Source of the DNA: Candidatus Marinacidobacterium sp.
GTDB lineage: Bacteria; Acidobacteriota; Vicinamibacteria; Marinacidobacterales; Marinacidobacteraceae
Length of the DNA: 64,000 nt
Reading direction: 5' to 3'
NCBI GenBank assembly: GCA_965243415.1
Contig: OZ251549.1
Coordinates: 2,555,632 to 2,619,631 of the forward strand
Shown here: positions 1-64,000 of the stretch, piece by piece
Layout: each line of letters begins with the position of its first letter
How positions within the stretch are numbered: position 1 is the first letter of the stretch
Made by a program: the position numbers and the translations under genes
The notes under the pieces: generated by a model
The model's input: only the letters and a program-made list of their open reading frames with translations
Databases searched by the model: none
What the model was told of the DNA's origin: nothing

Positions 1-2665
1 GGAGGTCCCAGGCCACCCGGTGGATCCCGGCGGATTTCGGGGCGGGAACGCGGCGGACGAAACGGCCGGCGTCGTCGCGGATGACCACCGAGAGGGCCGG
101 CGGTTCTTCCCGGTCTTCCGCCCGCAACTCGTCCCAGGTCGGGTAGGGCAGCGGTTCGCCGGCGGCGGCGTTCGCGCGCTCCCGGTCGCGGCGCGCCTCC
201 CGGAGCGAACGGACCGGCTCCTTCCGGTAGAAGGTGACGACCGCGCCGAAGGGGGGATTCGGGGCGGTGAAGAAGGCGTCGCCCTGCTGCGACTTCTCGC
301 CGCCGCCGAGCGGGTTCGCCTCCACATACATCCAGGGGTCCTTCACCGGGAAGACCTGGGAATCCGCGGCGAGGGTTTCGGCGGAGAGGTGGCGCAGGGG
401 GGTGTAGTCGTCGAGGATGAAGAAGCCGCGGCCGAAGGAGGCGGCCACCAGGTCGTTCTCCCGGGTCTGGATCTCCAGGTCGCGGACGGGGATCGTCGGC
501 ATTCCCCCCTTGAGACGCACCCAGTGTGCACCGCCGTCGTTCGTTACGAACAGGCCGAACTCGGTGCCGAGGAACAGCAGTCCTTCCTGGCCGGGGTCCT
601 CGACCAGCGTCCAGGCGAGCTGGTCTGCGGGCAGGTCGCCGGTGAGGTCTTCCCAGGTGAGGCCCCGGTCGTCGCTGCGTTTCACATAGGGGCGGAAGTC
701 GCCCTGCTTGTGGTTGTTGAAGACCGCGTACACCCGGTTCTCCCGGTGGCGGGAGGCGTGGAGGTCGGCCACATAGGTGAGCGGGGGCACGCCGGGGACC
801 GAATCCACCGCGCGCCATTCCAGGCCGCCGTCGCCGCTGACCTGGATCAGGCCGTCGTCCATCCCGGCGTAGAGCAGTCCTTCGACCAGCGGGGATTCGT
901 CGAGCGCCACCATGTTCCCGTACGTCGAGGTGAAGACATTCCGCCATACCGCGTCCACGCTCCAGGACCTTCCCATGACCGGGGTTTCGGAACGGTCGAT
1001 GCCGCGGGTGAGGTCCGGGCTGACCGGGCGCCAGGTGTTCGCGCGGTCGTCGCTGCGGTAGAGCCGGTTCGCGCCGAAGTAGAGGCGTTTCCCGTCGTGG
1101 GGCGAGATGAGGAGCGGGGAATCCCAGTTCCACTTGAGCGGCGGGTCTCCCGGTTCCGGCTGCGGCTGGATGTCCACCCGTTCGCCGGTGCGGCGGTCGA
1201 AACGGGCGATGCCGGCGTACTGGAACTGCGCATAGACGAGGTTCGGGTCGTCGGGGTCCACGCGCGCCTGGAAGCCGTCGCCGCCGATCACGTCCAGCCA
1301 GTCGCTGTTGCGGATGCCGTGGAGGTTCGCCGTGCGCGAGGGGCCGCCGAGGGTGGCGTTGTCCTGGGTGCCGCCGTACACCCGGTAGAACGGGAAGTGG
1401 TTGTCGATGCCCACCCGGTAGAACTGGGTGAGGTTCTGGTTGGCGTGGAACTTCCAGTGGTCGCCGAGGTCCCAACTCTCGTAGAGGCCGCCGTCGGAAG
1501 CCATGAGCAGGTAGTCGGGGTCGTCGGGGTCGAACTCCAGGTCGTGGTTGTCCACATGCTTCCATCGGGTGTTCACGCCGCGGAAGGTCTTCCCCCCGTC
1601 GTCGGTGACCTGGGTCACCACATCCATGGAATAGACGCGGCCGGGGCGGTGCGGGTCGGGGAAGATCTCCATGTAGTACTGGGGGTCCACGCAGACGTAG
1701 TCGCTGCGCTTCTCCCAACTCTCGCCGCGGTCGGTGGAGCGGTAGAAGCCGCCGGCGTCGTCGGAGGCGGCGATGAGCGCGTACACGATGTCCGGGTCGT
1801 GGGGGGAGAGCGCCAGGCCGATGCGGCCGAGGTCGTGGCGCGCCGGGGAGGGGAGACCCCGGGTCAGTTGCCGCCAGGTGGCGCCGCCGTCTTCGGACTT
1901 GTGGATGCCTCCTTCGGGGCCGCCGGCGACGAGCAGGCCGGTATGGCGGCGGCGCTGCCAGGAGGCCGCGTATATCCGGTCGGGGTTTCGCGGGTCGAGG
2001 ACGACCTCGCTGATACCGGTGTCTTCGGAGATATGGAGCACGCGCTCCCAGGTTTCGCCGGCGTCGGTGGTCTTGTAGAGGCCGCGGTCGCCGCCGGATC
2101 TCCAGAGCGGGCCCTGCGCGGCCACATAGACGGTGTCCGGGTCGCGGGGGTCGAGGACGATCTTGCCGATGTGTTCCGATTCCGGGAGGCCCAGGTGTTC
2201 GAAGGAATCACCGGCGTCGCGGCTGCGGTACACGCCGTTGCCGTAACCGACCGATCTCTGGCCGTTGTTCTCGCCGGTTCCCAGCCAGAGGACCTGCGGG
2301 TTCGTCGGGTCCACGACGACGGTGGCGACCGAATAGACCGGGTAGTCGTCGAAGATGGGTTCCCAGGTGGTGCCCCGGTTCCTCGTGCGGAAGGCGCCGC
2401 CGGAGGCGACCGCGATGTACCAGGTGGCGCGGTCGGTGGGGTCGATCGCGACATCGGCGATGCGGCCCGAACGGGAGCCCGGGCCGATGGCGCGGAGTTC
2501 GAGGCCGGCGAGCAGGTCGGCGTCGATCGCCGGGGTTTCGCTTTCCTGCGCGGGGGCGGGCGCGGCGCCGGGGAATGCCGTCGCGCAGAGGGTCAGCGCC
2601 AGTGCGGCGGCGCAGGGGAAGCGGAAGGGGAGGGAGGGGGCGCGGGGGTTCGCGTTCGGTTTCAT
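1..2665 (-). CDS. BNR/sortilin-like repeat protein (glycosyl-hydrolase-like beta-propeller), 3' partial; C-terminus lies before window start
   Basis: Reverse-complement reading from an ATG at 2665..2663 gives MKPNANPRAPSLPFRFPCAAALALTLCATAFPGAAPAPAQESETPAID..., a signal peptide. In the same frame near 1860-1920 it gives PEGGIHKSEDGGATWRQLT, a BNR/Asp-box-like S-x-D-G-x-T-W motif. The frame runs open to position 1, so the gene is absent from the ORF track. The 1253-aa plus-strand ORF 20..3781 is its low-complexity antisense. Confidence 0.6.
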   Translation of the reverse strand, partial: MKPNANPRAPSLPFRFPCAAALALTLCATAFPGAAPAPAQESETPAIDADLLAGLELRAIGPGSRSGRIADVAIDPTDRATWYIAVASGGAFRTRNRGTTWEPIFDDYPVYSVATVVVDPTNPQVLWLGTGENNGQRSVGYGNGVYRSRDAGDSFEHLGLPESEHIGKIVLDPRDPDTVYVAAQGPLWRSGGDRGLYKTTDAGETWERVLHISEDTGISEVVLDPRNPDRIYAASWQRRRHTGLLVAGGPEGGIHKSEDGGATWRQLTRGLPSPARHDLGRIGLALSPHDPDIVYALIAASDDAGGFYRSTDRGESWEKRSDYVCVDPQYYMEIFPDPHRPGRVYSMDVVTQVTDDGGKTFRGVNTRWKHVDNHDLEFDPDDPDYLLMASDGGLYESWDLGDHWKFHANQNLTQFYRVGIDNHFPFYRVYGGTQDNATLGGPSRTANLHGIRNSDWLDVIGGDGFQARVDPDDPNLVYAQFQYAGIARFDRRTGERVDIQPQPEPGDPPLKWNWDSPLLISPHDGKRLYFGANRLYRSDDRANTWRPVSPDLTRGIDRSETPVMGRSWSVDAVWRNVFTSTYGNMVALDESPLVEGLLYAGMDDGLIQVSGDGGLEWRAVDSVPGVPPLTYVADLHASRHRENRVYAVFNNHKQGDFRPYVKRSDDRGLTWEDLTGDLPADQLAWTLVEDPGQEGLLFLGTEFGLFVTNDGGAHWVRLKGGMPTIPVRDLEIQTRENDLVAASFGRGFFILDDYTPLRHLSAETLAADSQVFPVKDPWMYVEANPLGGGEKSQQGDAFFTAPNPPFGAVVTFYRKEPVRSLREARRDRERANAAAGEPLPYPTWDELRAEDREEPPALSVVIRDDAGRFVRRVPAPKSAGIHRVAWDL

Positions 2666-2680
2666 CGCGGTCGGGTTCCG

Positions 2681-3607
2681 TCAGTCGAGGAGGGCGGCCA
2701 CATGCGCGGCGGCGGCGCGCGCCTGGCCGTCCAGGTTGTAGCCGCCTTCGAGGAGCGAGACCAGGCGGCCCTCGCAGTGGTGGTCGGCGACTTCCCTCAG
2801 GGTGCGGGTCATCCGGGTGAAGGCGTCATCGGTGACCTCGAAGGAGCCCAGCAGGTCGTCGCGGCGGCTGTCGAAGCCGGCGGAGACCAGGACGAAGTCC
2901 GGACGGAACCGCTCCACCGCCGGGAGGAGGACGCGGTCCCAGGAGGAGAGCAGGTCGCGGTCGGTGGCGCCGGGGCCGAGGTGGACATTCAGGTTCGTCC
3001 CGCTGCCTTCCCCGGCGCCGGTGTGCGCGGGGTCGCCGGTGCCCGGGTAGTCGTACCAGTTGTGGGTCGAGAAGAAGAGGACGCTCGGGTCGCGGTAGAA
3101 GGCGTTCTGGGTGCCGTTGCCGTGGTGGTAGTCCCAGTCCACGATGAGCACCCGCTCGTGGCCGCAGACGCGCCGGGCGTAGCGGGCGGCGACCGCGGCG
3201 TTCGAGAAGAAGCAGAAGCCCTCCTCGGCGCCGGCGTCGTTCGCGTGGTGGCCCGGGGGGCGGACGGCGCAGAAGGCGTTCCTGAGCCGGCCGGCGGAGA
3301 CCTCGCGCACCGCGGCGAGGGCGCCGGCGACCGCCAGTTCGGCGATCTCGCCGGTGGTGGGGATGCGGCGGATGCGGTCCACATGCTCCCGGGTGTGGTG
3401 GCCGAGGATCGCGCCGAGGGGGTCGGGCCAGTTCTCCACCGGGACCAGTTCGGGGAGGAGGCCGGCGGCGGCGAGGGCCTCGCGGATCCTGGTGAGCCGG
3501 GCGGGGGACTCGGGGTGGCCGGGGCGGATGTTGTGGCGGAGGAAGGCCTCGCGGTACACGAGTCCGGTGCGCTTCTCCGGGGTTCGTTCGTTCGGTTCGT
3601 TCGGCAT
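2681..3607 (-). CDS. histone deacetylase family protein (AcuC/AphA-like)
   Basis: 308-aa product starts MPNEPNERTPEKRTGLVYREAFLRH. It contains the HDAC signatures PPGHHA, FCFFSNAAVAA and DWDYHHGNGTQ, plus the C-terminal EGGY motif. The start ATG at 3607 was verified by reverse complement. Confidence 0.85.
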   Translation of the reverse strand: MPNEPNERTPEKRTGLVYREAFLRHNIRPGHPESPARLTRIREALAAAGLLPELVPVENWPDPLGAILGHHTREHVDRIRRIPTTGEIAELAVAGALAAVREVSAGRLRNAFCAVRPPGHHANDAGAEEGFCFFSNAAVAARYARRVCGHERVLIVDWDYHHGNGTQNAFYRDPSVLFFSTHNWYDYPGTGDPAHTGAGEGSGTNLNVHLGPGATDRDLLSSWDRVLLPAVERFRPDFVLVSAGFDSRRDDLLGSFEVTDDAFTRMTRTLREVADHHCEGRLVSLLEGGYNLDGQARAAAAHVAALLD

Positions 3608-3699
3608 GGGGGCAACGATACTGCCCGTCGTGCCCGCCCGTCGTGCGGGGGGCTGCGGGGCGTTCGGGTCGGGGCCGGGTTCCGCGGCGTGGCGGGGGT

Positions 3700-3830
3700 T
3701 CGGAGGCGAAGCGGTGTCGTCGAGTTCGCCCGCGGGTCGGTGTCGTCGGGTTCGCCGGCGGGGTCGGGGTCGTCGCGTTGATCCGCGGGGTCGGATCTTC
3801 GGGCTGGTCCGCGGGGTCGGGGTCTTCTGG
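3700..3830. repeat. about five imperfect tandem copies of a ~24-nt unit (gggtcggKgtcgtcgRgttcgccSgcg) in the HDAC/methyltransferase divergent intergenic region
   Basis: Seen directly in sequence 3701-3830. Confidence 0.5.
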
Positions 3831-4129
3831 TTCGTCCGCGGAGTGCTCTTGCGTGTCGGCCGGGTCGGCGGGTGTCCGATTCGGTGCCGGGTACCTGACG
3901 AGTTCGCCGGCGTCGGCCGCGACCGGCCGGTTCGGGGCTCCGGCTTCGGGATCGCGATTCGGGCAGCTTCCGCCCGTTCCGTTCCGGGCCGGCCATCCGT
4001 CGTCCGGTCCGCGGCCCGCTCTTTCCGCCTCGGAGCGCGCGGCGGCTCTCCGGACCTGCCGCCGGTCACCGCCGAGGGCGTCGGCGGCGGTCCGGCCTCC
4101 GGGGTCGTCCCTCCGGTGCGATCCTCGGG

Positions 4130-4873
4130 GTGCGGACGCCCGGCGCCGCCCGTTCCCCGGTACTGTTCTCCCCGCCCGTGCCCCACCACCGCGACCGCCG
4201 GAAGGACCGGCAGCACCACGGCGGGCGGCGGCCCTGGTGGAAGTCCTTCCGCACCACCGCCGCCGTCGGCTACGCCGTGCGGCACTACGAGGGCGCCTGG
4301 AACCGGATGGTGGCGGAGCGGGCCGGGGTGGTCGCCGGGGACCGCATCCTGGACATCGGCTGCGGGCCGGGGCACGGGGCGATCCTGCTGGCGGAGGCGG
4401 CGCCGCGGGTCGAGGTGCGGGCGGTGGACCCGGCCTGGCCGTTCGTGCTGGTCACCGGGTTCCGGGCGTTCCGGAAGCGGTTGACGGTGCTGGCGCGGAA
4501 CGGGGCGGCGGAACGCCTGCCGGCGCCGGACGGGTGGGCGACGCTGGCGGTGTCGGTGAACGCCTTCCACCACTGGGCGGCGCCCCGGGCGGGGTTGGCG
4601 GAGGTGCGGCGGGTGCTGGCGCCCGGGGGGCGGCTGGTGCTGGTGGACGAGATCTTTTCCGAGGACCACCGGCACACGAAGTTCCACCGGGAGGAGGAGA
4701 CGGTGGACCCGGTGCATGCCGGGAGCCCATCGGTGCGGGAGTGGCTGGCCGGGTTGGGGTTCGTCGGGATCACGGTGGAGCGGGTGGAGGACGCCGAGGA
4801 GACGCCGCACCACCTGCTGCGGGCTTCGGTTCCGGGGGCCGGTTCCGGGGCGGCGGGGGCGGCCGGGGGCTGA
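4130..4873 (+). CDS. class I SAM-dependent methyltransferase
   Basis: Contains ILDIGCGPGHGA (SAM-binding motif I) and a downstream LVLVDE acidic motif. The exact start is uncertain; the first ~40 residues of the ORF look low-complexity, and an internal start near 4300 is possible. Confidence 0.6.
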   Translation: MRTPGAARSPVLFSPPVPHHRDRRKDRQHHGGRRPWWKSFRTTAAVGYAVRHYEGAWNRMVAERAGVVAGDRILDIGCGPGHGAILLAEAAPRVEVRAVDPAWPFVLVTGFRAFRKRLTVLARNGAAERLPAPDGWATLAVSVNAFHHWAAPRAGLAEVRRVLAPGGRLVLVDEIFSEDHRHTKFHREEETVDPVHAGSPSVREWLAGLGFVGITVERVEDAEETPHHLLRASVPGAGSGAAGAAGG

Positions 4874-5106
4874 GTCGGGGGGGAGAAAGCGCGGAAGGCG
4901 TGCCGGGACCGGGTCCTGCCGACACCCGGACCGCCGATGCCGGGAGTGGTAGGTTCCCGGATGGCGCACGTGAGACGGTAAAAATCTGCCTGCCGTAACC
5001 GGCCCCGTCAGGGGTGAGTGTGCAATGTGGGGTTCTGGCGGGCCCCACCGTGCGCCACCCTGCTTCGGGCTCCGGGGTCGGGGCCGCGGGTCGGGGCCGG
5101 CCGCGC

Positions 5107-5112
5107 CCTATA
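5107..5112 (+). promoter_or_regulatory. TATAAT -10-like hexamer about 60 nt upstream of tRNA-Leu
   Basis: gcgcccTATAATcccgcg is an AT island in a GC-rich context. No clear -35 element. Confidence 0.3.
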
Positions 5113-5172
5113 ATCCCGCGCCCCGTCCGGCGGCGCCGGTCGCGGGCGGGCGCGGCGGGTGATGCGCCGAGT

Positions 5173-5258
5173 GCCGAAGTGGTGGAATGGAAGACACGTG
5201 CGCTTGAGGGGCGTATGGGATCAGTCCCGTGGGGGTTCGAATCCCCCCTTCGGCACCA
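5173..5258 (+). tRNA. tRNA-Leu (anticodon GAG), encoded CCA
   Basis: Manual fold: acceptor GCCGAAG/CTTCGGC; D-arm GTGG..CAC; anticodon stem TGCGC/GCGTA with loop TTGAGGG (anticodon GAG); long variable arm; T-arm GGGGG-TTCGAAT-CCCCC; discriminator A plus CCA. Confidence 0.85.
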
Positions 5259-5321
5259 GCGCCGCCGGTTCCCGGGGCGCCCGCGGGGGTCGGGGGCGGC
5301 GGGAGTCTTGAGGTTCTACGG

Positions 5322-5675
5322 ATGGCTTCGGGCGAGAACGCGATGACCGGGAGGGGCCGGGCGCTGGAGGATCTGTTCCTCGACCGGTGCCTGAAGGGGG
5401 CGGAGGTGCTGCGGAAACTGCTCGGTCGGCCCCGCACCGAGTTCCTGCGGATGATCGGGGAGCACGGCGCGGTCGGGGCGACGAAACGGCTCCTCCGGGC
5501 GCCGCGGGCGAGCGACACCTTCACCGTCCGGTGGGAGAAGGGGAAACTCGACCTCACGATGGAGTGGTTCGTGGTCGGCGAGCCCGAGTGGGATCCGCTT
5601 TTCGACGACGAGGATCGCCGGGCGGCGGCGCGGCGGCTGCGGGACTACGGGTGCGTCCCGCCGCGGGATTTCTGA
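5322..5675 (+). CDS. hypothetical protein (117 aa)
   Basis: ATG at 5322 with high third-position GC. Product MASGENAMTGRGRALEDLFLDRCLKGAEVLRKLLGRPRTEFLRMIGEHG... has no family I can name. It is the first gene after the tRNA. Confidence 0.45.
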   Translation: MASGENAMTGRGRALEDLFLDRCLKGAEVLRKLLGRPRTEFLRMIGEHGAVGATKRLLRAPRASDTFTVRWEKGKLDLTMEWFVVGEPEWDPLFDDEDRRAAARRLRDYGCVPPRDF

Positions 5676-5745
5676 TCCCGGTCGCGCCGGCGAGCCTGAA
5701 TCGCTCCCGGGGGCGGGGAAGCGGCTCCGGCCGGGGGTCGTCCGG

Positions 5746-6339
5746 TTACTCGGAAGAGTCTGCGGCGGGACCGGCGGGTCTCCCGGTCGCCTGTTCCAAC
5801 CGCTCCGGCATCTTCCGGGTGGCCGCCTGCCGTTCGATGCGGATCTCCCGGATTCGGGCCTCCGCTTCCGCGTCGGTCCGGTGGGCCGGGTGCTCCGCGA
5901 GGCTGCGGAGCGCCTCGATCGCGTCGCGGTTGCGGGCGCTCGGGGTGTCCGGGTCGGGCCGGACCAGCGTCGGGCGGGGCTTTGTTTCGCTCGGGGTTTC
6001 GTTCGGGGGTTCGCTCCGGGGCGTGCTCGTCGCGGTCGGGTCGGGGGGTTCAGGGGCAGGATTCAGGGCAGGGGATCGAGGTTCGGGGGGACTCGGGGGC
6101 GGGGAGTCATCGCCGGCGGGCGGCGCCACCGGCTCCTCCGGCGGCAGGTCGAACTTCTCCAGCATCTGCTGGGTGGACTCCTCGCGCATGAGGCGGATCT
6201 CGCGGATCCAATCCTCCATCTCCATCTCCATCCGCGCCGGAAGCGGTTGCGCCCGGAGTTTGCGGAGCGCTTCGAGGGCCTTGCGGTTGCGGTCGCTCAG
6301 GTCTGCCGGGCCGGTCCGGTTCGGGGGTCGCTGCGGCAT
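5746..6339 (-). CDS. protein with two tandem copies of a VapB-antitoxin C-terminal (toxin-binding)-like module, no RHH domain
   Basis: Module 1 is SDRNRKALEALRKLRAQP...EDWIREIRLMREESTQQMLEKFD; module 2 is SARNRDAIEALRSLAEHP...EARIREIRIERQAATRKMPERLEQ. They are joined by a Pro-rich linker. Both resemble the C-terminus of the VapB at 7479..7805 (QEALEALRRLRELP...EAWIREIRLMGEESDRHMLDKIARA). Confidence 0.5.
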   Translation of the reverse strand: MPQRPPNRTGPADLSDRNRKALEALRKLRAQPLPARMEMEMEDWIREIRLMREESTQQMLEKFDLPPEEPVAPPAGDDSPPPSPPEPRSPALNPAPEPPDPTATSTPRSEPPNETPSETKPRPTLVRPDPDTPSARNRDAIEALRSLAEHPAHRTDAEAEARIREIRIERQAATRKMPERLEQATGRPAGPAADSSE

Positions 6340-6395
6340 GGTTTCGCCCGGGGGTTTCGTTCCGGTCGGCGTTCGTCGCGGCCCGGTCCGGCGAT

Positions 6396-6653
6396 TCAGG
6401 GTCGGCAGGACTCGGGGGCGGGATCATCGCCGGCGGGCGGTACGACCGGCCGGTTCCCGGCCCGCGCGGTCTTGTCCAGCATCCGGCGGGTGGATTCCTC
6501 GCGCATGAGGCGGATCTCGCGGACCCAGGCCTCGCGCTCTGCGTCCGTCCGCGCCGGCGGCTGCGCCCACAGTTTGCGGAGCGCTTCGAGGGCCTTGCGG
6601 TTGCGGTCGCTGAGGGCGTCCCGGGCGGGCTGGCCGGGCGTTGGGTGCGGCAT
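6396..6653 (-). CDS. single-module antitoxin-C-terminal-like small protein (85 aa)
   Basis: Internal ATG at 6653 gives MPHPTPGQPARDALSDRNRKALEALRKLWAQPPARTDAEREAWVREIRLMREESTRRMLDKTARAGNRPVVPPAGDD. The longer N-terminal extension in the ORF track is low-complexity. Confidence 0.45.
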   Translation of the reverse strand: MPHPTPGQPARDALSDRNRKALEALRKLWAQPPARTDAEREAWVREIRLMREESTRRMLDKTARAGNRPVVPPAGDDPAPESCRP

Positions 6654-7101
6654 CGTTTCGCTCGGGGTCTTAGGCTCGGGGTCTCGTTCCTGATGGCGTT
6701 CGTGGCGGTCGATTCCGGGAGTCCGGGTCGAGGGAGGCGGATCGTCGGCGCTTCCGATTTCGTTGCCGGCGGACTGCTCGCCGGGTTCGGAACGGAGGGA
6801 ACCGGGGAAGCGGGAGGCTACCGCGCCGGATCGCGGCGCGCCGGGCGACGACCCGTGAGCCGGATCCGCGGCGCAGCGCCGCGAAGGCCACCCCGGCGCC
6901 GACGCCGCCCCGGGCGACACCCCGTGTTGCGGTAACCCCCCGGGGGCGCGAGGGCTGCCGGACGCGGTCTCGAAGGTCCCGACAGGTGGGCCTCGTTCCA
7001 TCTCTCCCGCCGCCTGCGTGTCCCCGCGTCCCTCGCTCGAGTTCGGGGGAGACGTCCGGAAGAGACGGAAACGGGCATTCCGTCGCCGGAGGCGATCCGC
7101 G

Positions 7102-7482
7102 TCAGGTCGTCAGGACGGTGAGCCCTTCGATCTCGAACCGGCGGAAGTCCGCGTAATTGCTCGTAGCCACCGCGGCGTTCGACGACAGCGCTACCGCGGC
7201 GATGAGGCAGTCCCTGAACAATTTGCGCCGCCGCCCGGAGATGTTGAAGAGCCGCGCCGCGGTCTCGGCATCGGGGCCGGTGAGCGGAACCGTTTTCGAC
7301 AGCAGTCGACGGGCGGTGCTCCTCTCGTCGGGCGTCGTCGGCCCGCACCAGAACTCGGCCCAGGCGACAGCGCTGATCTGGATCTCGGCGCCCTGGTCGA
7401 TCCACTCCTGGAGTCGCGAATGCTGCGGCAGGTCGGGATCCAGGGCTCCGATCAGGAAACTGGTGTCGAGGTGGATCGTCAC
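7102..7482 (-). CDS. vapC: type II toxin VapC (PIN-domain RNase)
   Basis: MTIHLDTSFLIG (Asp6), the AWAEF Glu, RDCLIAAVA Asp and TSNYADF are the canonical PIN acidic positions. There is a 4-nt ATGA overlap with the upstream antitoxin. Confidence 0.85.
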   Translation of the reverse strand: MTIHLDTSFLIGALDPDLPQHSRLQEWIDQGAEIQISAVAWAEFWCGPTTPDERSTARRLLSKTVPLTGPDAETAARLFNISGRRRKLFRDCLIAAVALSSNAAVATSNYADFRRFEIEGLTVLTT

Positions 7483-7805
7483 GAAGCATCGTCTCCGGAA
7501 ATCGGCTTCCTTCTCGCCCGCGCGATCTTGTCCAGCATGTGGCGGTCGGACTCCTCGCCCATGAGGCGGATCTCACGAATCCACGCCTCGGTCTCCGCGC
7601 TCGTCCTCGCCCTCGGGAGCTCTCGGAGGCGGCGGAGCGCTTCGAGCGCCTCCTGCTTGTAGGGCTTCTCCCGTTCTGCGGTGGCGCGGATGGCGCGGCG
7701 CACCGCTTCCGTCCGGGAGACCTCCCAGTGGGCGGCGAGTTCCTCCACCCGTCCGGCGGTGTCGAGGTCGAACGAGTAGGTGAACTTCCTCGTGATGCTG
7801 GCCAT
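7479..7805 (-). CDS. vapB: type II antitoxin VapB, ribbon-helix-helix N-terminus plus toxin-binding C-terminus
   Basis: Start chosen at MASITRKFTYSFDLDTAGRVEELAAHWEVSRTEAVRRAIRA (RHH beta-alpha-alpha). The C-terminal half matches the repeated module. The ORF-track start 7838 would read through the operator palindrome. Confidence 0.75.
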   Translation of the reverse strand: MASITRKFTYSFDLDTAGRVEELAAHWEVSRTEAVRRAIRATAEREKPYKQEALEALRRLRELPRARTSAETEAWIREIRLMGEESDRHMLDKIARARRKPISGDDAS

Positions 7806-7829
7806 ACAGCCATATCCTAGCGTATGGCC
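7800..7829. promoter_or_regulatory. perfect 8-bp-arm inverted repeat GGCCATAC-N14-GTATGGCC overlapping the vapB start codon (candidate RHH autoregulatory operator)
   Basis: ggccatacagccatatcctagcgtatggcc is seen directly. The spacer is an AT island. Confidence 0.5.
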
Positions 7830-8141
7830 AGCCAGCACGGGTCGGGCGGAGGATGGCCGCGGGGGAGATCGGGGTTCGCCGGCGGTCGGGAACGGCGGAT
7901 GAGCGGGGTCGGCGGGCGGGGATCCGGTCTCCGCGACCCTGCGGGCCGCCTCGGGTTCCGGCCCTGCGGAGTCGCGCTCGGCCGCCGGTCCGGCCGGGTC
8001 CCCGTTCGTTCCGGGGGCGCCTCGCCGGGGTCCGCGGGACGGCGGGCGGCCGGTTCCGGGACGACGACGGGCGGCCGCCGCGGGGCTTCCGCCGTTCTCG
8101 ATGGCAGAGGCCGGCGGCGCCTCGGGGCGGGGAGCCGGGCC

Positions 8142-8714
8142 TCAGTCGGAGTCGCGGCTGTCGGACGGGACCGGCTTCCGTCCCGCCCGTTCGAACTGCT
8201 CCTGCAGATGGCGGGTGAGCTCTTCCCGCCGGAGGCGGACTTCGCGGATCCAGGCCTCGATCTCCTCCTTCGTCCGGGTTCCGGGCAGGGTCTGCAGCCG
8301 GCGGAGCGCTTCGAGTTGCTTCCGTCTGCGTTCGATCCGGGCCGCGGGGTCGGACGGCCGGGAGGGCCGGGGCTCGCCGGGGAGCGGGTTCCCGGCGGTC
8401 GCGTCGGGCGATTCGGGGTCGGGCGATTCGGGGCCGGGCGGTACCGGTTCGGGGGAAGCGGAGGGGACGCGGGGGTGGGCGTCGTCGTCGCCGGGGGGCG
8501 GTGCGACCCACGGCATCCACGCCCGTTCCAACTTCTCCAGCAGGTGGAGAGTGGACTCCTCTCCCATGAGGCGGACTTCGCGGATCCAGGCCTCGGTCTC
8601 CTCCTGCGTCCGGGTCCCCGGCAGGGCCTGCAGCCGGCGGAGCGCTTCGAGTTGCTCGCGCCGGCGGTCACTCCGGGCGGCTGCGTCGGGCCGGTCGTCC
8701 GGTCGGGCGGACAC
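8142..8714 (-). CDS. protein with two tandem antitoxin-C-terminal-like modules
   Basis: SDRRREQLEALRRLQALPGTRTQEETEAWIREVRLMGEESTLHLLEKLERA and ERRRKQLEALRRLQTLPGTRTKEEIEAWIREVRLRREELTRHLQEQFERA, each followed by a P(V/W)...GDD tail like the other copies. Confidence 0.5.
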   Translation of the reverse strand: MSARPDDRPDAAARSDRRREQLEALRRLQALPGTRTQEETEAWIREVRLMGEESTLHLLEKLERAWMPWVAPPPGDDDAHPRVPSASPEPVPPGPESPDPESPDATAGNPLPGEPRPSRPSDPAARIERRRKQLEALRRLQTLPGTRTKEEIEAWIREVRLRREELTRHLQEQFERAGRKPVPSDSRDSD

Positions 8715-8740
8715 GGCGGCGCCTCCCGGGCGGGCTCCCG

Positions 8741-9151
8741 CTAGCGCGGGTCGGGGGCCGGGGACTCGGGCTCTGCGCCCGGCGCGGCCTCGCCGCCCTC
8801 CGGCTCGGGTTCGGCGGCGGGGGTCGTCTCGCCCGCTTCCTCGGCCTCGTCCGGGGCGGGGGTGGTCGCGGCGGGGAGGGGAACGCCGCCGGTCGCCTCG
8901 TCCACCACCGTCTGCTGGCCGGCTTCGGAGCCGATGTAGCCGAGCAGGAGCGAGGTCACCATGAAGATCGCGGCGCAGACGGCGGTCACCCGGGTGAGCA
9001 GGGTGGCGGTGCCGCGCGCGCCGAAGGCCGCCTGGGTGCCGGCGCCGCCGAAGGCGCTGGCGAGGTCCTGTCCCTTCCCCTGCTGGGTCAGCACCACCAG
9101 GATGAGGAAGACGCAGACCAGGACATGGAAGACGGTCAGGAGGATGGTCAT
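8741..9151 (-). CDS. secG: preprotein translocase subunit SecG
   Basis: MTILLTVFHVLVCVFLILVVLTQQGKGQDLASAFGGAGTQAAFGARG matches the SecG signature (hydrophobic helix, QxGKG, AFGGG), followed by an acidic Pro-rich tail. ATG verified at 9151. Confidence 0.85.
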   Translation of the reverse strand: MTILLTVFHVLVCVFLILVVLTQQGKGQDLASAFGGAGTQAAFGARGTATLLTRVTAVCAAIFMVTSLLLGYIGSEAGQQTVVDEATGGVPLPAATTPAPDEAEEAGETTPAAEPEPEGGEAAPGAEPESPAPDPR

Positions 9152-9221
9152 GGGTTCGGGGGCGGGGGATTCCCGGGCGGGAGGGATCGGGCGAGGCGGC
9201 GGGGGAAGGGATCGGCCGCGG

Positions 9222-10124
9222 TCACGCGCCGACCGCGGCGGCGCAGACGGCGAGGAAGGAATCGGCCGCGAGACTCGCGCCGCCGACGAGCAGGCCGTCC
9301 ACCTCGGGACTTTCGAGGAGCGCGGCGGCATTATCGCCGTTCACCGATCCCCCGTAAAGAATCCGGGTGGTGGCGGCGGCTTCGTCGTTCCACACCCGGG
9401 CGACCTCGGCGCGGAGGGCGCGGTGCATCGCGGCGGCGATCTCCGGGGTGGCGGTGCGCCCGGTGCCGATGGCCCAGACCGGTTCGTAGGCGAGGGTGAC
9501 GGCCGGGCGGTCCGCCTCCGGGATCGCCTCGAGGACGGCCCGCAGCTGGGCGCCGACCGCGTTTTCGGCGTCGCCGGCGTCGCGCTGCTCCCCGGTCTCG
9601 CCGACGCAGAGGACCGGGGCCAGGCCGGCGGCGAGGGCGGCTTCGGCCTTCTCCCGGACCTCGGCGTCGGTCTCGCCGAAGACCCGGCGGCGCTCCGAGT
9701 GGCCCACCAGGGTCAGCGAGCAGCCGCAGGCGGCCAGCATGGAAGCGGAGACGGCCCCGGTGAAGGCGCCGTCGGGCTTGGGGAACAGGTCCTGGGCCGC
9801 CAGGCCGATCGGGCTGCCGTGGAGGGCGTCCCGGACGGCGACGAGCGCCGGGAAGGCCGGGGCGATCGCCAGGTCGAGGGTCGGCGCCGCTTCCCCGTCG
9901 TCCGGCGTTTCCCCGGCGCGTTTCCCGGCTCTCCTGCCGGTGTTCCGTTCGGCGTTCCGGTCGGGAGGCAGGACCTCGCGGCGCGCCCGTCCGGCGATGA
10001 CGCGGGCCAGGCCCCCCGCTGCGGGCGGGGTCAGGTTCATCTTCCAGTTCGCGATGACGAACGGGGTGCGCGCGGTCGCCGCGTCTGCGGAGGGGGCCGG
10101 GGTGGAGTCCGGGGAGTCGGTCAT
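9222..10124 (-). CDS. tpiA: triosephosphate isomerase
   Basis: FVIANWKMN, GHSERR, LCVGET, AYEPVWAIGTG and ILYGGSV are TIM signatures. Start ATG verified at 10124. Contains a ~35-aa low-complexity insertion after the first strand. Confidence 0.9.
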   Translation of the reverse strand: MTDSPDSTPAPSADAATARTPFVIANWKMNLTPPAAGGLARVIAGRARREVLPPDRNAERNTGRRAGKRAGETPDDGEAAPTLDLAIAPAFPALVAVRDALHGSPIGLAAQDLFPKPDGAFTGAVSASMLAACGCSLTLVGHSERRRVFGETDAEVREKAEAALAAGLAPVLCVGETGEQRDAGDAENAVGAQLRAVLEAIPEADRPAVTLAYEPVWAIGTGRTATPEIAAAMHRALRAEVARVWNDEAAATTRILYGGSVNGDNAAALLESPEVDGLLVGGASLAADSFLAVCAAAVGA

Positions 10125-10213
10125 GGAGGTCGTCGGGGAGTCGGTGGGGGATCGGGTGGGGGGCGGGTTCCGGTCGGTTTCGCGCGGCCGCCGGCGGCGG
10201 CGTCTCGCGGGTC

Positions 10214-11449
10214 TCACGAGGGTTCCGGTTTCCTTTCGCCGCCGGACGCCGCCATCGGGAGCCAGGTCAGGGCTTCCACCCCGGGCAGGGGCTCGCCGGC
10301 GAGGAAGGCCAGCGAGGCGCCGCCGCCGGTGGAGAGGTGGCCGATGCGGTCGGCGACCCCGGCGCGGCGCACTGCGAGCAGCGAGTCGCCGCCGCCGACG
10401 ATGGTGACCGCGCCCCGGTCGGCGGCGTCGGCCACCGCCGCGGCGACCGCGTTCGTGCCGAGGGCGAAGCGGGGGTCTTCGGCGAGCCCCATCGGGCCGT
10501 TCCAGAGAACCGTAGCCGCGCCGGCGATCTCCGCGGCGTAGCGGGCGGCGGTCGCCGGACCGAGGTCGAACCCGGCCCGGTCGTCCGGCAGGCTGTCGGC
10601 GGGGAACACCGGCGGGGGATCCGCGGCGTCGGCGGGAGCCGCGCGCTGGTCTTCGGGGAGGGCCAGCCGGTCGGGATGGCGCCGCAGCAGCCGCTCGGCG
10701 TCGGGACGGCGCTCCGGTTCGACGAGCGACCGGCCGGTGGGGAGGCCCTTCGCGGCGAAGAAGGTGTAGGCCATCGCGCCGCCCACGAGCACCCGGTCGG
10801 CGCGGGCGAGCAGGGACTCGACGACGCCCAACTTGTCCGAGATCTTCGCGCCGCCGAGCACCGCCACGAAGGGCCGCCGCGGCGCGGTCAGGGCCCGGCC
10901 CAGCCAGCGGAGTTCCCGTTCCAGCAGCGGGCCGGCGGCGGCCCGGGGGAACCGGCGGGCGCAGGCGTCCACCGAGGCGTGGCGGCGGTGGGCGGCGCCG
11001 AAGGCATCGTTCGCGTACTCGTCCCCGAAAGCGGCCAGGGCGGCGGCGAACCGGGGGTCGTTCGCGGTCTCGCCGGGGTGGAAGCGGAGGTTCTCCAGGA
11101 CCAGCACTTCTCCCGGCGCGACTTCGGTGCGACGGCCTTCCGTCTCGTCGGCGCCGACCGGGCGGGGGCGGAACCGGACCGGGGCGTCGAGGAGTGCGCC
11201 CAGCCGCTCCGCCACCGGGCGAACGCTCAGCGCCGGGTCGGGAACGCCGCGCGGCCGGCCGAGGTGCGTCGCCAGGACCACCCCGGCGCCGGCCTCCCGG
11301 GCGGTCCGGATCGCCGGGAGCGCCGCCCGCAGGCGGAAGTCGTCGGCGACGACGCCGTGGTCGAGAGGCGCGTTCAGGTCGGCGCGGAGCAGCAGCCGTT
11401 TCCCCCGCAGGTCGAGGTCGGCGAGGCGCTGCCGGCGCTGCGGTTCCAC
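10214..11449 (-). CDS. pgk: phosphoglycerate kinase
   Basis: RADLNAPL, FGAAHR, GGAKISDK, GGGASLAFLAG and NGPMG are Pgk signatures. There is no in-frame ATG; GTG at 11449 is the proposed start (VEPQRRQRLADLDLRGKRLLLRADLN). Confidence 0.85.
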   Translation of the reverse strand: MEPQRRQRLADLDLRGKRLLLRADLNAPLDHGVVADDFRLRAALPAIRTAREAGAGVVLATHLGRPRGVPDPALSVRPVAERLGALLDAPVRFRPRPVGADETEGRRTEVAPGEVLVLENLRFHPGETANDPRFAAALAAFGDEYANDAFGAAHRRHASVDACARRFPRAAAGPLLERELRWLGRALTAPRRPFVAVLGGAKISDKLGVVESLLARADRVLVGGAMAYTFFAAKGLPTGRSLVEPERRPDAERLLRRHPDRLALPEDQRAAPADAADPPPVFPADSLPDDRAGFDLGPATAARYAAEIAGAATVLWNGPMGLAEDPRFALGTNAVAAAVADAADRGAVTIVGGGDSLLAVRRAGVADRIGHLSTGGGASLAFLAGEPLPGVEALTWLPMAASGGERKPEPS

Positions 11450-11692
11450 GGCGGCGCCGAACGATATGCGACCGGCGCTCCCCGGCGCGCCCTTCGGGGG
11501 CGGCCGCGCCCGGGGGACGGACGGGCCCTCCGCGGAGGGGTTCCACGGCGGCGCCGCCGCGGGCAGAGGGGAACCGGGGCGGCGCCGGGGGAAGGGGGAC
11601 GGGGCTCCGGGCCGTCTCGACGAGGCCGCCCGGCGGTCGCGGCCGCGCCCCGGCCGCCCGTCGTCGAGCCCGTCCGATCGGTGCTCCCGCTC

Positions 11693-13050
11693 CGGATCGA
11701 CCCGATATTGAGCCGACGGATCGACCCGATAAGTGGCGGGGCCGGCGCGGATCGACCCGATAATGAGCCGATGGCGGATCGACCCGATAATGAGCCGATA
11801 CGGATCGAGCCGACGGGAGCGGCGCAGGTGTGGATCGACCCGATAATGAGCCCGATGGCGGATCGACCCGATAGTGAGCCGGTGCGGATCGACCCGACAG
11901 GGGCAGACCGGTGCGGATCGACCCGATAGTGAGCCGATAGGGATTGAGCCGATGGGAGCGGGGCCGGTTCGGATCGACCCGATAGTGAGCCGGTACGGAT
12001 CGAGCCGATGGGAGCGGTGCGGTGCGGATCGACCCGATAGTGAGCCGACAGCGGATCGACCCGATAGCGGATCGAGCCGATAGGAACGGGGCCGGCGCGG
12101 ACCGAGCCGATAGCGGATCGACCCGATAAGGAGCGGTTCCGGCGCGGATCGACCCGATAGTGAGCCAGTGCGGATCGAGCCGAACAGCGGATCGACCCGA
12201 TACGAGCGTTGGACCGCTGCGGATCGACCCGATAGTGAGCCGATAGCGGATCGACCCGATGGGATCGAGCCGATATGGATCGACCCGATGGGAGCGGGCG
12301 CCGGTGCGGATCGACCCGATAAGGAGCGGTTCCGGCGCGGATCGACCCGATAGTGAGCCAGTGCGGATCGAGCCGAACAGCGGATCGACCCGATACGAGC
12401 GTGAACCGCTGCGGATCGACCCGATAATGAGCCGACAGCGGATCGACCCGATAGGAACGGGCAGGTGTGGATCGACCCGATAGTGAGCCCCGGTGCGGAT
12501 CGACCCGATAGTGAGCCGATGCGGATCGACACGATAGGAACGGGGCCGGCGCGGATCGACCCGATAGGAACCGGCCGGTGCGGATCGACCCGATAATGAG
12601 CCGATACGGATCGATCCGATGGGAGCGGGGCCGGTGCGGATCGACCCGATAGTGAGCCGACACGGATCGAGCCGATGGGAGCGGGGCGGCGTGGATCGAC
12701 CCGATAGTGAGCCGATGGCGGATCGAGCCGATAGGAACGGGGCCGGTGCGGATCGACCCGATAAGGAGCGGTTCCGGCGCGGATCGACCCGATAGTGAGC
12801 CAGTGCGGATCGAGCCGAACAGCGGATCGACCCGATACGAGCGTGAACCGCTGCGGATCGACCCGATAATGAGAGGTTCCGGTGTGGATCGACCCGATAG
12901 TGAGCCGATAGCGGATCGACCCGATGGGAGCGGGCCGGTGCGGATCGACCCGATTGGTGCGGGCAGGCGCGGATCGACCCGATAGGCGCGGGGGCTGGCG
13001 CGGATCGACCCGATAGTGAGCCGACACGGATCGAGCCGATGGGAGCGGGC
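11693..13050. repeat. minisatellite of about 45 copies of a 15-nt core CGGATCGACCCGATA (variant CGGATCGAGCCGA) with 6-17-nt semi-repeated spacers and higher-order repeats of ~120-150 bp
   Basis: Seen directly. Three long minus-strand ORFs cross it only because the minus strand lacks stops in all frames; the plus strand has TGA in most units. Confidence 0.9.
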
Positions 13051-13373
13051 CATGTCGATCGGCAACGAAAATGTCCCGCTTTCGAGCAACGAAAATTTCC
13101 CACTCCGGAGGAGGGCGGGCCGGGGGGATGGAAGGACGATCCGGGGGAGTTCTCGCCGAGGTCGGGGGGCGCGAACGGCGGTGCGGGCGGCGCCTCGGGG
13201 GCGAGCCCGGTGACCGGTGGAGGGTCGGTGCGGGCGGCGCCGGACTTCGGGCTCGACCCTCGGCGGCGGGAACTCCCTGCCGGGCTCCGGCGCGTCGGCC
13301 GGGCCGCGCGGAAGGGGCCGTTCCCCGGGTGCTGCCGGGACAGGGCGGGAGCGGTCGAGTCGCCCCGAAGTCA

Positions 13374-13440
13374 TCCCCGGGATCGACCCCGGGATCGACC
13401 CCGGGATCGCCCCCGAATTCGACCCCGAGATCACCCCCGG
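13374..13440. repeat. 12-nt tandem repeat (CCGGGATCGACC-like) x5
   Basis: cgggatcgaccccgggatcgaccccgggatcgcccccgaattcgaccccgagatcacccccgg. Confidence 0.7.
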
Positions 13441-13599
13441 CGTCCTCGCAGCGGCTTCCCGAGGTCGCCGGGAGGCGCCTCCGCGCCGCGGGCCGCCGGT
13501 AGCGGCGCCCGTCCGGCCCGACTCGCCGCCGGTCGCCCCCCCTTCGCGCAGCCGCCAGCCGGAAGGGAGGCCGCCCGGGCCGGTCGCCGGGTTGGTTAT

Positions 13600-13850
13600 C
13601 CTCCCGGCCTCCAACACACGGCTTCAGGTTTTCGGCTGTCGGGCCTTCCGGCGGACCGGACGAAGAGGGAACCGGGTGCGAATCCCGGACGGCCCACGCC
13701 ACTGTGATCGGAATGCCCGACCCGGGCCGCTCCGCTTCGGCGGGACGGCGCCCACTCCCGGCGGTCGCCGGGGGGAAGGGGGGAACGGCGGGAGGCCTGT
13801 CGCTGCCGCAGCGACGAGGCGTCCGTTCCGTGAGTCAGGAGACCTGCCCG
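13600..13850 (+). ncRNA. cobalamin (AdoCbl) riboswitch
   Basis: AAGAGGGAACCGGGTGCGAATCCCGGACGGCCCACGCCACTGTGA carries the B12-box core (GGGAA-C-GGTG-AA-TCC...GCC-CACGCCACTGT). Downstream are GGGAAGG and AGTCAGGAGACCTGCC 3' elements. It lies directly upstream of a TonB-dependent receptor and a cobalamin adenosyltransferase gene. Confidence 0.8.
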
Positions 13851-13895
13851 GAGCCCCGAACCGCGCGATCTCTTCGCTGGGAAGGATGGTTCTCC

Positions 13896-16424
13896 ATGCG
13901 ACAGCACCGCTTCGGTGCCTCCGGCCTCCGCCACCGACTTCCGGTGGGGCGACTTCGGGAAGGTCTCCCGGGCCTCACCCCGATCCCCACTCCGCTCCTC
14001 TTCGCCCTCGTGGCGCTCTCCCTCGCCGCCCCGCCCCCGGCGGCGGCCGGCCCCCGGGCAGCGGCCGGCCCGCCGTCGGCGCCCGCCGCCCTCCGCGCCT
14101 CCTCGCCGACCGCCGCCCCGACGACCCCGCTCGCCGTGGTCGTCCGCGGCGCCGACGGCCGCCCGGTCGCCGGGGCCCGGGTCTTCGCCGACTCGGTACT
14201 CGGCGACGCGCGCTCCGCCGCCCGCACCGACGCCGCCGGCGCCGCGGTGTTCGCGGACCTGCCTCCGGGCCGCTACCTCCTCTCCGCCGCCGCCCCCGCC
14301 GGGACCGCCGCCCCGGTCGAGGCCGACTCCTCGGCGCCCCTCGCCGGCCCCATCCCGCTGACCCTGCGGTTCGCCGGCCACCGGGAGGCGGTCGTCGTCT
14401 CGGCGGCGCTCGGCGCCCGGGCGGAACGCGAAGCGGGGGTCGCGGTGGACACCCTGACCGCCGCGGAACTGCGCGAACGCGGCGAGTGGGGCGTCGTCGA
14501 AGCCCTGCGCGGCGTCGCCGGGATCCTGGTGCGCCAGGATGGCGGGCCGGGGACGCTGGCCCGGGTCCAGGTGCGCGGGCTGCCCGGTTCAGCGACCGCG
14601 GTCGTCGTGGACGGCGCCCCGCTCCGGGACGCGGCCTCGATCACCGGCGGCAGTTCCTCGCTCCTGCCGGGGGTCGGCCTGCTCGGGGTGGACCGGGTGG
14701 AGATCCGGCGCGGCGGCGGTTCCACGCTCTACGGCACGAACGGGATGGGCGGCGTGCTGCAGATCGTCACCCGGGCCGGGAGCGGCGGCGATTCCCTCCG
14801 CGCCCGGGCCGAGGCGGGGACGAAGGGGCAGGCCGCGGGAGCCGCCGAATGGGGCGCCGGCGGGCCCCGGGGCGCGGTCTTCGCTTCGCTGGGCGAACGC
14901 CGGATCACCGCGGGCGCCGACGGCGATGATCCCTTCGAGAACACCACCGCCTCCCTCCGCGCCGGCCGGCGGCTCTCCCCGGGCCTCCGCCTCTCCGCCC
15001 GGGCCTTCTGGTCGGACGCCGAACTCGGGCTGAACGACAACCCCTTCCCGGTGGGCGGCCCGGCGACCGGAGTGGTCGAAGCCGCCGCGGTCCCGCTCGA
15101 GACCGTCCGCGCCCACGAGGGCGGCGCGGCGCTCGCGGACCTCGACCTGGGCGCGGCCACCTTCGTCCCGGCGACGAACGACCCGGACGCGAGGCAGCGG
15201 ACCCGGTTCCTGTCGGCGCTGGTCTCGCTCTCCGGGAATCCGACCTCCGCGCTCGCCTGGACGCTCCGCTACCACGACCTGACCACCCGCCGGGAGAACA
15301 CCGACGGGCCGGCCGGGGTGAACCCCTGGGATCCGGCGGCGCCGCAGACGATCACCTACGCCGCCGGGATCCGCACCGGGTCGGCCCGGGTCGAGTTCGG
15401 GGGCGGCCGGCACCGGCTGCTGCTGGGGGCGGAGGCCGAGTGGGAGCGCGCCGAGACCCTCGACCCGGCGTTCTCCACCCGGCTGGGGCAGTCCGGGCTC
15501 GCCGCCGTCGTCCAGGAGGAACTGCGCGCCGCCGAGGGCCGCGCCTCGCTCCGCGGCGCCGTCCGCTTCCACCGCTTCGAGACCCGGGCGCCGGAACTCG
15601 AACCGGCGGCGGGCGGTCCGTACGCCGGGACCCTGCCGCCCCCGGGCGCGAGCGCGGTCACCGCGGACCTCTCCGGGACCGCGGCGCTCGGCGGCGGCCT
15701 GCGCCTCAGCGCCTCCTGGGGCCGGGGTTTCCGCGCGCCCTCCCTCTACGAGCGGTTCGGGACCTTCTACTCGACCTTCGGCTACTCGGTCTTCGGCGAC
15801 CCGCGCCTCGAACCGGAGTTCACCTCCGCCGCCGACTTCGGGCTCGACTGGGAATCGGCGGACGGCGGGGTCCGGTTCCGGGCGGCGGCGTTCCGCTCCC
15901 GGAGGCCGCAGGTGATCGCCTTCGGCTCCTTCGACGCCGCTGCCGACCCCTTCGGGAGGTTCGGCGGTTACGAGAACACCGCCGCCGGCGGCGCCCGGGG
16001 CGGGGAGACCGACCTGGCGCTCGCCCCCGGCGCCCGGACCCGCGCCCGGTTCCAGTACACCTTCACCGACGCCGACGCCCCGGACAACGCCCCCGCCGCG
16101 TTGCCCGCGGCCTGGCTGCTCCCCCGCCACCAGGGGGCGGCGCTGCTCTCCGGCCGGGTGACCGACCGCTTCGGCTGGGCCGCGGACCTGCTGCTGTCCT
16201 CCGCGATGCACGCGCCGCTCTACGACCCGAACACCTTCTCCACCCGGGTGTTCCGCTTCGCCGGCCTCCGCCGGCTGGACCTGGCCGCCTCGCTCGAGAT
16301 CGGGCGCGGGCTCCGCCTGCGGTTCGTGGTCGAGGACGCGTTCGACGACGCCGCCTTCCAGAGCGGCGGCTTCCGGCCGCTGGGGCGGGCCCTCCGGGCG
16401 AACCTGGAGTGGAGCGGACGCTGA
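13896..16424 (+). CDS. TonB-dependent receptor (BtuB-like cobalamin/corrinoid transporter) with N-terminal CarboxypepD_reg-like domain
   Basis: Start at MRQHRFGAS with SD GGAAGGA and a signal peptide LLFALVALSLAAPPPAAA. Carries a plug domain (VDTLTAAELRERG...VQVRGLPGS...VVVDGAPL) and a C-terminal beta-barrel. The ORF-track start 13704 would overlap the riboswitch. Confidence 0.85.
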   Translation: MRQHRFGASGLRHRLPVGRLREGLPGLTPIPTPLLFALVALSLAAPPPAAAGPRAAAGPPSAPAALRASSPTAAPTTPLAVVVRGADGRPVAGARVFADSVLGDARSAARTDAAGAAVFADLPPGRYLLSAAAPAGTAAPVEADSSAPLAGPIPLTLRFAGHREAVVVSAALGARAEREAGVAVDTLTAAELRERGEWGVVEALRGVAGILVRQDGGPGTLARVQVRGLPGSATAVVVDGAPLRDAASITGGSSSLLPGVGLLGVDRVEIRRGGGSTLYGTNGMGGVLQIVTRAGSGGDSLRARAEAGTKGQAAGAAEWGAGGPRGAVFASLGERRITAGADGDDPFENTTASLRAGRRLSPGLRLSARAFWSDAELGLNDNPFPVGGPATGVVEAAAVPLETVRAHEGGAALADLDLGAATFVPATNDPDARQRTRFLSALVSLSGNPTSALAWTLRYHDLTTRRENTDGPAGVNPWDPAAPQTITYAAGIRTGSARVEFGGGRHRLLLGAEAEWERAETLDPAFSTRLGQSGLAAVVQEELRAAEGRASLRGAVRFHRFETRAPELEPAAGGPYAGTLPPPGASAVTADLSGTAALGGGLRLSASWGRGFRAPSLYERFGTFYSTFGYSVFGDPRLEPEFTSAADFGLDWESADGGVRFRAAAFRSRRPQVIAFGSFDAAADPFGRFGGYENTAAGGARGGETDLALAPGARTRARFQYTFTDADAPDNAPAALPAAWLLPRHQGAALLSGRVTDRFGWAADLLLSSAMHAPLYDPNTFSTRVFRFAGLRRLDLAASLEIGRGLRLRFVVEDAFDDAAFQSGGFRPLGRALRANLEWSGR

Positions 16425-16443
16425 CCCCGGTGCGGACGCGGCG

Positions 16444-17019
16444 ATGAGCATCTCCACCACGCTCGGCGACGGCGGGCAGACCCAACTGGGCGACCGCCGG
16501 GTGGCCAAGACCTCCGCCGCCGTCGAGGCGCTGGGGGCGCTGGACGAGTTGGGGGCGGCGCTCGGGTTCGCCCGCTCGCTCGCCCGTTCCGAACCGATCC
16601 GCCGGCGGACCGAGGAGTTCCAGCGGGCGCTCTTCGAGGTCGCCGCCGTCATCGGCGCCCCGAAGTCGGCGGTCGGGGAGGCGCCTCCGGGAGTGGGCGC
16701 GGAGTTCGTCGCCGGCGTCACCGCCGAGGTCCGGGATCTCGAGGGCCGGGAGGGGATGCTGAGCGACTGGGCGCTCCCCGGCGGCCACGCCGGGGCGGCG
16801 GCGTTCGACCTGGCGCGCACCGCCTGCCGCCGCGCCGAACGGGCGCTGTTCCGGCTGCGGGAGAGCGGGACGGAAACGCCGCCGGCGCCGGAGTCCCTCG
16901 CCTTCCTGAACCGGCTGTCGGACCTCCTCTGGCTCTACGGCCGGGTCCTGGAACGCGAGTCCGGGGTGGACGGCGCGCTCCGCCGCCGGGAAGGTCCTCC
17001 CGCCTCCGAACCGGCCTGA
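16444..17019 (+). CDS. ATP:cob(I)alamin adenosyltransferase, PduO type
   Basis: MSISTTLGDGGQTQLGDRRVAKTSAAVEALGALDELGAALGFAR is the PduO-type N-terminus (T-x-GD-G-x-T-x-L). It lies downstream of the riboswitch-controlled receptor. Confidence 0.85.
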   Translation: MSISTTLGDGGQTQLGDRRVAKTSAAVEALGALDELGAALGFARSLARSEPIRRRTEEFQRALFEVAAVIGAPKSAVGEAPPGVGAEFVAGVTAEVRDLEGREGMLSDWALPGGHAGAAAFDLARTACRRAERALFRLRESGTETPPAPESLAFLNRLSDLLWLYGRVLERESGVDGALRRREGPPASEPA

Positions 17020-17548
17020 TCCCCGGGGCCGGGCGCCGGCGGTCGGGGGGAACGCCGGGCGGCGGCCGGCGACTCGGCGCGCGCCGGCCGAGCGCTTCCA
17101 TCGCTTCCGGGACCGCGGGGCCGGCGCCGCTCCGTCGCCGGGGACCCCCGGTTCCCCTCGAACCGGGTTCCCGGCACTCTTCCGCCGCCGCGACGGGGCG
17201 CCGGAACGCCGGGTCGGAGGGGACCGCGCTCCCTGCCGCCCGGCCGATCCTCCCGAATCCGGCCTCTCCCCGACTCGGCGCCGGGCCGCTCGCCGGGGGG
17301 AGGCGCCCCCGGACCGGTTCCCCCGGCCCGGCGGACCGCCGCCCGGCGCCCGTTCCTTTCGGCCGGCGCTTCGCCGGCGGCCGCGACGGGAGTCCGTTCC
17401 GCGCCGGTTCCGCTCCGCCGCCGGGGCCGGGCCCCGGGGAGCCGGTCGCCCTCCCTCGGCTCTGCGGCCCGGCGGCGCCGCCGCGATCCCGGCGGGGAAG
17501 GGGGGGGCGCAGACTCCCCGGGCGACCCGCCGAACGCCCCGGCGCAGT

Positions 17549-18862
<1,314 letters not shown>

Positions 18863-18883
18863 TCAGGAGCACTACCCACCACC

Positions 18884-19492
18884 ATGACGAACCTCACCGT
18901 CTTCCACCCCACCCCGACCCTGCGCCGGTTCTTCCGCGAGGGCTTCCCCGGCGACGCGCTCTTCGGGACGCTCTTCGGCGAGCCCTCCCCCGAGGCCGGC
19001 GCCGAGCCCTCCCCCGAGCCCTCTCCCGAAGCCCGCCCCCGCTGGAGCCCGCGGGTGGATGTCCGCGACCGGGGGCCCGAAGTCGTCATCGAGGCCGACC
19101 TGCCCGGCGTCCGCCGGGAGGATCTCTCGATCCGCTTCGACTCCGGCGCGCTCATCGTCGAGGGCCACCGCGACCGGGCGACCGACGCCGCGCCGCTCGT
19201 CGAGAACGCCGACGCCACCCCGGAGGCCGACGCCGACGCCTCCGCCGACGCCACCCCGGAGGCCGACGCCGACGCCACCGCAACCGACGCCGAGCCGTCC
19301 CCGACCGGGAACGGCCGGACCGTCTGGTCGCGCCGCGAGCGGGTCACCGGCCGGTTCCGCCGCGCCTTCCGCCTCCCGGAGACCGTGGATGTCTCCCGCA
19401 TCCGCGCGGAGTCCCGGGACGGGGTGCTCACCATCACCCTGCCGAAACTGGAGCAGGCGCTCCCGCGCCGGATCGAGGTCGCGGTCCACTGA
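18884..19492 (+). CDS. Hsp20/alpha-crystallin family small heat-shock protein
   Basis: The alpha-crystallin domain runs from WSPRVDVRDRGPEVVIEADLPGVRREDLSIRFDSGALIVEG to SRDGVLTITLPK. Between them sits an acidic low-complexity insert (DATPEADADASADATPEADADATATDAEPSP). Confidence 0.85.
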   Translation: MTNLTVFHPTPTLRRFFREGFPGDALFGTLFGEPSPEAGAEPSPEPSPEARPRWSPRVDVRDRGPEVVIEADLPGVRREDLSIRFDSGALIVEGHRDRATDAAPLVENADATPEADADASADATPEADADATATDAEPSPTGNGRTVWSRRERVTGRFRRAFRLPETVDVSRIRAESRDGVLTITLPKLEQALPRRIEVAVH

Positions 19493-19544
19493 CCGGACTT
19501 CCCGGGGGGGAGGCCTGATCCTCCTCCCCGCTCCTTCCTCTCCA

Positions 19545-19603
19545 CTCCCTCTCACCTCCCTCTTCTCATCTCCCTCTTCTCATCTCCCTCTTCTCATCTC
19601 CCT
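19545..19603. repeat. CT-rich 14-nt tandem repeat (CTCCCTCTTCTCAT) x3-4 immediately after the hsp20 stop
   Basis: ctccctcttctcatctccctcttctcatctccctcttctcatctccctg. Confidence 0.7.
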
Positions 19604-20469
19604 GCCGCCGGCGTGAGCGCCGGCGGCCGGCCCCGGTCACGGTTGCTTTCCGGCGCCCCGCGACCGGGCCCGAAGTCGCCGCCGAGACCCGTCAACGCGA
19701 CGACGCCGCGACCCGCCGGAACCCGACCGGCTCGGTCCGACCGGCGAGACCGCCGGCACCCCGGAGCGTCCGGGGCGAGCCGGCGGGGTCGGGCGCCGCG
19801 ACCGCCGGGGATCGGCGGAACCGAACCGGCCTGATTCCCACCGGCGAGACCACGGCCCCCGGCGCGCCCGGCCCTCGTTCGGGAAGGGCCGGCGCGAGCG
19901 AGGCCTCCGCCCGAGCCGCGACGATCGCCGGAACGCGACCGGCTCGGTCCCTCCGGCGGGACCTCCACCGAGTCGAACGCGAGGGCTCCGTCCTCGATCC
20001 GGCCCGGGCTCCCCGCTCGCGCCGGGGAAGTCCGTCGGACACCGGGCCGCGCGGACCCCGGCGAACCGGCCACCAGCCGGCGCTGTCGCGGGCGAACGAA
20101 CCGGTGATCCGCGCCCGGCGCGCCGACGAAACGACTTCGCCGGCGGAGCCGCCCCGGCCGGCGCGCCGCGGCGAGCGACCGGGCGCCCCCGGCGTACCAT
20201 CCTTCGCGTCCCGTGTCGGTGGATTCCCCTCGCGTGCCGGTGCCCGCCCTCCCCCTGGCCGCCCTCCCGCTGACCGCCCTCCGCCCCCGGCCGCGCCGCG
20301 CCCCGGCCGGTCCGCCCTCCCGACTCGACCCCTGACCCGACCCGCGGCCGGCCCGGCGCCCGCCCCCCGCACCGCCCCCGGCGCCGCCTCCCCGGCCGCA
20401 CCCACCGCTCCCGCGGCCGCCTCCACCGCCGGCGCCGACGAGCGCCGGCTGGCCCGCCGGGCCGGGTCG

Positions 20470-22128
20470 GTGAGCCTCGGCGTCATCGTCTCGCGTTTCA
20501 CCGGCCTGGCGCGGGAGCAGGTGCTGGCCTACCTGTTCCCGACGGCGCTCCTCGACGGGTTCTTCGCCGCCTACACCTTCCCGAACACGCTGCGGGAGTT
20601 GCTGGCCGAAGGCGCGCTCTCGAAGGCCTTCGTGGCCACCTTCGCCGCGGTGGACGCCCGCGAGGGGCCGGAAGCGGCGCACCGGCTGTTCCGGCGCGCG
20701 TTCCGGGCGCTCTTCCTCGTCGCCCTCCTGGTGACCGTGCTCGGCGTGGTGTTCGCGCCGCAGTTGGTGGACCTGGTGTTCTCGCGGGAGGCGTTCTCCC
20801 GGCCGCTCCCGGAGGCCCTCGGCGGCCCCTTCGCCACCGGCCGCGACCTGACCGTCTGGCTGACGCGGCTGATGTTCCCGTTCATCTTCTTCGCGGCGCT
20901 GGCGGCGCTCTTCATGGGCGGACTCCAGGCCCGCCACCGCTTCTTCCTCACCGGGGTGGCCTCCTCCTTCTTCAACCTCGCCGCGATCGCCTTCGCCCTG
21001 GTCGGCGTCCTGGCGGCGCCGGCGCTGGGTCTCCACCCGATGGCCGGACTGGCGCTCGGGGTCCCGGTGGGAGGGCTGGCGCAACTCGCCGCCCAGGCGA
21101 TCGGCTTCCGCCGCACCGGGTTCCGGCGGACTCCCACCGGCGGGGCGCGCGCCACCCTGCGCGACCCGGCCTTCCGGCGGATGGCGCGGCTCTTCGCCCC
21201 CGCCGCCGGCGCCGCCGGGACCCTGCAGTTGAATGTCCTCATCTCCCGGCACTTCGCCTCCGCCGGCACCTCCTGGCTGGCCTGGTTCTCGATGGCCTAC
21301 CGGCTGGCGCAACTGCCTTCGGGCCTCATCGGCGTCGCGCTCTCCCACGCCGGGCTCCCCTCGCTGACCCGCGCCGCCGGCGGCGGGGACCGGGACGGCT
21401 TCGCCCGGGTGCTGACCCGGGTCGGGCAACTGATGCTGGTCCTGGGGCTGGCCGCGGCCGCCGGGCTCATCGCGGTCGCCGACCCGCTGGTGGCGCTCAT
21501 CTACCGGCGGGGGGCGTTCACCCCGGAGGACGCCGCGCAGGTGGCGGCGATGCTCTCGGTCTTCGCGCTGGGCCTGCCGGCCTTCGGGACGACGAAGATC
21601 CTCACCGACGCCTTCTTCGCCCTCGGCTCCACCCGCCCGCCGTTCCTGGTGGCCCTCGGCGCCACCGGGGCGACCTACCTCCTCACCCGCGCCTTCGTGC
21701 TCGACGCCGGGCTCGACCACCTGGGACTCCCGCTGGCGGTGGTCTCGGTGTCCGCCCTGTCGGCGGCCGCCCAGGCGCTGCTCCTCGCTCCCCGGCTGGG
21801 CCGCGACGCCCTCGGACGGAGCCGGGCGCGCGCGGTGTTCTCCGATCTGGGCCGGACCGCGCTCCGGGGTCTGCTGGTGGCGCTCCTCGTCGGCCTGGCC
21901 GCCGCCGCCGCCGCCGCCGGGCTCCGCGCCGGGCTGGAGCCGGGCCCGGTCTCCGATCTGGCCGCCACCCTCCTGCCGGCGGCGCTCGGCGTCCTGGTCT
22001 TCGGACTGGCCGCCCGCCGCCTGGCCCCGGTGGAGTACGCCCCGCTCCGGGCCGCCGCGGCCCCGCTCCTCGACCGGCTGGCCTCCCGCTTCCGCCGGCG
22101 GAACGGTCCCGGAGGAAGCGCAACCTGA
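20470..22128 (+). CDS. murJ: lipid II flippase MurJ
   Basis: VSRFTGLAREQVLAYLFPTALLDGFFAAYTFPNTLRELLAEGALSKAFV is the MurJ signature, followed by multiple TM helices. GTG start at 20470 is chosen because GC3 rises sharply there; the ORF-track start 20104 adds a 120-aa Pro/Ala-rich extension with lower GC3. Confidence 0.8.
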   Translation: MSLGVIVSRFTGLAREQVLAYLFPTALLDGFFAAYTFPNTLRELLAEGALSKAFVATFAAVDAREGPEAAHRLFRRAFRALFLVALLVTVLGVVFAPQLVDLVFSREAFSRPLPEALGGPFATGRDLTVWLTRLMFPFIFFAALAALFMGGLQARHRFFLTGVASSFFNLAAIAFALVGVLAAPALGLHPMAGLALGVPVGGLAQLAAQAIGFRRTGFRRTPTGGARATLRDPAFRRMARLFAPAAGAAGTLQLNVLISRHFASAGTSWLAWFSMAYRLAQLPSGLIGVALSHAGLPSLTRAAGGGDRDGFARVLTRVGQLMLVLGLAAAAGLIAVADPLVALIYRRGAFTPEDAAQVAAMLSVFALGLPAFGTTKILTDAFFALGSTRPPFLVALGATGATYLLTRAFVLDAGLDHLGLPLAVVSVSALSAAAQALLLAPRLGRDALGRSRARAVFSDLGRTALRGLLVALLVGLAAAAAAAGLRAGLEPGPVSDLAATLLPAALGVLVFGLAARRLAPVEYAPLRAAAAPLLDRLASRFRRRNGPGGSAT

Positions 22129-23075
22129 CCGCCGCCCCGCCTCGCCGCCGGTCGCCCGACCCGGTCGCCGCCCATCCGCAGGTCGGCCCCTTCCTCCACC
22201 ACCTGGCGGTCGAGCGCGGCCTCTCCCGGAACACCCTGGACGCCTACCGGCGCGACCTGGCCAAGTTGGTCGCCTTCGCCGGGGAGAAGCCGCTCCCGAC
22301 GCTCGACGCCGACGATCTCCGGGCGTTCCTCTCCCACCTCCACCACCGGGGCCTCGACTTCCGCTCCATCCGCCGCACCGGGTCGGCGGTGCGCGGCTTC
22401 TTCGGCTTCCTGCTGACGGAAGGGGTGATCGAGCGGGACCCGGCGGGGGAGGTCACCCCGGCGCGGGTGCTCGCGGGGCTGCCCCGGTACCTCTCGCTGG
22501 AAGAAGTGGAACGGCTGCTCGACGCCCCGGACGACTCGCCGCTCGGTCTCCGCGACCGGGCGATGCTGGAACTGCTCTACGCCACCGGCCTCCGGGTGAG
22601 CGAGTTGGTGGGGCTGCCGCTCGGCGGCGTGGTGTTCGGCAAGGACGGCGCGCCCGGCTACCTGACGGTGGTGGGGAAGGGGAACCGGGAGCGCATCGTC
22701 CCCTTCGGCTCCGCCGCCGAGACGCGGCTCTCGGAATACCTGCGGAGCGGGCGCCGGGCGCTCCTCGCCGGGCGGGGGGAGTCGCCGGCAGTCTTCGTGA
22801 CCGCCCGGGGCGGCGCCATGACCCGGATCCGCTTCTGGCAGATCGTGCGCCGCTACCAGACCCTGGCCGGCATCGAGCGGCCGCTGTCGCCGCATGTGCT
22901 CCGCCACTCCTTCGCCACGCACCTGCTGGAGCGCGGCGCCGACCTGCGCAGCCTGCAGCAACTGCTCGGCCACGCCTCGGTGAGCACCACCCAGATCTAC
23001 ACCCATGTCTCCGAGGAGCGCCTGCGCCAGATCTACGACCGCCACCACCCCCGGGCGAAGCGCGCCGGTTCGTGA
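22125..23075 (+). CDS. xerD: site-specific tyrosine recombinase XerD
   Basis: N-terminal core-binding region FLHHLAVERGLSRNTLDAYRRDL is encoded upstream of the ORF-track TTG start. The catalytic region carries LRVSEL, HVLRHSFATHLLE and LGHASVSTTQIYTHV. There is no in-frame ATG/GTG; a CTG at 22125 overlapping the murJ stop (cTGA) would give a 316-aa protein. Start is uncertain. Confidence 0.75.
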   Translation: MTAAPPRRRSPDPVAAHPQVGPFLHHLAVERGLSRNTLDAYRRDLAKLVAFAGEKPLPTLDADDLRAFLSHLHHRGLDFRSIRRTGSAVRGFFGFLLTEGVIERDPAGEVTPARVLAGLPRYLSLEEVERLLDAPDDSPLGLRDRAMLELLYATGLRVSELVGLPLGGVVFGKDGAPGYLTVVGKGNRERIVPFGSAAETRLSEYLRSGRRALLAGRGESPAVFVTARGGAMTRIRFWQIVRRYQTLAGIERPLSPHVLRHSFATHLLERGADLRSLQQLLGHASVSTTQIYTHVSEERLRQIYDRHHPRAKRAGS

Positions 23076-23082
23076 GCCGGGA

Positions 23083-23170
23083 TCCGTCGTGAGTCCCGAG
23101 TCCGACCCGACGGGCCGCCGCGATCCGGCAGCCGCCATCCGTTCCGCCGCCGGGCGGCCGGGAGCGGGCG
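23083..23170. repeat. degenerate direct duplicate (~75% identity) of the first ~90 nt of tsaC, placed just after the xerD stop
   Basis: gtgagtcccgagtccgac...gccgccgcgatccg...cgggcggggtcgcggtccctcc compares with 23379- gtgagtccgaagtccgac...gccgccgcgatccg...cgggcggggtcgccctctat. The minus... plus-strand ORF 23005..23382 translates the copy as VVSPESDPTGRRDPAAAIRSAAGRPGAGGVAVPP versus TsaC VSPKSDGARLPGAGGPDLAAAIRSAAERLRAGGVALYP. Confidence 0.5.
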
Positions 23171-23378
23171 GGGTCGCGGTCCCTCCGCTCCGGACCTCCG
23201 GCGGTGTCGGCGCCGAACCGCGTTCGCCGGATCGCGGCGTCGCCGGGTTCCGGCGGCACCGGCCCCGGGTGTCGCGCCGGCGGCTCCGGACTGCGGCCGA
23301 CGGGGAACGGGCGGGGAACGGGCGTCGATTCCCGGAGCGCGCCGCGGCGCGGGGCCACCCGGGGGAGAGCGGGCGCCG

Positions 23379-24023
23379 GTGAGTCCGAAGTCCGACGGGG
23401 CGAGGCTCCCCGGCGCGGGCGGGCCCGACCTCGCCGCCGCGATCCGCTCCGCGGCGGAACGGCTGCGGGCGGGCGGGGTCGCCCTCTATCCGACGGAGAC
23501 CTTCTACGCCCTCGGCGCCGATCCGCGCTCTCCCGAAGGGTGCGCCGCCGTCTTTCGACTGAAGGGGCGGGAGGCGTCGCAACGGCTGCCCCGGATCGCC
23601 GCCGACCGGGAACAGGTCGAAGCGGTGTGCCGGCTGTCGGACGCCGCCGCCGCGCTCGCCGACCGGTACTGGCCCGGGCCGCTGACGCTGGTGCTGCCGC
23701 TCCGGGACGGGGAGGACCCGGTGGCGGTGCGGGTGAGTTCGCATCCCGTCGCCCGGGCCCTCGCCGCGGCGCTCGGCCACCCGGTGATCTCCACCAGCGC
23801 GAACCGCAGCGGCGCCCCGCCGGCGCGGACGGCCGCCGCCGCGGTCGCGAGCCTCGGGGAGACCGCCGCGGCTCCGCTCGCGATCCTCGACGGGGGAGCC
23901 ACCCCCGGCGGCGCCCCCTCCGTCATCGTGGACGCCACCGGGACGCCCTTCCGCACCCTGCGCGGCTCCCTCGAATCGCTGTCCGAGGCGCCGCCGCCCG
24001 ACTCCCGCGCCCCGCGCCGCTGA
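23379..24023 (+). CDS. tsaC: L-threonylcarbamoyladenylate synthase (YrdC/TsaC family)
   Basis: VALYPTETFYALGADP, FRLKGREASQRLP, PGPLTLVLP and ISTSANRSG are YrdC/Sua5 motifs. GTG start. Confidence 0.8.
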   Translation: MSPKSDGARLPGAGGPDLAAAIRSAAERLRAGGVALYPTETFYALGADPRSPEGCAAVFRLKGREASQRLPRIAADREQVEAVCRLSDAAAALADRYWPGPLTLVLPLRDGEDPVAVRVSSHPVARALAAALGHPVISTSANRSGAPPARTAAAAVASLGETAAAPLAILDGGATPGGAPSVIVDATGTPFRTLRGSLESLSEAPPPDSRAPRR

Positions 24024-24093
24024 GGCGCCCGAAGTCCCGCCGGCCCGAACCGAAATCCCGTCGCCGCGCCGGCGCCCCCGCCGGTCAGCGGGG

Positions 24094-24155
24094 AACCGGG
24101 AAGAGAACCGGGAGGGGAACCGGGAAAAGAACCGGGAAAAGAACCGGGAGCGGGC
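24094..24155. repeat. 12-nt tandem repeat (GAACCGGGAAAA-like) x5 in the convergent tsaC/lon intergenic
   Basis: ggaaccgggaagagaaccgggaggggaaccgggaaaagaaccgggaaaagaaccgggagcgg. Confidence 0.7.
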
Positions 24156-24161
24156 CGGGAC

Positions 24162-26774
24162 TCAGTGGATCGGGACCCGGTCCCCGTCGGCGCCGCTCTC
24201 CAGCGCGGGGGCCGTCGGCGGGGCCAGCGTCGGGAAGATGATCGGCAGCGTCTCGTCGAGGTTCGACACCAGATGCACCGTCAGGTCGTCCCGGATCTCG
24301 TCCGGCACATCCTCGAGCAGCGTCGGCTCGTTCAGCCGCGGCAGGATCACCTCGCGGATCCCGTAGCGGTGCGCCGCCAGCAACTTCTCCTTGATGCCGC
24401 CCACCGGGAGCACATGCCCGGTGAGGGTGATCTCGCCGGTCATCGCCAACTCCGGGCGGCAGGTGATCCCGGTCACCACCGACACCAGCGCCGCCACCAG
24501 GGTGATGCCCGCCGACGGCCCGTCCTTCGGCGTCGAGCCCTCCGGCACATGGAAGTGGATGTCCGACTTCCGGTAGAAGTCGCCGGTGAGCCCGTAGGCC
24601 GGCCCGTTCCGGCGCACCCAGGAGAGCGCCGCCGTGGCCGACTCCTTCATCACCTCGCCCAACTGGCCGGTCAGCGTCAGCCGGTTGTTCCCCTTCATCC
24701 GGGAGACCTCGGCGAAGAGCAGGTCGCCGCCCACCGGCGTCCAGGCGAGACCCACCGCGACCCCCGGCACGCTGACGCGCTCCTGCAGTTCCCGGGAGAG
24801 CGAAGTGGGCGCGCCGAGCAGGTCGGTGACCACTTCCGGGGTCACCACCAGCGGCCCCTCCGTCCCCTCCGCCAACTTCCGCACCGCCTTGCGGCAGATC
24901 TTGGCGATGGAGCGCTCCATGTTGCGCAGCCCGGCCTCCCGGGTGTAGTCCCGGATGATGAGCGAGATCGCCTCCCGGTCGATGACCGGCGCCACTTCCT
25001 CTTCCTGGATGCCGTGGTTCTCCAACTGGCGGGGGATGAGGTGGCGGATCGCGATCTGGATCTTCTCCTCCTCGGTGTAGCCCTGCAGATGCAGGACCTC
25101 CATCCGGTCCTTCAGCGCCGGCGGGATGGGATCCACCATGTTCGCGGTGGCGATGAAGAGCACTTCGGAGAGGTCGAAGGCCAGGTCGATGTAGTGGTCG
25201 CGGAAGGAGTCGTTCTGCTCCGGGTCGAGCACCTCGAGCAGCGCCGAACTGGGGTCGCCGCGGAAGTCCATCCCCAGTTTGTCCACCTCGTCGAGCATGA
25301 ACACCGGGTTGCGGGTGCCGCCGCGCACCAGCCCCTGGATGATCTGGCCGGGGAGCGAGCCGATGTAGGTGCGCCGGTGCCCCCGGATCTCGGCCTCGTC
25401 GCGGATGCCGCCCAGACTCATCCGGACGAACTCCCGCCCCACCGCGGAGGCGATGGACTTGCCCAGACTGGTCTTGCCGACGCCGGGCGGGCCCACGAAG
25501 CAGAGGATCGGCCCCTTCTGGTCCGGCTTGCGCTCGCGCACCGCCAGGAACTCCAGGATCCGGTCCTTGACCTTCTCCAGGTCGTAGTGGTCGGCCTCGA
25601 GGATCTCCTTGGCGCGGGGGATGTCGTACTTGTCCTCGGTGCGCTTGTCCCAGGGGATCCGCACCAGCCAGTCGAGGTAGGTGCGCCCGACGGTGTACTC
25701 GGCGGAGGAGGAGGGGATGCGGCCCAGGCGGCGGAACTCGCGCATCGCCTCCTTCTCGGCCTCTTCGGGCATCCCCGACTTCTCGATCTTCTCCCGCAGT
25801 TCGTCGAGTTCCCGGGAGGAGTCGTCGCCTTCGCCCAACTCCTTCTGGATCGCCTTCAACTGCTCGCGCAGGAAGAACTCGCGCTGCGTGCGCCCGACTT
25901 CGCTCTTGACCTTGGACTCCAGGCTGCGGCTCAGGTCGCGCATCTGCTTCTCGCGCAGGATGGCGGCGTAGGCCAGCCCCAGCCGGTCCTCGATGGAGAG
26001 CGTCTGCAGCACTTCCTGCCGCATCTCGGTGCTCAGGCTGGGCAGCTGCTCGGCCACGAAGTCCGCCAACTGGCCGGCGCTCCCCACCCGGGCGAGATTC
26101 ATCTTCATGATCTCGCGCGCCCTCGGGAAGAGGTCGCTCCGGATCATCTCCTGGAGTTCTTCGCGGATCTTCCGGGTGAGCGCTTCGAACTCGACGGTCT
26201 TCGTCGCGCCCACGGCGCCGTCGAGCACCCGGATGTCGGCGCGCACGTACGGCTCGGTCTGGACGATGCGCTCCACGCGGAAGCGGAAACTGCCGCGGAT
26301 CACGATGCGGACGGTGCCGCTCTCGCGCATCTTGACCTGCTTCTCCAGGCGCGCGGCGGTGCCGATCGCGTAGAGGTCGTCCTCGCCCGGGTTCTCGACC
26401 GAGTCGTCCTTCTGGGTGAGGACCGCCAGCATCACCTTGGGCGCGGAGCGGCCGGACTCGGCTTCCGAGGCCTCCTTGGTCGCGTCCCGGAGCATCCGGA
26501 GCGTGCTCTTCCGGCCCACCTGCAGCGGCAGGTAGGAGTGCGGGAACACCACGATGTCCCGCAGCGGCAGCACCGGGACCCGGCGATGCACCTGCCCGTG
26601 CGGCGCGCCGCTCTCGGCGACCGGCGTCCGGACCTCGGAGCCGTCGCCGTCGCCGGGGTCGCTGTCGGCGGCGGCAGCAGCGTCGGCGGGGTCGGCGGAG
26701 GGGGCTTCGCCGTCCGGCGAGCTCTTCGCGGCGTCCTTCTTCGGGGACTCTTTGGGATCCTGGGCGTCAGACAT
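24162..26774 (-). CDS. lon: ATP-dependent Lon protease
   Basis: Lon N-terminal domain ([13 protein letters not shown]), the AAA+ motif GPPGVGKTS, and the proteolytic site with [17 protein letters not shown]. 870 aa with an acidic N-terminal extension. Confidence 0.95.
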
Positions 26775-27135
26775 GAAGGACGGACCTCTCCCCGCCGCAG
26801 GTGCGGACAGGCAGCGCGGATAGTAGCCCCGCCGCTCGCCCGCCGCCGGGGGCCGGGGGCGCCTCGCCGGCCCGGACTTGAGCCGGAACCGGTGAGATTT
26901 CAGGAAACATTCGAAGCGGCAACGAGTTGCGGGAACGGCGCTTTCCGCCGGGTTGAGTCAGGGCGCATCAGATCTGCGATCCGCCGCCACCGGTCGGACT
27001 TCACCGTCGGAACCTCCGAGGCGAACCGGCCGGTGCGACTCCACCGGCCGAGCCTGACCCGCTCGCCGGAGAGACCCACGAGCAGGACGACCCGCCGGCG
27101 GTCCCCGTCCGACGGGCGATCGACCGCCCGTCGCT

Positions 27136-27284
27136 CATGGGCCGCACCACCGGAGCAGGAGCCCGAGCAGCGCGATCACTCCGAGCACCCCGCCGCAGCC
27201 CCACTGCCTGCCCGCCGCAACCAGCGCGACGACGAACGCTCCGACCCCGACCAACGCCAGGAACCCCGCGAGAACCCCGACCAT
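27136..27284 (-). CDS. small hydrophobic membrane protein (~49 aa), not in ORF track
   Basis: Reverse complement gives AAGGAG-N6-ATG then MVGVLAGFLALVGVGAFVVALVAAGRQWGCGGVLGVIALLGLLLRWCGP, i.e. two TM helices. Ends are +/-1 nt. Confidence 0.35.
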
Positions 27285-27684
27285 CTGTCGCTCCTTCGCG
27301 CCCTTCCGCTCGGAAGCCCCCCCACGCTCCCCGGTACTGCCGGTGGATCGCTTCCCCCGCCATCAGCCTCGTCGGGTCAGTCCGACCCGCTCCTCCCCGG
27401 AGTGCGCCGTGAACGCTCGCTCACCGGACAGTCCGGTCGTCTCGTCCGTCCATCCGGTGGGCGCTCCGCCCGGACCCGGCACCGGATGCCTCCCGGTCAG
27501 TCCAGCCCGGAGCCAGCCCAAGTCGAGAGCCAGCCGGTCATGAGTCACCGCCAGCCTCGGTCGGGAGCGCCGGGAGGCGAAGTGCGCCGCTCGGGGGAAG
27601 GGACCGCATCGGTGGAAGGAGGCCGCTTCCGCCGAAGGGGGCTTCGGCAGCCGAGAGCGGATTCGTCAGCCGAAAGGGAGTTCA

Positions 27685-28137
27685 TCAGCCGAAGGTGACT
27701 TCGTCGGGGAGTTCGTTCACATCGTCGGGCCGGATCGGGAAGTGCTCGCCGAGGAAGGCGCCGATGCGGCGGACGCCGTGTTCCAGGCCGTCCCCGATCC
27801 CGTTCTCCCGGATGTGCTCGGTGATCTCCGCCGCGATCCCGTTCCAGGCTTCCGCCCCGACCTTCTCGTCGATCGCGCGGTCGGCGACGATCTCGAAACG
27901 GCCGGACTTCACCGCCAGGAAGAGCAGGACCCCGGAACCGTCCTTCGTCCGGTCCACCCCCAGCGAGAAGAACTCCCGGACCGCGCGCCGCCGCGGCTTC
28001 TCGAAGGGCAGCAGCCGGGCGACCACATGGACCCGCAGTTCCCCGGAGGTCCCGCGCTCCGCTTCGGCGATGGCGGCGGCGATCCGGTCGAGGTCCTCCT
28101 CGGAGAGGTGCCCGCGCAGGGCCCGGGGTACGCGCAT
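27685..28137 (-). CDS. TPM domain-containing protein (TLP18.3/Psb32/MOLO-1 family)
   Basis: LSEEDLDRIAAAIAEAERGTSGELRVHVVARL, GVLLFLAVKSGRFEIVADRAIDEK. Confidence 0.8.
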   Translation of the reverse strand: MRVPRALRGHLSEEDLDRIAAAIAEAERGTSGELRVHVVARLLPFEKPRRRAVREFFSLGVDRTKDGSGVLLFLAVKSGRFEIVADRAIDEKVGAEAWNGIAAEITEHIRENGIGDGLEHGVRRIGAFLGEHFPIRPDDVNELPDEVTFG

Positions 28138-28152
28138 GTCCGTTCTACCCGG

Positions 28153-29106
28153 TTACCAACTGCCGCTGGCGCCGCCGCCGCCGAAGCCGCCGCCCCCGCC
28201 GACGAACCCGGAGAAGCCGCCGCCCATCCCGGAGCCGTGGAACGCCGACCCTCCGCCGCCGGGAATGCCGGCGTAACCCCAGCCGCCGCCGCCCCGGCCG
28301 GCGGTGGCCCGCGTGAAGGCGGTCGCCCCCAGCCCGGCGACGAGTCCCATCGGCGCCAGCCAGAGCATCGCCATCCCGCCGAGGAAGAGGAAGCCGACGA
28401 GCGCCGCCAGCCCGCCGCCGAGCACCGCCGCGCCGGCCGGATGGAAGGCGTTCCCGATCCAGCCGAGCAGTTGCAGGAGGACGAACGCCCCCAGGATCCA
28501 GAAGTGCCCGCGCCGGGAGCGGCCTTCCTCCCGCGGTCCGCCCCGCGGCGCCGCCGCTTCCCGGTACTCCCCCCGGGCGGCCTGCCCGAGCGCCTCGGCG
28601 GTGGCGGCGAGCCCGGCCGCGAACTCCCCGGCGGCGAACCGGGGCGCCATCCGGTCGCGGATGATCCGCCCGGCCAGCCCGTCGGGGATCGCGCCCTCGA
28701 GCCCGTACCCCACTTCGATCCGCGCCTGCCGGTCCTCGACGGCGACGACCACCAGCGCCCCGTTGTCCGTCTCCGCCTGCCCGATCCCCCAGTGCTCGGC
28801 GAGCCGGAGCGAATAGTCCTCGATCGCGCCGCCGAACTCCTCCGGCAGGCGGGGAACGCTGGCGACGACGATCTGCACCGTGGTCTCCGCTTCCAGCCGG
28901 GCCAGCGTCTCTTCCAGCGCCGCCCGTTCCGCGGCGGAGAGGATCCCGGCGGCGTCCACCACCCGCCCGGTCAACTCCGGGAACGCCGGCTCCTGCGCCG
29001 CCCCGGCGGCCGGCGCCGCGACCGCCGCCAGCGCCAGCAGCGCCGCCGCCCGGAGCGCGACCGGAGGCGCCGCCGGCGACTGCCGGAACGACCGGAGAGT
29101 CAACAA
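28153..29106 (-). CDS. TPM domain-containing protein (YgcG-like) with signal peptide, C-terminal TM and Gly-rich tail
   Basis: Signal peptide LRAAALLALAAVAAPAAGAAQ, then TGRVVDAAGILSAAERAALEETLARLEAETTVQIVVASV and ALVVVAVEDRQARIEVGYGLEG. A TM segment precedes a GGGGFGGGG tail. Confidence 0.8.
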   Translation of the reverse strand: MLTLRSFRQSPAAPPVALRAAALLALAAVAAPAAGAAQEPAFPELTGRVVDAAGILSAAERAALEETLARLEAETTVQIVVASVPRLPEEFGGAIEDYSLRLAEHWGIGQAETDNGALVVVAVEDRQARIEVGYGLEGAIPDGLAGRIIRDRMAPRFAAGEFAAGLAATAEALGQAARGEYREAAAPRGGPREEGRSRRGHFWILGAFVLLQLLGWIGNAFHPAGAAVLGGGLAALVGFLFLGGMAMLWLAPMGLVAGLGATAFTRATAGRGGGGWGYAGIPGGGGSAFHGSGMGGGFSGFVGGGGGFGGGGASGSW

Positions 29107-29150
29107 AACGGGCGAGCCTCTGCGTGCGTGCGAATCTCAGCGGGGCCGGA

Positions 29151-29768
29151 TCAACGCGAGAAATCGACTTCCGGCGCGGTCTCCGCCCCCTCGTCGGCCT
29201 CGAAGTACGCCGCCTCCCCGAAGTCGAACCAGTTGGCGACGATCCGCGTGAAGAACCGCCGCCTCCTCGTGTTGTACGCCTGCGCCGCCTCGTTGAACCG
29301 CCGCCGCTCCACCGCGATCCGGTTCTCGGTCCCCGCCAGTTCGTCCTGGAGACTCAGGAAGTTCTGGTTCGCCTTGATGTCCGGGTAACGCTCGACGACC
29401 ACCATCAGCCGGGAGAGCGCCCCGGTGAGCGCCCCCTGCGCCGCCTCGAAGCGGGCCAGCGCCTGCGGGTCGTTCAGGTCGGCGGCGGACACCTGCACCC
29501 CGGTGGCCCGGGAGCGCGCCTCGACGACTTCCCGGAGCGTCTCCCGCTCGAAGTCGGCGGCGCCCTCGACGGTGCTCACCAGGTTCGGGATCAGGTCCGA
29601 CCGCCGCTGATAGACATTCTCGACCTGCGACCACCCGGCCTTCACGCCTTCGTCGAGGGTCACCAGCCCGTTGTAGGTCGAGGTGACCGAGAAGAACAGG
29701 ATGACGCCGACCAGCAGCAGCACGGCGAGCGCGCCGCCGCAGCCGACCAGGACGAGTTTCTTCTTCAC
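29151..29768 (-). CDS. LemA family protein
   Basis: GTG start gives VKKKLVLVGCGGALAVLLLVGVILFFSVTSTYNGLVTLDEGVKAGWSQVENVYQRRSDLIPNLV... (N-terminal TM plus LemA core). Sits upstream of the two TPM genes, the conserved LemA-TPM arrangement. Confidence 0.8.
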   Translation of the reverse strand: MKKKLVLVGCGGALAVLLLVGVILFFSVTSTYNGLVTLDEGVKAGWSQVENVYQRRSDLIPNLVSTVEGAADFERETLREVVEARSRATGVQVSAADLNDPQALARFEAAQGALTGALSRLMVVVERYPDIKANQNFLSLQDELAGTENRIAVERRRFNEAAQAYNTRRRRFFTRIVANWFDFGEAAYFEADEGAETAPEVDFSR

Positions 29769-29892
29769 GGGCGGGATTCCTCGGGGGGCAGGGGAAGGGA
29801 CAGGGGCAGACGAAGGGGCAGGCGAAGGGGCAGGGAAGGAGGCCGGGAAAGAGGCAGGGGCGTTTCTTCCCGGTTCGGGAAGCGGCGGGATG

Positions 29893-30960
29893 CTAGTGGA
29901 CCGTAGCGGGAGTTCGGATAGTGATCCGCCGAGAAACATCAGAGTACGTCCACTTGTAGGGCCGGGCGACCTTGTTGTGCTCACGGATGAAGCGAAGGAT
30001 CTTCCGCTCCAGATCCGCAACCGAGGTGAAGATGCCGCGGGCCAGAACATCCCGCTTCAGCTTCGAGAACCACAGTTCGATCTGGTTCAACCACGACGAG
30101 TAGGTCGGCGTGTAGTGGATGTGGAAGTTCGGCTGGGCCGCCACGAAGGCTTTGACCGCCTTCGTCTTGTGGACCGAGAGGTTGTCTGCGATCACGTGGA
30201 TCTCCCGGCCCGGCGGCTGGCTCGCCACGATCTCACCGAGAAAGTCGAGGAACGAGGCTCCGTTGACCCGTTCCACCGTCTTCCCGTGAACCACACCGGT
30301 CTGCGTCTCCAGGGCCGCGATCAGCGACCGGGTGCCATGCCGGTAGTACTCGAAGCCGTGGCGCTCGGCTCGGCCCGGGGACATCGGAAGCACCGGCACC
30401 GTCCGTTCCAGGGCCTGGATCGCCGTCTTCTCGTCCACACTGAAGACGGCTGCGTTCTCCGGAGGGTTCAGATACAGGCCGATGACATCGGCCGCCTTCC
30501 GCTCGAAGTCCGGGTCCTTCGACGCCAGATAGTTCCTCTTCGAGTGCGGCTGGAGGTTCGCGCTCGTCCACACCCGGTGCACCAGGGTGTGGCTGACGCC
30601 GAGGTGTCGCGCCAGGCGCCGCGTGCTCCAGTGCGTGGATCCATCCGGCGGCTTCTCCCGGGTCGTCGCCAGGACCTTCGCCTCCATCTCCGGTGTCTGA
30701 ACCGTCCTCGGCGACCCCGGCGCCCTCCGCGAGGCCAGCGCCGGCACCCGACCTTCCCGGAAGCGCTTTCCCCACTTGTTCACGAAGGCGGGCGTGCAAT
30801 CCAACTTGTTCTGGATCACGGACCACGGCTTCCCCGAGGCGAGCAGGAGAATCACCCGGGCGCGCCGGGCGTCTTCCGCTCTCACGGCGCGAGACTGGAC
30901 GCGCCGGTTGAGCTCGCGTCGTTCCGGTGGTGACAGGATGATGGGATCGCGTCTCCGCAT
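29893..30960 (-). CDS. IS630-family transposase (HTH plus DDE_3)
   Basis: MRRRDPIILSPPERRELNRRVQS...WSVIQNKLDCTPAFVNKWGKRF is the HTH. The DDE region carries VFSVDEKT, IHVIADNLSVHKT and SSWLNQIELWFS. The stop codon TAG is formed by the TA duplication plus the flanking base. Confidence 0.85.
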   Translation of the reverse strand: MRRRDPIILSPPERRELNRRVQSRAVRAEDARRARVILLLASGKPWSVIQNKLDCTPAFVNKWGKRFREGRVPALASRRAPGSPRTVQTPEMEAKVLATTREKPPDGSTHWSTRRLARHLGVSHTLVHRVWTSANLQPHSKRNYLASKDPDFERKAADVIGLYLNPPENAAVFSVDEKTAIQALERTVPVLPMSPGRAERHGFEYYRHGTRSLIAALETQTGVVHGKTVERVNGASFLDFLGEIVASQPPGREIHVIADNLSVHKTKAVKAFVAAQPNFHIHYTPTYSSWLNQIELWFSKLKRDVLARGIFTSVADLERKILRFIREHNKVARPYKWTYSDVSRRITIRTPATVH

Positions 30961-31001
30961 GGGAGAAGCATACCAGTATTCCATATGTTGTTACGATCCA
31001 C
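29896..31001. mobile_element. IS630-family insertion sequence (~1.1 kb) with ~16-bp terminal inverted repeats and TA target duplication inside a CTAG site
   Basis: Left end is TA|GTGGACCGTAGC; right end is GTTACGATCCAC|TA, with flanks ...gatgc / gccggggg that rebuild a CTAG target. It contains one intact transposase ORF. Confidence 0.75.
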
Positions 31002-31059
31002 TAGCCGGGGGCTGCGACGAATCCGGTCACCCCCGGGGGCCGGCCGGGCGCCCGCCGGC

Positions 31060-33462
31060 TCAGCGGTCGGCGCCGGGGCCGCTCGTCGGTTCCGTCCCCG
31101 CCAGGAACGCCTCGACGATGGTGTTCGGGCCCGGCGCGGCCGGCTGCCCGCTCTCCAGGTCCACCGGCACCAGCGCCACATTCCGGGGCGCGCCGAACGC
31201 CTCCGCCGGGGCGCCGCCGCGGACGGCCTCCATGAACCAGGTCCACGCCGGGAGCGCCACCCGGGCGCCGCTCTCCTTCTCCCCCAGCGTCCGGCTGGGC
31301 TGGTCGTGGCCCACCCAGACCCCGGCGGCGATCTCGGTGTCGAAGCCGATGAACCAGGCGTCGGTGAAGTCGTTCGTGGTCCCGGTCTTCCCGGCGATGG
31401 GCCGCCCCAGCCGCCGCGCCCCCACCGCGGTCCCCCGCGCCACCACCCCCTGCAGCAGGTGGGTCACCACGTACGCCAGGTCGGCCCGGATGACCGAGGC
31501 GGTCTCCGGATAGAAGGTCTCCAGTTCGCGCCCGTCCCGGTCGGTGATCCGGGTGATGAAGTAGGGCGCCATCCGCACCCCCCGGTTCGGGAAAGCGCTG
31601 TACGCGGACACCATCTCCTGCAGCGAGACATCGGCGGAGCCCAGCGTGATCGAGAGCACCGGCAGCAGGTCGCTGCTGATGCCCAGCCGCCGCGCGAACT
31701 CCACCACCCGTTCCGGGCCCACTTCGTGGACCATCCGCACCGCCGGCACATTCCGGGAGCCCTCGAACGCCTGCCGCATGGTGATCCAGCCGCGGTGCTC
31801 CTCGTCGTAGTTCTGCGGCTCGTACACCGCCCGGGTGACCGGGTCGGTGTAGGAGAAGGGCTGGTCGAGGATGAGCGACGCCGGGGAGAACCGCCCGGTC
31901 GCCAGCGCCGCGCCGTAGGCGAACGGCTTGAAGGAGGACCCGGCCTGGCGGCGCGCCTGGGTGGCCCGGTTGAACTCGCTGCGGTCGAAGTCGAACCCGC
32001 CGACCAGCGCCCGCACCGCCCCGGTCTCGATCTCCAGGGCGAGGAAGGCGCCCTCCGCCTGCGGCTCCTGGTCGAGCGCCACCCGCAGCAGCGTCCGGCA
32101 CTCCGGCGGCAGCGGCGGCCCCTCGGCCTCTTCCTCCTCCGTTCGCGGCGGCAGCAGGCGGAAAGAGCCCGCATCGCCGACCCGGAACAACCGCTCCGGG
32201 CGCTCGAAGGTCCAGGCCAGCGAGCCGGTGTCCAGGCACGCCGGGCGGCCGCCGACGCGGATGCGGGGATTCGTCCCCGCTTCGGTCACCACGCCCCGGA
32301 CCACATCGCCGGGCCGCGCGGACGCGGTGCGCGAGTCGGGCGGGAAGTCCTCGAGCGTCCGCCCCTCGTCGAGCAGGTTCCGCTCGAAGCCCCGGAACCC
32401 CCGGCGCTTGTCGTGGGCCCGGAGCGCCCGCTCCACCGCGTCTTCGGCGGCCTGCTGCATCCCGGCGTCGAGGGTGGTGTACACCCGCAGCCCCCCCTCC
32501 CGGGTCCGCGCGCCGCCGTAGTCCCGCCGCAGCCGCAGCCGCACCATCTCCAGGAAGTGCGCGCCCAGGCGCTCCCCGCCGCGCGCCCGCAGCCGCACCG
32601 GTTCCGCCTGCGCCGCCGCCGCCGCTTCGCCCGTCAGGTAGCCGTCCTCGACCATGCGCCGGAGCACCCGGTCCCGCATCCGCACCGCCTGCTCCACGCT
32701 GCGGAAAGGGTTGTAGCGCGCCGGGTTGGGGGCGACCCCGACCAGCATCGCCGCTTCCCCGACGGTGAGTTCGGCGGCGCTCTTGTCGAAGTAGTCCCGG
32801 GCCGCCGCCCCCACGCCGTCGTTGCTGTTGCCGAGGTGCACCAGGTTCGCGTAGTGGGTCAGGATCTCCGGTTTGGTGTAGGCGCGCTCGATCTCGGCGG
32901 CGGTGATCGCTTCCCGGATCTTCCGTTCCAGGGTGGGCGCCCGTTCGTCGAAGAGTTCGCGGGCCACCTGCTGGGTGATGGTGCTGGCGCCCTGGACGGT
33001 CCGGCCCGCCCGGAAGTTGCTCCACGCCGCCCGCGCGATGCCGAGCGGGTCGAACCCGTGGTGTCCCCAGAACCGTTTGTCCTCGGAGGCGACGAGCGCG
33101 TCCCGGAGGTGCTGGGGCAGGTCGTCGTAGCCGAGCACGATCCGGCGCTGGTCCTCGCTGCGGAATTGGCCGAGTTCGACGCCGTTCCGGTCGTACACGA
33201 TGCTGGTCGCGCCTTCCCGGGCCAGCGCCTGCTCGATGCGCTCGATGACGCCGATGTCGCTCTGGTACGCGGCGAGCAGACCGATCATGACCCCGGCCAC
33301 GGCGGCGCCGCAGAAGAGGGCGCCGACGATGATCCGCCGGGCCAGCGCGCGGCCCCGGGGGGCGGCGGCTCCTTTCGTGGCGCCGGCCCTCTTCCCCGCG
33401 GTTCCCTTCGCGGAGGAGTTCTCCCCGGAGGCGGACGAGGAGGAAGTCCGGCGTCGGGGCAT
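31060..33462 (-). CDS. mrcA: penicillin-binding protein 1A (class A PBP, transglycosylase/transpeptidase)
   Basis: Glycosyltransferase motifs EDKRFWGHHGFD and GASTITQQ. Transpeptidase motifs SSFKPF, SRN and KTGTT. N-terminal TM anchor. Confidence 0.9.
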   Translation of the reverse strand: MPRRRTSSSSASGENSSAKGTAGKRAGATKGAAAPRGRALARRIIVGALFCGAAVAGVMIGLLAAYQSDIGVIERIEQALAREGATSIVYDRNGVELGQFRSEDQRRIVLGYDDLPQHLRDALVASEDKRFWGHHGFDPLGIARAAWSNFRAGRTVQGASTITQQVARELFDERAPTLERKIREAITAAEIERAYTKPEILTHYANLVHLGNSNDGVGAAARDYFDKSAAELTVGEAAMLVGVAPNPARYNPFRSVEQAVRMRDRVLRRMVEDGYLTGEAAAAAQAEPVRLRARGGERLGAHFLEMVRLRLRRDYGGARTREGGLRVYTTLDAGMQQAAEDAVERALRAHDKRRGFRGFERNLLDEGRTLEDFPPDSRTASARPGDVVRGVVTEAGTNPRIRVGGRPACLDTGSLAWTFERPERLFRVGDAGSFRLLPPRTEEEEAEGPPLPPECRTLLRVALDQEPQAEGAFLALEIETGAVRALVGGFDFDRSEFNRATQARRQAGSSFKPFAYGAALATGRFSPASLILDQPFSYTDPVTRAVYEPQNYDEEHRGWITMRQAFEGSRNVPAVRMVHEVGPERVVEFARRLGISSDLLPVLSITLGSADVSLQEMVSAYSAFPNRGVRMAPYFITRITDRDGRELETFYPETASVIRADLAYVVTHLLQGVVARGTAVGARRLGRPIAGKTGTTNDFTDAWFIGFDTEIAAGVWVGHDQPSRTLGEKESGARVALPAWTWFMEAVRGGAPAEAFGAPRNVALVPVDLESGQPAAPGPNTIVEAFLAGTEPTSGPGADR

Positions 33463-33611
33463 CGTTCAGGCCAGCCGCGGCGGGCGGCGTCCGGAGTCCG
33501 GCTGTCCCGCCCGGCGGGTGCTCCGGGCGCGGCGGGCCGGCGGGAAGGGGATCGACCCCCGGTGGTCGGCGGGGCCGGCGCCGATCACCGGGCGGAGCGG
33601 CGGGAGGGGGA

Positions 33612-34565
33612 TCAACCCTTGCCGAACAGGGCCGCGAGGGCCTCGTCGAGATCGGGGTGGCGGAACTCGAACCCGGCGTCGAGCAACCGGCGCGGCACCG
33701 CCCGCTGGCCGCTCAGGAGCAGCGCGTCGGCCATCTCGCCGAACAGCAGCCGCATCGCGAACCCGGGCGCCGGGAACGGGGTCGGCCGCCGCAGCGCGCG
33801 CCCCAGCGCCTTCGTGAACGCGGCGTTCGTCACCGGCGTCGGCGCGGTCAGGTTGTACGCCGGCGCCAGCGAACCCGCCGGGGCGTCGAGCAGCGTCCGG
33901 AAGGCGCGGGCCACATCCTCGACCTGGATCCAGGGCATCCACTGCCGCCCGTCGCCCAGCCGGCCGCCGAGACCGAACCGGAACGGCGGGAGCATCTTGG
34001 CGAGCGCCCCGCCGTCCGCGGCGAGCACCAGCCCGATCCGGAGCGCGGCGGTCTCCACCCCGTGCTCCCGGGCGGCGCCGCTCGCCGCTTCCCAGGCCAG
34101 GCAGACCTCGCTCAGGAAGCCGTCGCCGGGCGCTGCTTCTTCGTCGAGTTCCTCGTCGCCGCGGGCGCCGTAGTAGCCGACCGCCGAGGCCGCGAGCAGC
34201 CGTTTCGGGCGTCCGCCGGACCCCGCCGGCAGCCGTCCCAGGGCTTCGACCAGCGTGGCGGTCCCGCGCACGCGGCTCTCCCGGATGCGCCGCCGCCGCT
34301 CCGCGCTCCAGCGGGCCCCCACCGGTTCGCCGGCCAGGTGGACGACGGCGTCGAGCCCGGCCAGCGCGGCATCGAGTTCGCTCGCCCCGGCCCCGCCGAG
34401 CGGATCCCAGCGCGCGGTTTCGACTCCGGCGGGAAGGCCGGGAGGACGCTTCTCGCTGCGGGTGAAGGCGACCACCTCCCGTTCGGACGCGCCTTCGCCG
34501 CCCGTCAACTCGCGGACCAGCGCGCCGCCGATGAGCCCGGTGGCGCCGGTGATCCCGATGCGCAT
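33612..34565 (-). CDS. TIGR01777-family NAD-dependent epimerase/dehydratase (SDR39U1-like, DUF1731 C-terminus)
   Basis: MRIGITGATGLIGGALVREL is a Rossmann GxxGxxG motif. The C-terminal region matches the TIGR01777 tail (PAPGFAMRLLFGEMADALLLSGQRAVPRRLLDAGFEFRHPDLDEAL). Confidence 0.8.
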   Translation of the reverse strand: MRIGITGATGLIGGALVRELTGGEGASEREVVAFTRSEKRPPGLPAGVETARWDPLGGAGASELDAALAGLDAVVHLAGEPVGARWSAERRRRIRESRVRGTATLVEALGRLPAGSGGRPKRLLAASAVGYYGARGDEELDEEAAPGDGFLSEVCLAWEAASGAAREHGVETAALRIGLVLAADGGALAKMLPPFRFGLGGRLGDGRQWMPWIQVEDVARAFRTLLDAPAGSLAPAYNLTAPTPVTNAAFTKALGRALRRPTPFPAPGFAMRLLFGEMADALLLSGQRAVPRRLLDAGFEFRHPDLDEALAALFGKG

Positions 34566-34910
34566 CTCCCGCCGCCTTTCCGCCGATTCTAACAGCCGCC
34601 CGGGCCGCTCCCGGGCGCCCGCCGGGGGTCGCCGCCGGGCCGCCGCGGGCGTCCGCCGCCGCTCGCGCCGCCCCGCCGACCGCGCCGTGTTCGGGGCGCC
34701 CGGGACGCGTGACCGACGGGTCGTTGCCGGCAGCCGGACGCCGATTCTCGTCGCCGCTCCCGCTCTCCTCCGGTCCGTCTCCCGGGCGGAGTCCCGACCA
34801 GCGGCCACGGGTTCGCTCCGGGGAACGGTGCCGAGCCGCTTCGGGCCCCGGTCACCGAGTCCCGGCGGCACGGGAACGCCACTCGGAAGCAGGCGTACCC
34901 CTCCGGCGGA

Positions 34911-36882
34911 CGCGGCCGAAGTTCCAGAGCGGTGAGGCCACAGAACCGTTGTAGTTCTTGGGGTGCGGGGCATTTCCGGAGTTCCGGCTCTGGCTACGAC
35001 AGGGCGGAGACGCCGAGGAGGTCGAAGGCCCGGCTCTGGACCGGGGTGAGATCGGTGATCTGATCGAAGGTGTGCTCGGTGCCGGGGAAGCGCATGGTCA
35101 ACCGGCTGAGGGCGCCGAGGTTCCGAAGCAGCGTGGCGTAGGAGTGCAGGGCCAGCCCGTCTTCGGTCTTGCGGGCGGCGGTCTTGGCCCGGGTCTGGGG
35201 CGAACGGACCGCGGGCGCCACCACCGAGGAACGGGCGGCCCGGGCGGCGGCCGGGTCTTCTTCCTGGAAGAGGAGCGGAGCCAGGCGGCGGCGAAGGTGC
35301 CATTCCAGGTGGTAGGCCAGCATCCGCAGGAAGAAGTGCGCCCGCACCCGGTCCGGGCGCCGGTGGTGGATGGGGCGCACCTGCAGGGAGAAGGTCTTGA
35401 AGCAGCGGAAGGCCGTTTCCACCACGCCCAGCCGTTTGTAGGCGGCCACGGCCCGGGGGCCGTCGAGGTCCGCTTCGGGCACATTGGTGCGCACCACATA
35501 GAAGCCGTCGAGGTCCGCTTCGGCAGCAATACGCTCCTCGCGGCGCCGGTAGGCGAAGTGTCCGCGCCCGGTCTCGATCTCGAAGAACTTGCGCGTCCGG
35601 TAGCGGTCCAGGATGCGGGTGGAACGCTCGATGATGGCCCTTTCGCTGCGCAGCGGCGAACTGGCCCGCCGGGTAGCTTCGACCAGTTTCTCCAGGCCCG
35701 CCTCGGTGGCCGCCAACAACTCTTCCCGCCGGCGCCGGCGATCGCCCGCCGTCCGGGGGTTGCGGCAAACGACCAGTCGTTCTCCCGGGAACTCCGGCGA
35801 CCGCACTTCCGCCAGATCCCGCTCCTCGAACAGCGACGGCTGCACCGTCCCGCCGCGGAACAACTCCCGGATGTCGGCGCGGCGCAGCGCGGTGATCCAC
35901 GAAAGCCCTTCCAAACCGATCAGGTCCTCCCGGATCCGGGCGTCGGTCAGCATCCCCCGGTCCCCCACCAGCACCACCCGCCGCAGGCCGAACCGCTCCC
36001 GCACCTTCTCCACCTGCGCCGAGAGCGTCTTCGGATCGGCGGTGTTCCCCTCGAACACCTCCACCGCCACCGGGCACCCTTCCTCGGAGCACAGCACCCC
36101 GAACACCACCTGCAGCGTCCCGCGCTTGCCGTCCCGGCTGTAACCCCGCGCCGCCAGCGGGCAGCGGCGGCCGGTGAACCAGCTGGAGCTCACGTCGTAG
36201 AGGACGATCGAACCTTCGCTCAGGTGTTTGCGCGCCAGCCGGGTCTCGACGGCGGCCTGGCGCCGTCCCAGCCAGTCCAGGGCGGCGTAGAGGTCGTTCT
36301 CGTCCACGCGGCCCAGGTCGAGCAGCGAGCCCAGGGTGGAGGTGGCGGTCGGGGGGTTCAGGGTTCGGGCGGTGGCCAGTTTGGGGAGCGGATCGAGGGC
36401 GCTGGCGACGATGAGGGCCACCGCCAGGTCGCGTTCCCGGGAGCGTCGGGCGGCGAGGGTCCGGTCGAGGCCCAACCGGCGCAGCGTTCCGAGGGCGGCG
36501 GCGGCGTGGCCGTGGGGGAGGGAGCGTTCGGAGCGCAGGGCCAAGCCGGCGGGGACCAAGTCTTCGCCGCGGAGGGCCCGGGCGATGACCTCGATGAGGT
36601 AGGGCGAGAGGTGGGTGATGTTGCCGAAGGTGCGGTGCTTGACCTTCGGGCCTTCGCGGAAGGAGCGTCGGAGGAGGACGGAGGTGTAGGTCTTCCCGTT
36701 CTGCCTGCTCTTGATCCTGGCCACATGTCCGGGGCTCTTCCTGCGGGGCATTTCGGGGGATTTTCGCAGGGAATGGGGGCGATGTCAAGCATATTACTGG
36801 CTACAAAATGACGCCGGGATCGGGCGGAAACCGATGGCGCCCAACGGCTTGAGGCCATTTCCCGGCTGGAACTTCGGACGCG
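34911..36882. mobile_element. IS1634-family insertion sequence (~1.97 kb) bounded by ~22-bp inverted repeats
   Basis: Left arm is cgcggccgaagttccagagcgg at 34911. Reverse complement of the right arm at 36861 is cgcgtccgaagttccagccggg (19/22). It encloses a 585-aa transposase. No clear target duplication resolved. Confidence 0.65.
34994..36751 (-). CDS. IS1634-family (IS4-related) DDE transposase
   Basis: 585 aa starting MPRRKSPGHVARIKSRQNGKTYTS. Contains GLRRVVLVGDRGM, DGFYVVRTN and HFFLRMLAYHLEWHLRRRL, the family-typical blocks. Confidence 0.85.
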   Translation of the reverse strand: MPRRKSPGHVARIKSRQNGKTYTSVLLRRSFREGPKVKHRTFGNITHLSPYLIEVIARALRGEDLVPAGLALRSERSLPHGHAAAALGTLRRLGLDRTLAARRSRERDLAVALIVASALDPLPKLATARTLNPPTATSTLGSLLDLGRVDENDLYAALDWLGRRQAAVETRLARKHLSEGSIVLYDVSSSWFTGRRCPLAARGYSRDGKRGTLQVVFGVLCSEEGCPVAVEVFEGNTADPKTLSAQVEKVRERFGLRRVVLVGDRGMLTDARIREDLIGLEGLSWITALRRADIRELFRGGTVQPSLFEERDLAEVRSPEFPGERLVVCRNPRTAGDRRRRREELLAATEAGLEKLVEATRRASSPLRSERAIIERSTRILDRYRTRKFFEIETGRGHFAYRRREERIAAEADLDGFYVVRTNVPEADLDGPRAVAAYKRLGVVETAFRCFKTFSLQVRPIHHRRPDRVRAHFFLRMLAYHLEWHLRRRLAPLLFQEEDPAAARAARSSVVAPAVRSPQTRAKTAARKTEDGLALHSYATLLRNLGALSRLTMRFPGTEHTFDQITDLTPVQSRAFDLLGVSALS

Positions 36883-36949
36883 GACAGCGCGCCGGCGGAG
36901 CCGGGTGTCGGCGCCGGTGGCCGGAGAAGCTCGATCGCTGCCGGGACCG

Positions 36950-37645
36950 GGTGTCGATCGAGTCCCGAACCGGGCGTCGGTCGAAGCCGCCGGGAGTGGC
37001 CTCGGTCGAAACCGTGCCGGAGTCGGGGAGCGGGCCCGGGTCGAACGGGGCGGGGGGTGGTGGTCGAGGGTCGGGCGGGGGCGTTCGTCGAGCGGGGACC
37101 GAAGCGGGGCGGGCGCCGCTCGAAGCCCGCTCGGGCGCGTTCGGCGCCATCGGTCGAAGCCATCGGTCGAAGCCGGGAACCTCGGGTCGACCGGGGCGGG
37201 GGGTGCCGGTCGAAGGTCGGGCGGAGGGCGTTCGTCGAGCGGGGACCGAAGTCGGGGCGGGCGCCGCTCGAATCCCGGTCGTTCGCGTTCGGCGCCAACG
37301 GTCGAAGCCATCGGTCGAAGCCATCGGTCGAAGCGGGGAGGCTCGGTCGAACGGGGCGGGGGCGTGACGGTAGAAGGTCGGGCGGGGGCGTTCGTCGAGC
37401 GGGGGCCGAAGTCGGGGCAGGCGCCGCTCGAATCCCGGTCGTTCGCGTTCGGCGCCAACGGTCGAAGCCATCGGTCGAAGCCATCGGTCGAAGTCGGGAG
37501 CCTCGGTCGAACGGGGCGGGGGCGTGACGGTCGAAGGCGGGGCGGGGGCGTTCGCCGGGCGGGGACCGAAGTGGGGGCGGGCGCCGCCCGAAGCCCGGTC
37601 GTTCGCGGTCGGCGCCGACAGTCAGCCATCGGTCGAAGCCGGGGT
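36950..37645. repeat. ~175-bp tandem repeat x ~4 (with internal ggtcgaagccatc sub-repeats) directly abutting the IS1634 right end and upstream of the S9 peptidase gene
   Basis: Unit ggcgccaacggtcgaagccatcggtcgaagccatcggtcgaagcggggag...ggcgttcgtcgagcggggaccgaagtcggggcgggcgccgctcgaatcccggtcgttcgcgttc recurs at ~37140, 37290 and 37470, plus a diverged copy at 36950. Overlapping ORFs on both strands are repetitive low-complexity artefacts. Confidence 0.85.
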
Positions 37646-37700
37646 CTTTGTTGAAGCCGAAGGCCGCCGGGGGGAGAATCCGCAGCGCAGGAGGGCTTCC

Positions 37701-39812
37701 ATGCTCCGACTCCGTTCCTCTTCCGTCCCCGTCCGCCTCCGCCGCCTCGCCGCCGGGTTTGCGGCGCTGCCCGCCGCCGTCGGCCTCGCCGTCGCCGCCG
37801 CTTCCCCGGCCCCGGCCCAGGAGAAGCGGTCCATGAGCATCGTCGAGATGATCGACATTCCCGGCGTCGGCAGCCCCCGCCTCTCCCCGGACGGCTCCCA
37901 GATCCTCTACACCCGCTCCGACACCGACTGGAAGAAGAACGGCCGCACCACCCACCTCCACCGCATCGAAGCCGACGGCAGCGGCGCGGTGCAGTTGACG
38001 AACGGCGAACACGGCGAATCCCACCCCCGCTGGTCGCCGGACGGCTCCCGCGTCGCCTTCCTCGCCCGCCGCGGCGAGAGCCCGTTCACCCAGATCTTCG
38101 TCATGCGCAACCGCGGCGGGGAAGCGGCCCCGCTCACGGAGCACGAGAGTTCGGTGCAGTCCTTCGAATTCTCCCCGGACGGCGATTCCATCTTCTTCGT
38201 CGCCCCCGATCCGAAGACCCCCGAAGAGAAGAAGAAGGACGACCTGCAGGACGATGTCTTCGCCTTCGACGAGGACTACAAACAGCGCCACCTCTGGAAG
38301 ATCGCCGCGGATTCGGAGTCCGGCGAGGCCGAGCGCATCACCGAAGGCGACTACTCGATCGTCGGCTTCCGCCTCTCCGACGACGGCGCCCGCATCGCCC
38401 ATTCCCGCGCCCCCTCGCCGCTCTACGACAACCGCGACGAAGGCGAAGTCTGGATCATGGACGCGGACGGCGGCAACGCGCTGCAACTCACCGACAACAC
38501 CGTCTCCGAACGCGGCGCCCAACTCTCCCCCGACGGCGGCACGGTGCTCTTCCTCTCCGATTCGAGCACCGACTTCGAGACCTACTTCAACGACAACATA
38601 TTCCTGGTCCCGGCGACCGGCGGCCCCCACCGGATGCTCTACGAAGCCATGCCCCACGAAGTGCAGGCGGCGACCTGGGCCCCCGACGGCTCCCTCTATT
38701 TCACCGCGAACACCGGCGTCCGCTCCCAACTCTTCCACGCCGGCGTGGACGACGCGGAACCCCGCGCCCTGACGAGCGGCGACCATACCCTCACCGGCTG
38801 GAGTTTCCGCGCCTCTGCCGGCGAACATGTCTTCGGTATCAACCGGCGGGAGAACGCCGGCGATATCCACCGCCTCCCGGCGAACGGCGGCGAACCGGTC
38901 GAGGTCACGAGCGTCTTCGACTACCTCGAAGAAACCTTCGTCCTGCCGATCCAGAAGGCGGTCCGCTGGCCGGGCGAGGACGGCGTGGAAGTCGAAGGCC
39001 TCCTCTTCCTCCCGCACGACCACGAAGAGGGCCGGCGCTACCCCCTCGTCGTCCAGACCCACGGCGGCCCGGCGGCCTCGGACAAGTTCTCCTACGGACG
39101 GTGGAGCAGTTACCCCCAGGTCCTCACCGGGCGCGGCTACGCGGTGTTCAAGCCCAACTACCGGGGCAGCACCGGCTACGGCGACGACTTCCTCCGCGAC
39201 ATGGTGGGCCACTACTTCCACCAGGCCCATCTCGATGTGATGACCGGCGTGGACTACCTGATCGCCGAAGGAATCGTGGACGGCGACCGCATGGCCAAGA
39301 TGGGCTGGAGCGGCGGCGGCCACATGACGAACAAGATCATCACCCACACCGACCGCTTCAAGGCGGCCAGTTCCGGCGCCGGGGCGGTGAACTGGATCTC
39401 CATGTACGGCCAGAGCGATGTGCGCATCTACCGCACGCCCTGGTTCGGCGGCACCCCCTGGCAGGAGGACGCCCCCATAGACACCTACTGGGGCCACTCC
39501 CCGCTCAAGGACATCTACAGGGTCACCACCCCGACCATCGTCCTCGTCGGCGAGAACGATGTCCGCGTCCCGCCCCCGCAGTCCGTCGAACTCTACCGGG
39601 CGCTCAAGACGAACGGCGTGGAGACCCACCTCTACATCGCCCCCCGGGAACCCCACGGCTGGCGCGAACTCCGCCATGAACTCTTCAAGGTGAATGTGGA
39701 GATCGACTGGTTCGAACGCCATGTCCGCGGAATGGACTACGAATGGGAGACCGCCCCCGAAACCGGCGACGACGACGAGGAAGCCACGGAAACCGACGAA
39801 AACGGCCACTGA
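37701..39812 (+). CDS. S9 family peptidase (prolyl oligopeptidase/acylaminoacyl-peptidase type; beta-propeller plus alpha/beta hydrolase)
   Basis: Start MLRLRSSS with SD GGAGGG and a signal peptide. Propeller repeats (SPDGSQILY, SPDGSRVAF, SPDGDSIFF). Catalytic domain with GWSGGG (Ser nucleophile), plus downstream GENDVRVP (Asp) and REPHGW (His). Confidence 0.85.
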   Translation: MLRLRSSSVPVRLRRLAAGFAALPAAVGLAVAAASPAPAQEKRSMSIVEMIDIPGVGSPRLSPDGSQILYTRSDTDWKKNGRTTHLHRIEADGSGAVQLTNGEHGESHPRWSPDGSRVAFLARRGESPFTQIFVMRNRGGEAAPLTEHESSVQSFEFSPDGDSIFFVAPDPKTPEEKKKDDLQDDVFAFDEDYKQRHLWKIAADSESGEAERITEGDYSIVGFRLSDDGARIAHSRAPSPLYDNRDEGEVWIMDADGGNALQLTDNTVSERGAQLSPDGGTVLFLSDSSTDFETYFNDNIFLVPATGGPHRMLYEAMPHEVQAATWAPDGSLYFTANTGVRSQLFHAGVDDAEPRALTSGDHTLTGWSFRASAGEHVFGINRRENAGDIHRLPANGGEPVEVTSVFDYLEETFVLPIQKAVRWPGEDGVEVEGLLFLPHDHEEGRRYPLVVQTHGGPAASDKFSYGRWSSYPQVLTGRGYAVFKPNYRGSTGYGDDFLRDMVGHYFHQAHLDVMTGVDYLIAEGIVDGDRMAKMGWSGGGHMTNKIITHTDRFKAASSGAGAVNWISMYGQSDVRIYRTPWFGGTPWQEDAPIDTYWGHSPLKDIYRVTTPTIVLVGENDVRVPPPQSVELYRALKTNGVETHLYIAPREPHGWRELRHELFKVNVEIDWFERHVRGMDYEWETAPETGDDDEEATETDENGH

Positions 39813-39916
39813 CCGCCTGACCTCCCACCGGCCGGCGCCCCTCCCGCGCCGGCCGACCCCTCTCGACCTCGCGCCCCGACCCGGGAACGCTCCCCCCGAC
39901 CGCCGGCCAGCGCGCC

Positions 39917-40541
39917 TTATTCGGACCCCGGCTCGCCGACCGTCCCCCGGATGACCTCCCGCGCCCGCCGAACGAACGCCCGCAACGAGTGGTCGTTCCT
40001 CCCGGCCCGGTGCAGATCCATCTCGGCCACGACCTTCGGCGCGAACCCGCTGTCGTCGGAGCGACCGACCGGGTAGCGGCCCTTCCGAAGCGCATCCGCC
40101 AGGAGTTTCTGGTAGTGGCCGCGCTCGCACTTCTCCTGCCCGAGAGTCGGAGCGTGCCCAGGACCGGGCCGAGGCTCGAGGAGTCCGCCGGATACCACCG
40201 CTCGATATGCGGATCGGGACACGCCGCGACCAGCCGGTCGGCGAACGCCGCACCCGTGGTGTCCTCGATCACCTGGCGAGAGGCCGAGAAGGTGGAGCAG
40301 TTGCCGTCGATCGCCACGACGACCAGGTCCGGGGTGGGCTCGTCGGCCGGGACCGTAGATCGGGTCGTCCGGTACATCCCGTACTCGCGGAGCGCGACGC
40401 CGTGGCCACCACGCGCAGAGATCACCCTGATCCGCGCCGCTGCCCCCGCCTCTTCGCACAGGCCATGGAGCATCGGCGTGAGGAACAGTTGGTGCGCGCG
40501 GTCCTCGGCGAACACGACCACCTGGAGGCGGTTACTCGTTG
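39917..40541 (-). pseudogene. DUF4276-like protein, copy A, disrupted by a 1-nt frameshift near 40150 (or sequencing error in a G run)
   Basis: N-terminal frame gives VVVFAEDRAHQLFLTPMLHGLCEE...DLVVVAIDGNCSTF...AACPDPHIERWYPADSSSLGPVLG. The C-terminal part continues in another frame: TLGQEKCERGHYQKLLADALRKG...FAPKVVAEMDLHRAGRNDHSLRAFVRRAREVIRG. Both halves align to the intact paralog at 42505..43125. Start is GTG ~40541 or ATG 40587. Confidence 0.6.
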
Positions 40542-41794
40542 ATGTAGCCACGCAGCAACAGACCCTCGAACAATCCCTCTTCCCCACGGTTGGACAGAGC
40601 CTGCACGAGTTTGGGATCGTTCAACAGCGCGTCGGGAATCTCGAAGACCTCGACGGAGGTGTCCGACTCCGTCTCCCCGTTCGGGCGCCGCACATTCAGA
40701 AGCACGATATCGTCAGGATCGTCGGCCTTCCGCTGTTCCTGAAGCACGGTCGCCACGAACAGGGGTGAGTGTGTCGCGACGATGACCTGCCGTCTTCCGT
40801 GTTCGGCCAAGGACAGGAGGAGGTGGGCGAGATCTTCGACCCGGCGCGGATGAATTCCGTTCTCCGGTTCCTCGATGGTCACCAGACCGCCGACCTGCCA
40901 CGGATTCACGGACATGGCGCAGAACGCCAGGGCCCGGAGCGTGCCGTCGGACAGAAGGTGGGTCGAATAATCGATGCCTCCCTGGCGTGCGATGATGTTG
41001 AGCGTGCCGCGCATCGTGTCGAGGTCCATCGTGAGATCCTCGATGGAAGGAACGAGACCGCGGAGTTTCAGCACGAGAGACTCGTAGTAGTGCGGATGGG
41101 AGGCCCTGAGTTTGTACAGGAACGGCGCGATGGTCTGTCCATTCACGCCGATGTCGCGAACATCCGCCGGCCCGGTGGAGGCGCGCATGAGTGTCCTCGG
41201 TTCGAGGGCGTAGGGCCGCCAGGTTCGGAGTTCGGAGCGCAGCGCATCGAGGCGGTCGTAGCCGGGCCCGGACACACTGAGATCGGACACGATGGAGTGG
41301 CTGAGTCCGATCTCTTCGTATCGGGATGGGCGCGAACGCCGAGTCGAACGGACCAGGAGGCTCCCGTTCCGACTCTCGATGGTCGCCCTTGCGCCGCGGG
41401 GTCGCGTCTGGCAAAAGTACTCGTCGTCGACGACCGGAAATCCGGATGGCTGTGCGAGGCGGGTGGCGAGGCGGTAACGGAAAGAGCGCGGATCGGTCGC
41501 GATGTCGGCCTCGAGGCAAAAGGTCGGGTCGGGACAGTCCGGCTGCAACAGGGCCGGGAGCCCTCCGGAGGGGAAGGTGAAGGCCTCGAAAGGGTGTCCG
41601 CGGATGGGGAGGGGGCCGTCGAGAGCGTCGTGGATGGTCCGGGCGCTCGGCACCGCGGCCAGGAAGTTGACGGCTTCGAGGATGTTGCTCTTCCCGGCGG
41701 CGTTCGGCCCGAAGAGGACCGTCAGGCACCGGCCGGGCTCGATCGTGACTTCGCGGAGCGACTTGAAGCCACGGACGGTCAGGCGTTCGAGCAT
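40532..41794 (-). CDS. AAA_21/AAA_15-type ABC ATPase (SMC/RecF-like P-loop; OLD/Gabija/Septu-ATPase-like), copy A
   Basis: MLERLTVRGFKSLREVTIEPGRCLTVLFGPNAAGKSNILEAV is Walker A. LSDGTLRALAF is the signature motif, IEEPENGIHP Walker B/D-loop, and VATHSP the H-loop. 420 aa. Confidence 0.8.
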   Translation of the reverse strand: MLERLTVRGFKSLREVTIEPGRCLTVLFGPNAAGKSNILEAVNFLAAVPSARTIHDALDGPLPIRGHPFEAFTFPSGGLPALLQPDCPDPTFCLEADIATDPRSFRYRLATRLAQPSGFPVVDDEYFCQTRPRGARATIESRNGSLLVRSTRRSRPSRYEEIGLSHSIVSDLSVSGPGYDRLDALRSELRTWRPYALEPRTLMRASTGPADVRDIGVNGQTIAPFLYKLRASHPHYYESLVLKLRGLVPSIEDLTMDLDTMRGTLNIIARQGGIDYSTHLLSDGTLRALAFCAMSVNPWQVGGLVTIEEPENGIHPRRVEDLAHLLLSLAEHGRRQVIVATHSPLFVATVLQEQRKADDPDDIVLLNVRRPNGETESDTSVEVFEIPDALLNDPKLVQALSNRGEEGLFEGLLLRGYINE

Positions 41795-42267
41795 GGCAGT
41801 GCTTCAGGCATTGGATTCGCCGGATGGTAGCGCCGGCCCGGCCGGCGGAGGCGATGGCCGACTTCGGCGGGCGGCCGGCGACTCGGGGAGGCCTGGCTGC
41901 CGTGCGCCTCGGCAGCGATGGCGACAGCGGCCCGCTGTCGGGTACGCCGGGGAGGTGCGCGGCGCCACGGGAGCGGGAGATCCGGAGGCGCGTCCGGCCC
42001 TCCGCAATGGGCCGGCGGAGGCCCGAATCACGGGGCGACCCGTCGGCAAGTGCCATCGGCGTGCTCGGACCGCTACGGAGGGTCCCGAGGTGGCGCCGGC
42101 GGGGAACCTCGGACCGCAGGGCGCAGCGGTCGGAAACCGGGTGGCCGAGGTGGACCTTTGCCGCGGCGAGTCGACGCAGAGGGGCCATCACCCGGAGCGA
42201 CCGCTCGATGCGGCGAGTTCCGGCGCCGGAAGGCTGGGGCGCGATCCCGGGTACGGCCGGAGCGATA

Positions 42268-42440
42268 ACGAACGGCGTGGAAATCCACCTCCCCATCGCC
42301 CCGCGCAAACCCCGTGACCTCCGCCACGAACTCCTCGAAGTGATCGTGGAGATCGATTGCCTCGTCCGTGGGATGGACGAGGAATGGGAATCGCCCCCGA
42401 GTCCGACGACGCGGTCACCACCGAAAACCGCTGCCGGCCG
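42268..42440 (+). pseudogene. degenerate duplicated remnant of the 3' end of the S9 peptidase gene
   Basis: Translates NGVEIHLPIAPRKPRDLRHELLEVIVEIDCLVRGMDEEWESPP. The peptidase C-terminus at 39605-39800 is NGVETHLYIAPREPHGWRELRHELFKVNVEIDWFERHVRGMDYEWETAP. It marks the left edge of the duplicated module. Confidence 0.6.
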
Positions 42441-42504
42441 CCCGACCACTCCGGCCGGCGCCTCCGCGCCGGCCGGCCCGAATGAGCCGGGGTCGCTGAC
42501 CGGT

Positions 42505-43125
42505 TCAGTCCGCCGACAGCGATCGCTGCCGGAGGAACTTCTTTCTCAGGTCCGTGAGGAACGCTCCGAGCGACCGGCAGTTCTTGCCCGCCCGGTACAG
42601 CCGCATCGCCGCCACGACTTCGGGTGCGAACTCCCGTCCGTGCAGCAGCGTCGGCGGATGGCCGGCGCCCCGGATCGTGTCGGCCAGGATCTTCTTGTAG
42701 TGGGCTCGCTCGCACTTCTGACGACCGAGGGAAGGCGCCCTGCCGACGACGGCGGCGAACGACTGCGGATCGGCCATGAGCCATCTCTCGATGTGGGGGT
42801 CCGGGCACGCCGCGACCAACCGGGGCGCGAAGGCCGGCAGCACGATCTCCTCGATACTCTGCTTCGTCTTGGCGAAGGTCGCACAGTTCCCGTCGAGCGC
42901 GACGACCACGAGGTCGAACGGCGCCACCGCCGCCGGGAACAACGCTGCCGTCTCCTGCCACGCCCGGAACTGGCTGAGCGCCCGCGGGCGCCCGCCCTCC
43001 GCCGACAGGATCTGCGTGGCGACCGACACCTCCAGCGATTCCGCGACCCGACCCACCAGCGGAACCAGGAATGCGGCGTGGGCGGAGTCTTCGGCGAAGA
43101 CGGCGACCCGAATCGGATCAGGCAT
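42505..43125 (-). CDS. DUF4276-like protein, copy B (intact, 206 aa)
   Basis: MPDPIRVAVFAEDSAHAAFLVPLV...DLVVVALDGNCATF...AACPDPHIERWLMADP...GRQKCERAHYKKILADTIRG...FAPEVVAAMRLYRAGKNCRSLGAFLTDLRK. The conserved acidic N-terminus, DGNC and CPDPHIERW blocks are shared with copy A. Family name is from recollection of DUF4276 and not verified. Confidence 0.65.
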   Translation of the reverse strand: MPDPIRVAVFAEDSAHAAFLVPLVGRVAESLEVSVATQILSAEGGRPRALSQFRAWQETAALFPAAVAPFDLVVVALDGNCATFAKTKQSIEEIVLPAFAPRLVAACPDPHIERWLMADPQSFAAVVGRAPSLGRQKCERAHYKKILADTIRGAGHPPTLLHGREFAPEVVAAMRLYRAGKNCRSLGAFLTDLRKKFLRQRSLSAD

Positions 43126-43255
43126 CGAGGATTCCCCGGAGGATCAGGGATTCGACGACCCCCTGCTCTCCCCGGTCCGCCAGCGCGCCGGCGATCCGCT
43201 CGTCCTCGAACAGGGCGTCCGGAGGATCGAACGGCTTGACGGTCGTTCGATCGTC

Positions 43256-44368
43256 CTACGACCCGACCTGGAGGAGCCGTACGCCGTCGGGGTCGTCACT
43301 CCGGCGTTTCGCCCGGACGATCCGGCCCACGAAGAGCGGAGAATGCGTGGTGACGATGACCTGGCGGTCCTGCTGCTCGCCGAACGACAGGAGGAGGTCG
43401 GCGATCTGCTCCAGCCGACGCGGATGCACTCCGTTCTCCGGTTCCTCGATGCCGACGAGTCCCTCCTCGATCCACGGATTCCTGGTGAGGGCGCACAGCG
43501 CGAGGATCCGCAGTGTCCCTTCGGACACGATCCGGGAGGAGTACTCGATCCCGTCCTGCCGGAAGAGGAGATCGAGGTTTCCTCTCCGTTCGTTCAGGGC
43601 CAGGGTGAAGGCGTCCATGCCGGGTACGAGTTGCCGGAGCATTCGGACGACGGAGGCGTAGTACTTCGGCTTCGCGGCATGCATTCGGTACAGATACGAA
43701 CCGATGAATTCGCCGTGAACGCCGATGTCGAGGAAGTCCCCCGGAAACTGTTCGGCCCGCATACGGAACTGCGGTTCGACGGCATAGATTCGCCAGCGCT
43801 CGAACTCCCTGCGCAAGCGATCCAGTGCTTCGTATCCGGCGCCGGAGTAGCGGCGATCGGACAGGATCGAACCGCGGGCGCCGACGGATTCCCGTTTGGG
43901 TTCGCGCGATCCCTTCCGGCGTATGAGGATCTGACCATCGCGCGTCCGGATGCTGGGGAAACGGTCGGGGTCGGGCCGCGTCTCTGCCAGGTATTCGTCG
44001 GCGACTCCGATGGCGCCGATACGCGGGTCCAGCCGTGCAGAGAGGCGATACTCGTACGCGGTGGCACTCGTCGAGATGGCGGCTTCCAGGGTGAAGGACG
44101 GGCTGGCCCGGTCCGCTTTCAGAAGCGCGGGAAGACCCTCGTCCGGATAGGAAAAACACTCGGCGGGGTGGCCGCGGACCGGGGAATTCGCACCCAACGC
44201 TTCCTGGAGGGTGGGGGCGCGACTCATGACGGACAACACCTGGGCCGCCTCCAGGAGGTTGCTCTTCCCGGCGGCGTTCGGCCCGAAGAGGACCGTGAGG
44301 TGTCTTCCGGGCTCGATCGTGACCTCGCGGAGCGACTTGAAGCCGCGGACGGTCAGGCGTTCGAGCAT
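43256..44368 (-). CDS. AAA_21/AAA_15-type ABC ATPase, copy B
   Basis: Internal ATG gives MLERLTVRGFKSLREVTIEPGRHLTVLFGPNAAGKSNLLEAA, then SEGTLRILAL, IEEPENGVHP and VTTHSP. Roughly 50-60% identical to copy A. The ORF-track N-terminal 40 aa are low-complexity. Confidence 0.8.
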   Translation of the reverse strand: MLERLTVRGFKSLREVTIEPGRHLTVLFGPNAAGKSNLLEAAQVLSVMSRAPTLQEALGANSPVRGHPAECFSYPDEGLPALLKADRASPSFTLEAAISTSATAYEYRLSARLDPRIGAIGVADEYLAETRPDPDRFPSIRTRDGQILIRRKGSREPKRESVGARGSILSDRRYSGAGYEALDRLRREFERWRIYAVEPQFRMRAEQFPGDFLDIGVHGEFIGSYLYRMHAAKPKYYASVVRMLRQLVPGMDAFTLALNERRGNLDLLFRQDGIEYSSRIVSEGTLRILALCALTRNPWIEEGLVGIEEPENGVHPRRLEQIADLLLSFGEQQDRQVIVTTHSPLFVGRIVRAKRRSDDPDGVRLLQVGS

Positions 44369-44405
44369 CGGGCAGCGCGTTCTCGACCGCAGGGTAGCCC
44401 GGGGG

Positions 44406-45581
44406 TCAGCGAGTGGTGGCGGGCGAAGCCAAGGCGGTTTCGGCGAGGCGGCGGGCGGCTTCGGGGAGGCCCTGGCCGCTCTGGACATTCGCGGTCAGCG
44501 CCACGGCGAGGCCGCGTTCGGGGAGGCGGAGGAGGTGGGTGGTGCCGCCGGTGGCGCCGCCGGAGTGGGAGATCCAGAGGCCCGCCGCGTCCTCGGCGAT
44601 CCGCCAGCCGAGACCGTACTCACTCAGCGTGCCGTCGGCGAGTTCCATCGGGGTCGTCATCCGGCCGTGGGTTTCGGCGGAGATGATCGCCCCGGCGTCC
44701 AGCGCCAGCGCGAACCGCACCAGGTCCGGCGCGGTGGAGATCATGCCGCCGCCGGCCCACTTGATGGAGAGGTCGGCGAAGGGCGCGTTCCGCACCCAGG
44801 GGGCGTCCTCCGACTTCACATACTGGCGGACGCGGTTCGGCACGATGTCGCCCTGGTGTTCGAGGTAGGTCGCCTCCATCCCGGAGGGCCCCCAGAGGTT
44901 GTCCTGCAGGTAGTCGTCGAAGGACTGCCCGGCGACGGACTCCACCATTCCGGCGAGCAGGTTGTAGGCGTAGGTCGAGTAGGAATACTGCGTTCCCGGC
45001 TCGAAGAGCAGCGGGTCGTCGCGGAAGATGGCGGTGCCCGCTTCCACGGTGTCGAAGTGGTCTTTCAGGTCGAACTCACCCTCGTTGTAGTGGCGGATCC
45101 CGGAGGTATGCGTCATCAGGTGGCGCACGGTGACCGGGTATTCCTTCTCCGGGAACGACGGGAAGTACTCCTGGATCGTCCGGTCTATGTCGAGGACCCC
45201 CTGTTCGGCGAGGTGCATGATCGCGGTGGCGGCGATGGGCTTCGAGATGGAGGCGATCCGGTACACGCTGTCCGCGGTCGCCGGGACGCCGTTCTCGATG
45301 TCGGCGAGACCGGAGCCGCCGCTCCAGGTCAGCACGCCGTCCACCGCCACCGCGGCGGAGAGGCCCGGGCTGCCGGCGGCGTCGCGCGCTTCCTCGACGA
45401 TGGCGGCGAACTCCAGGTCGCGCTGGGCGGTCGGATCCGGCGCCGAACAGCCGACGACGCCCGCCGCGAAGAACGCCGCGAACGCGACCGACGGGAGGGA
45501 GAACGAGGCGAAGCCCCTCGTGGCGGCAGCGCGGGGAACGGCAGTGCGGGAAACGACGGGGCGAATCGGGAGAGCGGTCAT
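44406..45581 (-). CDS. serine hydrolase (class C beta-lactamase/esterase-like) lipoprotein
   Basis: Lipoprotein signal ...FFAAGVVGCSAP. SISK (S-x-x-K) in YRIASISKPIAATAI, a YSN-like YSTYAYN and HSGGATGG. Start ATG verified. ATGA overlap with the upstream dipeptidase stop. Confidence 0.85.
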   Translation of the reverse strand: MTALPIRPVVSRTAVPRAAATRGFASFSLPSVAFAAFFAAGVVGCSAPDPTAQRDLEFAAIVEEARDAAGSPGLSAAVAVDGVLTWSGGSGLADIENGVPATADSVYRIASISKPIAATAIMHLAEQGVLDIDRTIQEYFPSFPEKEYPVTVRHLMTHTSGIRHYNEGEFDLKDHFDTVEAGTAIFRDDPLLFEPGTQYSYSTYAYNLLAGMVESVAGQSFDDYLQDNLWGPSGMEATYLEHQGDIVPNRVRQYVKSEDAPWVRNAPFADLSIKWAGGGMISTAPDLVRFALALDAGAIISAETHGRMTTPMELADGTLSEYGLGWRIAEDAAGLWISHSGGATGGTTHLLRLPERGLAVALTANVQSGQGLPEAARRLAETALASPATTR

Positions 45582-47722
45582 CGGAAATGTCCTCCTGTGG
45601 CGGAAAGGCCGCCGGCGGGTTCGGGGGATGGTTCGGGCGGCGGGCGCGGGATTTCGGAATCGGGGAGAGGGACGGTCGCTGCGCCCCGGACGCGCTCGAA
45701 GTTGCCGCCGAGAACCGCGTCCACCTCGGCGTCGGCGAAACCGGCCTCGGCGAGCGCGGCGAAGTTCTCGTCCTCCCGGAGTCCGGCGCTGTGGGCGGAC
45801 CTGCCGCGCCGGTTGTTCCCGATCCGGATCCGGATGCTGCTGCCTCCGCGAGCGACAGTCCGCCGCACCGGTCGGGGGACGAAGGCGGCCACTGCGGGGA
45901 CCGGACCGCCGCCGACCCGGCCGCCGGCAGGTTCGGGGGATGGTTCGGGCGGCGGACGCTGGGTTTCGGATCCGGGGAGATGGGCGGTCGCCGCAGTCCA
46001 TACCCGCTCGAAGTTGCCCCCGAGGACGGCGTCCACCTCGGCGTCGGCGAAACCGGCTTCGGGGAGCGCGGCGGAGTTCTCGTCCTCCCCGAGTCCGGCC
46101 CCGTGGGCGGACCTGCCGCGCCGGTCGCTCCCGATCCCGATGCTGCTGCCTCCGCGAGCGACAGTCCGCCGCACCGGTCGGGGGACGAAAGCGGCCACTG
46201 CGGGGACCGGACCGCCGCCGACCCGGCCGCCGGCGGGTTCTGGGGATGGTTCGGGCGGCGGACGCCGGGTTTCGGATCCGGGGAGATGGGCGGTCGCCGC
46301 GGTCCACACCCGCTCGAAGTTCCCCCCGAGGACGGCATCCACCTCGGCGGCGGCGAAACCGGCCTCGGCGAGCGCCTCCGCGATGGCTTCGAAGTCCGCC
46401 TCGTCCCCGAACCCTTCGCTGTAGGCGGACATGCCCCGCAGGTCACTCCCGATCCCGGCGCTGCCCGGGCCGCCGAGATCGGTCACGCGCCGCACATGCC
46501 GGGCGAGGTCGGCCACCGTCGGAACCAGACCGGCATTCGGCCAGATCCCGAGGACGCCGCCGGCTTCGGCGATGGCCCGGATCTCCGGATCGCGCAGGTG
46601 CCGGTCGTGCTCGCGCAGCGCGAACGAACCGGTATGGCTGAACACCACCGGCGCGGTGGAGAGCGCCAGCGTGTCCCGGATCGTCTCCGGGTTCGCGTGC
46701 GCCAGGTCGAGGACGATCCCCAGCCGGTTGCACTCGCGCACCACCTCCCGACCGAACTCGGTGAGCCCGCCCGGCGTGTAGGGCCAGGTCTGGATGTGCC
46801 CCAGCCCGTTCGCCCGGAAGTGCACGAGTTGCAGCAGCGCGAGCCCCATTCCGTGGAGTTCCCGCAACCGCTCGATATCTCCTTCCAGCGAGTCCGCGCC
46901 TTCGACCGCCGGGAGGATCGCCAGCGCGCCGGCGTCCCGCGCCCGCCGGGCCTCCGCCGGCGTCCGGACGAAGACCGCGTTCGCCTCGGCGACGGTCCGG
47001 GTCAGCCGCTCGAACCGGTCGAGCGTGTAGGCCCAGGGTTCCCCCGGTTCCGGTCGGCGGTCGCCGGACTCGATCCTCGTTCCGTCACGCAGCACATAGC
47101 CGCCCCGGTAGGGAGTGTCGGTGCTGATCGTCGCCACGACAGCGTCCATGCCGCGGTCGAGATAGCGGGCGATCTCCTCGTCGCTGATCCGCGGCACATT
47201 CGCGCGGTGGAACCGGGACGGATGCGCGTGGATGTCCACCCGCAGCGGCCGTTCCCCGTCCTCCTGCCGCACCCCGGTGCGGTCCTCCGGGAGGACGGCC
47301 CCGACCGGCAGGCCCCGGTGCGCCGGCCCGCCCCCGGCAACGGGTATGGAGCGGGGCATGAAGGGGGGAATGAACGGGGAACCGAAAACGGAACGGGGCC
47401 GCCCCGAAGCAGGGTTCGAAGCAGGCCCCGGCACGACCACCGGAATGAAGGCGGAACCGAATGCGGAACCGCCGACCGAACCGCCCACGAAACCGATTTT
47501 CGTCGAGCCGCCGACCGCCGAACCGCCGGCTGACGAACCGCCCACTGACGAACCGATGGCCGCCGAGCCGCCGCCCGACGAACCGACCGCCGCCGAACCG
47601 ACCGCCCCGCCGAACCCCGCCGCCGCGCCGGCGGAAACCAGCAGGGCCCCGGCGAGCGCCGCCCGCCCACGCCTCCGCGACCCGAACCGCTGACGCCCGG
47701 CCGCCGGCCCTCCCCCCGACAC
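45578..47722 (-). CDS. membrane dipeptidase (peptidase M19) with candidate Tat signal, Gly/Ser-rich linker and triplicated C-terminal segment
   Basis: M19 core DIHAHPSRF, VHFRANGLG, LDLAHANPE, VFSHTGSFAL and IGSDLRG. Upstream in frame are RRRGRAALAGALLVSAGAAAG (Tat-like) and a GGS-rich linker. A GTG start is proposed at 47722. The 3' ~780 nt are three in-frame tandem copies of the last ~86 codons. Confidence 0.7.
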   Translation of the reverse strand: MSGGGPAAGRQRFGSRRRGRAALAGALLVSAGAAAGFGGAVGSAAVGSSGGGSAAIGSSVGGSSAGGSAVGGSTKIGFVGGSVGGSAFGSAFIPVVVPGPASNPASGRPRSVFGSPFIPPFMPRSIPVAGGGPAHRGLPVGAVLPEDRTGVRQEDGERPLRVDIHAHPSRFHRANVPRISDEEIARYLDRGMDAVVATISTDTPYRGGYVLRDGTRIESGDRRPEPGEPWAYTLDRFERLTRTVAEANAVFVRTPAEARRARDAGALAILPAVEGADSLEGDIERLRELHGMGLALLQLVHFRANGLGHIQTWPYTPGGLTEFGREVVRECNRLGIVLDLAHANPETIRDTLALSTAPVVFSHTGSFALREHDRHLRDPEIRAIAEAGGVLGIWPNAGLVPTVADLARHVRRVTDLGGPGSAGIGSDLRGMSAYSEGFGDEADFEAIAEALAEAGFAAAEVDAVLGGNFERVWTAATAHLPGSETRRPPPEPSPEPAGGRVGGGPVPAVAAFVPRPVRRTVARGGSSIGIGSDRRGRSAHGAGLGEDENSAALPEAGFADAEVDAVLGGNFERVWTAATAHLPGSETQRPPPEPSPEPAGGRVGGGPVPAVAAFVPRPVRRTVARGGSSIRIRIGNNRRGRSAHSAGLREDENFAALAEAGFADAEVDAVLGGNFERVRGAATVPLPDSEIPRPPPEPSPEPAGGLSATGGHFR
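45600..46400. repeat. ~258-bp tandem repeat x3 inside the 3' end of the M19 dipeptidase ORF
   Basis: Protein-level copies: ...EADFEAIAEALAEAGFAAAEVDAVLGGNFERVWTAATAHLPGSETRRPPPEPSPEPAGGRVGGGPVPAVAAFVPRPVRRTVARGGSS, then ...AGFADAEVDAVLGGNFERVWTAATAHLPGSETQRPPPEPSPEPAGG..., then ...AGFADAEVDAVLGGNFERVRGAATVPLPDSEIPRPPPEPSPEPAGG. DNA copies are ~90% identical. Confidence 0.8.
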
Positions 47723-47804
47723 GGCTACGACGACCGCTCCTCCGCGGCGAGGTCCGGGGGCGCGCCGAGCCTCGCTCCGAACCCGCCCCCCGACACCGCT
47801 GCGA

Positions 47805-49205
47805 CTACTGCTCGTCGGTCGCGACTTCCGGCAGCACCACCCGCGCCACGCCGTCCCGGACCTCGAACTTCGTCCCGTACGGCTCCGAAAGCCGCACCAC
47901 ATCCTGCAGGATCTTGTCGGCGAGCGCGCCCTTCGCCATCATCGGCCGGCCCCGCACCGAAACCGGTTTCCCGTGGCCGAGCGTGATCGGATGGAGCGTC
48001 AGGTTCGCCAGTTGCGACCCGCGCCACTCGGGAACCGCGACCACCGCTTCCCAGATCTCCGGGATCGCCGGGAAACCCACGGTGTCGTTCCGATACCGGG
48101 CGGCGTTGAAGTCGGCCAGCCCGTCCATCTCCCCCAGCCCGTATCGCTGGTAGTTCTCGTACGGCAGCCGCTCCAGCGTCTCGTTCTGGAAGAGGAAGTC
48201 CCCGAGGCTGTAGAGGATCGGCGCCCCCTTGTAGATCTCGATGGCGCGCAGCACATGCGGCCCGTGTCCCACGAACACCGACGCCCCGGCGTCCACCATC
48301 GCCCGGGCGAAAGTAACCAGGAACTGCGCCGGCAGGAAACGGCTCCCGGCGCCCTCGTGGGCGTGGATGGTCACCATCACATACTCGGCCAGGCGGCTGG
48401 CGTTGTTCACCACCGAGGCGATCTCCGCCATATCGCCGGCGTGCGGCTCGGTGCGGATCCCGGGGGCGTCGGCGACCTCGAACCGCTGGCGCAGGAAGGT
48501 CAGCGTGTCGCCGCTCTCCGGGGGATCCATATCCAGGCCGCGCATCGTTTCGCGCACGCCTTCGATCTGCTCCCGCGTCACCAGGTAGGTCGTGGTATGC
48601 CGCAGCGGGTTCAGCCCCGGCCGCGCCGGGATGTCGTCCCGCGACCGGCCGGCCATCGAATGGAGCGGGAAGGTCGAGGACACCGAGATCAGCGCCAGCC
48701 GCCCGTGCTTGGTCTCGACGAACTTCGCCGCCCGCGCTTCGGCCAGACTCCCGCCGACCCCGGCCGCGACGATGCCCGCTTCGCGCACATATTTCTGCGT
48801 CATCAGCATCGCCGGCGGCCCGTAGTCCCCGGAGTGGTTGTTCGCCAGCGATCCCAGGTCGAAACCGGCCCAGGCGAACTCGGAGACCAACTCCGGCTGG
48901 GCGCGCATGTAGGTGCCGCCGCTGGAACTCATCGGGTAGGTCTCGTAGTCGTGGAACAGCATCTCCACATTGGTGAAGGCCAGGTCCGCGCCCCGGATGA
49001 GTTCGATCATCTCCAGGAACTCCGGCTCCTCGTACACGCTCATCTTCCGGGTGATGATCGAGTCGCCGGTGAGCGCCAGCCGCAGCCCGTCCTGGGCGCC
49101 CACGGCGGCGGCGAGGCCCAGGCAGCCGCAGAAGGCGAGGGCGAAGGCGGCGAACCGCCGGAACCGGGAGCGCGGGTCCGCGCCGTCACGGGTGATCTCA
49201 GTCAT
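47805..49205 (-). CDS. CapA-family (PGA_cap) metallophosphatase-like protein with signal peptide
   Basis: MTEITRDG...FAAFALAFCGCLGLAAAVGAQD is a signal. LALTGDSIITRK, GFDLGSLANNHSGDYG and MVTIHAHEG match the CapA/calcineurin-like fold. ATG verified at 49205. Confidence 0.8.
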   Translation of the reverse strand: MTEITRDGADPRSRFRRFAAFALAFCGCLGLAAAVGAQDGLRLALTGDSIITRKMSVYEEPEFLEMIELIRGADLAFTNVEMLFHDYETYPMSSSGGTYMRAQPELVSEFAWAGFDLGSLANNHSGDYGPPAMLMTQKYVREAGIVAAGVGGSLAEARAAKFVETKHGRLALISVSSTFPLHSMAGRSRDDIPARPGLNPLRHTTTYLVTREQIEGVRETMRGLDMDPPESGDTLTFLRQRFEVADAPGIRTEPHAGDMAEIASVVNNASRLAEYVMVTIHAHEGAGSRFLPAQFLVTFARAMVDAGASVFVGHGPHVLRAIEIYKGAPILYSLGDFLFQNETLERLPYENYQRYGLGEMDGLADFNAARYRNDTVGFPAIPEIWEAVVAVPEWRGSQLANLTLHPITLGHGKPVSVRGRPMMAKGALADKILQDVVRLSEPYGTKFEVRDGVARVVLPEVATDEQ

Positions 49206-49209
49206 GGTG

Positions 49210-50945
49210 CTCTGCCCTCCGGGGAACGACAGTGGGAACAGCGAGTGTATCCGCCCCGGCATCGGCCCCGCATCGGCCCCCGCCCCGGCCCCGTTGTCCG
49301 CCTCTTCCCCGGCGCTCCCGAACCCGTCCCCGGCGCGTCCCCCGGGCCGGTTCCCCCGCCTCCGCCCCGTCGCGCGGCCCCTCCCCGGCAGCCGCGCCGC
49401 ACCTCCACGACCTGCCCGGCGTCCCCGCAACCGCGTCTTCCCCGGCGCTCCCGAACCCGTCCCCGGCGCGTCCTGCCGGGCCGGATCCCGCTCCCGACCC
49501 GCCGCGCGCCGCGACTCCTGACAGCGATGTCGCACCCCGACGACGAGACCCGGCCCCCGCCGCCCGGCCCCCCGACGACGACGCCCGGCGTCCCGGCAAC
49601 GGCTTTCCTCCCGGCGCTCCCGAACGCGGCCCGAACACTTCCTCACCGGGCCGGATTCCGCTCCCGACCCGCCGCCCGGCCCCTCCCCGGCTCCCGCCGC
49701 ACCTCCGCCGCCAGCGCCCCCTCCGCCGCCAGCGCCCCCGCCGCCGTCAGCGCCCCCGATACCACCCGGCGCGCCGGCGTCCGCCGGTTCCCTCCCAACT
49801 CCCGGCTCACCGCCGTGCGGCTCATCCCCGTCTCCGGGTAGTGGCGGCCCGGAACCCGCCGCTCACCTCCGACCCTCTCGCCCTCTCGGCCGGGAACGAA
49901 TGGACTGCACCCCTCGCCCCCCCGGATCGGAACCTCCGCCGCGCCGGCCCCGAGCCGAAGAGCGGGAAATCTCCACTGCCGGGCGACACTCCGCAACCGC
50001 CTCCTTCCCCGGCGCTCCCGAACCCGTCCCCGGCGCGTCCTCCCGGCCCGGGTCCCCGTTCCCGACCGCCGCCCGCGCCAACCGCCGAACAGCCGCGTCG
50101 CACCCCGAAGACGAGGCCCCGGCGCCCGACGACGCCCGGTCCCCCGACGACGACGCCCCGCGCCCGCTGCCCCGCTGTCCCGGCTGTCGTCCGGGCACCC
50201 GCCCGCCCCGACTCCCGACCCCGGCCCTACCGCCGCCGGGAGTCGAGCGGGGGCCGGTCGCCGAGGACCCCGCTCAGGGACGAAATCCGACCCCCGCGCT
50301 GCATCGAGTGCCGCTGTCGCCGCCTCCACCTTGCGCCGGTTCCCGGGCATCCCGGCCCCCCGCCGCGCTGCCCCCGCTACCGCGCCACTCCCGGAACTGC
50401 GCCGGCCCTCGCCGACTTCCGGCGCCGGCGCTCGTCCGGACCCCGGCGGCCCCGACTCCCGCCGCCGGCGCCCGCCCCGACTCCGCGGCCCTGACTCGCC
50501 GCCCCGACTCCCCACCCCGGCCCTACCGCCGCGCGGCGATCGGGCGGGGGCCGGTCGCCGGGAACGCGGCTCAGGGACGAAGTCCGACCCCCATGCCGCT
50601 CCGAGTTCCGCTGTCGCCGCCTCCACACTCCGCCGGTTCCCGGGCATCCCGCCCGCCGCCGCGCCACCCCGCCGGTCGCGCCACCCCCGCGGCCACGCTG
50701 CCCCATCGCCGAGCCGGCCCCCGTCGTCGCGCCGCTCCCGCCGGTCGTTCCACCTCCGCTGCCGCGCCACCCCGCCGGTCGCGCCACTCCCGTCATCGCG
50801 CCATCTCCGCCGCCACCCCGCCCCCCGGCGCCGCCCGATGACATCCGGCGCCCGACGATGACGCCCGACGCTTCCCGGCGCCCGGCGCCCCGCCCCGACT
50901 CGACGGCCCTGACGCCCGGCGCTGGCCCCGCCCGACCGATCCCGA
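49210..50945. repeat. 1.7-kb GC-rich (~80%) non-coding block with at least five dispersed/tandem copies of a ~130-bp element (TTCCCCGGCGCTCCCGAACCCGTCCCCGGCGCGTCC...CCGACCCGCCGC) and related sub-repeats
   Basis: Copies start near 49306, 49438, 49600, 50000, 50330 and 50630. The only ORFs are repetitive Pro/Arg/Gly artefacts on both strands (e.g. the GMPGNRR(S/K)VEAATA repeats). Confidence 0.7.
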
Positions 50946-50948
50946 CCC

Positions 50949-52388
50949 CTACCGCCGGTAGTCGAGCGGCGGGGGCCGGTCGCCGAGGAGCGGCTCGTAC
51001 ACGAAATCCGGCCCCTGCGCCGCCTCGAGTTCCGCCTGCGCCGCCTCGATCCGCGCCGGATCCCGGAACAGGTCGGCGGCCGTCCGCGCCAGCACCTCCG
51101 CCGCCCGATGCATCCCCTTCAGCCCGATGCTCATCCCCCCGGCGGCCACCGCCTGCCAACTGTGCGCCGGGGTCCCCGGAACCCAGGTCGCCGTCCGGAA
51201 CTGCGCCGTCGGCACCACCCAACTCACATCCGCCACATCGGTCGAACCGCCGGCCGGCTTCCGCTCCCACTCGGCCACCTCCTCCTGCGACCCGATCGGC
51301 CGCGGCCGGGCCAGCGACTCCTGGATCTCCTCGGCGAACGCCCGCTCCTCGTCGGTGTAGGCGAACCCCCCGACCGCCTGCAGGTTCTCGTGGAGCAGCC
51401 GCCCGATCGTCTCGTTCGGCAGGAGGTTGTAGAGCCCGTGGATGATCTCGTGCTCGACCTCGGTCCCGGTGCCCAGCGCCGCGCCCTCCGCCGCCTTCAG
51501 GATGCGCTCCCAGTTCGACCGCGCCACCTCCACCGACGGGTGCCGGTTGTAGTAATAGACCTCGGCGAAGTTCGGCACCACATTCGGCGCCTCGCCGCCC
51601 CGCGTGATCACATAGTGGATGCGGCTCCGCTCGTGGACATGCTCCCGCATCAGGTTCACCAGGAAGTTCATCGCCTCCACCCCGTCGAGCGCCGACCGCC
51701 CCTGGTCCGGCGCCCCGGCGGCGTGCGCCGAAACCCCCCGGAAGCGGAACTTGGCCGACAGGTTCGCCAGCGAGTCCCCCGGACTGGCGTCGTTCCGGTC
51801 GCCCGGGTGCCAGGCCAGCACCGCGTCCACCTCGGCGAACAGCCCCTCGCGCACCAGGTACACCTTCCCGGCGCCGCCTTCCTCCGCCGGCGTCCCGTAC
51901 ACCCGGATCCGCCCCTCGCTCCCGGTGCGTTCCAGCCAGTCCTTCGCCGCCAGTCCGGCCGCCACCGAAGCGGTCCCGAAGAGGTGGTGGCCGCAGGCGT
52001 GCCCGGCGCCGACCCCCTCGCGCTCCTCCGGCCGGGGCGCCGCCGTTTGGCTGATGCCGGGCAGGGCGTCGAACTCGGCCAGGATCCCGACCACCGGGCC
52101 GCCGGAACCCCACTCCGCCACGAACGCCGTCGGCATCCCGGCGACCCCGGCCTCCACCTCGAACCCGGCGGCGCGCAACTGCTCCTGCAGCAGGCCGGAA
52201 CTCTTCTCCTCCTGGTAACCGACCTCGGCCCACTCCCAGATGCGGAGCGCCACCTCGTCGAAGTCGGTGCGCTGCGCCCCGAGGAAGTCGCCGATCAGCG
52301 CGCGGTCGTCGCCGTCCTGGGCCGCGGCCGCTGCCGGAGCGAGAACGAGGGCCGTCAGGCCGAGGGAAAGGAGCGCGGATCGGAACAC
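50949..52388 (-). CDS. M20D-family amidohydrolase (AbgB/hippurate-hydrolase-like) with signal peptide
   Basis: GTG start with SD GGAGG at 7 nt gives VFRSALLSLGLTALVLAPAAAAAQDG. VGAGHACGHHLFGTASVAAG is the M20D metal-binding signature. Confidence 0.85.
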   Translation of the reverse strand: MFRSALLSLGLTALVLAPAAAAAQDGDDRALIGDFLGAQRTDFDEVALRIWEWAEVGYQEEKSSGLLQEQLRAAGFEVEAGVAGMPTAFVAEWGSGGPVVGILAEFDALPGISQTAAPRPEEREGVGAGHACGHHLFGTASVAAGLAAKDWLERTGSEGRIRVYGTPAEEGGAGKVYLVREGLFAEVDAVLAWHPGDRNDASPGDSLANLSAKFRFRGVSAHAAGAPDQGRSALDGVEAMNFLVNLMREHVHERSRIHYVITRGGEAPNVVPNFAEVYYYNRHPSVEVARSNWERILKAAEGAALGTGTEVEHEIIHGLYNLLPNETIGRLLHENLQAVGGFAYTDEERAFAEEIQESLARPRPIGSQEEVAEWERKPAGGSTDVADVSWVVPTAQFRTATWVPGTPAHSWQAVAAGGMSIGLKGMHRAAEVLARTAADLFRDPARIEAAQAELEAAQGPDFVYEPLLGDRPPPLDYRR

Positions 52389-52612
52389 GGGCAGCCTCCG
52401 GTCGGGGAGTCGTCGGGGGAGGGGAAAAACGGGTTTCGGAGTGTAATCGGGGCAGGGTCCGGCCCGGCGCGTCTTCGTTCGCTCGCCGGGGACCGGGCAA
52501 ACCTCCCTCCCGGCCCTGCGGCGTTCCGCCCCCGCCGGCGGCATCGTTCCCCCCGACTGGCCTTCGCCTTGCAAGAAATCCCTCCGCCGACAAAGGCGAA
52601 GGAGGCGACTCC

Positions 52613-53464
52613 ATGAAGAGATTCGCATCGTTCCTCATCCTCGTGATCGCCGCGGCGGCGCCCGCCGCAGCACTGGCGCAGGACCCGCCCCCCCCGAAGG
52701 GGGACGCCGGGAAGGGCTGGCGCCTCGAAGTGTTCGGCAGCCCGGCCTGGAACCTGCTGAGCGCTTCGGCCGAGGACGCGGCCACCTTCGATGTGGTCCC
52801 GGCCTCGCAGTCCGTCTCCGGCTCGCGGCTCTCCGCCGACTTCGGCTGGGGCGCCGGCGTCCGCGTCGGACGGGGCCCCTGGGGCCTCGAAGCCGCGTAC
52901 CGCCGCATCGCCAGCCAGGACCTGACCCCCGGCCACCTGATCCGGGACACCCGCGCCCAGCCGGAAAACACCAACGGGCCGGTCCTCACCATCCTGCCTA
53001 CGGAGGTCCCGAGTTCCCGGGGCGACCTCTGGTTCGGTCAGGTCTTCCGCGAGTTCCGCGCTTCCCGCCGGTCCGCCGTGTCGCTCGGGGTCGGCGGCGG
53101 CTATCTGCGGGTGACCGACTCCTTCACCGAGAGCCTGCTGACCCAGGACTGGTCGTCCTACCTCTCGGACGACCTCCAGAAGATAGATTTCGGCGCCGCC
53201 CGCAACAGCCCGGTGTACGGCGCCTCGCTGGCGCTCACCACGCACCTCGGCCGCTTCCTCGTCCGTCCCCGCCTCGATGTGATCCTGCCGGTCCGCAACC
53301 TGACCACCACGCTCGACCTGAGCGGCGTCACTCCGGCCTGGGTGGCGACCGAACGCGACGGCAGCACGACCGAAGGCCTCTCGGAGCGCTGGACCGGCGC
53401 CACCACCACCAGCGTCCGCCCGACCCTGTTCTTGGTCTCGATCGAGATCGGCTTCGGGAACTGA
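52613..53464 (+). CDS. outer-membrane beta-barrel protein (paralog 1)
   Basis: SD AAGGAGG; signal peptide MKRFASFLILVIAAAAPAAALAQ; alternating beta-strand pattern; ends ...LFLVSIEIGFGN. Confidence 0.65.
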   Translation: MKRFASFLILVIAAAAPAAALAQDPPPPKGDAGKGWRLEVFGSPAWNLLSASAEDAATFDVVPASQSVSGSRLSADFGWGAGVRVGRGPWGLEAAYRRIASQDLTPGHLIRDTRAQPENTNGPVLTILPTEVPSSRGDLWFGQVFREFRASRRSAVSLGVGGGYLRVTDSFTESLLTQDWSSYLSDDLQKIDFGAARNSPVYGASLALTTHLGRFLVRPRLDVILPVRNLTTTLDLSGVTPAWVATERDGSTTEGLSERWTGATTTSVRPTLFLVSIEIGFGN

Positions 53465-53484
53465 CACGAAGGGGAAGAAACCCC

Positions 53485-54381
53485 ATGAAGCACCCGGCCA
53501 CCTTCCTCACGGCCCCCTTCCTCACCGCCGCCCTCCTCGCGCTCCCGGCCGCCGCCGCCGCGCAGCCCGGCCCCGCGCCCGACGAGTGGCGGTTCGAGGT
53601 CTTCGCCAGCCCCGGCTGGAGCGGGCTCCGCACCGCGGCGGAAGACGGCTGGGCGCTGACCGTCGCCGGCCCCGGCGCCGCGGCCGGCCCCGAAGACTGG
53701 ACGCACCGCGCCAGCGGTTCCCGGCTCTCCGCCGGTTTCGGCTGGGGCGGCGGCGCGCGCCTCTCCCGGGGCCCCTGGGGGATCGAGGCCGCCTACCGCC
53801 AGATCCGCAGCCGCGACCTCACCCCCTCCCACCTGCTCCTCGACACCGGCGCCTACTCGGGAATACTCGACTCGATCGCGGAGGAGGGCGGAGTCGAGTC
53901 CGTCGCCGTCGATCCGGCCGCCGGCGCCGACCCGCCGCTGCCGCGTTCCCGCGGCGACCTCTTCTTCGGCCAGGTCTTCCGCAGTTTCCGACTGCGCCCG
54001 GGCGCGGTCCTCTCCGTCGGGCTCGGCGGCGGCCACCTGCGGGTCACCGACGACCGCACCGACGAACTGCTGGCCCGCGACTGGGGGGTGTTGCCGGTGC
54101 CCGACTTCTTCGAGGGCTGGTTCGAGATCGACACCGGCTACACCGCCCGCCGCAGCCGCTTCGTCTATGGCGGCTCGGTGGCGCTCACGACGGAAGTCGG
54201 ACGCTTCCTGATCCGGCCGCGCCTCGATGTGGTGGTCCCCACCGGATCGCTCACGACCGCGTTCGACTACGGCCTCGAAGTGCGGGATCCGGAAACGACC
54301 CAGCGCCTCGAAGGCGCCTACACCAGCAGCGTCGATCCGATCCTCTTCCTGATGTCCGTCGAGATCGGCTTCCACCACTGA
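53485..54381 (+). CDS. outer-membrane beta-barrel protein (paralog 2)
   Basis: Signal peptide MKHPATFLTAPFLTAALLALPAAAAAQ. About 45% identical to paralog 1 (WRFEVFASPGW..., GSRLSAGFGWGGG, GPWGIEAAYRQI, RGDLFFGQVFR, LFLMSVEIGF). Confidence 0.65.
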   Translation: MKHPATFLTAPFLTAALLALPAAAAAQPGPAPDEWRFEVFASPGWSGLRTAAEDGWALTVAGPGAAAGPEDWTHRASGSRLSAGFGWGGGARLSRGPWGIEAAYRQIRSRDLTPSHLLLDTGAYSGILDSIAEEGGVESVAVDPAAGADPPLPRSRGDLFFGQVFRSFRLRPGAVLSVGLGGGHLRVTDDRTDELLARDWGVLPVPDFFEGWFEIDTGYTARRSRFVYGGSVALTTEVGRFLIRPRLDVVVPTGSLTTAFDYGLEVRDPETTQRLEGAYTSSVDPILFLMSVEIGFHH

Positions 54382-54506
54382 CGCTCCGGTCGGCGCGGCG
54401 CCCGGTCCACCGCGCCGACATCCCCGGACGGGGCCATCCTCCCGGCCCGCGCCGGCCACCGCGAAGGGCCGAGGACAGGACTTCTATCGCTCACAAAACG
54501 CCCATT

Positions 54507-54531
54507 TCGTGATTGATAGAATGCGATTCTA
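54507..54531. promoter_or_regulatory. AT-rich perfect palindrome ATAGAAT-GCG-ATTCTAT immediately upstream of the Fic gene start
   Basis: ttgatagaatgcgattctatcgatcATG, seen directly. Confidence 0.35.
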
Positions 54532-54537
54532 TCGATC

Positions 54538-55698
54538 ATGCGCTGGATCTGGCAGCGGCCGGAGTGGCCCCGGTTCCGTTGGGAAGCGTCGGCGATCACG
54601 CCCCTGGAGACCCGCTACCGACTGGCAGCCGAGCGCTCCCGGGGCGCCCGTTGGCATCTCGACGAGGCCGACCGCGCCGAACTCCGGGTCGAGTGGCTGA
54701 CGGACGAGGCGGTCGAGACCTCGGCGATCGAGGGGGAGACGCTCGACCGCGACTCGGTGCGATCCTCCCTCCGGAACCACTTCGGCCTGGCAGCCGACCG
54801 CCCGGGTTCCACCCCGGCCGAGACCGGCGCCGCCGACCTGATGGCCGCCCTCTACCGCGACTTCGCCCGGCCGCTGGACTTCGAGATGCTGTTCGACTGG
54901 CATCGCCGCCTCCTCCGCTGGCGCCCGGACCTGGCGGTCGTCGGAGCGTTCCGGGGCGGCCCGGAGCCGATGCGCGTCGTCTCCTCGGCGCCGCCCCCCT
55001 TCGAGGTCCACTACGAAGCGCCCCCGTCCGAGCGCGTCCCGGCGGAGATGGAGCGATTCGTGGCCGGGTACGAGCGCTCCGCGAGAGAAGGCCTCCCGCC
55101 GCTGACCTGGGCGGGCCTCGCCCACCTCGACTTCGTCTTCATCCACCCCTTCGAGGACGGGAACGGCCGCCTCGCCCGCGCCCTCTCCGAAAAGGCCCTC
55201 GCCCGCTCCTCGGGACAGCCGAGCCTGATCGCCCTCTCCCGGACGATCTCCCGCCGCCGCCGCGCCTACTACGACGCCCTGGAACGGGCGAACCGCTCGC
55301 TGGACTTCACCGACTGGCTCCGCTTCTTCGGCGAGACGGTGCTGGCAGCGCAGCGGTGGAGCGAGCGCCGGCTGATCCGCACCCTCGACCAGGCCCGGAT
55401 GTTCCGCCGACTCGGCGACCGCCTGAACGACCGCCAGCGGAAGGCGCTCCGCCGCCTCTTCCGGGCGGAACCGGAAGGATTCGAGGGCGGCCTCAGCGCC
55501 GGCAACTACCGCCGCATCACCGGCGCCATCCCGCCCACGGCGACCCGCGACCTGGCCGACCTCGTGGCGCTCGGCGCCCTCCGCCGCACCGGCGCCCGCC
55601 GCCACACCCGCTACTTCCTCGACCTGCCCCCGTTCCCGGACGAACCGGGTGCCGGCCCTCTCGGCGAGGGCCAGACCGGGGCCGCCGCGCCGTCGTGA
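54538..55698 (+). CDS. Fic/DOC family protein (AMPylation-type fido domain)
   Basis: HPFEDGNGRLAR matches the Fic motif HPFx(D/E)GNGR. Confidence 0.85.
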   Translation: MRWIWQRPEWPRFRWEASAITPLETRYRLAAERSRGARWHLDEADRAELRVEWLTDEAVETSAIEGETLDRDSVRSSLRNHFGLAADRPGSTPAETGAADLMAALYRDFARPLDFEMLFDWHRRLLRWRPDLAVVGAFRGGPEPMRVVSSAPPPFEVHYEAPPSERVPAEMERFVAGYERSAREGLPPLTWAGLAHLDFVFIHPFEDGNGRLARALSEKALARSSGQPSLIALSRTISRRRRAYYDALERANRSLDFTDWLRFFGETVLAAQRWSERRLIRTLDQARMFRRLGDRLNDRQRKALRRLFRAEPEGFEGGLSAGNYRRITGAIPPTATRDLADLVALGALRRTGARRHTRYFLDLPPFPDEPGAGPLGEGQTGAAAPS

Positions 55699-55915
55699 CG
55701 CTCCGCGCCCCCGACCTTCCCGCCGGACCAGGCGCGGAAGGCCAGGCGGCGCCCCTCGAGGGCGTGGCCCTCGCAATTCCGTTGTGTGCGACCGGTGCCG
55801 GAACGGCAGTTGAACGACGGAGGCGCATGAAGTACTTTGCAATTTCACCTGCAGGTCGCGGACGCCGATGGTGGCGACCGGCAAGCGGTCTCGACCCAAC
55901 GGAGGAACCCGACCC

Positions 55916-56206
55916 ATGAAGAAGACCAAGACACTCCCCGCCACTCCGCCGGTCACGCCGGAAGAGGCGACGGGCTCGAACTGGCTCCGCCTCCGGAAGC
56001 GTCCCGTGGCGAACCTCACGGAGGACCAGATGGAGGATGCCGCCGGCGGCCATCCGCACCCGGCCACCTGCGAGCCGACCTGCCCGCAGACCTGCTGCCC
56101 GACCTGCCCGGAGACCTGCGGCCGGGGCTGCCCGGAGCCGAGCGACCGCTACTCCTGCTCGCCCACCTGCCCCGTCGAGGACACCTGCGACCTGGATATC
56201 TGCTAG
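55916..56206 (+). CDS. Cys/Thr/Pro-rich peptide with Bacteroidetes-type double-glycine leader (candidate RiPP precursor), paralog 1
   Basis: SD GGAGG-N10-ATG. MKKTKTLPATPPVTPEEATGSNWLRLRKRPVANLTEDQMEDAAGG | HPHPATCEPTCPQTCCPTCPETCGRGCPEPSDRYSCSPTCPVEDTCDLDIC. The leader fits the GG-Bacteroidales pattern (MKKxxK...L.L.K..IANL.D.EM....GG). The core has 11 Cys. Confidence 0.6.
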   Translation: MKKTKTLPATPPVTPEEATGSNWLRLRKRPVANLTEDQMEDAAGGHPHPATCEPTCPQTCCPTCPETCGRGCPEPSDRYSCSPTCPVEDTCDLDIC

Positions 56207-56207
56207 T

Positions 56208-56228
56208 CCCGGCATCTAAGCGCCGGGG
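56208..56228 (+). terminator. GC hairpin CCCGGC-atctaagc-GCCGGG just after peptide 1 stop
   Basis: Seen directly; no U-tract. Confidence 0.3.
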
Positions 56229-56552
56229 CAGCGGGCCATCGCCCGCGTCGGCAGACATGGCATCGCTCTGTTCGGGGTGGGCAGGTCTGTTCTGTACATT
56301 GCAGTCGGTCGGCCCGAGAGCCATCGGCGACACTGACGACGTGGCCGGCATGCGGTTACGGAGGGCGTCTTTGATCCTTGCCCGCCCGCCACGGGTTACG
56401 GGAGCGCCACGGTCTTGGCCGTGGACCCCGGCGCCTTGATGCCGGACGCTGTATCGCGGGCGGGCGGTTTATCGTCGGTCGGGAGACCGAGGGCCTCTTT
56501 TCCGGGCTCGTGGCGGCCCCACCGGACCGGGAAGCGGGAGTGACTGGCAGCG

Positions 56553-56669
56553 GTGCTCGACGAGGTGCGGCGGCTGCGGGAGGCGCACCCCAGCCTGGGC
56601 AAGCGGAAGATCCGTCCTGTCCTGTGGCGGTTCTGCGTGGAGCGGGTTTCGTGCGCTCCGTGGTGGTGA
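56553..56669 (+). pseudogene. IS481/IS3-like transposase fragment (remnant)
   Basis: VLDEVRRLREAHPSLGKRKIRPVLWRFCVERVSCAPWW*; the HP(S/T)xGxRKI block is characteristic of IS481-family integrase-type transposases. No intact ORF. Confidence 0.5.
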
Positions 56670-56921
56670 CCATGGGGCGGCTGACCGCCGACGCCGGCGG
56701 CCTGCGGGCGATTCTGCCCAACGGGCATCCTCGGTCCGGGTTGAGGTCATGCGTCGGGCGGCTTGGATCTTGGGTGCTGCCCGCGAGACTCCGGGCCACC
56801 GACGATCGCCGGAATCGCAGTTGACCGAGATGGGCCGGTTCGGGTAAAAGTCACTTGATTTCGGCACTGACAGTCCCGGCTGGTCGGCGCCCCCTCACGA
56901 TCCTCAAGGAGATCTGCAGAC

Positions 56922-57218
56922 ATGAAGAAGGTCAAGACCCCGCTGGTCCCTACGGCCAAGGTGGTGAACTCGAACTCCCTCCGCATCAGGCGGCGCTCGG
57001 TGGCGAACCTCACGGAGAACCAGATGGGGGACGCCGCCGGCGGTCACCCGCACCACACGTGCGAGCCGACCTGCCCGGCCACCTGCTGCCCCACCTGCCC
57101 GGACACGTGCCCGCGCGGCTGCCCGGTGGTGGAGCCCCCGAGCGCCGGTGACACCTGCCGCGGCAGCACCTGCGACACCTGCGACACCTGCATCAGCTGC
57201 TACGACGCCTGCGAGTAG
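56922..57218 (+). CDS. Cys/Thr/Pro-rich peptide with double-glycine leader (candidate RiPP precursor), paralog 2
   Basis: SD AAGGAGA-N9-ATG. MKKVKTPLVPTAKVVNSNSLRIRRRSVANLTENQMGDAAGG | HPHHTCEPTCPATCCPTCPDTCPRGCPVVEPPSAGDTCRGSTCDTCDTCISCYDACE. Followed by a GGCGCCT...AGGCGCC hairpin. Confidence 0.6.
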   Translation: MKKVKTPLVPTAKVVNSNSLRIRRRSVANLTENQMGDAAGGHPHHTCEPTCPATCCPTCPDTCPRGCPVVEPPSAGDTCRGSTCDTCDTCISCYDACE

Positions 57219-57720
57219 CTATCCGGTAGCCTCACCGGCGCCTCGCGTTGCAGGCGAAGGCGCCGGGTGGTTGTGCCCCCCGCGACTCGTCGTTCGGACG
57301 GAGTACTCCCCGGGAGCTCGTCAGCGTCGACGCAGCGGGCATCCGTACGCCTCGGAGAGTCATTTGGCTCTCTCAAGGAAGTGAGCCAGTCCGGGCACCG
57401 CATCCCTTTCCTCCGCCCTGCGTGCTCGAATGTTCGGGCTGCCATGGCTCGCTTTCCGCAGGGTCGGGGGTCGGGGTGGGAACGCAGCCCGTTGAACCAC
57501 AGTCGATCAGCCTGTGCTGTGGATCTCGGGCAACACAGAGAAGAAGCTTCATTCTGCTGTCCGGCATCTTGCGGTAACCGAAAACTGGGCCTCGTTGGGA
57601 TTCTTGGCCGCATGTCACGGTCCGGTGTTCCCCGCGGGTCACGCGCATCCAGCGCGACCACCATCCGAGGAGAGTGCCTGGACGACCTCTCCGGCGGTGC
57701 CTCCGCCACGGTACAAGCGT

Positions 57721-57750
57721 GTGGCGCTCACCCCGTAGGGTGAGCGCCAC
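57721..57750. terminator. perfect 13-bp-stem hairpin GTGGCGCTCACCC-cgta-GGGTGAGCGCCAC, ~45 nt beyond the convergent TonB-receptor stop
   Basis: Seen directly in line 57721. Confidence 0.55.
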
Positions 57751-57793
57751 GACTGCGGCTTGCCGGGCCTCTGATCGAGCCCGCGTCTTGGGT

Positions 57794-60700
57794 TTAGAAG
57801 CGCAGGGTGCCGCGCAGCAGCATGGTCCGGGCGTTCTGGCGACTCCGCAACTCGAGGAAGTTGGGCAAGAAAGTTCGGTTTGCTCCGCTGTAAGTGAACT
57901 GGTTGTGGTTCGCGGCATCGAGCAGATTGAAGACCTGCACTTGGAATTCGAACTGGGCTGGGCCGAGATCGAAGATCCGGCCCAAGGACAGCCCCACGGT
58001 GTGTACCGTTGGAGCCTGTACCTGGAGTTCTCCACGATCCTGACCGACGATGCGATACCGAGTCGAGAGTGGGTTGGTCTTGTCGTTGTTGGCCTTGCCG
58101 GGACCGTACTGCGTGACCTGCGGATCGTCGGCGTCCAACTGTTCAATCGGCGGACCGGTCCACGGGCCGGCGTTGGCCGTGTAACTGATCGCGGTCGTGA
58201 TGTCGAACGGAAGCAGGTAACTCAACCCGCCGCGGATCGAGTACTGTCGCCAAGTCGGCGCATACGACAGATTCGAGTGCGCGCGCAGGGTGTTGAAGTC
58301 GTTGTTGCCTCGTGGCATGTAGAGCGCCTTGTTCGAATCGAATTTCTCCGGGGAGATGAATCGCGCCGGATCTTTGGGATTCCAGTCGCCTGCGTAATGC
58401 TGCCACTGGCGACTGATGTTCAGGGTGGCCGACATCTTCTCGGTCCGGCGGGTGCTGGTGACCTCGATGGCGGTATAGACCAACTTGCTCCACGAATTGT
58501 TCGTCTGCTGCCGAACCTCCCCGTGGTCGAGACCGACTTGGCCGAACTGGAACTGACCGCGCGGAACCGTCGCAGGTGCCTCGGAAGGCCAGGAGCCGTT
58601 CTGCTCGAGGAGCGCGTAGTTGTCCGTGTAGCGCCGATGGATGAGCGCTACATCCATGGCGAACTGCCCCCGGAACTGTCGCCGGATGCCGGCGATGAAT
58701 TCGTCCACGAAGGGTTGTCCGATGTCGGGATCGAAAAGAGTGGAAATCGGCAGGCCGGCGACCGGAGGGTTGTAGACATCGTGGTCCGCTTCGCCATCCC
58801 CGTCGTGGTCGTATTCCGTGTAGGAGCCGGCGCTGGCGCCTCCATGTATGCGGGTGATCGCGTCTCGACCGTTCATCTGCTCATGGACCCGGCCATAACT
58901 GCCGCGAAGGATGTTGCGGCCATCCTCGGTTATCTGGTACGCGAAACCGGCTCGTGGTCCGATGGCGATGGTGTTCATACGCTCGAAATCGAGAATGCCG
59001 TCGTAACGCCTGACGAAGTCGGCCCGAACGCCGAGATTCAAGGTGAGGCGGTCGAACGGCTTCCAAGCATCCTGGAGGTAGATGCCGATGTCCCGATCGT
59101 CGCCGTCGATGGTCTCGAGCGAGTCGATGGGACCGTTGGCATCCCCGGTCCGGGTGCGGCGGAACCAACGGGTGCCGGCGACCTGGGTGAGGTCATCGGT
59201 GGGGTTTCCCGAAGCGTCGAGCATCACATGATTCTCGCTGCGCCAACCGTTGACCATGGTGTAGGTGCTGGTGCTCGGATATGCGTTCCAGGGTGCCGCA
59301 TAGACACCGAATCCAATTTCGTGGGACCCGGCGACATCGTCGAGATAATGCGTGAGATCGGCCCGGAACAACATGAGGCGGGCCGGCCGATCCGCGCCGC
59401 CGCCGGTGCCGGCGACGGCGAGGCGGCCGCCATCGGAAGTGGTGCCGGAGGAATTGACGGAATAACCGTCGTAGATCGTCACATAGAGGGGAAGCGAATC
59501 TATCTGCGGTTGGAGGTCGAGCGGCACTTCGGACGCCTTGTCGTTGTAGGACAGGGTGAACTGGCCGGTCGTGTTCGCGCCGAAAACGGAGGTCAACTTG
59601 GCGCCGTAGAGATTGCCGCCGGTCTGTCCCGTGTACCGCGGCGCGAGATCGTATTCGCGATTGGAGGTGTTTTCGGTCGTATCGCGCTGGTAATAGAGAT
59701 TCAATTCGTGACTGGGGTTCACCTGTGCGCTGATCTTGACATAGGGTTGGTGGCTCCGGGTGGTGTTCAGGAACGGAGAATAGGTCGGCGCGGTGCCGAG
59801 GCCGCTGCCGAGGGGAATGCCGGAGAGAGCGGTCAGGCGCTCGACATCGGAACCGCCGCGGCTGATGCGGGCGGCGAGGTCTGCGTAACGGTACGAGGCG
59901 AAGAACCAGGCGCGATCACGCATGAGGGGCCCGCCGAAGGAGAAGTCGGCTTGGCGCACCTGGTGGGCGGTCGGTGTTCCGATGGAGTTGGAGGCCGATT
60001 CCGGCGGCTCGTAAACCCCGAGGCTGGCGAAGTTCGCTTTTTCGGAGGCGAAGGGATCGAATCCGGGGGGTACCTCGTTGTCGCCGAACCAGCCGCCGAG
60101 GCCGTCGGCATCGCCGGTGCCCCAGTCGAAGGACTGGAGATCGTAGGAGGCGGAAGCGGTCAGGTCGTTGCCGCCGCTACGCGTCACCACATTGATGATG
60201 AGGCCGGTCCCCATGGGGTCCTTAGCCTCGGCGCCGCCGGTCTTGACGGACATGTCTTCCATCATGTCGGCGTTCATCCCGACATGAGTTACCTGGGAGT
60301 CCGTATAGCCGGCCGCCGCCATACCCTCCAGTTGGATGACATGGGAGAAGTGCTCCGTGCCGTGGCCGAAATAGACCATGCGACCGGAGCCATCGTCGAA
60401 GGGCCGGGCGTTGACGCCGGGTGTCATCTCGAGGAAATCGCTCCAATTCCCGCGGGCCTGGATGGGCAGGTCCCGCTGGAGGTCGCCTTCGATGGTCAGG
60501 ATGTTTCCGGGCCGAGAGATTTCGAGCATCGGCGTCTCGGCGGTCACGGTGACCGTTTCCTGGACGCTGCTGATGGAGAGCACCGGGTCCACGCCGATGT
60601 TCGTGCTGGCCCGGACCTGGATTCCCTCCTGGCGGTAAGTGGCGAAGCCCGACAGCGCGGCTTCGACGCTGTACTCCCCGACGGGAAGGTTGAGCAACCG

Positions 60701-60901
60701 GTATGCCCCCTGACTGTCGGTGACCGTCGTAGCCGGGGCGATCAGGGCGTCGCTCACGGCGGTGACGCTCACTCCGGGAAGGACCGCGCCGGAGTCGTCG
60801 GTCACGGTGCCTCGAATGCTGGAATCGCCGGCCTGTCCGAACGCGCTGGCCGGAAGGGCCAACAGGGTCGCAAGAACCAGCGAGGAAGTGGACTTCCGCA
60901 T
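57794..60901 (-). CDS. TonB-dependent receptor with N-terminal CarboxypepD_reg-like domain (1035 aa)
   Basis: SD AGGAGA-N4-ATG; signal MRKSTSSLVLATLLALPASAFGQ; GTVTDDSGAVLPGVSVTAV...GEYSVEAALSGF (CarboxypepD_reg); plug; beta-barrel ending ...RGTLRF (terminal Phe). Length is divisible by 3 from the ORF-track end. Confidence 0.85.
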   Translation of the reverse strand: MRKSTSSLVLATLLALPASAFGQAGDSSIRGTVTDDSGAVLPGVSVTAVSDALIAPATTVTDSQGAYRLLNLPVGEYSVEAALSGFATYRQEGIQVRASTNIGVDPVLSISSVQETVTVTAETPMLEISRPGNILTIEGDLQRDLPIQARGNWSDFLEMTPGVNARPFDDGSGRMVYFGHGTEHFSHVIQLEGMAAAGYTDSQVTHVGMNADMMEDMSVKTGGAEAKDPMGTGLIINVVTRSGGNDLTASASYDLQSFDWGTGDADGLGGWFGDNEVPPGFDPFASEKANFASLGVYEPPESASNSIGTPTAHQVRQADFSFGGPLMRDRAWFFASYRYADLAARISRGGSDVERLTALSGIPLGSGLGTAPTYSPFLNTTRSHQPYVKISAQVNPSHELNLYYQRDTTENTSNREYDLAPRYTGQTGGNLYGAKLTSVFGANTTGQFTLSYNDKASEVPLDLQPQIDSLPLYVTIYDGYSVNSSGTTSDGGRLAVAGTGGGADRPARLMLFRADLTHYLDDVAGSHEIGFGVYAAPWNAYPSTSTYTMVNGWRSENHVMLDASGNPTDDLTQVAGTRWFRRTRTGDANGPIDSLETIDGDDRDIGIYLQDAWKPFDRLTLNLGVRADFVRRYDGILDFERMNTIAIGPRAGFAYQITEDGRNILRGSYGRVHEQMNGRDAITRIHGGASAGSYTEYDHDGDGEADHDVYNPPVAGLPISTLFDPDIGQPFVDEFIAGIRRQFRGQFAMDVALIHRRYTDNYALLEQNGSWPSEAPATVPRGQFQFGQVGLDHGEVRQQTNNSWSKLVYTAIEVTSTRRTEKMSATLNISRQWQHYAGDWNPKDPARFISPEKFDSNKALYMPRGNNDFNTLRAHSNLSYAPTWRQYSIRGGLSYLLPFDITTAISYTANAGPWTGPPIEQLDADDPQVTQYGPGKANNDKTNPLSTRYRIVGQDRGELQVQAPTVHTVGLSLGRIFDLGPAQFEFQVQVFNLLDAANHNQFTYSGANRTFLPNFLELRSRQNARTMLLRGTLRF

Positions 60902-61176
60902 GGGGTCTCCTTGGTGAAGTGTCTGAATTGCGGGAGAGGCCCGCGGGGAGCCGAACGGCCAAGTGCCGCAGGACCGGGCGCGGGAACGGGCAACGATTAT
61001 GCCATATCGAAGGCCGGCGACGGTGGCCGGGCAACCTGCCCGGCTGCCGAGAGTTGCGGGCGAGCCGGTCGTTGCGGCGCCGGCGGTGAGGCCTCTCCGT
61101 TCAAGATTCCGAACAGCCCCGGGGAACCCGCCGCCCGCTTCGGCAAAGGGATGCCGGCGGCCGGGCGTGGAGTGGC

Positions 61177-63279
61177 TCAGTGTCGGCGGGAGGGGGCGCT
61201 CTCGCGGAGGGAGGCGAGGAGGCGGCGGATCTCCGGTTGGGCCGGGTCGAGGGTGAGGGATCGTTCCAGATAGCCGATCGCCTTGGCGGAGTGCCCCCCT
61301 GCCGCGAGCGACCAGCCGAGGGCGTTCAGGAGGGTGGCGTCGGGGGTCTGCAACCCCAGGGACCGCTCGTAGAGTGCGGCGGCCCGCGACGGGTTGCCGG
61401 ACTCGCGGTGAGCGTCGCCGAGAGCGCGGAGGATCGGCACATTCTCCGGGGCCTGGGCGAGGGCCGGTTCGAGGAGACGCACGGCTTCCTGTGGCCGGGC
61501 GCTGTCGAGCGCGAACCGGCCGAGGACGAGGCGGGCGCGCAGCAGGTTGGGCTCCGCGGCCAGCGCCGTTCGAAACATCTCTGCTGCGCGTGCCTCTGCG
61601 CCGGTTCGGAGCCACTGCTCGGCGAGGGCTGCCGGGAGCGCTCCCGGGGCTTCGGCGTCGAAGGAGTCGGTGAGCCCCCAGGGGCGCGCCACGGCGGCGC
61701 GGGCGGTGAGGTCGAAATCGGCGCTGCGCTCCGCGGCGGCGGCGGCCACGGTCAGGACATATCTGCCGGAAGTCCAGGAGTCCGTCGTCGGCGACCACCG
61801 GGCGAGCCCCTCCTCCACCGGGACTTCTCCCTCGGCGACGGGGGCGGGCGCCCGGCCGTCCTCGGTCGTCGTCCAGGGTGTCACCCGGAAGCGGACCCGG
61901 TCGTGGCCCGGCGCCGCCGCCACCGCGGACAGCGGCGCGCCGAGCGCGGAGACGCCCCGCCCGTCGGGAACGAGCGGCGAACCGCCGGGCGCCCAGACGC
62001 CGTACGCGCCGCGGTCCTCGGTCGGCAGTCCGTGGAGCAGCACCGGGCGGGAGAGGAACGAGGGCGCGTCGCCGTCCGGGACGGGGATTTCGTCCTCGAA
62101 GACGGTGTACTCGGTCCTGGCGTCGTTCTTCATGATGACGCGAAGGCGGTAATCCCCGGGGATGAGCGGGAACATCCCGCGCCAGGCGAAGGGACGGGCG
62201 CCGACTTCCCGGAGTTCGCGCTCGCCGAGCCGGAGGAAGGGGGTGGTCGCGAAATCGTGTACGACTTCGCCGTCTTCGTTGGTGACTTCCCCCTGGATGT
62301 CGAACCGGGTGAAGTACTCGTTCCCGTCCTCTTCCCGCGCCAGGGTGAAGTGCTGGGGCTCGATCTCGATGGCGTAGTGGACGAACCACGACGGCGGTCC
62401 GGAGGCGGGGCCGGGGAATACCCGAGCCGCTCCGGCGCTCGGAACGAAGTTGAACAGGTACTCGCTCTCGACCAGTCCCCGTCCGGCATCGGCGCCGGAC
62501 ACCCAATTCGTGTCCAGCAGGCGATACGGGGCGCGGTTGATGTCCTGCAGCAGGGTCTGGGTCTGGAGTTGTGCCATGTCCGGCAGGGCGAGCCCGGCCG
62601 TGACTCCGCGGTCAGCCCGCATGGTGATGCTCGCGTGCGCCAGTTGCGGCGACATCTCCTGCAGGGTGAGGAATGCCTCGTCGCGCGACTCCCCGACGGG
62701 GAACGACTGTGCCGGGAGCAGTTCTTCCGGCTGGTGGATGAGGTGGTTGAACTGGATGAACGGCCCGGCGTTGTGCTCCTGGAAGAAGAGGATGTAGAGC
62801 GGAGGCAGCAGGTGTTCGTCGTTTTGCAGGTAGAACCACAGTTCCGTCGGATAGAGGCCGGGAACCGCCGCGAAGGTCTCGCGTTCGTCCGGTTCTCCCA
62901 ACTGGATCCAGATGCGGCCGCGGTCGGTCATCCAACCGGGCATCGCGGTCTCGCCGCCGAGGCGGGAGTTGGCGTAGGCGATCCGCTCGTAGTGTTCGAG
63001 GCGGTACTCGTTCTCCGGGGTCAGCGGTTCCGGGTCGCGGCGGCGCCAGAAGGCTTCGATGAACGCTTCCCGCTCCGCCTCCGACTGCAGCCGCTCGAAA
63101 GCGTCCTTCTCCCGGTCGCTGATGATGTAGAGGACTTCCTGTTCCAGCCACTTCCGGTGTCCGTCGCTCAGCGGCAGCGCGTCCTGGGCGGCGGCCGGGG
63201 CGGCGAGGGTCAGGGCGAGGGCCAGCGCGGCGGCGGGCGGCGCGGCGTGGCGGAGGGGGGAGATCGTTCGTCCGCTCAT
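61177..63279 (-). CDS. GWxTD domain-containing protein with C-terminal TPR repeats
   Basis: Signal peptide; AMPGWMTDRGRIWIQLGEPDE is the GWxTD motif; C-terminal TPR-like helices (NALGWSLAAGGHSAKAIGYLERSLTLDP). Confidence 0.75.
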   Translation of the reverse strand: MSGRTISPLRHAAPPAAALALALTLAAPAAAQDALPLSDGHRKWLEQEVLYIISDREKDAFERLQSEAEREAFIEAFWRRRDPEPLTPENEYRLEHYERIAYANSRLGGETAMPGWMTDRGRIWIQLGEPDERETFAAVPGLYPTELWFYLQNDEHLLPPLYILFFQEHNAGPFIQFNHLIHQPEELLPAQSFPVGESRDEAFLTLQEMSPQLAHASITMRADRGVTAGLALPDMAQLQTQTLLQDINRAPYRLLDTNWVSGADAGRGLVESEYLFNFVPSAGAARVFPGPASGPPSWFVHYAIEIEPQHFTLAREEDGNEYFTRFDIQGEVTNEDGEVVHDFATTPFLRLGERELREVGARPFAWRGMFPLIPGDYRLRVIMKNDARTEYTVFEDEIPVPDGDAPSFLSRPVLLHGLPTEDRGAYGVWAPGGSPLVPDGRGVSALGAPLSAVAAAPGHDRVRFRVTPWTTTEDGRAPAPVAEGEVPVEEGLARWSPTTDSWTSGRYVLTVAAAAAERSADFDLTARAAVARPWGLTDSFDAEAPGALPAALAEQWLRTGAEARAAEMFRTALAAEPNLLRARLVLGRFALDSARPQEAVRLLEPALAQAPENVPILRALGDAHRESGNPSRAAALYERSLGLQTPDATLLNALGWSLAAGGHSAKAIGYLERSLTLDPAQPEIRRLLASLRESAPSRRH

Positions 63280-64000
63280 GGTTCGTCGGTCCCGGGCGCG
63301 GCGGTCGCGCCGTTCGTCCGCAGGGACTCGCGGAAGGCGGTCGCCGCCCGGCGGACGGCGGCCTCGTCGTCGGCGTCGAAGGTGACGCGGGTCTCGCCGT
63401 TTCCGGGGTAGGAGCCGACCTGCACCTCGGGGTGTTCCGCCACGATCCGGTTCAGCAGGGGGATCAGGCGCTCCTCCGGGCCGGGGACGCGCTCCTCGGC
63501 GTTCGCCCAGGCGGCGCCCGCCGGCAGGCAGGCGTCGAGCACCCCCATCTTCTGCCGGAACGCCGGGGGCAGGCCGGGGAGGATCCAGACCCGCTCCATG
63601 ACCACCACCGGGAAGCCGCAGCCGGCGCCGCGCCGGAGTTCCGCCCCGGCGGGGGCCCGGGCCAGGTCGCGGTGGCCCTCGCCGAGGCCGCGTTCCCGGA
63701 GGGCGTCGAGGAACTCGGGGTGGCGGGTGACCGGGACGCCGAAGGCCCGGGCCACTCCCTCCATCGTCACATCGTCGTGGGTGCCGCCGACGCCGCCGGA
63801 GGTGAACACCAGGTCGTGGGCGCCGCGCAGGGCTTCCACTTCCTCGGCGATCGCCGCCGGGTCGTCGCCGATGGTGACCACCCGGCGCAACTCCAGGCCC
63901 TTCGTTCGCAGCAGCCGCGCCAGCACGCCGGTGTTCGTGTCGGCGGTCTTGCCGGAGAGGATCTCGTTGCCGATGACGAGCAGCGCGGCGGTGCGGCGGG
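63276..64000 (-). CDS. CinA-like/MoCF-biosynthesis-domain protein, 5' partial (N-terminus beyond window end)
   Basis: The frame continues upstream of the ORF-track GTG as AALLVIGNEILSGKTADTNTGVLARLLRTKG (CinA/MogA-type N-terminus). LVFTSGGVGGTHDDVT is the MoCF-binding motif. ATGA overlap with the GWxTD gene start. Confidence 0.7.
   Translation of the reverse strand, partial: RRTAALLVIGNEILSGKTADTNTGVLARLLRTKGLELRRVVTIGDDPAAIAEEVEALRGAHDLVFTSGGVGGTHDDVTMEGVARAFGVPVTRHPEFLDALRERGLGEGHRDLARAPAGAELRRGAGCGFPVVVMERVWILPGLPPAFRQKMGVLDACLPAGAAWANAEERVPGPEERLIPLLNRIVAEHPEVQVGSYPGNGETRVTFDADDEAAVRRAATAFRESLRTNGATAAPGTDEP

Follow-up and report, generated by a model that had tools for sequence, protein, structure and literature searches.

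Why would a chromosomal toxin-antitoxin locus be surrounded by copies of just one half of its antitoxin: are these leftovers of duplication, donors for recombination, or proteins with a role of their own? The question is posed by a minus-strand array at 5746-8714 of the window (the whole 64-kb stretch of DNA that was analyzed), where five orphan modules in three genes stand beside one vapBC pair. The best explanation overall, which we believe and doubt in about equal measure, is that the 3' half of vapB was amplified around vapBC and gave rise to auxiliary antitoxins without a DNA-binding domain.

The repeated unit is 136 nt long (about 60 aa) and is present in six in-register copies (5789-5924, 6143-6278, 6460-6595, 7516-7651, 8185-8320 and 8521-8656), showing 63-79% nucleotide identity to the reference copy, with g5 and g1 holding two modules each, g2 one, and vapB one as its C-terminal half (Table 1). 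This alignment, together with a module HMM that recovered exactly those six copies and nothing further over the whole 64-kb window (E values from 1e-28 to 1e-38 across all copies), bears out the original prediction of six minus-strand copies within about 3 kb; its module consensus was roughly correct and its gene coordinates were right, whereas its count of six orphans was not, as there are five in addition to VapB's own copy.

Table 1. Features of the islet and its borders, in window positions
Feature	Position	Strand	Description
tRNA-Leu(GAG)	5173..5258	+	One border of the ~3.4-kb islet (ARAGORN, Rfam)
orf110	5343..5675	+	Conserved gene, convergent with the array
g1	5746..6339	-	'Downstream'-class module M1 (about 6103-6339) fused to C-type module M2 (about 5752-5979)
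g2	6396..6653	-	Single-module orphan, 85 aa, ATG start
vapC	7102..7482	-	PIN-domain toxin, GTG start
vapB	7479..7805	-	RHH domain (about 7659-7805) and toxin-binding module M4 (about 7482-7685)
Inverted repeat	7797..7832	.	Perfect 11-nt repeat GCTGGCCATAC-N14-GTATGGCCAGC, overlaps vapB ATG
g5	8142..8714	-	Two modules, no RHH: M5 (about 8481-8708) and M6 (about 8145-8369)
secG stop	8741		Opposite islet border

The centre of the array, 7102-7805, reads as a canonical type II vapBC operon of an RHH antitoxin and a PIN toxin. The coupling of the two had been predicted and is confirmed by the family matches (Pfam RHH_1 for VapB, 21.3 bits with the cut-off at 20.5, E 2.6e-4; Pfam PIN for VapC, 56.4 bits with the cut-off at 23.6, E 5.8e-15) and by the overlap of the vapB stop TGA with the GTG start of the co-oriented, downstream vapC (GTGA at 7479-7482), an arrangement shared by every related locus that covers both genes and by two distant homologues. 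VapB, furthermore, weakly matches a CopG-family antitoxin in the PDB (7etr/6iya), and its AF2 model (pLDDT 69) has helices at residues 14-27, 31-62 and 69-99, followed by a disordered tail, while the matches of VapC to the NCBIfam VapC equivalog models stay below cut-off and its acidic residues D6, E43, D91 and D112, as read from the sequence, are present in all 11 VapC variants. The 11-nt inverted repeat, whose arms are 100% complementary, is a candidate operator to which the RHH antitoxin would bind, a role that we infer because RHH antitoxins autoregulate. No second PIN or RHH was found across the 64-kb window by tblastn with VapC and the RHH domain, the 300-450-nt spacers included, so that the window has one vapBC only; the same queries revealed no cognate toxin gene beside the orphans, and no vapC-derived fragment accompanies any orphan in the window.

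Each module consists of the end of a long helix, a short loop, a second long helix and an acidic tail, and its predicted identity with the C-terminal, non-RHH half of VapB is supported, the orphan modules being 36-56% identical to the VapB module of the window at the aa level and interleaving with VapB modules in the tree. An exhaustive HMMER search of 1.84 billion (1.84e9) proteins found the module only in this lineage and in two distant canonical VapBs; as both of the latter are full RHH+module proteins, each followed by a PIN gene and neither accompanied by orphans, VapB is the ancestral context, and the orphans descend from VapB and are restricted to this lineage. The original prediction named no described family of this kind, and the module indeed lacks a named-family match in Pfam, NCBIfam, PADLOC, PHROGs and the PDB; the orphans gave no Pfam, NCBIfam, PADLOC or PHROG match at E <= 0.1-1 and no PDB sequence or fold match, and no published description of domain-only antitoxin copies around an intact vapBC was found. 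The C-terminal tails, which in some solved VapBs block the toxin active site, show little conservation from VapB to the orphans (6-60% identity).

The three orphan genes differ in architecture. Both modules of g5 (HMM E 1.8e-33 and 6.2e-29) belong to the 'upstream', type-1-like class; base composition is of coding type (GC1/2/3 0.79/0.56/0.87), the low-confidence AF2 model (pLDDT 54) shows the helix-loop-helix twice with a disordered linker of about 50 aa in between, and orthologues include two-module proteins of 185 and 179 aa as well as three-module ones of 276/277 aa. The gene begins 27 nt past the secG stop and is probably co-transcribed with pgk-tpiA-secG. g2 (HMM E 1.4e-38; GC1/2/3 0.77/0.60/0.89; omega 0.14-0.34) is of the 'downstream' class, with type-3 VapB modules as its nearest match, its helix 1 and loop being 81-86% identical to T2/T3 VapB vs 54-63% to T1; the majority of related loci with downstream orphans (L001, L002, L004, L006, L007-L010 and L092) have an orthologue of 85 aa, and in L091/L094 the equivalent module opens a longer downstream ORF (called at 186 aa and 142 aa). 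A longer ORF, 6396..7001, runs beyond g2; its part upstream of 6653 was rejected as not credible because GC1/2/3 is flat there. The g1 modules (HMM E 1.8e-37 and 8.5e-30) have counterparts in relatives that are either two separate genes or include a C-type copy with its own Met (MPRPTPVRPDP in relatives vs KPRPTLVRPDP in the window), and the 196-aa fusion, which L007/L008 have as well, arose by the loss of a stop together with the second gene's ATG. The ATG starts and SD-like sequences with which the orphans had been credited thus need qualifying: g1 and g2 do start with ATG, but g5 starts with GTG, in g1 and g5 alike the second module has no start of its own in the window, and a convincing SD (GGGAGG, 7 nt before the start) is seen for g5 but not for g1 or g2.

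Comparison with relatives shows that copy number and fusion state of the array turn over quickly. The same islet, with 3-7 modules per locus (2 to 6 of them orphans) and recurrent multi-module ORFs of 179-291 aa, occurs in 14 syntenic metagenome loci of an uncultured Acidobacteriota lineage, including a lineage whose RHH is merely 83-85% identical; in the nearest reference genome, the Vicinamibacteria MAG L011, the flanking genes are the same (secG, a tRNA-like stretch and a methyltransferase, in that order) and the islet is absent. No duplicated tRNA 3' end was found at the islet border, nor any promoter or terminator consensus at the array. The convergent orf110 (105-117 aa; NG86 dN/dS 0.36-0.76; no family match in Pfam, NCBIfam, PADLOC or PHROGs) is found in all related loci save L093 whose contig reaches that point (those of L005 and L006 stop short of it), is absent from L011 as well, and is probably part of the same inserted islet.

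Such turnover might suggest that the orphans are non-functional by-products, i.e., partial vapB duplicates made by unequal crossing-over and left open because stops are rare at 72% G+C. Long ORFs are, in fact, open in all six frames of the region, the module number varies, about 8 of the roughly 50 orphan modules in relatives are broken (by frameshift, truncation or start loss) and half-module remnants are also present, and the NG86 dN/dS of some orphans reaches 0.8-1.0, with linkers and tails close to neutral. Under the GY94/F3x4 codon model, which takes GC3 bias into account, the 16 pooled orthologous orphan pairs nevertheless give an omega of 0.35 (LRT 72-76), and orphans pooled per genome pair give 0.30-0.37 (LRT 12-32) in seven of the eight pairs, the eighth (L009/L093) consisting of one orphan pair only and being not significant (omega 0.63, LRT 0.9). 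This signal is confined to the annotated frame, the shifted frames +1 and +2 giving 1.07 and 2.28, and the controls behave, intergenic stretches giving 0.65-2.0 (not significant) and housekeeping genes 0.01-0.15; as shifted frames and intergenic DNA thus lie near or above 1 and the orphans at 0.35, the latter are proteins under selection. Within the module, helix 2 is the tightest (0.19), followed by helix 1 and the loop (0.32), the leader (0.53) and the almost neutral tail (0.62, LRT 3.4), a profile that parallels that of VapB, where helix 2 is again the most constrained; relative to VapB's own module (0.12-0.21) the orphans are relaxed about twofold, with vapC at 0.11-0.20 and the RHH part of vapB at 0-0.09. 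Start codons and a gene length of 78-85 aa are retained in many orthologues, and 1:1 orphan orthologues persist across lineages with a secG-pgk divergence of t = 0.4-0.8. Frame-specific purifying selection with a VapB-like profile thus holds the orphans, and the by-products reading, improbable in our view, is for the array taken together largely refuted. Protein-level selection had been predicted correctly but for the wrong reason: the claim that amino acids are kept better than nucleotides fails among the six paralogues, which share 36-67% of their amino acids vs 56-77% of their nucleotides, and the pairwise dN/dS check proposed for them returned NG86 values of 0.42-0.97, below 1 yet with the top of the range near it. 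Likewise, "not simple decay" is true of the window array, whereas some of the relatives' copies are decaying.

What the selected proteins might do is suggested by the resident pair. Across 11 loci the RHH part is 98-100% identical (83-85% to L091/L094), and the VapB module (50-100%) and VapC (71-100%) vary together, VapC residues 8-27 falling into three types that match the three VapB-module types without exception. At least three independent cassette replacements took place among near-identical genomes (the sisters L091 and L094, for instance, carry different VapB types), and the replaced tracts begin at the RHH/module junction; in the window vs L007/L009 they extend past the end of vapC, and in L001 vs L092 and L091 vs L094 they stop about 27 codons into it. 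The relatives are all metagenome contigs, mostly from one project, and some of these mosaic breakpoints may be strain-chimeric assemblies. The joint replacement of the module and the VapC N-terminus argues, as an indirect sign of contact, for the module being the toxin-recognition element, and the VapB of VapBC26, also an RHH protein, places its C-terminal domain in the valley of VapC helices a1-a4 (PMC5737657).

Could the orphans, then, be silent cassettes, i.e., gene-conversion donors that switch the toxin-binding specificity of VapB? The VapB modules are polyphyletic among the orphan clades, T1 grouping with the upstream and T2/T3 with the downstream orphans, L091 and L094 differ in VapB type, and exact runs of up to 52 nt are shared between VapB modules and orphans. 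The replaced tracts, however, always take in vapC sequence, be it the first ~27 codons or the whole gene, and no orphan carries any; the best VapB-orphan nucleotide identity is just 80-88%, so that no recent conversion is seen, and silent donors would need neither conserved starts nor protein-level selection; of the readings weighed here, this one seems the hardest to believe.

Under the preferred reading, that of auxiliary antitoxins, the orphans would be translated and, being incapable of DNA binding, each of their modules would occupy the valley on a VapC protomer otherwise filled by VapB, titrating VapC outside the operator-bound repressor complex and thereby uncoupling its neutralisation from autoregulation. 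Fusions of two or three modules would give back the bivalency that VapB gains through RHH dimerisation, and co-transcription of g5 would tie toxin buffering to housekeeping transcription. Several results weigh against this reading: the orphans fail to follow the resident toxin (see below), their tails are near-neutral and diverged from that of VapB, copies in relatives are partly broken and shift in number, g1 and g2 have no clear SD, no promoter or terminator consensus was found, and AF2 confidence is low to moderate.

Which VapC would be buffered is a further matter, as the orphan classes mirror the three cassette types and part of the array may, accordingly to that likeness, neutralise variants other than the resident one. 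In helix 1 and the loop, upstream orphans are 68-86% identical to T1 VapB and downstream orphans 68-90% identical to T2/T3 VapB, and in 10 of the 11 loci (not L093) T1-like upstream orphans accompany T2/T3-like downstream ones irrespective of the resident type, which is type 1 in the window. Between the window and L007/L009, the VapB module and VapC are 61-90% identical, with flanks at 95-100% and orphans at 97-99%; the orphans, therefore, do not track the resident toxin. One might go as far as to regard the array as a chromosomal "specificity library", each orphan class being the DNA-binding-less counterpart of one allelic VapB-module/VapC-N-terminus cassette, although we consider this unlikely. 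Anti-addiction of this kind, with the orphans mainly neutralising non-resident VapC variants (alternative cassette types, whether circulating in the population or brought in by recombination or mobile elements), is an unlikely rival too: it would fit the segregation of three cassette types among near-identical genomes, the co-occurrence of both orphan classes, the purifying selection still acting on the T2/T3-like g2 and g1N in a type-1 window, and an explanation already proposed for orphan antitoxins (PMC7354431), but VapC is intracellular and not passed between cells, which makes the benefit hinge on frequent gene flow, no mobile element was found to carry a matching vapC, none of the sampled VapB types matches the C-type orphans, and module specificities are inferred from sequence similarity alone. 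Were the library true, a cell with all classes would be immune to every circulating VapC variant, that immunity would allow cassettes to switch and also keep a record of the switching, and the locus would be an intracellular TA counterpart to the orphan immunity arrays at CDI, Rhs and T6SS loci, as well as natural material for working out how VapB-VapC pairs are insulated from one another.

The lack of co-variation with the resident VapC could also point to co-option for a VapC-unrelated role (helical oligomerisation, a regulatory protein or a partner of orf110), as could the leader MP(R/Q)RPPNRTGP, kept among downstream orphans and missing from VapB, and orf110 itself, which tracks the downstream orphans in that L093, the sole locus without them, lacks it as well. 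The tightest orphan parts, however, are the two helices also constrained in VapB, orphans sit only beside vapBC and on the same strand (in the window, the related loci and the protein search), and no family or fold match points to another function, all of which leaves co-option improbable.

With about 10 small proteins, 3 toxin alleles and a polymorphic toxin/antitoxin interface, the locus is a compact system for asking several questions: can toxin neutralisation be split from autoregulation; do tandem modules (multivalency) replace antitoxin dimerisation; which residues set VapB-VapC specificity and cross-talk? Cross-immunity, if true, would bring sequence-level support for anti-addiction in a chromosomal TA locus; if false, the locus would still clearly exemplify how an antitoxin domain evolves by birth and death.

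Among known systems, the closest are RHH-type VapBCs (VapBC26 and VapBC3 of M. tuberculosis, FitAB of N. gonorrhoeae), to which this locus adds five toxin-binding-only copies and from which it differs in a VapB C-terminal module matching no Pfam VapB/antitoxin family. Orphan antitoxins are common in genomes, those described being usually whole antitoxins in scattered positions, and their function is largely guesswork. Examples include the chromosomal CcdA of Erwinia and those of a Klebsiella survey, and three candidate explanations (remnants, regulators and anti-addiction) have been put forward (PMC7354431). The genes described here are likewise antitoxin-derived, without a toxin partner of their own and open to the same three explanations, yet they are domain-only paralogues of a neighbouring intact antitoxin, in tandem on both of its sides and partly fused. 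Antitoxins without a DNA-binding domain are known in PaaA2 (paaR2-paaA2-parE2) and epsilon (omega-epsilon-zeta), where DNA binding and regulation fall to a separate protein; these resemble the putative role of the orphans as short, mostly helical or disordered polypeptides that do no more than neutralise the toxin, but have no sequence relationship to them (no family matches) and are the sole antitoxins of their systems, while at this locus a complete VapB stands beside several paralogues lacking the DNA-binding domain. The orphans of CDI and Rhs loci consist of a toxin C-terminal fragment and its cognate immunity gene, and the likeness to these lies in tandem diverged specificity modules beside a working locus and in a matched toxin/antidote cassette switched by homologous recombination at a conserved junction; the orphans described here, however, are antidote modules only, never with a toxin fragment, and VapC is not exported, which makes the resemblance one of logic, not of homology.

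The array of six modules predicted for the minus strand is real: the 136-nt unit recurs there in six in-register copies, 63-79% identical to the reference copy, and a module profile run over the whole 64-kb window matches these six places and nothing else. The gene models proposed for g5, vapB, vapC, g2 and g1 also proved correct, and the same coding pattern (GC2 ~0.55/GC3 ~0.87) is seen in all five. ORF length is no evidence for a gene anywhere in this window, since its G+C content is very high (0.62-0.79 per 2 kb, mostly ~0.72) and long ORFs are open in all six frames; an ORF at 6396..7001 was dismissed as an artefact of 72% G+C (codon-position G+C is flat upstream of 6653), and a 91-nt tRNA-Pro(CGG) called by ARAGORN across the 3' end of secG and the beginning of g5 has no Rfam support (Rfam returned tRNA-Leu alone over 4800-9400) and, in DNA so rich in G+C, is probably spurious. 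The orphan genes, i.e., those carrying module copies without an RHH domain, had been credited with their own ATG starts and SD-like sequences, which stands as far as the ATG of g1 and g2 is concerned, but no clear SD precedes these two, and neither g1 nor g5 has a separate start for its second module. The sole convincing SD among the orphan genes (GGGAGG) lies 7 nt ahead of the GTG start of g5, which follows the secG stop by 27 nt; nothing resembling a terminator separates the two, and promoter and terminator consensus scans returned nothing informative.

Features of the array and its surroundings (window positions, nt)
Feature	Position	Strand	Remarks
tRNA-Leu	5173-5258		
orf110	5343-5675	plus	conserved (105-117 aa); convergent with the array of orphans
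g1	5746..6339	minus	two modules
g2	6396..6653	minus	one module
vapC	7102..7482	minus	PIN (E 5.8e-15); start overlaps vapB stop (GTGA)
vapB	7479..7805	minus	Pfam RHH_1 barely over cut-off, then module
g5	8142..8714	minus	two modules
136-nt unit, six copies	5789-5924, 6143-6278, 6460-6595, 7516-7651, 8185-8320, 8521-8656	minus	in register
Inverted repeat	7797-7832		perfect, 11 nt, GCTGGCCATAC-N14-GTATGGCCAGC, overlapping vapB ATG
tRNA-Pro(CGG) call	8735-8825	plus	probable false positive
pgk	start ~11449	minus	beside the CGGATCGACCCGAT array
CGGATCGACCCGAT array	11693-13040	plus	gap upstream of pgk

By every sequence-level criterion, the central pair is a member of the VapBC family, and the inverted repeat at the vapB start is an obvious candidate operator. 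The AF2 model of VapB (30-sequence alignment, pLDDT 69) has helices at residues 14-27, 31-62 and 69-99, with a six-residue loop between the latter two and a disordered acidic tail, and the single-sequence model of g5 (pLDDT 54) shows this helix-loop-helix twice, joined by a ~50-residue disordered proline-rich linker, both models being informative for secondary structure only. On the VapB model, the module thus runs from the last part of the long RHH a2 helix through the loop (LPRART) and a ~30-residue helix (EAWIREIRLM...) into the tail. Foldseek searches of both models against the PDB gave nothing significant (the RHH part of 7etr at E 1.1), while PDB sequence searches returned weak CopG-family matches to the RHH only for VapB, nothing at E <= 0.01 for VapC and chance matches only for the module profile; neither the orphans nor orf110 had a match in Pfam, NCBIfam, PADLOC or PHROGs. 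The orphans have their origin in VapB, and their being leftovers of whole vapBC duplicates is ruled out, because no RHH or PIN remnants are detectable beside them in the spacers 7839-8141 and 6654-7101.

The distribution of the module seems to be very narrow. Among 5.8 billion proteins, a profile search recovered 34 clusters only, all metagenomic and none with a Pfam domain, consisting of single-module proteins of 75-85 aa, in which four types can be told apart, and 107-112-aa VapBs with RHH and module, and the contigs of the matched clusters gave 14 syntenic loci with the order pgk, tpiA, secG, upstream orphans, vapB, vapC, downstream orphans, orf110 (on the opposite strand), methyltransferase and deacetylase. 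No relative was found by the module profile among the GTDB species representatives, the nearest of which, a Vicinamibacteria (Acidobacteriota) MAG with a Pgk just 68% identical, has pgk, tpiA, secG, a tRNA-like stretch, the methyltransferase and the deacetylase at this locus; vapBC, the modules and orf110 are all absent from it. As the same flanking genes occur there without the insert, the ~3.4 kb from the secG stop to tRNA-Leu is a lineage-specific islet. An att-like repeat of the tRNA-Leu 3' end, which would have hinted at insertion by an integrase, was looked for and is absent. HMMER, run exhaustively over 1.84 billion representative proteins, gave 11 module matches, nine of them from this lineage (including multi-module proteins of 179, 190 and 276 aa) and two distant (100 and 109 aa), the latter having the full RHH and module architecture, a homologous PIN gene directly after each of them and no extra modules nearby. 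The orphan amplification is particular to this lineage, and these two plain pairs show that the ancestral state is an ordinary vapBC pair. A further islet component may be orf110, which is found in every related locus whose contig runs past the downstream orphans, and is missing from L093 (the sole locus without downstream orphans) as well as from the islet-free MAG.

Repeats of other kinds were seen nearby. The islet-free MAG (OY729431.1) has a different one at 10499-11378, between its tRNA-Leu-like stretch and the methyltransferase, in which overlapping ORF translations reiterate QNPNWLLWQQFGF and MQPDITPR, so that in either lineage the secG/tRNA-Leu junction has the look of a hotspot for repeats. 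Upstream of pgk, the 14-nt CGGATCGACCCGAT is present in 44 same-strand copies (<=1 mismatch; 0.2 expected by chance), mostly spaced 24-31 nt apart with variable spacers (TRF periods 31, 56 and 85), and related loci have 1-26 exact copies at this place; the motif is too short for a CRISPR, which was rejected.

The expectation that amino acids would be conserved more than nucleotides was not borne out among the six paralogues in the window, for which identities are 36-67% (aa) versus 56-77% (nt) and simple dN/dS is 0.42-0.97. Comparisons between loci using NG86 (Nei-Gojobori; pgk, tpiA and HDAC rows left out as out of frame) at first gave near-neutral dN/dS for some orphans, which was set aside because the method mis-estimates synonymous change at GC3 ~0.87, and pairwise GY94 with F3x4 codon frequencies was employed instead. 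The 16 orthologous orphan pairs pooled then give omega 0.35 (LRT 72), from pairwise tests whose comparisons are not all phylogenetically independent, in keeping with the predicted selection on the protein rather than simple decay for the array overall. It is the two helices on which selection concentrates, and the constraint profile along the module is common to VapB and the orphans, which argues for the latter being protein-coding genes under purifying selection, ~2x (1.7- to 2.9-fold by region) more relaxed than VapB's own module.

Pairwise GY94 (F3x4) estimates, with LRT against omega = 1
Sequences	Omega	LRT
Orphans pooled per genome pair, 7 of 8 pairs	0.30-0.37	12-32
Orphans, L009/L093 (single orphan pair)	0.63	0.9, not significant
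Orphans, helix 2	0.19	41
Orphans, helix 1 plus loop	0.32	23
Orphans, leader	0.53	6.8
Orphans, tail	0.62	3.4, not significant
VapB module, helix 2 / helix 1 plus loop / tail	0.09 / 0.11 / 0.37	38 / 29 / 4.5
Orphan alignments shifted, frame +1 / +2	1.07 / 2.28	0.3 / 46.5
Two intergenic spacers, all three frames	0.65-2.0	< 3.5
pgk, tpiA, secG, methyltransferase, deacetylase	0.01-0.15	12-189
vapC	0.11-0.20	16-48
RHH domain	0-0.09	3.9-49

Turnover of the copies is rapid. An HMM census of the loci counted 3 to 7 modules per locus: two upstream and the VapB one in L093, one upstream, VapB and two downstream with a half-module remnant in L001-type loci, 2 + 1 + 3 in the window, L007 and L010, and 3 + 1 + 3 in L091 and L094. 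The fusion state is polymorphic too, g1 being fused in the window and separate genes in relatives, where the copy corresponding to its second module (C-type) starts with MPRPTPVRPDP versus KPRPTLVRPDP in the window. About 8 of the ~50 orphan modules are disrupted, for instance by a frameshift in the first upstream copy (L007/L008), a third copy out of frame (L094), a start-less C-type copy (L010), or truncated copies and remnants (L001/2/4, L092, L093), and the array thus follows birth-and-death evolution. Such broken copies set beside the purifying selection on the array as a whole, the orphans being pure junk is quite improbable.

What the module does is suggested by the way in which it is exchanged. 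RHH identity is 98-100% across 11 loci (83-85% to the more distant L091/L094), and the module (50-100%) and VapC (71-100%) vary together, three module types corresponding to three versions of VapC residues 8-27 without exception.

Matched types of VapB module and VapC N-terminus
Type	VapB module	VapC residues 8-27	Loci
T1	..RRLRELPRART.. ..ARRKPISGDDAS	..GALDPDLPQH..	window, L001, L002, L004, L010, approximately L091
T2	..RKLWAQPPALTEEETDAW.. ..SEDDSS	..AAMRPERPEK..	L007, L009, L093
T3	..RKLWAQPPARTD.ERE.W..	..NAMHADRPER..	L092, L094

Sliding-window identity reveals sharp mosaics: between the window and L007/L009 it is 95-100%, falling to 61-90% only at ~+130 to +760 nt after the vapB ATG, a tract comprising the module and all of vapC, and the differences of L001 from L092, and of L091 from L094, are confined to ~+130 to +400, i.e., the module and the first ~27 vapC codons. 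With the 5' breakpoint at the RHH/module junction every time, a matched cassette has been replaced on three or more independent occasions, and L092, whose VapC is itself a mosaic of a type-3 N-terminus (residues 1-27) and an L001-like remainder (90-96% nt identity to L001 vapC beyond ~codon 27), defines the VapB module plus ~27 VapC codons as the minimal exchangeable specificity cassette. As the relatives are all metagenome contigs, mostly from one project, strain-chimeric assembly could be behind some of the breakpoints; against it, L007 and L008, coming from different assemblies, agree, and the association of module and VapC N-terminus spans just ~200 nt. In T1, a basic loop is opposite an acidic VapC segment (DPD), and in T2/T3 an uncharged Trp-containing loop (WAQPPA) with a basic flanking helix is opposite the mixed-charge, net-basic RPERPEK/HADRPER, a pairing which, we infer, is as direct contact predicts. 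In the solved RHH-type VapBC26, the VapB C-terminal domain lies in the valley of VapC helices a1-a4 and blocks the VapC active site (PMC5737657), and because of this structure and the matched-cassette replacement we take the module to be a putative toxin-recognition domain.

A tree of 53 modules resolves three clades: C-type orphans, which invariably close the array; the downstream orphans in first and second position, with the T2 and T3 VapB modules; and all upstream orphans with the T1 VapB modules. Over helix 1 plus loop, upstream orphans share 68-86% identity with T1 and 45-63% with T2/T3, and downstream orphans 68-90% with T2/T3 and 36-72% with T1. Both classes are present in 10 of the 11 loci compared (L093 excepted), irrespective of the resident VapC type. 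Nor do the orphans change with that type: those of the T1 window and those of L007/L009, which are T2, have 97-99% identity. Such mirroring of classes fits a cross-immunity library against alternative VapC alleles, which agrees with the anti-addiction idea published for orphan antitoxins (PMC7354431), but depends on gene flow and seems rather unlikely. That the orphans are silent cassettes, acting as donors to vapB, is highly improbable, as the replaced tracts hold vapC sequence that the orphans are without, and no recent conversion is visible, the best DNA identity between VapB modules and orphans being at most 80-88%. A function unrelated to VapC is very doubtful as well. The reading preferred here, to which we would give about even chances, is that of auxiliary antitoxins without a DNA-binding domain, predicted to occupy the VapB site on VapC: they would buffer the toxin while playing no part in conditional repression or operator binding, bivalency without RHH dimerisation would come from the tandem modules, and g5, probably co-transcribed with pgk-tpiA-secG, would tie this buffering to housekeeping transcription.

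No earlier description of an array of domain-only antitoxin paralogues turned up in the literature searched. The orphans fall within the loose category "orphan antitoxin", yet, unlike those described, they are domain-only, paralogous to an adjoining intact antitoxin, and arranged in tandem on both sides of it, with multi-module fusions. The proposed way of working is like that of PaaA2 and epsilon, antitoxins without a DNA-binding domain that are unrelated to the orphans, and the likeness to CDI/Rhs orphan immunity arrays is in logic only; the array is a genuine elaboration of a common system, unusual and confined to this lineage.

Follow-up and report, generated by a model that had tools for sequence, protein, structure and literature searches.

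Why would a bacterial chromosome carry dozens of copies of one short direct repeat between a glycolytic gene and a cobalamin riboswitch, and what keeps them there? Bacterial chromosomes seldom contain large, conserved tandem arrays of non-coding DNA, and most of them have no explanation. The array considered here lies in a stretch of 64,000 nucleotides from Candidatus Marinacidobacterium sp. (contig OZ251549.1), which we call the window and to which all coordinates refer. In an uncultured, very GC-rich clade, it presents a clear contrast between a near-invariant 11-mer and drifting spacers. Furthermore, the array-bearing clade can be set beside syntenic outgroups without an array, which makes the locus a tractable test of whether minisatellites are selected as protein platforms or merely tolerated. 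What makes it interesting is the clean evolutionary signal of a constrained core, together with the natural 'no-array' outgroups; no new mechanism is demonstrated.

Results

Structure of the array

The tandem array occupies positions 11693–13050 (1.36 kb). Segmentation at each core start yielded 51 units of 14–32 nt, all head-to-tail and in a single orientation. On the plus strand, the unit reads CGGATCGA(C/G)CCG(A/T)TA followed by a spacer of 0–17 nt; read towards pgk, the core is TA(T/A)CGG(G/C)TCGATCCG. The 15-mer CGGATCGACCCGATA has 46 matches at up to two mismatches, 28 of them exact, all on the plus strand and within 11693–13041, and dinucleotide-preserving shuffles of the window gave 0.51 such matches on average and never more than 3. 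A first-pass annotation of this DNA had put the number of copies at about 45; the array that it described is there, but its count has to be replaced by 51 units, 46 of them with a core at no more than two mismatches. No further copy of the 15-mer was found at this threshold elsewhere in the 64-kb window. The 12-mer CGGSTCGATCCG has two one-mismatch matches in the remaining 62.6 kb, where about seven are expected, i.e., dispersed operators are absent from this sequence. G+C content is about 66% in the array and 66–81% in the window.

Four kinds of sequence may follow a core. The next core can come directly or after 1–2 nt, or after an 11–12-nt spacer, (A/G)TGAGCCGATAG, which is a truncated core. 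A third option is a G-rich spacer of 14–16 nt (GGAGCGGGGCCGGTG and its relatives), and a fourth is AGGAGCGGTTCCGGCG or CGAGCGTGAACCGCTG. The spacer classes quoted in the first-pass annotation were all recovered on segmentation, namely (A/G)TGAGCCGATAG, AGGAGCGGTTCCGGCG, GGAACGGGGCCGGYG and CGAGCGTGAACCGCTG. As measured, the spacers span 0–18 nt, recur in part and are related among themselves.

Above the single unit, the array has a block structure. A 135-nt block of four to five units, with its reference copy at 12297–12431, recurs at 12739–12873 (99% identical) and at 12104–12238 (77% identical without gaps), so that the blocks of about 120–150 bp said earlier to occur three times are indeed present. 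A second block of 190 nt at 11878–12067 is repeated with 90% identity at 12545–12734. TRF reported periods of 56, 85 and 193 for the array, besides periods in the range of 15–85 nt. Core-to-core spacing in the window is mainly 26–31 nt and not strictly phased; a rigid wrapped complex is hence not required. The 12-mer CGGnTCGAnCCG is a palindrome but for one position pair, i.e., an 11–12-bp quasi-palindrome.

Genomic setting and putative promoters

The array sits in a 2.1-kb intergenic region from which genes are read in both directions. On the minus strand, it is followed by pgk (10214–11449; 411 amino acids; Pfam PGK, E=2e-123), then tpiA (9222–10241) and secG (8741–9331). On the plus strand, a cobalamin riboswitch aptamer (13609–13865; Rfam score of 64.5 bits) precedes a btuB-like gene for a TonB-dependent receptor (13896–16424, with its ATG start at 13896) and a gene for a pduO-type cobalamin adenosyltransferase (16444–17019), after which gap follows on the minus strand (17549–18862). 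Taken more widely, the neighbours of the array are pgk, tpiA, secG, btuB, pduO, gap, hsp20, murJ, an xerD-like gene and vapBC-like genes. On the pgk side, the array begins 244 nt ahead of the start codon; on the other side, about 560 nt separate its end from the riboswitch. Its earlier description as the promoter region of pgk is incomplete, as the divergent region is shared with the B12 riboswitch-btuB operon; the riboswitch on the far side of the array had been missed in the first-pass annotation.

The unique flank between array and pgk (11450–11692, minus strand) is conserved across relatives only in its last ~35 nt. Here, a −10-like TATCGT at 11461–11466 lies 11 nt ahead of the pgk GTG start in the window, and the same hexamer is found 8–11 nt before this GTG in all relatives, also in those without the array. 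A Shine-Dalgarno sequence is absent before the GTG. We infer that pgk has its core promoter in this TATCGT region and that its leader is very short. On the other side, a −10-like TATCCT (13597–13602, plus strand) ends 7 nt ahead of the start of the riboswitch match, in an element that is again conserved in all relatives including the array-less ones, and would represent the btuB promoter. A consensus scan for sigma-70 promoters and terminators found none in 11200–14000, so both putative promoters were placed by conservation. Since the conserved hexamers adjoin the pgk start and the riboswitch start, the array is positioned upstream of both likely transcripts, probably upstream of both promoters and in an untranscribed spacer.

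No regulator, partition or replication gene adjoins the array, and none is exclusive to array-bearing loci. The genes specific to array-bearing genomes are only small extra paralogues related to the C-terminus of the VapB antitoxin, and there is no DNA-binding candidate among these array-specific neighbours.

Occurrence and copy number in relatives

A Pgk search found relatives at 87–92% identity and, after a gap, at 75% and 69%; a further relative at 98% (L025) was taken from a cluster listing. Seven metagenomic relatives with Pgk identities of 87–98% carry an array of the same core, at the same site upstream of pgk and in the same orientation, and their gene order is that of the window wherever contigs reach far enough. 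Against 51 cores in the window, we counted 38 in L025, 26 in L013, 31 in L021 and 71 in L017, whose arrays are gap-free, at least 48 in L015, which has a 100-N scaffold gap within the array, and at least 41 in L023 and 11 in L022, in which the contig terminates in the array; as all of these relatives are represented by metagenome assemblies, their copy numbers may be wrong. The array thus ranges from 26 to 71 or more units and from 0.75 to 1.6 kb. The short-read contigs L014, L016, L018 and L024 all break off inside it. Cores are spaced by 30–32 nt in most relatives and by 15–16 nt in L017, where the array consists mostly of bare 15–16-nt cores in tandem (TRF period 15, 104 copies).

Copy number differs between close relatives, as the first-pass annotation had proposed to check: at 98% Pgk identity, the metagenome assemblies give 51 cores for the window and 38 for L025. 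The two arrays differ by insertions and deletions of whole blocks, with about 97% identity in their flanks.

The relatives at 75% (L019) and 69% (L020) Pgk identity keep the arrangement of btuB-riboswitch and pgk with an intergenic region of only ~360–440 nt, in which the putative promoters are about 110 nt apart. Neither array nor core was detected in this region on either strand. When these array-less relatives were searched for an ancestral 'seed', i.e., one copy of the core, only matches with four edits appeared, e.g., TATCGTTCGCGTCCG before the L019 pgk, and these are not distinguishable from chance. As the array is absent at 75% and 69% Pgk identity and present in every examined member of the clade, we regard it as a clade-specific gain that was then kept. 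Scans for an exact double core in GTDB species genomes, JGI metagenomes and IMG/VR returned single chance matches and no arrays, and with blastn the array matched none of 72,556 plasmids and none of 50,697 phage records.

Conservation of core and spacer

Core conservation was analyzed on 342 cores from eight genomes. They were found by a pattern with at most one mismatch, which biases core diversity downwards, although the gaps in spacing leave room for few degenerate cores. The consensus in the pgk direction is [C/G]TA[T/A]CGG[C/G]TCGATCC[G][C]. Ten of the 11 positions of the 11-mer CGG[G/C]TCGATCC are 93–100% invariant; at position 4, 159 cores have G and 173 have C, and these two variants are arranged in runs within arrays.

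For equal-length units within each array, the mean pairwise difference is 0.01–0.06 in the 11-mer and 0.10–0.37 in the four neighbouring positions, which lie outside the pattern used to find cores. In the spacers it amounts to 0.27–0.44 in most arrays (0.08 in the small, truncated L022 sample), and random pairs at spacer base composition would differ by 0.62. L013 is an example: all 26 regularly spaced units have the 11-mer within one mismatch, and 22 of the 25 listed spacers are unique. Across genomes, spacers are mostly unique, with a length kept at 14–18 nt. Read in the pgk direction, they are C-rich (55% C) and follow the loose consensus CGACCGCCACCGCTCC.

Core and spacer duplicate together, and without selection they should hence diverge equally; yet the spacers diverge far more, and this excess is our main argument for purifying selection on the core. 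Between more distant array-bearing genomes, the unique flanks on the pgk and the riboswitch side are unalignable, apart from ~35 nt adjoining the pgk start and the element beside the riboswitch. The orthologous comparison of the window with L025 gave differences at 2 of 156 core, 9 of 200 spacer and 35 of 1053 flank positions, which points the right way for core constraint, with few sites.

Coding capacity

All three minus-strand frames are open over the 1.36 kb, whereas the plus-strand frames hold 19–20 stops each, and in L025 a gene caller placed a 361-amino-acid ORF over the array. The open frames follow from a unit without stop triplets on that strand. The array is non-coding: G+C by codon phase is flat (0.65/0.65/0.68, compared with 0.84/0.57/0.93 in pgk), unit spacing of 14–32 nt is not a multiple of three and keeps no frame, and, L025 aside, each of the six frames in the relatives' arrays is interrupted by 2–14 stops. 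When the array was searched in translation against 5.8 billion proteins, the one weak match was P0149, itself a spurious ORF that runs from the riboswitch antisense into the orthologous array of another relative. The earlier judgement that a functional repetitive protein is unlikely is thus borne out, with no protein family to set against it, and the same is true of the statement that the array is not a CRISPR. CRISPR arrays need repeats of ~23–55 nt and unique spacers of ~26–72 nt and mostly have cas genes close by, while here repeats measure 15 nt and the partly recurring spacers 0–18 nt. Repeat-spacer appearance and fairly constant spacer length are shared with CRISPR arrays; however, the array lacks a leader, its spacers are interrelated, and no cas domains were found in the 40 ORFs scanned from parts of the window.

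Discussion

We tentatively interpret the array as a clade-specific set of sites, variable in copy number, for a candidate sequence-specific DNA-binding protein, and would give this reading a probability of about 40%. Each core, with its quasi-palindrome CGGnTCGAnCCG, would then be a binding site, and the dyad suggests that the protein is dimeric. Between 26 and 71 adjacent sites could assemble into a single large nucleoprotein platform. Such a platform might hold, i.e., titrate, the binding protein. Alternatively, it may separate the diverging pgk and riboswitch-btuB promoters as an architectural or topological barrier, and expression of pgk or btuB might be affected. Copy number would shift fast, as multi-unit blocks are gained or lost via unequal recombination or slippage.

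A binding-site array was among the options raised in the first-pass annotation, and it gains indirect support from constrained cores next to diverged spacers; a binder gene nearby, however, was not found. Further in favour of binding sites is that the array was retained in every examined clade member although direct repeats are easily deleted. Against them stand the lack of a candidate binder gene near the array and of dispersed sites in 62.6 kb, and the variable core spacing (15–16, 26–27 and 29–32 nt). The more specific idea of a dedicated chromosomal 'site sponge' or barrier for a putative binder, selected as such and tuned by rapid copy-number change, we consider unlikely. If it were true, the array would be a bacterial counterpart of repeat arrays that serve as decoys or insulators, and its copy number would tune the concentration of free protein or the insulation of two diverging promoters.

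Several known sites and mechanisms were compared with the core. The IHF consensus WATCAANNNNTTR, which had been suggested for checking, has 0 matches in the window. The Bacillus CggR operator, CGGGACN6TGTC, resembles the core in CGGG only, and no SorC-family gene was among 40 ORFs scanned against Pfam. An island of GATC or restriction-modification sites was rejected: the genome does not avoid GATC, which occurs 404 times outside the array where 157 are expected, and there is no sign of restriction pressure. REP/BIME elements were likewise discarded, as their hairpin units alternate and are dispersed, whereas the cores here share one orientation at a single locus. The earlier proposal of a contingency locus does not hold up well either. 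A classical switch is unlikely because the array lies about 150–280 nt from the pgk start codon, beyond the likely core promoter, and is in no reading frame.

By its head-to-tail units of 10–100 nt and variable copy number, the array is a bacterial minisatellite or VNTR. It might accordingly be nothing else, i.e., a functionless, self-perpetuating repeat that arose once in a widened pgk/btuB intergenic region and persists by slippage or unequal exchange. The uniform core would then reflect the repeat mechanism, with the exchange register set on the core or short-patch conversion, rather than selection. We think this possible but, on balance, rather improbable. Bacterial VNTRs and STAR elements without known function are well documented (PMC3532100), and the array shares with VNTRs its intergenic head-to-tail repeats (here with a 15–31-nt unit), the gain and loss of blocks and the breaks in short-read assemblies. 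Copy number and block structure differ even at 98% Pgk identity, near-identical higher-order blocks indicate recent duplication, and the G- and C-type cores stand in runs as homogenisation would give. A functionless repeat would also explain why neither a partner protein (in the scanned ORFs) nor dispersed sites (in 62.6 kb) were found. However, in most arrays the spacers are 5–25 times more divergent than the 11-mer although both are copied together, and the same 11-mer is present in eight of eight genomes while the unique flanks have diverged past alignment. Non-functional direct repeats tend to be lost from bacterial genomes, yet the gap-free assemblies examined hold at least 26 copies. Compared with bacterial minisatellites, the array is unusually long (26–71 or more units) and was kept at one orthologous site over 87–98% Pgk identity, with an 11-nt core that is near-invariant while the rest of the unit drifts.

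In its layout of core and drifting spacer, the array comes closest to the STAR elements of Staphylococcus aureus. Both have a short conserved direct repeat (14 bp in STAR, 11–15 bp here), variable spacers and an intergenic location at loci that expand and contract; in both, conservation is specific to lineage and locus, and neither has a known function. One well-studied STAR locus is even located upstream of a glycolytic operon, at gapR (PMC3532100). The analogy has its limits, as STAR spacers are at least 40 bp long, compared with 0–18 nt in the array, and STAR copies are few (1–6 at gapR). STAR elements occupy many loci per genome, whereas one locus was seen here in 64 kb. Moreover, the sequences are dissimilar with unrelated consensus, and phylum and base composition differ.

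A function at the RNA level we judge improbable. Transcribed in the btuB direction, about 50 CGGAUC and about 25 AGGAG/AGGAAC motifs could soak up a CsrA/RsmA-like GGA binder or ribosomes; in the pgk direction, the array could provide a long leader with self-complementary CGGGUCGAUCCG elements. For other bacteria, it has been suggested that post-transcriptional regulators act at repeats located upstream of genes (PMC4679880). In line with such a role, every core contains GGA on the plus strand, many spacers contain a Shine-Dalgarno-like GGAG, and the pgk-direction RNA of the window is more stable than shuffled sequences, with z of about −3 to −4. The plus-strand RNA, in contrast, folds no better than shuffles (mean z −0.3 to +0.4 in the window and four relatives), L017 being the sole genome with a clearly negative value (−2.1). 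Without excess structure on this strand, GGA would not be presented in conserved hairpin loops. In the pgk direction, z falls to about 0 where the C-type core dominates, i.e., in the pgk-proximal parts of L013, L015 and L021. The G-type core CGGGUCGAUCCG is fully self-complementary as RNA via G-U pairs, which explains the z-scores of the window. As the signal vanishes with the C-type core, the fold is a by-product of the quasi-palindrome rather than a conserved structure.

Packed GGA motifs are also found in sponge RNAs of the CsrB/RsmZ type, which carry many GGA-containing motifs in one non-coding stretch. The array differs from these by lacking an Rfam match, conserved hairpins and an evident promoter or terminator, and by a conserved motif longer than a GGA site. 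Apart from the riboswitch, no Rfam family, Csr/Rsm included, matched the array at gathering score or at E≤1. Neither a CsrA-type sponge nor the idea of a hairpin per unit is supported by the folding z-scores and Rfam. Consensus promoters and terminators were not found, and the conserved −10-like elements are on the far sides and point away from the array. Constraint furthermore spans 11 nt, beyond what a GGA site needs.

Even less probable, to the point of being a long shot, is an element for chromosome maintenance, either an array of the iteron or centromere type or a polar barrier to replication forks at a terminus. GC skew of the plus strand flips its sign near 13–14 kb, and genes diverge from the array; the skew change, however, partly tracks gene strand and comes from 64 kb only. 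Plasmid centromeres and iterons are polar tandem arrays of short protein sites, as in F sopC (12 × 43 bp), R1 parC (10 × 11 bp) and the P1 incA iterons, and act by cooperative multi-site binding or by titration of the binding protein. Like them, the array consists of polar tandem short sites, some of the plasmid sites also having an internal dyad. Yet plasmid arrays have 5–12 copies beside the genes of their binders, whereas 26–71 copies lie here in a chromosomal housekeeping region with no par or rep gene nearby; dnaA and tus-like genes were not among the scanned ORFs either. A DnaA-box cluster is missing, as is similarity to plasmid or phage records. With syntenic relatives at 75% and 69% Pgk identity having no array, the site is not an ancestral origin or terminus element. 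An oriC, for which clustered DnaA boxes and an AT-rich unwinding element would be expected, frequently close to dnaA or dnaN, was considered separately and rejected: a single TTATCCACA-like match with one mismatch in 64 kb, at 1548, equals chance expectation, and the scanned ORFs include no dnaA or dnaN.

That the array encodes a repetitive minus-strand protein with IGSIR, YRVDP or SGRS motifs can be dismissed with near certainty on the coding features given above, as can an assembly artefact: at least seven other samples, assembled independently, contain the array, and several of these assemblies stop within it. Moreover, the presumed source contig, which encodes a protein identical to the Pgk of the window (P0130), is 4.48 Mb long.

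Further observations

At this core-metabolism locus, the array breaks short-read assemblies and draws false gene calls; it could in turn be used as a strain-typing marker for the lineage. Two smaller repeats accompany it. An AT-richer pair of 16-mers, GCAACGAAAAT(G/T)TCCC, adjoins the array end at 13062–13101, with the two copies 24 nt apart, and is confined to the window and L025, its closest relative. At a distance of 325 nt from the main array, a satellite array at 13375–13437 comprises five copies of the 12-nt unit CCCCGGGATCGA and has GGATCGACCC in common with the main-array core. In relatives, its position is occupied by other 12-nt repeats.

Assembly, annotation and gene order at the pgk/btuB locus

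The array repeat gives rise to assembly as well as annotation errors at the pgk/btuB locus. In the array-bearing metagenomic relative L015, a scaffold gap of 100 N lies within the array (8830-8929), and six further metagenome contigs end inside it (L014, L016, L018, L022, L023 and L024). Gene callers moreover set ORFs on the repeats, as seen in L015 (7939-8727), in the closest relative L025 (8841-9926) and in protein record P0149 from another relative.

At this locus gap-pgk-tpiA, usually one operon, is interrupted by an opposite-strand module of cobalamin riboswitch and btuB(-pduO) (window 13597-19000). The split arrangement was found in the whole clade, including relatives devoid of the array (window, L013, L015, L020, L021 and L025), with pduO missing from the module in the array-less L020. 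A conserved TATCGT is located 11 nt upstream of the pgk GTG start (window 11447-11466) and no Shine-Dalgarno sequence precedes this start, which from sequence suggests that the pgk mRNA would be leaderless or carry a very short leader. A similar TATCCT ends 7 nt upstream of the riboswitch start (window 13597-13609).

Sequence features flanking the array

Between riboswitch and main array, the window contains a second small tandem array of five CCCCGGGATCGA copies with a period of 12 (13375-13437), which has GGATCGACCC in common with the main core. At the equivalent position, relatives carry 12-nt repeats of other sequence (L013 9032-9073, L015 8276-8309). The main repeat may have arisen from such a small array, or the small array may be a relative of the main repeat that has been converted.

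Directly adjoining the main array end are two copies, 24 nt apart, of the 16-mer GCAACGAAAAT(G/T)TCCC (window 13062-13077 and 13086-13101), relatively AT-rich in a genome of 73% GC. The pair is confined to the window and its closest relative (L025 8793 and 8817) and is a candidate binding site or promoter element.

GC skew of the plus strand is positive over 1-13 kb and negative over 14-35 kb, and its sign switches at the main array (window 1-35000). Skew is still negative over 24-35 kb despite the minus-strand genes there; the skew is therefore not purely due to gene strand, but 64 kb are too short for calling a terminus or origin.

Other features of the window

A conserved plus-strand ORF of ~115 aa (window 5229-5675, L013 15158-15505) adjoins a tRNA gene (5173-5255) and features the motif ...GAEVLRK.LGRPRTEFLRMIGEHGAV.ATKRL..., with no Pfam match. 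The ORF also occurs in those array-bearing contigs that reach far enough (L013, L015, L017, L021, L022, L023 and L025).

Several paralogous small minus-strand ORFs (5746-6339, 6396-7001, 7479-7838 and 8142-8714 in region 5746-8714; L013 12736-14946), likewise lacking a Pfam match, share the motif ALEALRRL..ART..E.EAWIREIRLMREES, which some contain twice. They surround a vapBC-like pair of PIN toxin (7102-7482) and minus-strand RHH antitoxin (7479-7838), and the antitoxin likewise has this motif at its C-terminus. Fewer copies of these ORFs occur in array-less relative L019.

Genes for two transposases, one with DDE_3 and HTH domains (29893-30918) and one of DDE_Tnp_1 type (34994-36751), are located ~17-24 kb away from the main array, and the array core is absent near both. 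A DUF4276 gene (42505-43110) sits between two genes for AAA_21-type ATPases (40532-41797 and 43256-44380); region 40532-44380 resembles an ATPase/nuclease module of the defence type that has been duplicated.

Follow-up and report, generated by a model that had tools for sequence, protein, structure and literature searches.

In a stretch of 64,000 nucleotides from a Candidatus Marinacidobacterium genome (contig OZ251549.1; hereafter the window), we find what is probably a two-module array of the HEC-01 type that arose by in-situ duplication, in which each module would combine a sensor ATPase with a Toprim nuclease and both modules are damaged in this genome.

Architecture of the array

The two modules, each made up of an ATPase gene and a gene for a partner protein of about 206 aa, lie on the minus strand and are spaced about 2.58 kb apart (Table 1). 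The left border of the array is conserved and consists of a beta-lactamase-family gene, with synteny in 8/8 related loci; the right border, likewise conserved, is a convergent S9 peptidase gene that is syntenic in L001, L005 and L007-L010. The neighbours of the array in the window are beta-lactamase, M19, S9 peptidase and PBP genes; defence or mobile genes are absent from its flanks, which hold peptidase and cell-wall genes instead. In module B the two genes overlap by 8 nt, with the original TGA of the ATPase frame overlapping the partner ATG (ATGCCTGA), and each module is predicted to be an operon in which an ABC ATPase gene is translationally coupled to a gene for a DUF4276/Toprim-fold protein whose acidic active site is OLD-like. 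ORF and Pfam inspection revealed no helicase gene within the array, and promoter, terminator, Rfam and tRNA scans gave nothing informative inside it. The ORFs on the opposite strand are artefacts of the kind usual at high GC; the minus-strand genes are backed by codon-position GC.

Table 1. Features of the array and its borders (positions in the window).
Feature	Position	Strand	Evidence
S9 prolyl-oligopeptidase-family gene	37524..39812	+	Pfam Peptidase_S9 5e-45, PD40
Partner A (subtype A1), DUF4276-like pseudogene	about 39917..40551	-	two tblastn HSPs in different frames
Allelic cassette	40050..41850	-	sliding 100-nt identity against L001
ATPase A (subtype A1), 420 aa, intact	40532..41794	-	Pfam AAA_21 7.5e-29; HEC-01A (PDLC04184) 1.6e-44
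Beta-lactamase 3' end relic, degenerate	41863..42062	-	blastn and tblastn
S9 peptidase 3' end relic, degenerate	42268..42479	+	blastn
Partner B, 206 aa, intact, DUF4276/HEC-01B-like Toprim-fold protein	42505..43125	-	
ATPase B, 416-codon frame with one in-frame TAG	43118..44368	-	Pfam AAA_21 6.5e-31; HEC-01A (PDLC04184) 6.3e-46
Premature TAG in ATPase B, codon 371	43256..43258	-	sense codon in relatives
Beta-lactamase-family gene	44406..45575	-	Pfam Beta-lactamase 4e-73

An ABC ATPase paired with a Toprim-fold protein

ATPase A contains Walker A (GPNAAGKS), signature (LSDGT), Walker B (IEEPE) and H-loop (THSP) motifs, and its AF2 model (pLDDT 89.1) retrieved Rad50/SMC heads and PtuA in Foldseek searches with E values of about 1e-13; the ATPase is thus predicted to have an ABC fold. 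When compared with PADLOC models, both ATPases matched the HEC-01A model PDLC04184 (Table 1) and several further HEC-01A models at 1e-28 to 1e-34. The mad3 model was also matched, at about 1.2e-25 and 9e-22, with the HEC-01A matches about 20 orders of magnitude stronger.

Partner B aligned with the DUF4276 profile PF14103 over profile positions 2-191 of 192 and scored 28.1 bits against a gathering cut-off of 30.2. The same profile was matched by 59/59 partner homologues at E<=0.01 (best 3.2e-12), and precomputed PF14103 matches exist for the closest relatives (P0001-P0004). Among defence families partner B matched HEC-01B and no other, weakly but specifically (PDLC04210 at 1.2e-5, PDLC04194 at 1.1e-4); HEC-01B was also matched by 36 of the 59 close homologues (best 1.7e-7). 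Searching PDB sequences with a profile of the partner family brought up no relative; the sole match (E 1.3) is spurious. The partner shares the three-layer alpha/beta fold of Toprim domains, and BpOLD (6nk8) and TsOLD (6p74) are its named structural matches. Strand beta-1 (residues 5-11) leads into near-invariant E12, at the place of the Toprim Glu, and invariant D13; beta-3 is followed by D78-G/A-N80, in which D78 is invariant and conservation of N80 reaches at least 90% family-wide; and E113, D119 and K144 remain conserved in homologues as distant as 25% identity. The second Asp of the canonical Toprim DxD motif is replaced by Asn in the partner (D-x-N), so that its catalysis is not assured.

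The first-pass annotation of this DNA had proposed an ABC-type (AAA_21/AAA_15) ATPase followed by a protein compatible with a small metal-dependent nuclease domain, a view consistent with the Pfam matches and the overlapping genes; its suggestion that the partner is DUF4276-like agrees with the PF14103 matches of the family, and the resemblance to OLD that it pointed out agrees with the OLD-type Toprim fold of the partner. Of the D-G-N-C and CPDPH blocks to which it drew attention, the cysteines are conserved within the close subfamily but not family-wide. We considered, as a family feature, that C81, C107 and C138 might form a Zn or disulphide site and rejected the idea, the Cys residues being invariant in the close subfamily only and replaced in distant members.

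Assignment to HEC-01 and proposed function

HEC-01 is a PADLOC candidate that consists of an ABC ATPase, HEC-01A, and a TOPRIM protein, HEC-01B (Payne et al., bioRxiv 10.1101/2024.01.29.577857). The window pair has the same two-gene architecture and order, and the top HMM matches of its two proteins are HEC-01A and HEC-01B. The pairing, which the annotation had taken to have no known name, therefore proved in a PADLOC check to be already catalogued, and no new system is present here. Outside the lineage, in other phyla, the pairing is strictly conserved: in 78/80 species-level loci from at least 10 phyla, the ATPase lies immediately upstream of the partner. Inspection of the neighbourhoods, as the annotation had advised, uncovered known defence genes next to homologous pairs, the immediate neighbours in 42 loci including HmaB (8), HmaC (4), mad2 (3), pAgo (3) and type I R-M. 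In other phyla the pairs often adjoin HmaB/HmaC, type I R-M or pAgo genes, and some relatives sit between HmaB and HmaC like the defining examples of HEC-01. The window array, in contrast, lies outside any Hma system, between peptidase genes; Hma embedding is the context in which HEC-01 was discovered and not a rule for its detection. The window pair further differs in the weak match of its partner (E 1e-5), in the tandem arrangement and damage of its modules and in the D-x-N motif of its subfamily, where DxD is expected.

Three other systems share parts of this design. PARIS consists of the ABC ATPase AriA and the DUF4435 Toprim nuclease AriB, whereas the window partner belongs with DUF4276; matches of the window ATPases to AriA models reflect the generic PF13304 profile, and in PADLOC and Pfam the partner gave no AriB or DUF4435 match at E<=0.01. 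[quoted passage not shown] DUF4276 has been published both as a Toprim and as Mad4 of MADS, in which Mad3-4 reportedly form an ABC ATPase and Toprim pair (PMC12065111; PMC11464382). MADS thus has an ABC ATPase and a DUF4276 protein as in the window, and the window ATPases match the mad3 model, but the window contains no mad1, mad2, other mad genes or methyltransferase, and no mad4 match was found for the partner among PADLOC models at E<=0.01.

We considered whether the pair might have no immune role and instead be a housekeeping or selfish ATPase-nuclease module, acting for example in DNA repair or as a toxin-antitoxin-like addiction system, that was duplicated by chance. The core-genome flanks and conserved synteny would fit this explanation, as would the Pfam label of AAA_21 ('putative AbiEii toxin') and the first published test of HEC-01, in which no defence was seen in E. 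coli MG1655 (bioRxiv 10.1101/2024.01.29.577857). We nevertheless regard it as improbable: housekeeping genes do not typically show copy number polymorphism, allelic cassettes and frequent pseudogenes, homologues lie within Hma, R-M and pAgo loci, and one cold-seep HEC-01 representative protected E. coli B from phage (PMC12881386). If the array is an immune one of the HEC-01 type, analogy with PARIS, OLD and Gabija suggests that the ATPase, with its variable beta-rich insert and conserved nucleotide-binding core, may serve as the sensor and regulator and would hold or license the Toprim nuclease. On a phage cue the nuclease would then be released or activated to attack nucleic acid, and infection would be stopped.

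Origin by in-situ duplication

Direct-repeat pairs between copies A and B have a spacing of 2574-2659 nt, and the spacer between the modules contains degenerate remnants of both flanking genes. The S9 relic aligns with positions 39609-39859 (68.5% identity over 251 nt, E 1e-24, blastn), shows internal deletions in the aligned translation and is also present in L001. The beta-lactamase relic aligns with 44439-44654 (69% nucleotide identity over 216 nt, E 2e-17, blastn) and is recognisable at the protein level (36% over 78 aa, E 3e-6, tblastn). Relics of both flanking genes in the spacer prove an in-situ segmental duplication and, since a beta-lactamase relic is present as well as that of the S9 gene, the duplicated unit carried both flanking gene ends. 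The unit measured about 2.6 kb and was bounded by the 3' ends of the beta-lactamase and S9 peptidase genes. The first reading had already recognised a tandem segmental duplication that included a flanking gene end, and the S9 relic on which it relied is real. It had also put ATPase identity at ~50-60% and called the duplication old; age and ATPase value (51%) stand, with the partners further apart at 43%.

Could the second module instead have been acquired by a separate horizontal transfer beside the first? The divergence between A and B (51% and 43% at the amino acid level) matches that of homologues from other phyla, and the A and B partners are not united in the partner tree, where monophyly of the lineage was not recovered (12/100 bootstraps). 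The 15 ATPases of the lineage, from the window and related loci, are by contrast monophyletic in 100/100 bootstraps and still in 98/100 when residues 1-45 are left out, both flanking gene ends have left relics between the copies, and the subfamily is absent from the sequenced plasmids and phages searched (partner B, tblastn, no match). Because of the ATPase monophyly and the junction relics we reject an independent horizontal acquisition of module A and hold separate transfer to be extremely unlikely. The 5' ends of the paralogous ATPase genes have been homogenised, residues 1-40 showing 84-90% pairwise identity.

Damage to both modules in this genome

ATPase B is 97% identical to an intact 416-aa orthologue in L001, and its codon 371 reads TAG in the window, GAG in L001 and CAG in L007. 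Past the TAG, which is the stop codon of 3/15 other window genes, the frame runs for 45 more conserved codons to the TGA. The premature stop thus deletes a conserved 45-residue C-terminal tail that includes invariant G416 and near-invariant residues, and it uncouples partner B, whose start lies 131 nt downstream, from the stop/start overlap. Partner A has lost 1 nt from a G-run, reading GGG at 40157-40159 where L007, a 97%-identical relative, has GGGG; the repaired translation of partner A is 68% identical to the intact partner A of L001. The canonical overlapping ATG of partner A reads ACG in both the window and L007, and hence only GTG starts are available. The frameshift sits in a homopolymer, where a sequencing error is possible. 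Owing to the TAG in ATPase B and the frameshift in partner A, neither module is intact in this genome, and as sequenced neither would be expected to work, module B being without its ATPase tail and module A having a frameshifted nuclease gene. The 1-nt frameshift had been correctly read in the first-pass annotation, which was too generous in stating that both copies were retained; the in-frame TAG and the beta-lactamase relic are features that it did not contain.

Errors of assembly or sequencing, or minority alleles, might account for both lesions, in which case the genome would have two working modules. This would suit the position of the deletion in a G-run and the intactness of all four genes in the close relative L001. 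We think it unlikely, since the nonsense change arose by substitution in a strain-polymorphic codon (GAG, CAG, TAG) and independent lesions are found elsewhere, namely an ATPase frameshift in L007, a partner truncation in L008 and a partner frameshift in L010; their presence in other assemblies indicates that decay is a feature of the locus. A different proposal is that the lesions are complementary rather than fatal and that the array works as a hybrid of intact ATPase A and intact nuclease B, exactly one intact gene of each kind being left and the ATPase 5' ends being homogenised between paralogues. The partners co-diverge with their own ATPases, however, A and B partners share just 43% identity, and partner B, 131 nt after the premature stop, has lost its translational coupling, all of which makes such a hybrid very improbable.

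Variation of the locus among related strains

Comparison with seven related metagenome or MAG loci at the same chromosomal site revealed 1, 2 or 3 modules per locus and six subtypes, in the compositions B-A1, B-A2, C-B-A1, C-A2, A3-C' and B alone. The locus belongs to the core genome and keeps a fixed position throughout this lineage, which is related to Candidatus Marinacidobacterium (Acidobacteriota). Subtypes A1 (window, L007) and A2 (L001, L009) form distinct clades. Over the cassette listed in Table 1 the window is just 52-79% identical to L001 at the nucleotide level, while both flanks are 96-100% identical (sliding 100-nt identity) and the boundaries are sharp; module A has been swapped as an allelic cassette. 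Independent lesions recur across strains, mainly in A-type modules, and the strain comparison shows diverged subtypes that are exchanged as cassettes and often individually inactivated.

A bolder interpretation, to which we assign a low probability, is that the locus is a diversified immune-gene array in which sensor ATPase paralogues of differing specificities move between strains as shuffled cassettes and the nuclease genes, being costly, are inactivated time and again. The surviving ATPases might then use a non-cognate nuclease (ATPase A with partner B) or, alternatively, be decoys or regulators, and the D-x-N subfamily would represent a branch of ABC-ATPase/Toprim immunity with a mechanism of its own. 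For the duplicated and decaying HEC-01-type array that we favour, the locus offers a natural strain series for the in situ evolution of an ABC-ATPase/Toprim module, with an old duplication and visible junction relics, six co-diverging ATPase-partner subtypes, cassette replacement in near-identical backgrounds and repeated inactivation mainly of one subtype. Intact modules of relatives, such as those of L001, are ready constructs for tests of HEC-01 specificity and could be used to ask whether the variable ATPase insert is a sensor and whether the D-x-N Toprim cuts nucleic acid. Synonymous sites between subtypes are saturated (51-62% amino acid identity).

[quoted passage not shown]

Genuine genes on the minus strand of the window, which has a GC content of about 72%, were picked out by codon-position GC and resolve into two tandem ATPase-partner modules (table below). 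In module B, the original stop codon of the ATPase gene is overlapped by the partner ATG (ATGCCTGA), which indicates translational coupling. The canonical partner ATG likewise overlaps the ATPase stop in subtypes A2 and A3 of related loci. In subtype A1 (window 40534-40560; related locus L007, 11250-11280) this ATG is changed to ACG, so that the A1 partner must use a GTG start.

Coordinates of features in the window
Feature	Position	Strand	Remark
beta-lactamase-family gene	44406-45575	minus	array border
ATPase B	44368..43118	minus	module B
partner B	43125..42505	minus	module B; 206 aa
degenerate S9 peptidase 3' end	42268-42479		E 1e-24
degenerate beta-lactamase 3' end	41863-42062		E 2e-17; 36% over 78 aa
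ATPase A	41794..40532	minus	module A; 420 aa
partner A	about 40551..39917	minus	module A
S9 peptidase gene	37524-39812	plus	array border; convergent
M19 dipeptidase gene, 3' part	45508-46464	minus	tandem repeats
intergenic repeats	36900-37640		upstream of S9 peptidase gene
transposase genes	34994-36784; 29893-30990	minus	DDE_Tnp_1; DDE_3 with HTH domains
Fic/DOC family gene	54520-55698	plus	N-terminal DUF4172 domain
cobalamin riboswitch	13609-13865		64.5 bits
tRNA-Leu(GAG)	5173-5258
tRNA-Pro(CGG)	8735-8825

Both ATPases match AAA_21/AAA_15 (E 1e-29 to 1e-31), with Walker A, signature, Walker B and H-loop motifs all intact, and the predicted model of ATPase A (pLDDT 89.1) is an ABC head that, among solved folds, comes closest to Rad50/SMC heads and Septu/retron PtuA. 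Partner B covers the whole DUF4276 profile at 28.1 bits, against a threshold of 30.2, and its model is confident (pLDDT 92.8). Among partner homologues, 59/59 match PF14103 and 36/59 match HEC-01B. Down to 25% identity these homologues conserve E12/D13 after strand 1, D78-x-N80 after strand 3, E113, W115, D119 and, in a helix, K144, an OLD-like acidic site with D-x-N replacing DxD. The observation made in the first-pass annotation holds up and is extended here, and its reading of the architecture and the nuclease logic is correct; the Cys residues included in its partner pattern lack family-wide conservation.

The PADLOC check suggested there returned HEC-01A as best match for ATPases A and B (1.6e-44 and 6.3e-46) and HEC-01B as the only match for partner B. 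HEC-01 was defined as an ABC ATPase with a TOPRIM protein, embedded in Hma systems, and proved non-protective when first assayed in E. coli (bioRxiv 10.1101/2024.01.29.577857); a cold-seep representative conferred protection on E. coli B against one or more phages (PMC12881386). DUF4276 has been placed in Toprim and, within MADS, identified as Mad4 (PMC12065111), and MADS3-4 is listed with OLD, Gabija, PARIS and AbiL among ABC ATPase plus TOPRIM systems (PMC11464382). The pairing, not tied to a named defence system at first pass, is therefore already catalogued as HEC-01; for a system already known, interest is modest and centres on the dynamics of the locus.

The partner family comprises 876 clusters (50% identity, E<=1e-3). 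GTDB species representatives that carry it belong to Acidobacteriota, Gemmatimonadota/Longimicrobiales, Spirochaetia, Latescibacterota, Planctomycetota, Verrucomicrobiota, Desulfobacterota, NC10/Methylomirabilota and others; searches of sequenced plasmids and phages gave no member of the subfamily. Of 80 loci, 78 have the ATPase directly upstream of the partner, and in each of the other two the partner begins <240 nt from the contig end. The genes directly flanking the pair in 42 complete loci encode, among others, HmaB (8 proteins), HmaC (4), mad2 (3), pAgo (3), subunits of type I R-M systems and Schlafen/AlbA_2. The neighbourhood check yielded defence genes, as an association in raw counts rather than an enrichment statistic.

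The operon structure, ABC ATPase motifs, Toprim fold with acidic site and ATPase-partner co-divergence are established. On the model of PARIS, OLD and Gabija, the ATPase would sense a phage cue and control the nuclease, which would then cleave nucleic acid and abort infection.

The array arose by segmental duplication within the lineage

Sequence repeated in both modules recurs at a spacing of 2574-2659 nt, and the 710-nt spacer holds two relics: the S9 peptidase relic already recognised at first pass and, in addition, one of the beta-lactamase gene. The duplicated unit therefore began within the beta-lactamase gene and ended within the S9 gene; this junction is that expected from tandem duplication and proves a segmental duplication.

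The ATPases of modules A and B are 51% identical in amino acids and the partners 43%, and the ATPase gene 5' ends share 82% nucleotide identity. The paralogous ATPase genes are far more alike over their opening 120-170 nt (41675-41794 versus 44249-44368) than over the remainder. Among paralogues within the lineage, ATPase residues 1-40 are 84-90% identical, whereas the middle (residues 41-280) diverges as much as between phyla, which suggests 5' gene conversion combined with a fast-evolving insert; the 5' likeness may reflect either gene conversion or a recombination anchor common to the copies.

The synteny M20 - PGA_cap - M19 - beta-lactamase / array / S9 - epimerase - PBP1 recurs at seven related loci, six of them on PANK22-1 metagenome contigs and one in the MAG Candidatus Marinacidobacterium sp. 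OZ242011.1. Array composition varies: B (L003, L005), B-A1 (window), B-A2 (L001), C-A2 (L009), C-B-A1 (L007) and A3-C' (L008, L010). All 15 lineage ATPases form one clade in an 86-sequence NJ tree (100/100 bootstraps; 98/100 without residues 1-45), indicating that all subtypes arose by duplication inside the lineage. Partner subtypes parallel those of the ATPases; lineage monophyly is not recovered from the partner alignment, which is short (12/100). The window matches L001 at 96-100% identity across the beta-lactamase gene, module B, most of the spacer and the S9 gene, but between about 41850 and about 40050 the figure drops to 52-79%, and A1 and A2 share 62% and 68% amino-acid identity; module A is thus an allelic cassette (A1 versus A2) set in near-identical surroundings.

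In single-module L003, the S9 peptidase gene is lost, a further rearrangement at the same array border: a 223-nt 3'-end relic (10722-10941, 86.5% identity) follows the partner gene, and then unrelated genes (VTT domain, aldehyde dehydrogenase).

Lesions recur in the modules

The partner A frameshift noted earlier was confirmed as a 1-nt deletion within a G-run (GGG at 40157-40159 versus GGGG in 97%-identical L007), and the ACG common to both loci makes the start-codon change the older event. Overlooked at first pass was an in-frame TAG at 43256-43258 in ATPase B, where relatives carry GAG or CAG; 45 codons of open frame follow, including family-invariant G416 and several near-invariant residues, and TAG is an ordinary stop codon among genes of the window. 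Each module thus has one broken gene as sequenced, and the earlier view that both copies were retained was too optimistic. Each may be a true mutation or an error; the frameshift sits in a homopolymer and the nonsense change is a substitution. Other lesions are frameshifts in ATPase A1 of L007 and partner A3 of L010 and a truncation of partner A3 in L008. Judged from the assemblies, lesions are recurrent and independent (damaged modules in the window and seven related loci: A-type 4/6, B-type 1/5, C-type 0/4).

Flanking features

The M19 dipeptidase gene carries 2.5-3 tandem copies of a 306-312-nt unit repeating the coding end of its C-terminus, and M19 length across related strains is 400, 551, 636, 684, 712 or 774 aa, so that a second copy-number-variable tandem duplication adjoins the array. 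The intergenic array consists of ~160-nt tandem repeats (3+ copies, 91% match) with nested 13-nt GCCATCGGTCGAA repeats; similar repeats occur in L001. The two transposase genes break up the otherwise conserved S9 - epimerase - PBP1 - LemA - TPM synteny, and the matching positions of L001, L007 and L009 carry no called transposase. The riboswitch and both tRNAs are unrelated to the array. A homologue of the Fic/DOC family gene lies near the locus in L008.

Follow-up and report, generated by a model that had tools for sequence, protein, structure and literature searches.

Coding arrays that resemble variable-number tandem repeats (VNTRs) occur in bacterial surface and secreted proteins, where copy number is variable and evolution proceeds by unequal recombination; the alpha C protein of group B Streptococcus, for example, reportedly carries an array of this kind built from 246-bp repeats. 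Gene elongation by intragenic tandem duplication also underlies the half-barrel duplication model for HisA and HisF, which concerns (beta/alpha)8 barrels. Here we describe a predicted M19 dipeptidase gene, located in a 64,000-nt stretch of DNA from Candidatus Marinacidobacterium sp. (the window), that shares features with both systems. As in VNTR-like arrays, its repeat units are large (hundreds of nucleotides) and in frame, their number varies between close relatives, recombinant hybrid units are present, and the protein is secreted, here by prediction. Unlike in those arrays, what is repeated is a piece of an enzyme's catalytic fold and not a dedicated repeat domain, and its copies are 10-24% diverged and mostly neutral. 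As in the HisA/HisF model, an in-frame tandem duplication of contiguous TIM-barrel beta/alpha elements lengthens the gene, but here approximately one beta/alpha unit plus a tail was duplicated and appended outside a complete barrel, and these appended parts, for which disorder is predicted, are decaying and do not form a new fold.

The array is a fresh instance of an already known process, and it is real and mostly neutral. That it represents a genuine, lineage-specific gene elongation with the history and consequences proposed below is, in our judgment, quite probable. A generic literature search on in-frame tandem duplications yielded no close parallel to the array, and a literature search for 'Marinacidobacterium' found no mention of the name. 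Neisseria ccoP was considered as a parallel and set aside, as it is a fusion of different genes and not an intragenic repeat. Coordinates of all features are collected in Table 1.

Table 1. Features of the dipeptidase locus, in window coordinates
Feature	Position	Strand	Description	Basis
Downstream serine beta-lactamase-family gene	44406..45581	-	391 aa	PF00144, E = 4e-73
M19 dipeptidase ORF	45578..47722	-	714 aa; GTG start 47722, TGA stop 45578-45580	ORF listing, Pfam
Unique 3' end	45578..45607	-	9 codons LSATGGHFR plus stop, outside the repeat unit; carries RBS and ATG of the next gene	
Repeat copy 3	45608..45919	-	104 codons; orthologous to last copy of relatives	unit alignment
Repeat copy 2	45920..46225	-	102 codons; hybrid, 5' part copy-3-like, 3' part copy-1-like	informative sites
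Repeat copy 1	46226..46531	-	102 codons; genuine alpha7-beta8-alpha8 enzyme end plus Pro-rich tail	unit alignment
Predicted catalytic M19 TIM barrel	46268..47251	-	aa 158-485, up to the equivalent of the ancestral stop	AF2, Foldseek, pN/pS 0.09
Low-complexity linker	47252..47614	-	G/S/P-rich, lineage-specific; slippage repeat of 15 nt (5 codons) in its core, 47504-47625	
Signal-like N-terminus	47615..47722	-	Arg-rich n-region, then hydrophobic AALAGALLVSAGAAAG	
Upstream PGA_cap (CapA-like) gene	47805..49232	-		PF09587, E = 3e-45

The dipeptidase and its boundaries

The Pfam profile PF01244 matched the ORF product with E = 1.3e-72 and 245 bits (cut-off 26), covering profile positions 34-318 of 319 and ending at the first GGNFERVW, and the gene product is predicted to be a secreted zinc dipeptidase of the M19 family. 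In the AF2 model, pLDDT mostly exceeds 85 across model residues 1-320, apart from dips at 11-20 and 271-290. The top 20 Foldseek matches, including 2i5g, 5lwz and 1itq, are all M19 structures, with E = 1e-15 to 1e-22 and target-normalised TM-scores of 0.65-0.80, in alignments that cover only ~350 residues. Model and structure search together point to the (beta/alpha)8 amidohydrolase-type barrel fold of M19. Compared with the M19/renal dipeptidase structures 1itq (human DPEP1), 3id7 (Sco3058), 5lwz (GliJ) and 2i5g, the protein has sequence matches of ~1e-28 and the family-typical ending ...GGNF.RVW. Unlike other M19 members, this subfamily has a long low-complexity N-terminal linker and an HxH version (DIHAHP) of the N-terminal metal motif, which neither the Pfam nor the PDB sequence alignments cover and which is kept throughout the subfamily, where M19 has HxD.

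The GTG at 47722 is the start in the gene calls of all seven relatives (7/7, all GTG). The public protein P0002 is 593 aa long and called from an internal ATG, and this public gene call appears to place the start ~120 codons too late. The signal-like N-terminal region (47615..47722) has a pN/pS of 0.44 in frame versus 1.1-1.8 out of frame. Although the sequence-only reading had described this N-terminus as twin-arginine-like, that description is not supported: no Tat-signal profile in NCBIfam or Pfam matched any of four N-termini at E <= 10 in a search whose filters may drop weak matches, and which returned only unrelated weak matches; the RR pair is gone in the relative L006 (SRELGR), and the more distant relatives L036 and L041 have signal-like N-termini without it. 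The linker that follows is indeed a slippage-type, lineage-specific G/S-rich expansion, as had been proposed, although its period is 15 nt and not the 24 nt first given: autocorrelation peaks fall at 15, 30, 45 and 60 nt (0.50-0.54) while 24 nt is at about background (0.34), and TRF reports periods of 15/30/45 at 47504-47625. The length of the linker differs between relatives, its pN/pS is 0.81, and it is missing in basal relatives.

At the other end of the gene, the 32 single-copy species representatives terminate 12-14 codons past GGNFERVW. Alignment with these orthologues, which had been suggested as a way of locating the ancestral stop, places it just after aa 485 (window ~46267), and the functional C-terminus of the enzyme would lie ~230 residues ahead of the annotated stop. 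The C-terminus was earlier called ambiguous, which at ORF level it is not: no in-frame stop occurs before 45578, and 7/7 multi-copy relatives read through as well. For annotation, the lesson is that a functional C-terminus can lie far before the annotated stop, here in a gene whose public start also appears to be too late. The ORF has been lengthened up to the next gene, as was noted from the sequence, and the two overlap in ATGA at 45578-45581, where the dipeptidase stop meets the ATG (45579-45581) of the beta-lactamase-family gene; the RBS of the latter, AGGAGG, is at 45591-45596. This downstream gene is a conserved neighbour in all relatives. The CapA-like gene upstream is a conserved neighbour too, and other lineages have it joined with M19 in fusion proteins (P0015-P0020).

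Anatomy of the repeat array

The in-frame tandem triplication at the 3' end of the gene was recovered by TRF (45607-46375, period 306, 90% matches, score 1259) and by a repeat search with start-to-start spacings of 306 and 312, and all peptide strings quoted in the sequence-only reading were found in the translation. The unit is longer than the 258 bp (~86 codons) originally assigned to it. The array consists of three full copies at 45608-46531 on the minus strand, of 102/102/104 codons (306/306/312 nt), with the unit starting at GLVPTVADLA (46531), upstream of the earlier proposed start and at alpha7. Each copy comprises the final alpha7-beta8-alpha8 elements of the M19 barrel, followed by a Pro-rich tail. 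Copies 2 and 3 have a 12-nt deletion and the string RRGRSAH in common, and copy 3 has a 6-nt TCCGGA-type insertion and a GSD to GNN change. In the predicted product, ...SPEPAGGR / VGGGPVPAVAAFVPR is an example of the sequence across a copy junction, and the C-terminal peptide reads ...AGGLSATGGHFR.

By eye, the junction loosely resembles an RBS/ATG region, and the repeat search carried copy 3 into the next gene at 62% identity. These observations would fit a duplication that spanned the gene boundary, the junctions then being the decayed RBS and 5' end of the beta-lactamase-family gene with the stop lost. Local alignment against shuffled sequences leads us to reject this origin, to which we attach a negligible probability: across 10 comparisons, the junction aligned with the downstream region no better than shuffles did (131-358 of 500 reached the score). 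The 28 residues from PEPAGG to the next GIGSD are instead a degenerate alpha7 segment: their alignment to the alpha7 stretch that precedes GIGSD is both significant and collinear (observed score reached by 0-12 of 1000 shuffles). A PEP-CTERM/exosortase signal, prompted by the string PEPSPEP, was likewise dismissed: neither the whole protein nor the extension gave an NCBIfam match at E <= 1, the C-terminus is without a hydrophobic helix, and what follows PEP is of alpha7 origin.

Copy number among relatives

A single copy is present in L006, L007, L011 and further species representatives (32 in all, L011 included). Two copies are present in P0003, P0004, P0055 and P0057, three in the window gene, P0001 and P0056, and four in P0058. 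The frame is intact in all eight multi-copy arrays of this 102-codon family that were examined, and every indel in them is a multiple of 3 (12, 6, 3 and 3 nt). In a sister clade the repeated unit is a nested one of 46 codons, present in 6-9 copies that include recent higher-order duplications (u2/u7 99% identical, u3/u5 97% identical). Damage at the distal end was found in this clade: L009, P0007 and P0008 stop prematurely, and the last unit of P0010 is frameshifted; judging from these lesions, the distal end is dispensable there. A census with a 77-aa unit over 1.84 billion representative proteins found a second strong match only in this cluster, and structure and representative searches found the repeated C-terminal segment absent from solved or representative M19 proteins. 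The only other census match with multiple stretches, P0080 (7 stretches), proved to be an unrelated repeat protein with GGNFENL-like low complexity.

These counts bear on whether the array could be an assembly artefact in a genome that is truly single-copy, produced by mis-expansion of a repeat or by tandem joining of strain variants. When proteins of the window were looked up by exact match, no second assembly turned up, and copies 1 and 2 are 92-95% identical over ~140 nt spanning the helix and tail blocks, both of which would be in keeping with an artefact. Against it, overall divergence between the copies is 10-24%, and in-frame indels distinguish them; two, three or four copies are present in at least seven other assemblies from different samples and two pipelines (ENA and Logan); the last copy of one genome is orthologous to that of others; and an identical protein is on a 4.48-Mb contig, which suggests long-read data. 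We consider an artefact very unlikely, the concern being largely answered by the sequences of the relatives.

Proposed origin of the copies by duplication and crossing-over

Sites that distinguish copy 1 from copy 3 show copy 2 to match copy 3 in its 5' part and then copy 1 in its 3' part, with one sweep from one to the other located in or near the helix block. Block by block, the identity of copy 2 to copy 3/copy 1 is 98.8/68.1, 90.1/74.1, 88.9/92.1 and 84.6/94.9%. As copy 2 is a clean hybrid, the third copy would have arisen by unequal homologous crossing-over in a two-copy ancestor, and the array has the marks of an unequal-recombination repeat: head-to-tail copies, 1-4 copies in relatives, and a mosaic unit. 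Copy 3, for its part, shares 88-100% identity per block with the last copies of L054 and L055. The proposal that the copies become progressively more degenerate stands for the degeneration of the added copies and fails for the progressive order, copy 2 being a mosaic. Similarly, the amplification was rightly placed inside an enzyme gene and in frame, whereas simple replication slippage as its mechanism does not accord with the hybrid copy 2, and recency applies to the second event only. With a pS between first and last copies of ~0.2-0.3, and the first duplication common to at least seven genomes, sequence divergence indicates that this first event is not very recent and that only the second is.

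We propose the following history, in a narrow clade of uncultured Acidobacteriota whose relatives are labelled Vicinamibacteria or 'Ca. Marinacidobacterium'. The M19 tail would first have grown longer and Pro-rich, reaching the start codon of the next gene. A 306-nt intragenic segment (alpha7, beta8, alpha8 and the Pro-rich tail), ending just before the last 9 codons that bear the next gene's RBS, would then have been duplicated in tandem and in frame, probably at GCCGG microhomology, as GCCGG is present at both unit boundaries. Unequal homologous crossing-over, mainly in the best-conserved alpha8 stretch, would subsequently have altered copy number, giving the three-copy array of the window from a two-copy ancestor, with the middle copy as the recombinant. 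The enzyme proper would end with copy 1, and copies 2 and 3 would form a largely disordered, dispensable C-terminal tail in near-neutral decay. These two copies are predicted to be translated because no stop intervenes. Both alternative frames run open across the array (ORFs 44406..46307 and 45076..46446), which probably explains why the frame has been kept; the reading frame of the downstream gene stays open back through the repeats to 46307, and a frameshift would probably fuse the product to the beta-lactamase-family gene or send ribosomes into it. As off-frame stops are rare in very GC-rich genomes, appended junk can remain in frame for a long time. The locus offers a well-resolved natural time series of gene elongation: sequenced relatives show where the ancestor stopped, how the tail lengthened, the first in-frame duplication, third and fourth copies formed by recombination, and decay.

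Selection on the extra copies

The core and the head of the first copy have a pN/pS of 0.09, compared with 0.53 for the head and 1.06 for the tail of the last copy; within copy 1, omega is 0.10-0.20 for structured blocks and rises to 0.42 for the tail. Across 12 extra copies, minimum-event omega was 0.90 for the alpha7-like block, 0.71 for beta8 and 0.76 for the tail, none of which differs from neutral. The alpha8 helix block had an omega of 0.24 (binomial p = 0.002; Fisher p = 0.046 versus the other blocks), a signal based on ~19 substitutions, and pairwise tests gave 0.17-0.23 at a pS of ~0.3. Apart from the alpha8 helix, evolution of the extra copies is nearly neutral (omega 0.7-0.9 versus 0.09 in the core). 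In the AF2 model, pLDDT in the extension is below 50 with two helical stretches at 51-73, and the extra copies are predicted to be disordered apart from these two weak stretches.

The helix block, at 0.24 between neutral flanking blocks, is one argument for reading the extra copies as a selected functional module whose copy-number change is adaptive, like a contingency locus. Such a module might hold alpha8 helices on flexible Pro/Gly-rich spacers for multivalent interaction or tethering, or provide swap-in segments promoting oligomerisation. The sister clade, which independently amplified only helix plus tail (6-9 copies), the frame kept in 8/8 arrays, and the helices still predicted by AF2 are consistent with it. 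We nevertheless regard selection for such a module as unlikely. The helix block evolves close to neutrally in the sister clade, its pN/pS being 0.58 in L008 and 0.79-0.87 in L009, where units were compared by an alignment allowing for a 2-aa insertion. The small number of substitutions behind the signal also counts against it, as do stops or frameshifts in distal units of several relatives, the decay of catalytic-motif residues (GSD to GNN), and the sufficiency of one copy in 32 related species. Moreover, as the crossover breakpoint falls within the helix block, conversion from the constrained first copy could mimic constraint. Near-neutral decay of the added copies is the reading that we prefer. 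It is improbable, in our view, that alpha8-helix-plus-spacer modules are under selection and that their changing number (1-4 large or 6-9 small) tunes the secreted enzyme in a contingency-like manner; possible effects of such tuning include oligomerisation, envelope tethering, or interaction with the CapA-like and beta-lactamase-family partners, in uncultured Acidobacteriota that are possibly host-associated. Were the duplicated helix under selection, the locus would illustrate how part of a fold can be recruited as a repeat module.

Some observations run counter to the preferred reading. Its low omega in the duplicated copies is unexpected under pure neutrality. In addition, two clades amplified this helix with different unit boundaries, and the indels observed in the 102-codon arrays are all multiples of 3; each of these points hints at a degree of selection.

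The repeat unit and its gene

In the minus-strand M19 dipeptidase gene, a fragment of the enzyme's C-terminal fold has been amplified in tandem and in frame; the amplification is real and heritable. Copy number shifts between close relatives through unequal recombination, and the copies decay almost neutrally; the locus is a clear new case of an already known process. The repeat region lies in a single long ORF (ORF listing), and a start at GTG 47722, giving a 714-aa product, is supported by relatives' gene calls together with in-frame sequence conservation (pN/pS 0.44 over the first 36 codons). A public protein of identical sequence on a 4.48-Mb contig (P0002, from a protein search) is called from an internal ATG at 47358 (MPRSIPVAGGG..., 593 aa). 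That call omits the signal-like region and the G/S-rich linker, and both the relatives and in-frame conservation favour GTG 47722.

Tandem Repeats Finder (TRF) detected a period-306 array (90% matches, score 1259), a repeat search gave copy start-to-start spacings of 306 and 312, and a three-way DNA alignment placed all three copies in register. These results confirm the tandem in-frame triplication proposed by the sequence-only reading, at a level far above chance. The peptide strings quoted in that reading are all found in the sequence, as is the extension of the ORF into an ATGA overlap with the next gene; its unit of 258 bp or ~86 codons is wrong, and the interpretation as a whole is partly supported.

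Features of the repeat-bearing gene, its surroundings and other repeats in the window
Feature	Position	Strand	Detail
M19 ORF	45578..47902	-	
Period-306 array	45607-46375		TRF
Repeat copy 1	46226-46531	-	102 codons
Repeat copy 2	45920-46225	-	102 codons
Repeat copy 3	45608-45919	-	104 codons
Next gene's ATG, in the ATGA overlap	45579-45581		
Downstream gene, serine beta-lactamase family	44406-45581	-	Pfam
Upstream gene, PGA_cap/CapA-like	47805-49232	-	Pfam
HEC-01A match	43256-44488	-	E = 1e-45
HEC-01B match	42505-43125	-	E = 1e-5
VDIHAHPS	47225-47240		
13-nt motif array	11694-13040		45 copies
GC-rich tandem repeat	6089-6667		
GC-rich tandem repeat	37146-37640		
GC-rich tandem repeat	49298-49544		
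GC-rich tandem repeat	49702-49757		
GC-rich tandem repeat	50652-50812		

Each unit comprises alpha7, beta8 (GSDxRG motif), alpha8 (AGFxxAEVDAVLGGNFERVW) and a Pro-rich tail ending in PEPAGG. Copy 3 is followed by nine unique codons (LSATGGHFR) that lie outside the unit and hold the RBS of the next gene, with AGGAGG 9 nt upstream of its ATG. Each 28-residue stretch from PEPAGG to the next GIGSD gives a significant, collinear alignment to the alpha7 segment that immediately precedes GIGSD (GLVPTVADLARHVRRVTDLGG versus GPVPAVAAFVPRPVRRTVARGG). Capture of intergenic or downstream sequence was rejected as a source of these junction segments, which have no similarity to the start of the downstream gene, and the unit is thus wholly intragenic.

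Copy number in relatives

A single copy is present in 32 species-representative genomes, labelled Acidobacteria, Vicinamibacteria or 'Ca. Marinacidobacterium', with Gammaproteobacteria MAGs as the two most distant. Most end in GGNFERVWEAVTAHLPASDP and a stop codon, followed by a ~12-nt spacer with an RBS and the ATG of the beta-lactamase-family gene; in three closer relatives (L006, L007, L011) the single copy has a longer Pro-rich tail that reaches the ATGA overlap. Two copies are found in the related proteins P0003, P0004, P0055 and P0057, three in the window, P0001 and P0056, and four in P0058, and several multi-copy proteins are identical from two assembly pipelines. Last copies are 84-89% similar across genomes, compared with 76-83% to the first copies of their own genomes, indicating that the first duplication is older than the divergence of these genomes. 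With 1.84 billion representative proteins searched, a second strong match to the unit occurred only in this cluster, and the phenomenon is limited to this clade.

In the sister clade (P0005, P0007-P0010), a nested 46-codon unit of alpha8 and tail only is present in 6-9 copies, some forming 97-99% identical pairs that point to recent higher-order duplication. Premature stops occur at the distal end in L009, P0007 and P0008; in L009 (4968-5052) the stop shortens the last unit and ~83 nt of former coding sequence are now spacer. In P0010 a frameshift puts the last unit into the +1 frame, which stays open as far as the ATGA overlap. Together, these lesions indicate that distal repeats are dispensable in the sister clade.

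Origin of the middle copy

The ancestry of copy 2 was read at sites that distinguish copy 1 from copy 3. Copy 2 is copy-3-like across the alpha7-like and beta8 blocks, including a common 12-nt deletion, then turns copy-1-like in the alpha8 block or close to it and remains so to the end of the unit. This mosaic is what an unequal crossover would be expected to leave when the last copy of a two-copy array recombines with the first, an exchange inside the longest conserved stretch yielding a hybrid middle copy. The extra copy in L001, L055 and L053 is a different mosaic, retaining FEAIAEAL and lacking the 12-nt deletion, and therefore had a separate origin. The very first duplication may have arisen at the GCCGG microhomology common to both unit boundaries.

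Copy 2 identity and omega by unit block
Block	Copy 2 to copy 3	Copy 2 to copy 1	Omega, extra copies	Omega, first copies
Alpha7-like	98.8%	68.1%	0.90	0.10
Beta8 + loop	90.1%	74.1%	0.71	0.15
Alpha8 helix	88.9%	92.1%	0.24	0.20
Pro-rich tail	84.6%	94.9%	0.76	0.42

Selection and frame maintenance

Pairwise pN/pS (Nei-Gojobori) was 0.09 for both the core barrel and the first-copy head, 0.53 for the last-copy head, 1.06 for the last-copy tail and 0.71 for the whole last copy, with alternative frames near or above 1. Omega was computed from minimum substitution events counted over 12 extra copies in 7 genomes. The extra copies are mostly unconstrained, their alpha7-like, beta8 + loop and tail blocks being not different from neutral, except for the alpha8 helix (11 synonymous and 8 non-synonymous events; binomial p = 0.002; Fisher p = 0.046 versus other blocks). 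As the crossovers fall in the helix block, gene conversion by the first copy, itself under constraint, could give a false appearance of purifying selection here. A minority reading takes the low omega kept by the duplicated helix as a sign that its repeats have a function; the helix block of the sister clade shows near-neutral values (0.58 in L008, 0.79-0.87 in L009).

Indels in the 102-codon arrays are all multiples of three (12, 6, 3 and 3 nt). Across the array, neither alternative frame is closed by a stop (ORF listing): one is the downstream gene's own, open from 46307, and the other is open from 46446 to 45076. A frameshift would therefore give either an M19-beta-lactamase-family fusion or ribosomes that enter the next gene for ~500 nt. 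If such products are selected against, the frame would be kept without any function of the repeat peptide.

Predicted structure

The M19 domain (PF01244, E = 1.3e-72, Pfam) ends at the first GGNFERVW. AlphaFold2, run on aa 158-714 with a 31-sequence alignment, predicted a confident barrel (pLDDT mostly above 85 to model residue ~320), followed by three stretches with pLDDT below 50 (residues 334-394, 424-494 and 526-557) and two short low-confidence helical stretches (395-423 and 494-525, pLDDT 51-73) corresponding to the duplicated alpha8 region. Foldseek aligned only ~350 residues, its top 20 matches being all M19 structures (including 2i5g, GliJ 5lwz and human DPEP1 1itq), and sequence searches concur (3id7 and 1itq, about 1e-28). 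In this model, the enzyme itself is complete at the end of copy 1, and what follows is a flexible tail. At the place of the canonical HxD zinc motif of M19 enzymes, this subfamily has HxH (DIHAHP, DLHSHP or DMHAHP in relatives), and the N-terminal 80-90 barrel residues did not align to solved M19 sequences.

N-terminal region

The N-terminus had been described as twin-arginine-like. Its n-region is Arg-rich, but a profile search gave no Tat-signal match, and the RR pair is absent from L006 and from the signal-like N-termini of the more distant relatives L036 and L041, so the description is not supported. Basal relatives have a short signal-like N-terminus and then the barrel almost at once. 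The G/S/P-rich insert of ~115 aa is lineage-specific, variable in length and nearly neutral (pN/pS 0.81); the proposed GGS-rich linker with its own DNA repeat is present, with a period of 15 nt (TRF, autocorrelation) rather than 24 nt.

Neighbouring genes and other tandem repeats

The gene order M20, PGA_cap, M19, beta-lactamase family, AAA_15/21 ATPase, DUF4276 is kept wherever loci have enough flank. PGA_cap-M19 fusions (806-815 aa) and M19-beta-lactamase-family fusions occur in other lineages (P0015-P0020, P0021, P0030, P0034), which suggests that the three neighbours work together; comparison with L027 suggests that P0021 is a fusion of frameshift type across the ATGA junction. Among PADLOC models for candidate defence systems, the AAA_15/21 and DUF4276 genes that come next after the beta-lactamase-family gene hit HEC-01A (with AriA/OLD-like ATPases also matched) and HEC-01B, and the same pair lies behind the peptidase cluster in all relatives.

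Elsewhere in the window, the 13-nt motif GGATCGACCCGAT recurs on the same strand (at most 1 mismatch; 0.39 copies expected by chance), mostly 26-31 nt apart, in a 1.35-kb array with TRF periods of 16/31/56/85/193 that is unlike CRISPR in appearance. Further large GC-rich tandem repeats include 317 nt x1.8, 160 nt x3.1 (91% identity) and 133 nt x1.9, among others; the 160-nt array is directly upstream of an S9 prolyl-oligopeptidase-like ORF and the 133-nt array directly upstream of the PGA_cap gene. Tandem duplication seems to be a general tendency of this genome.
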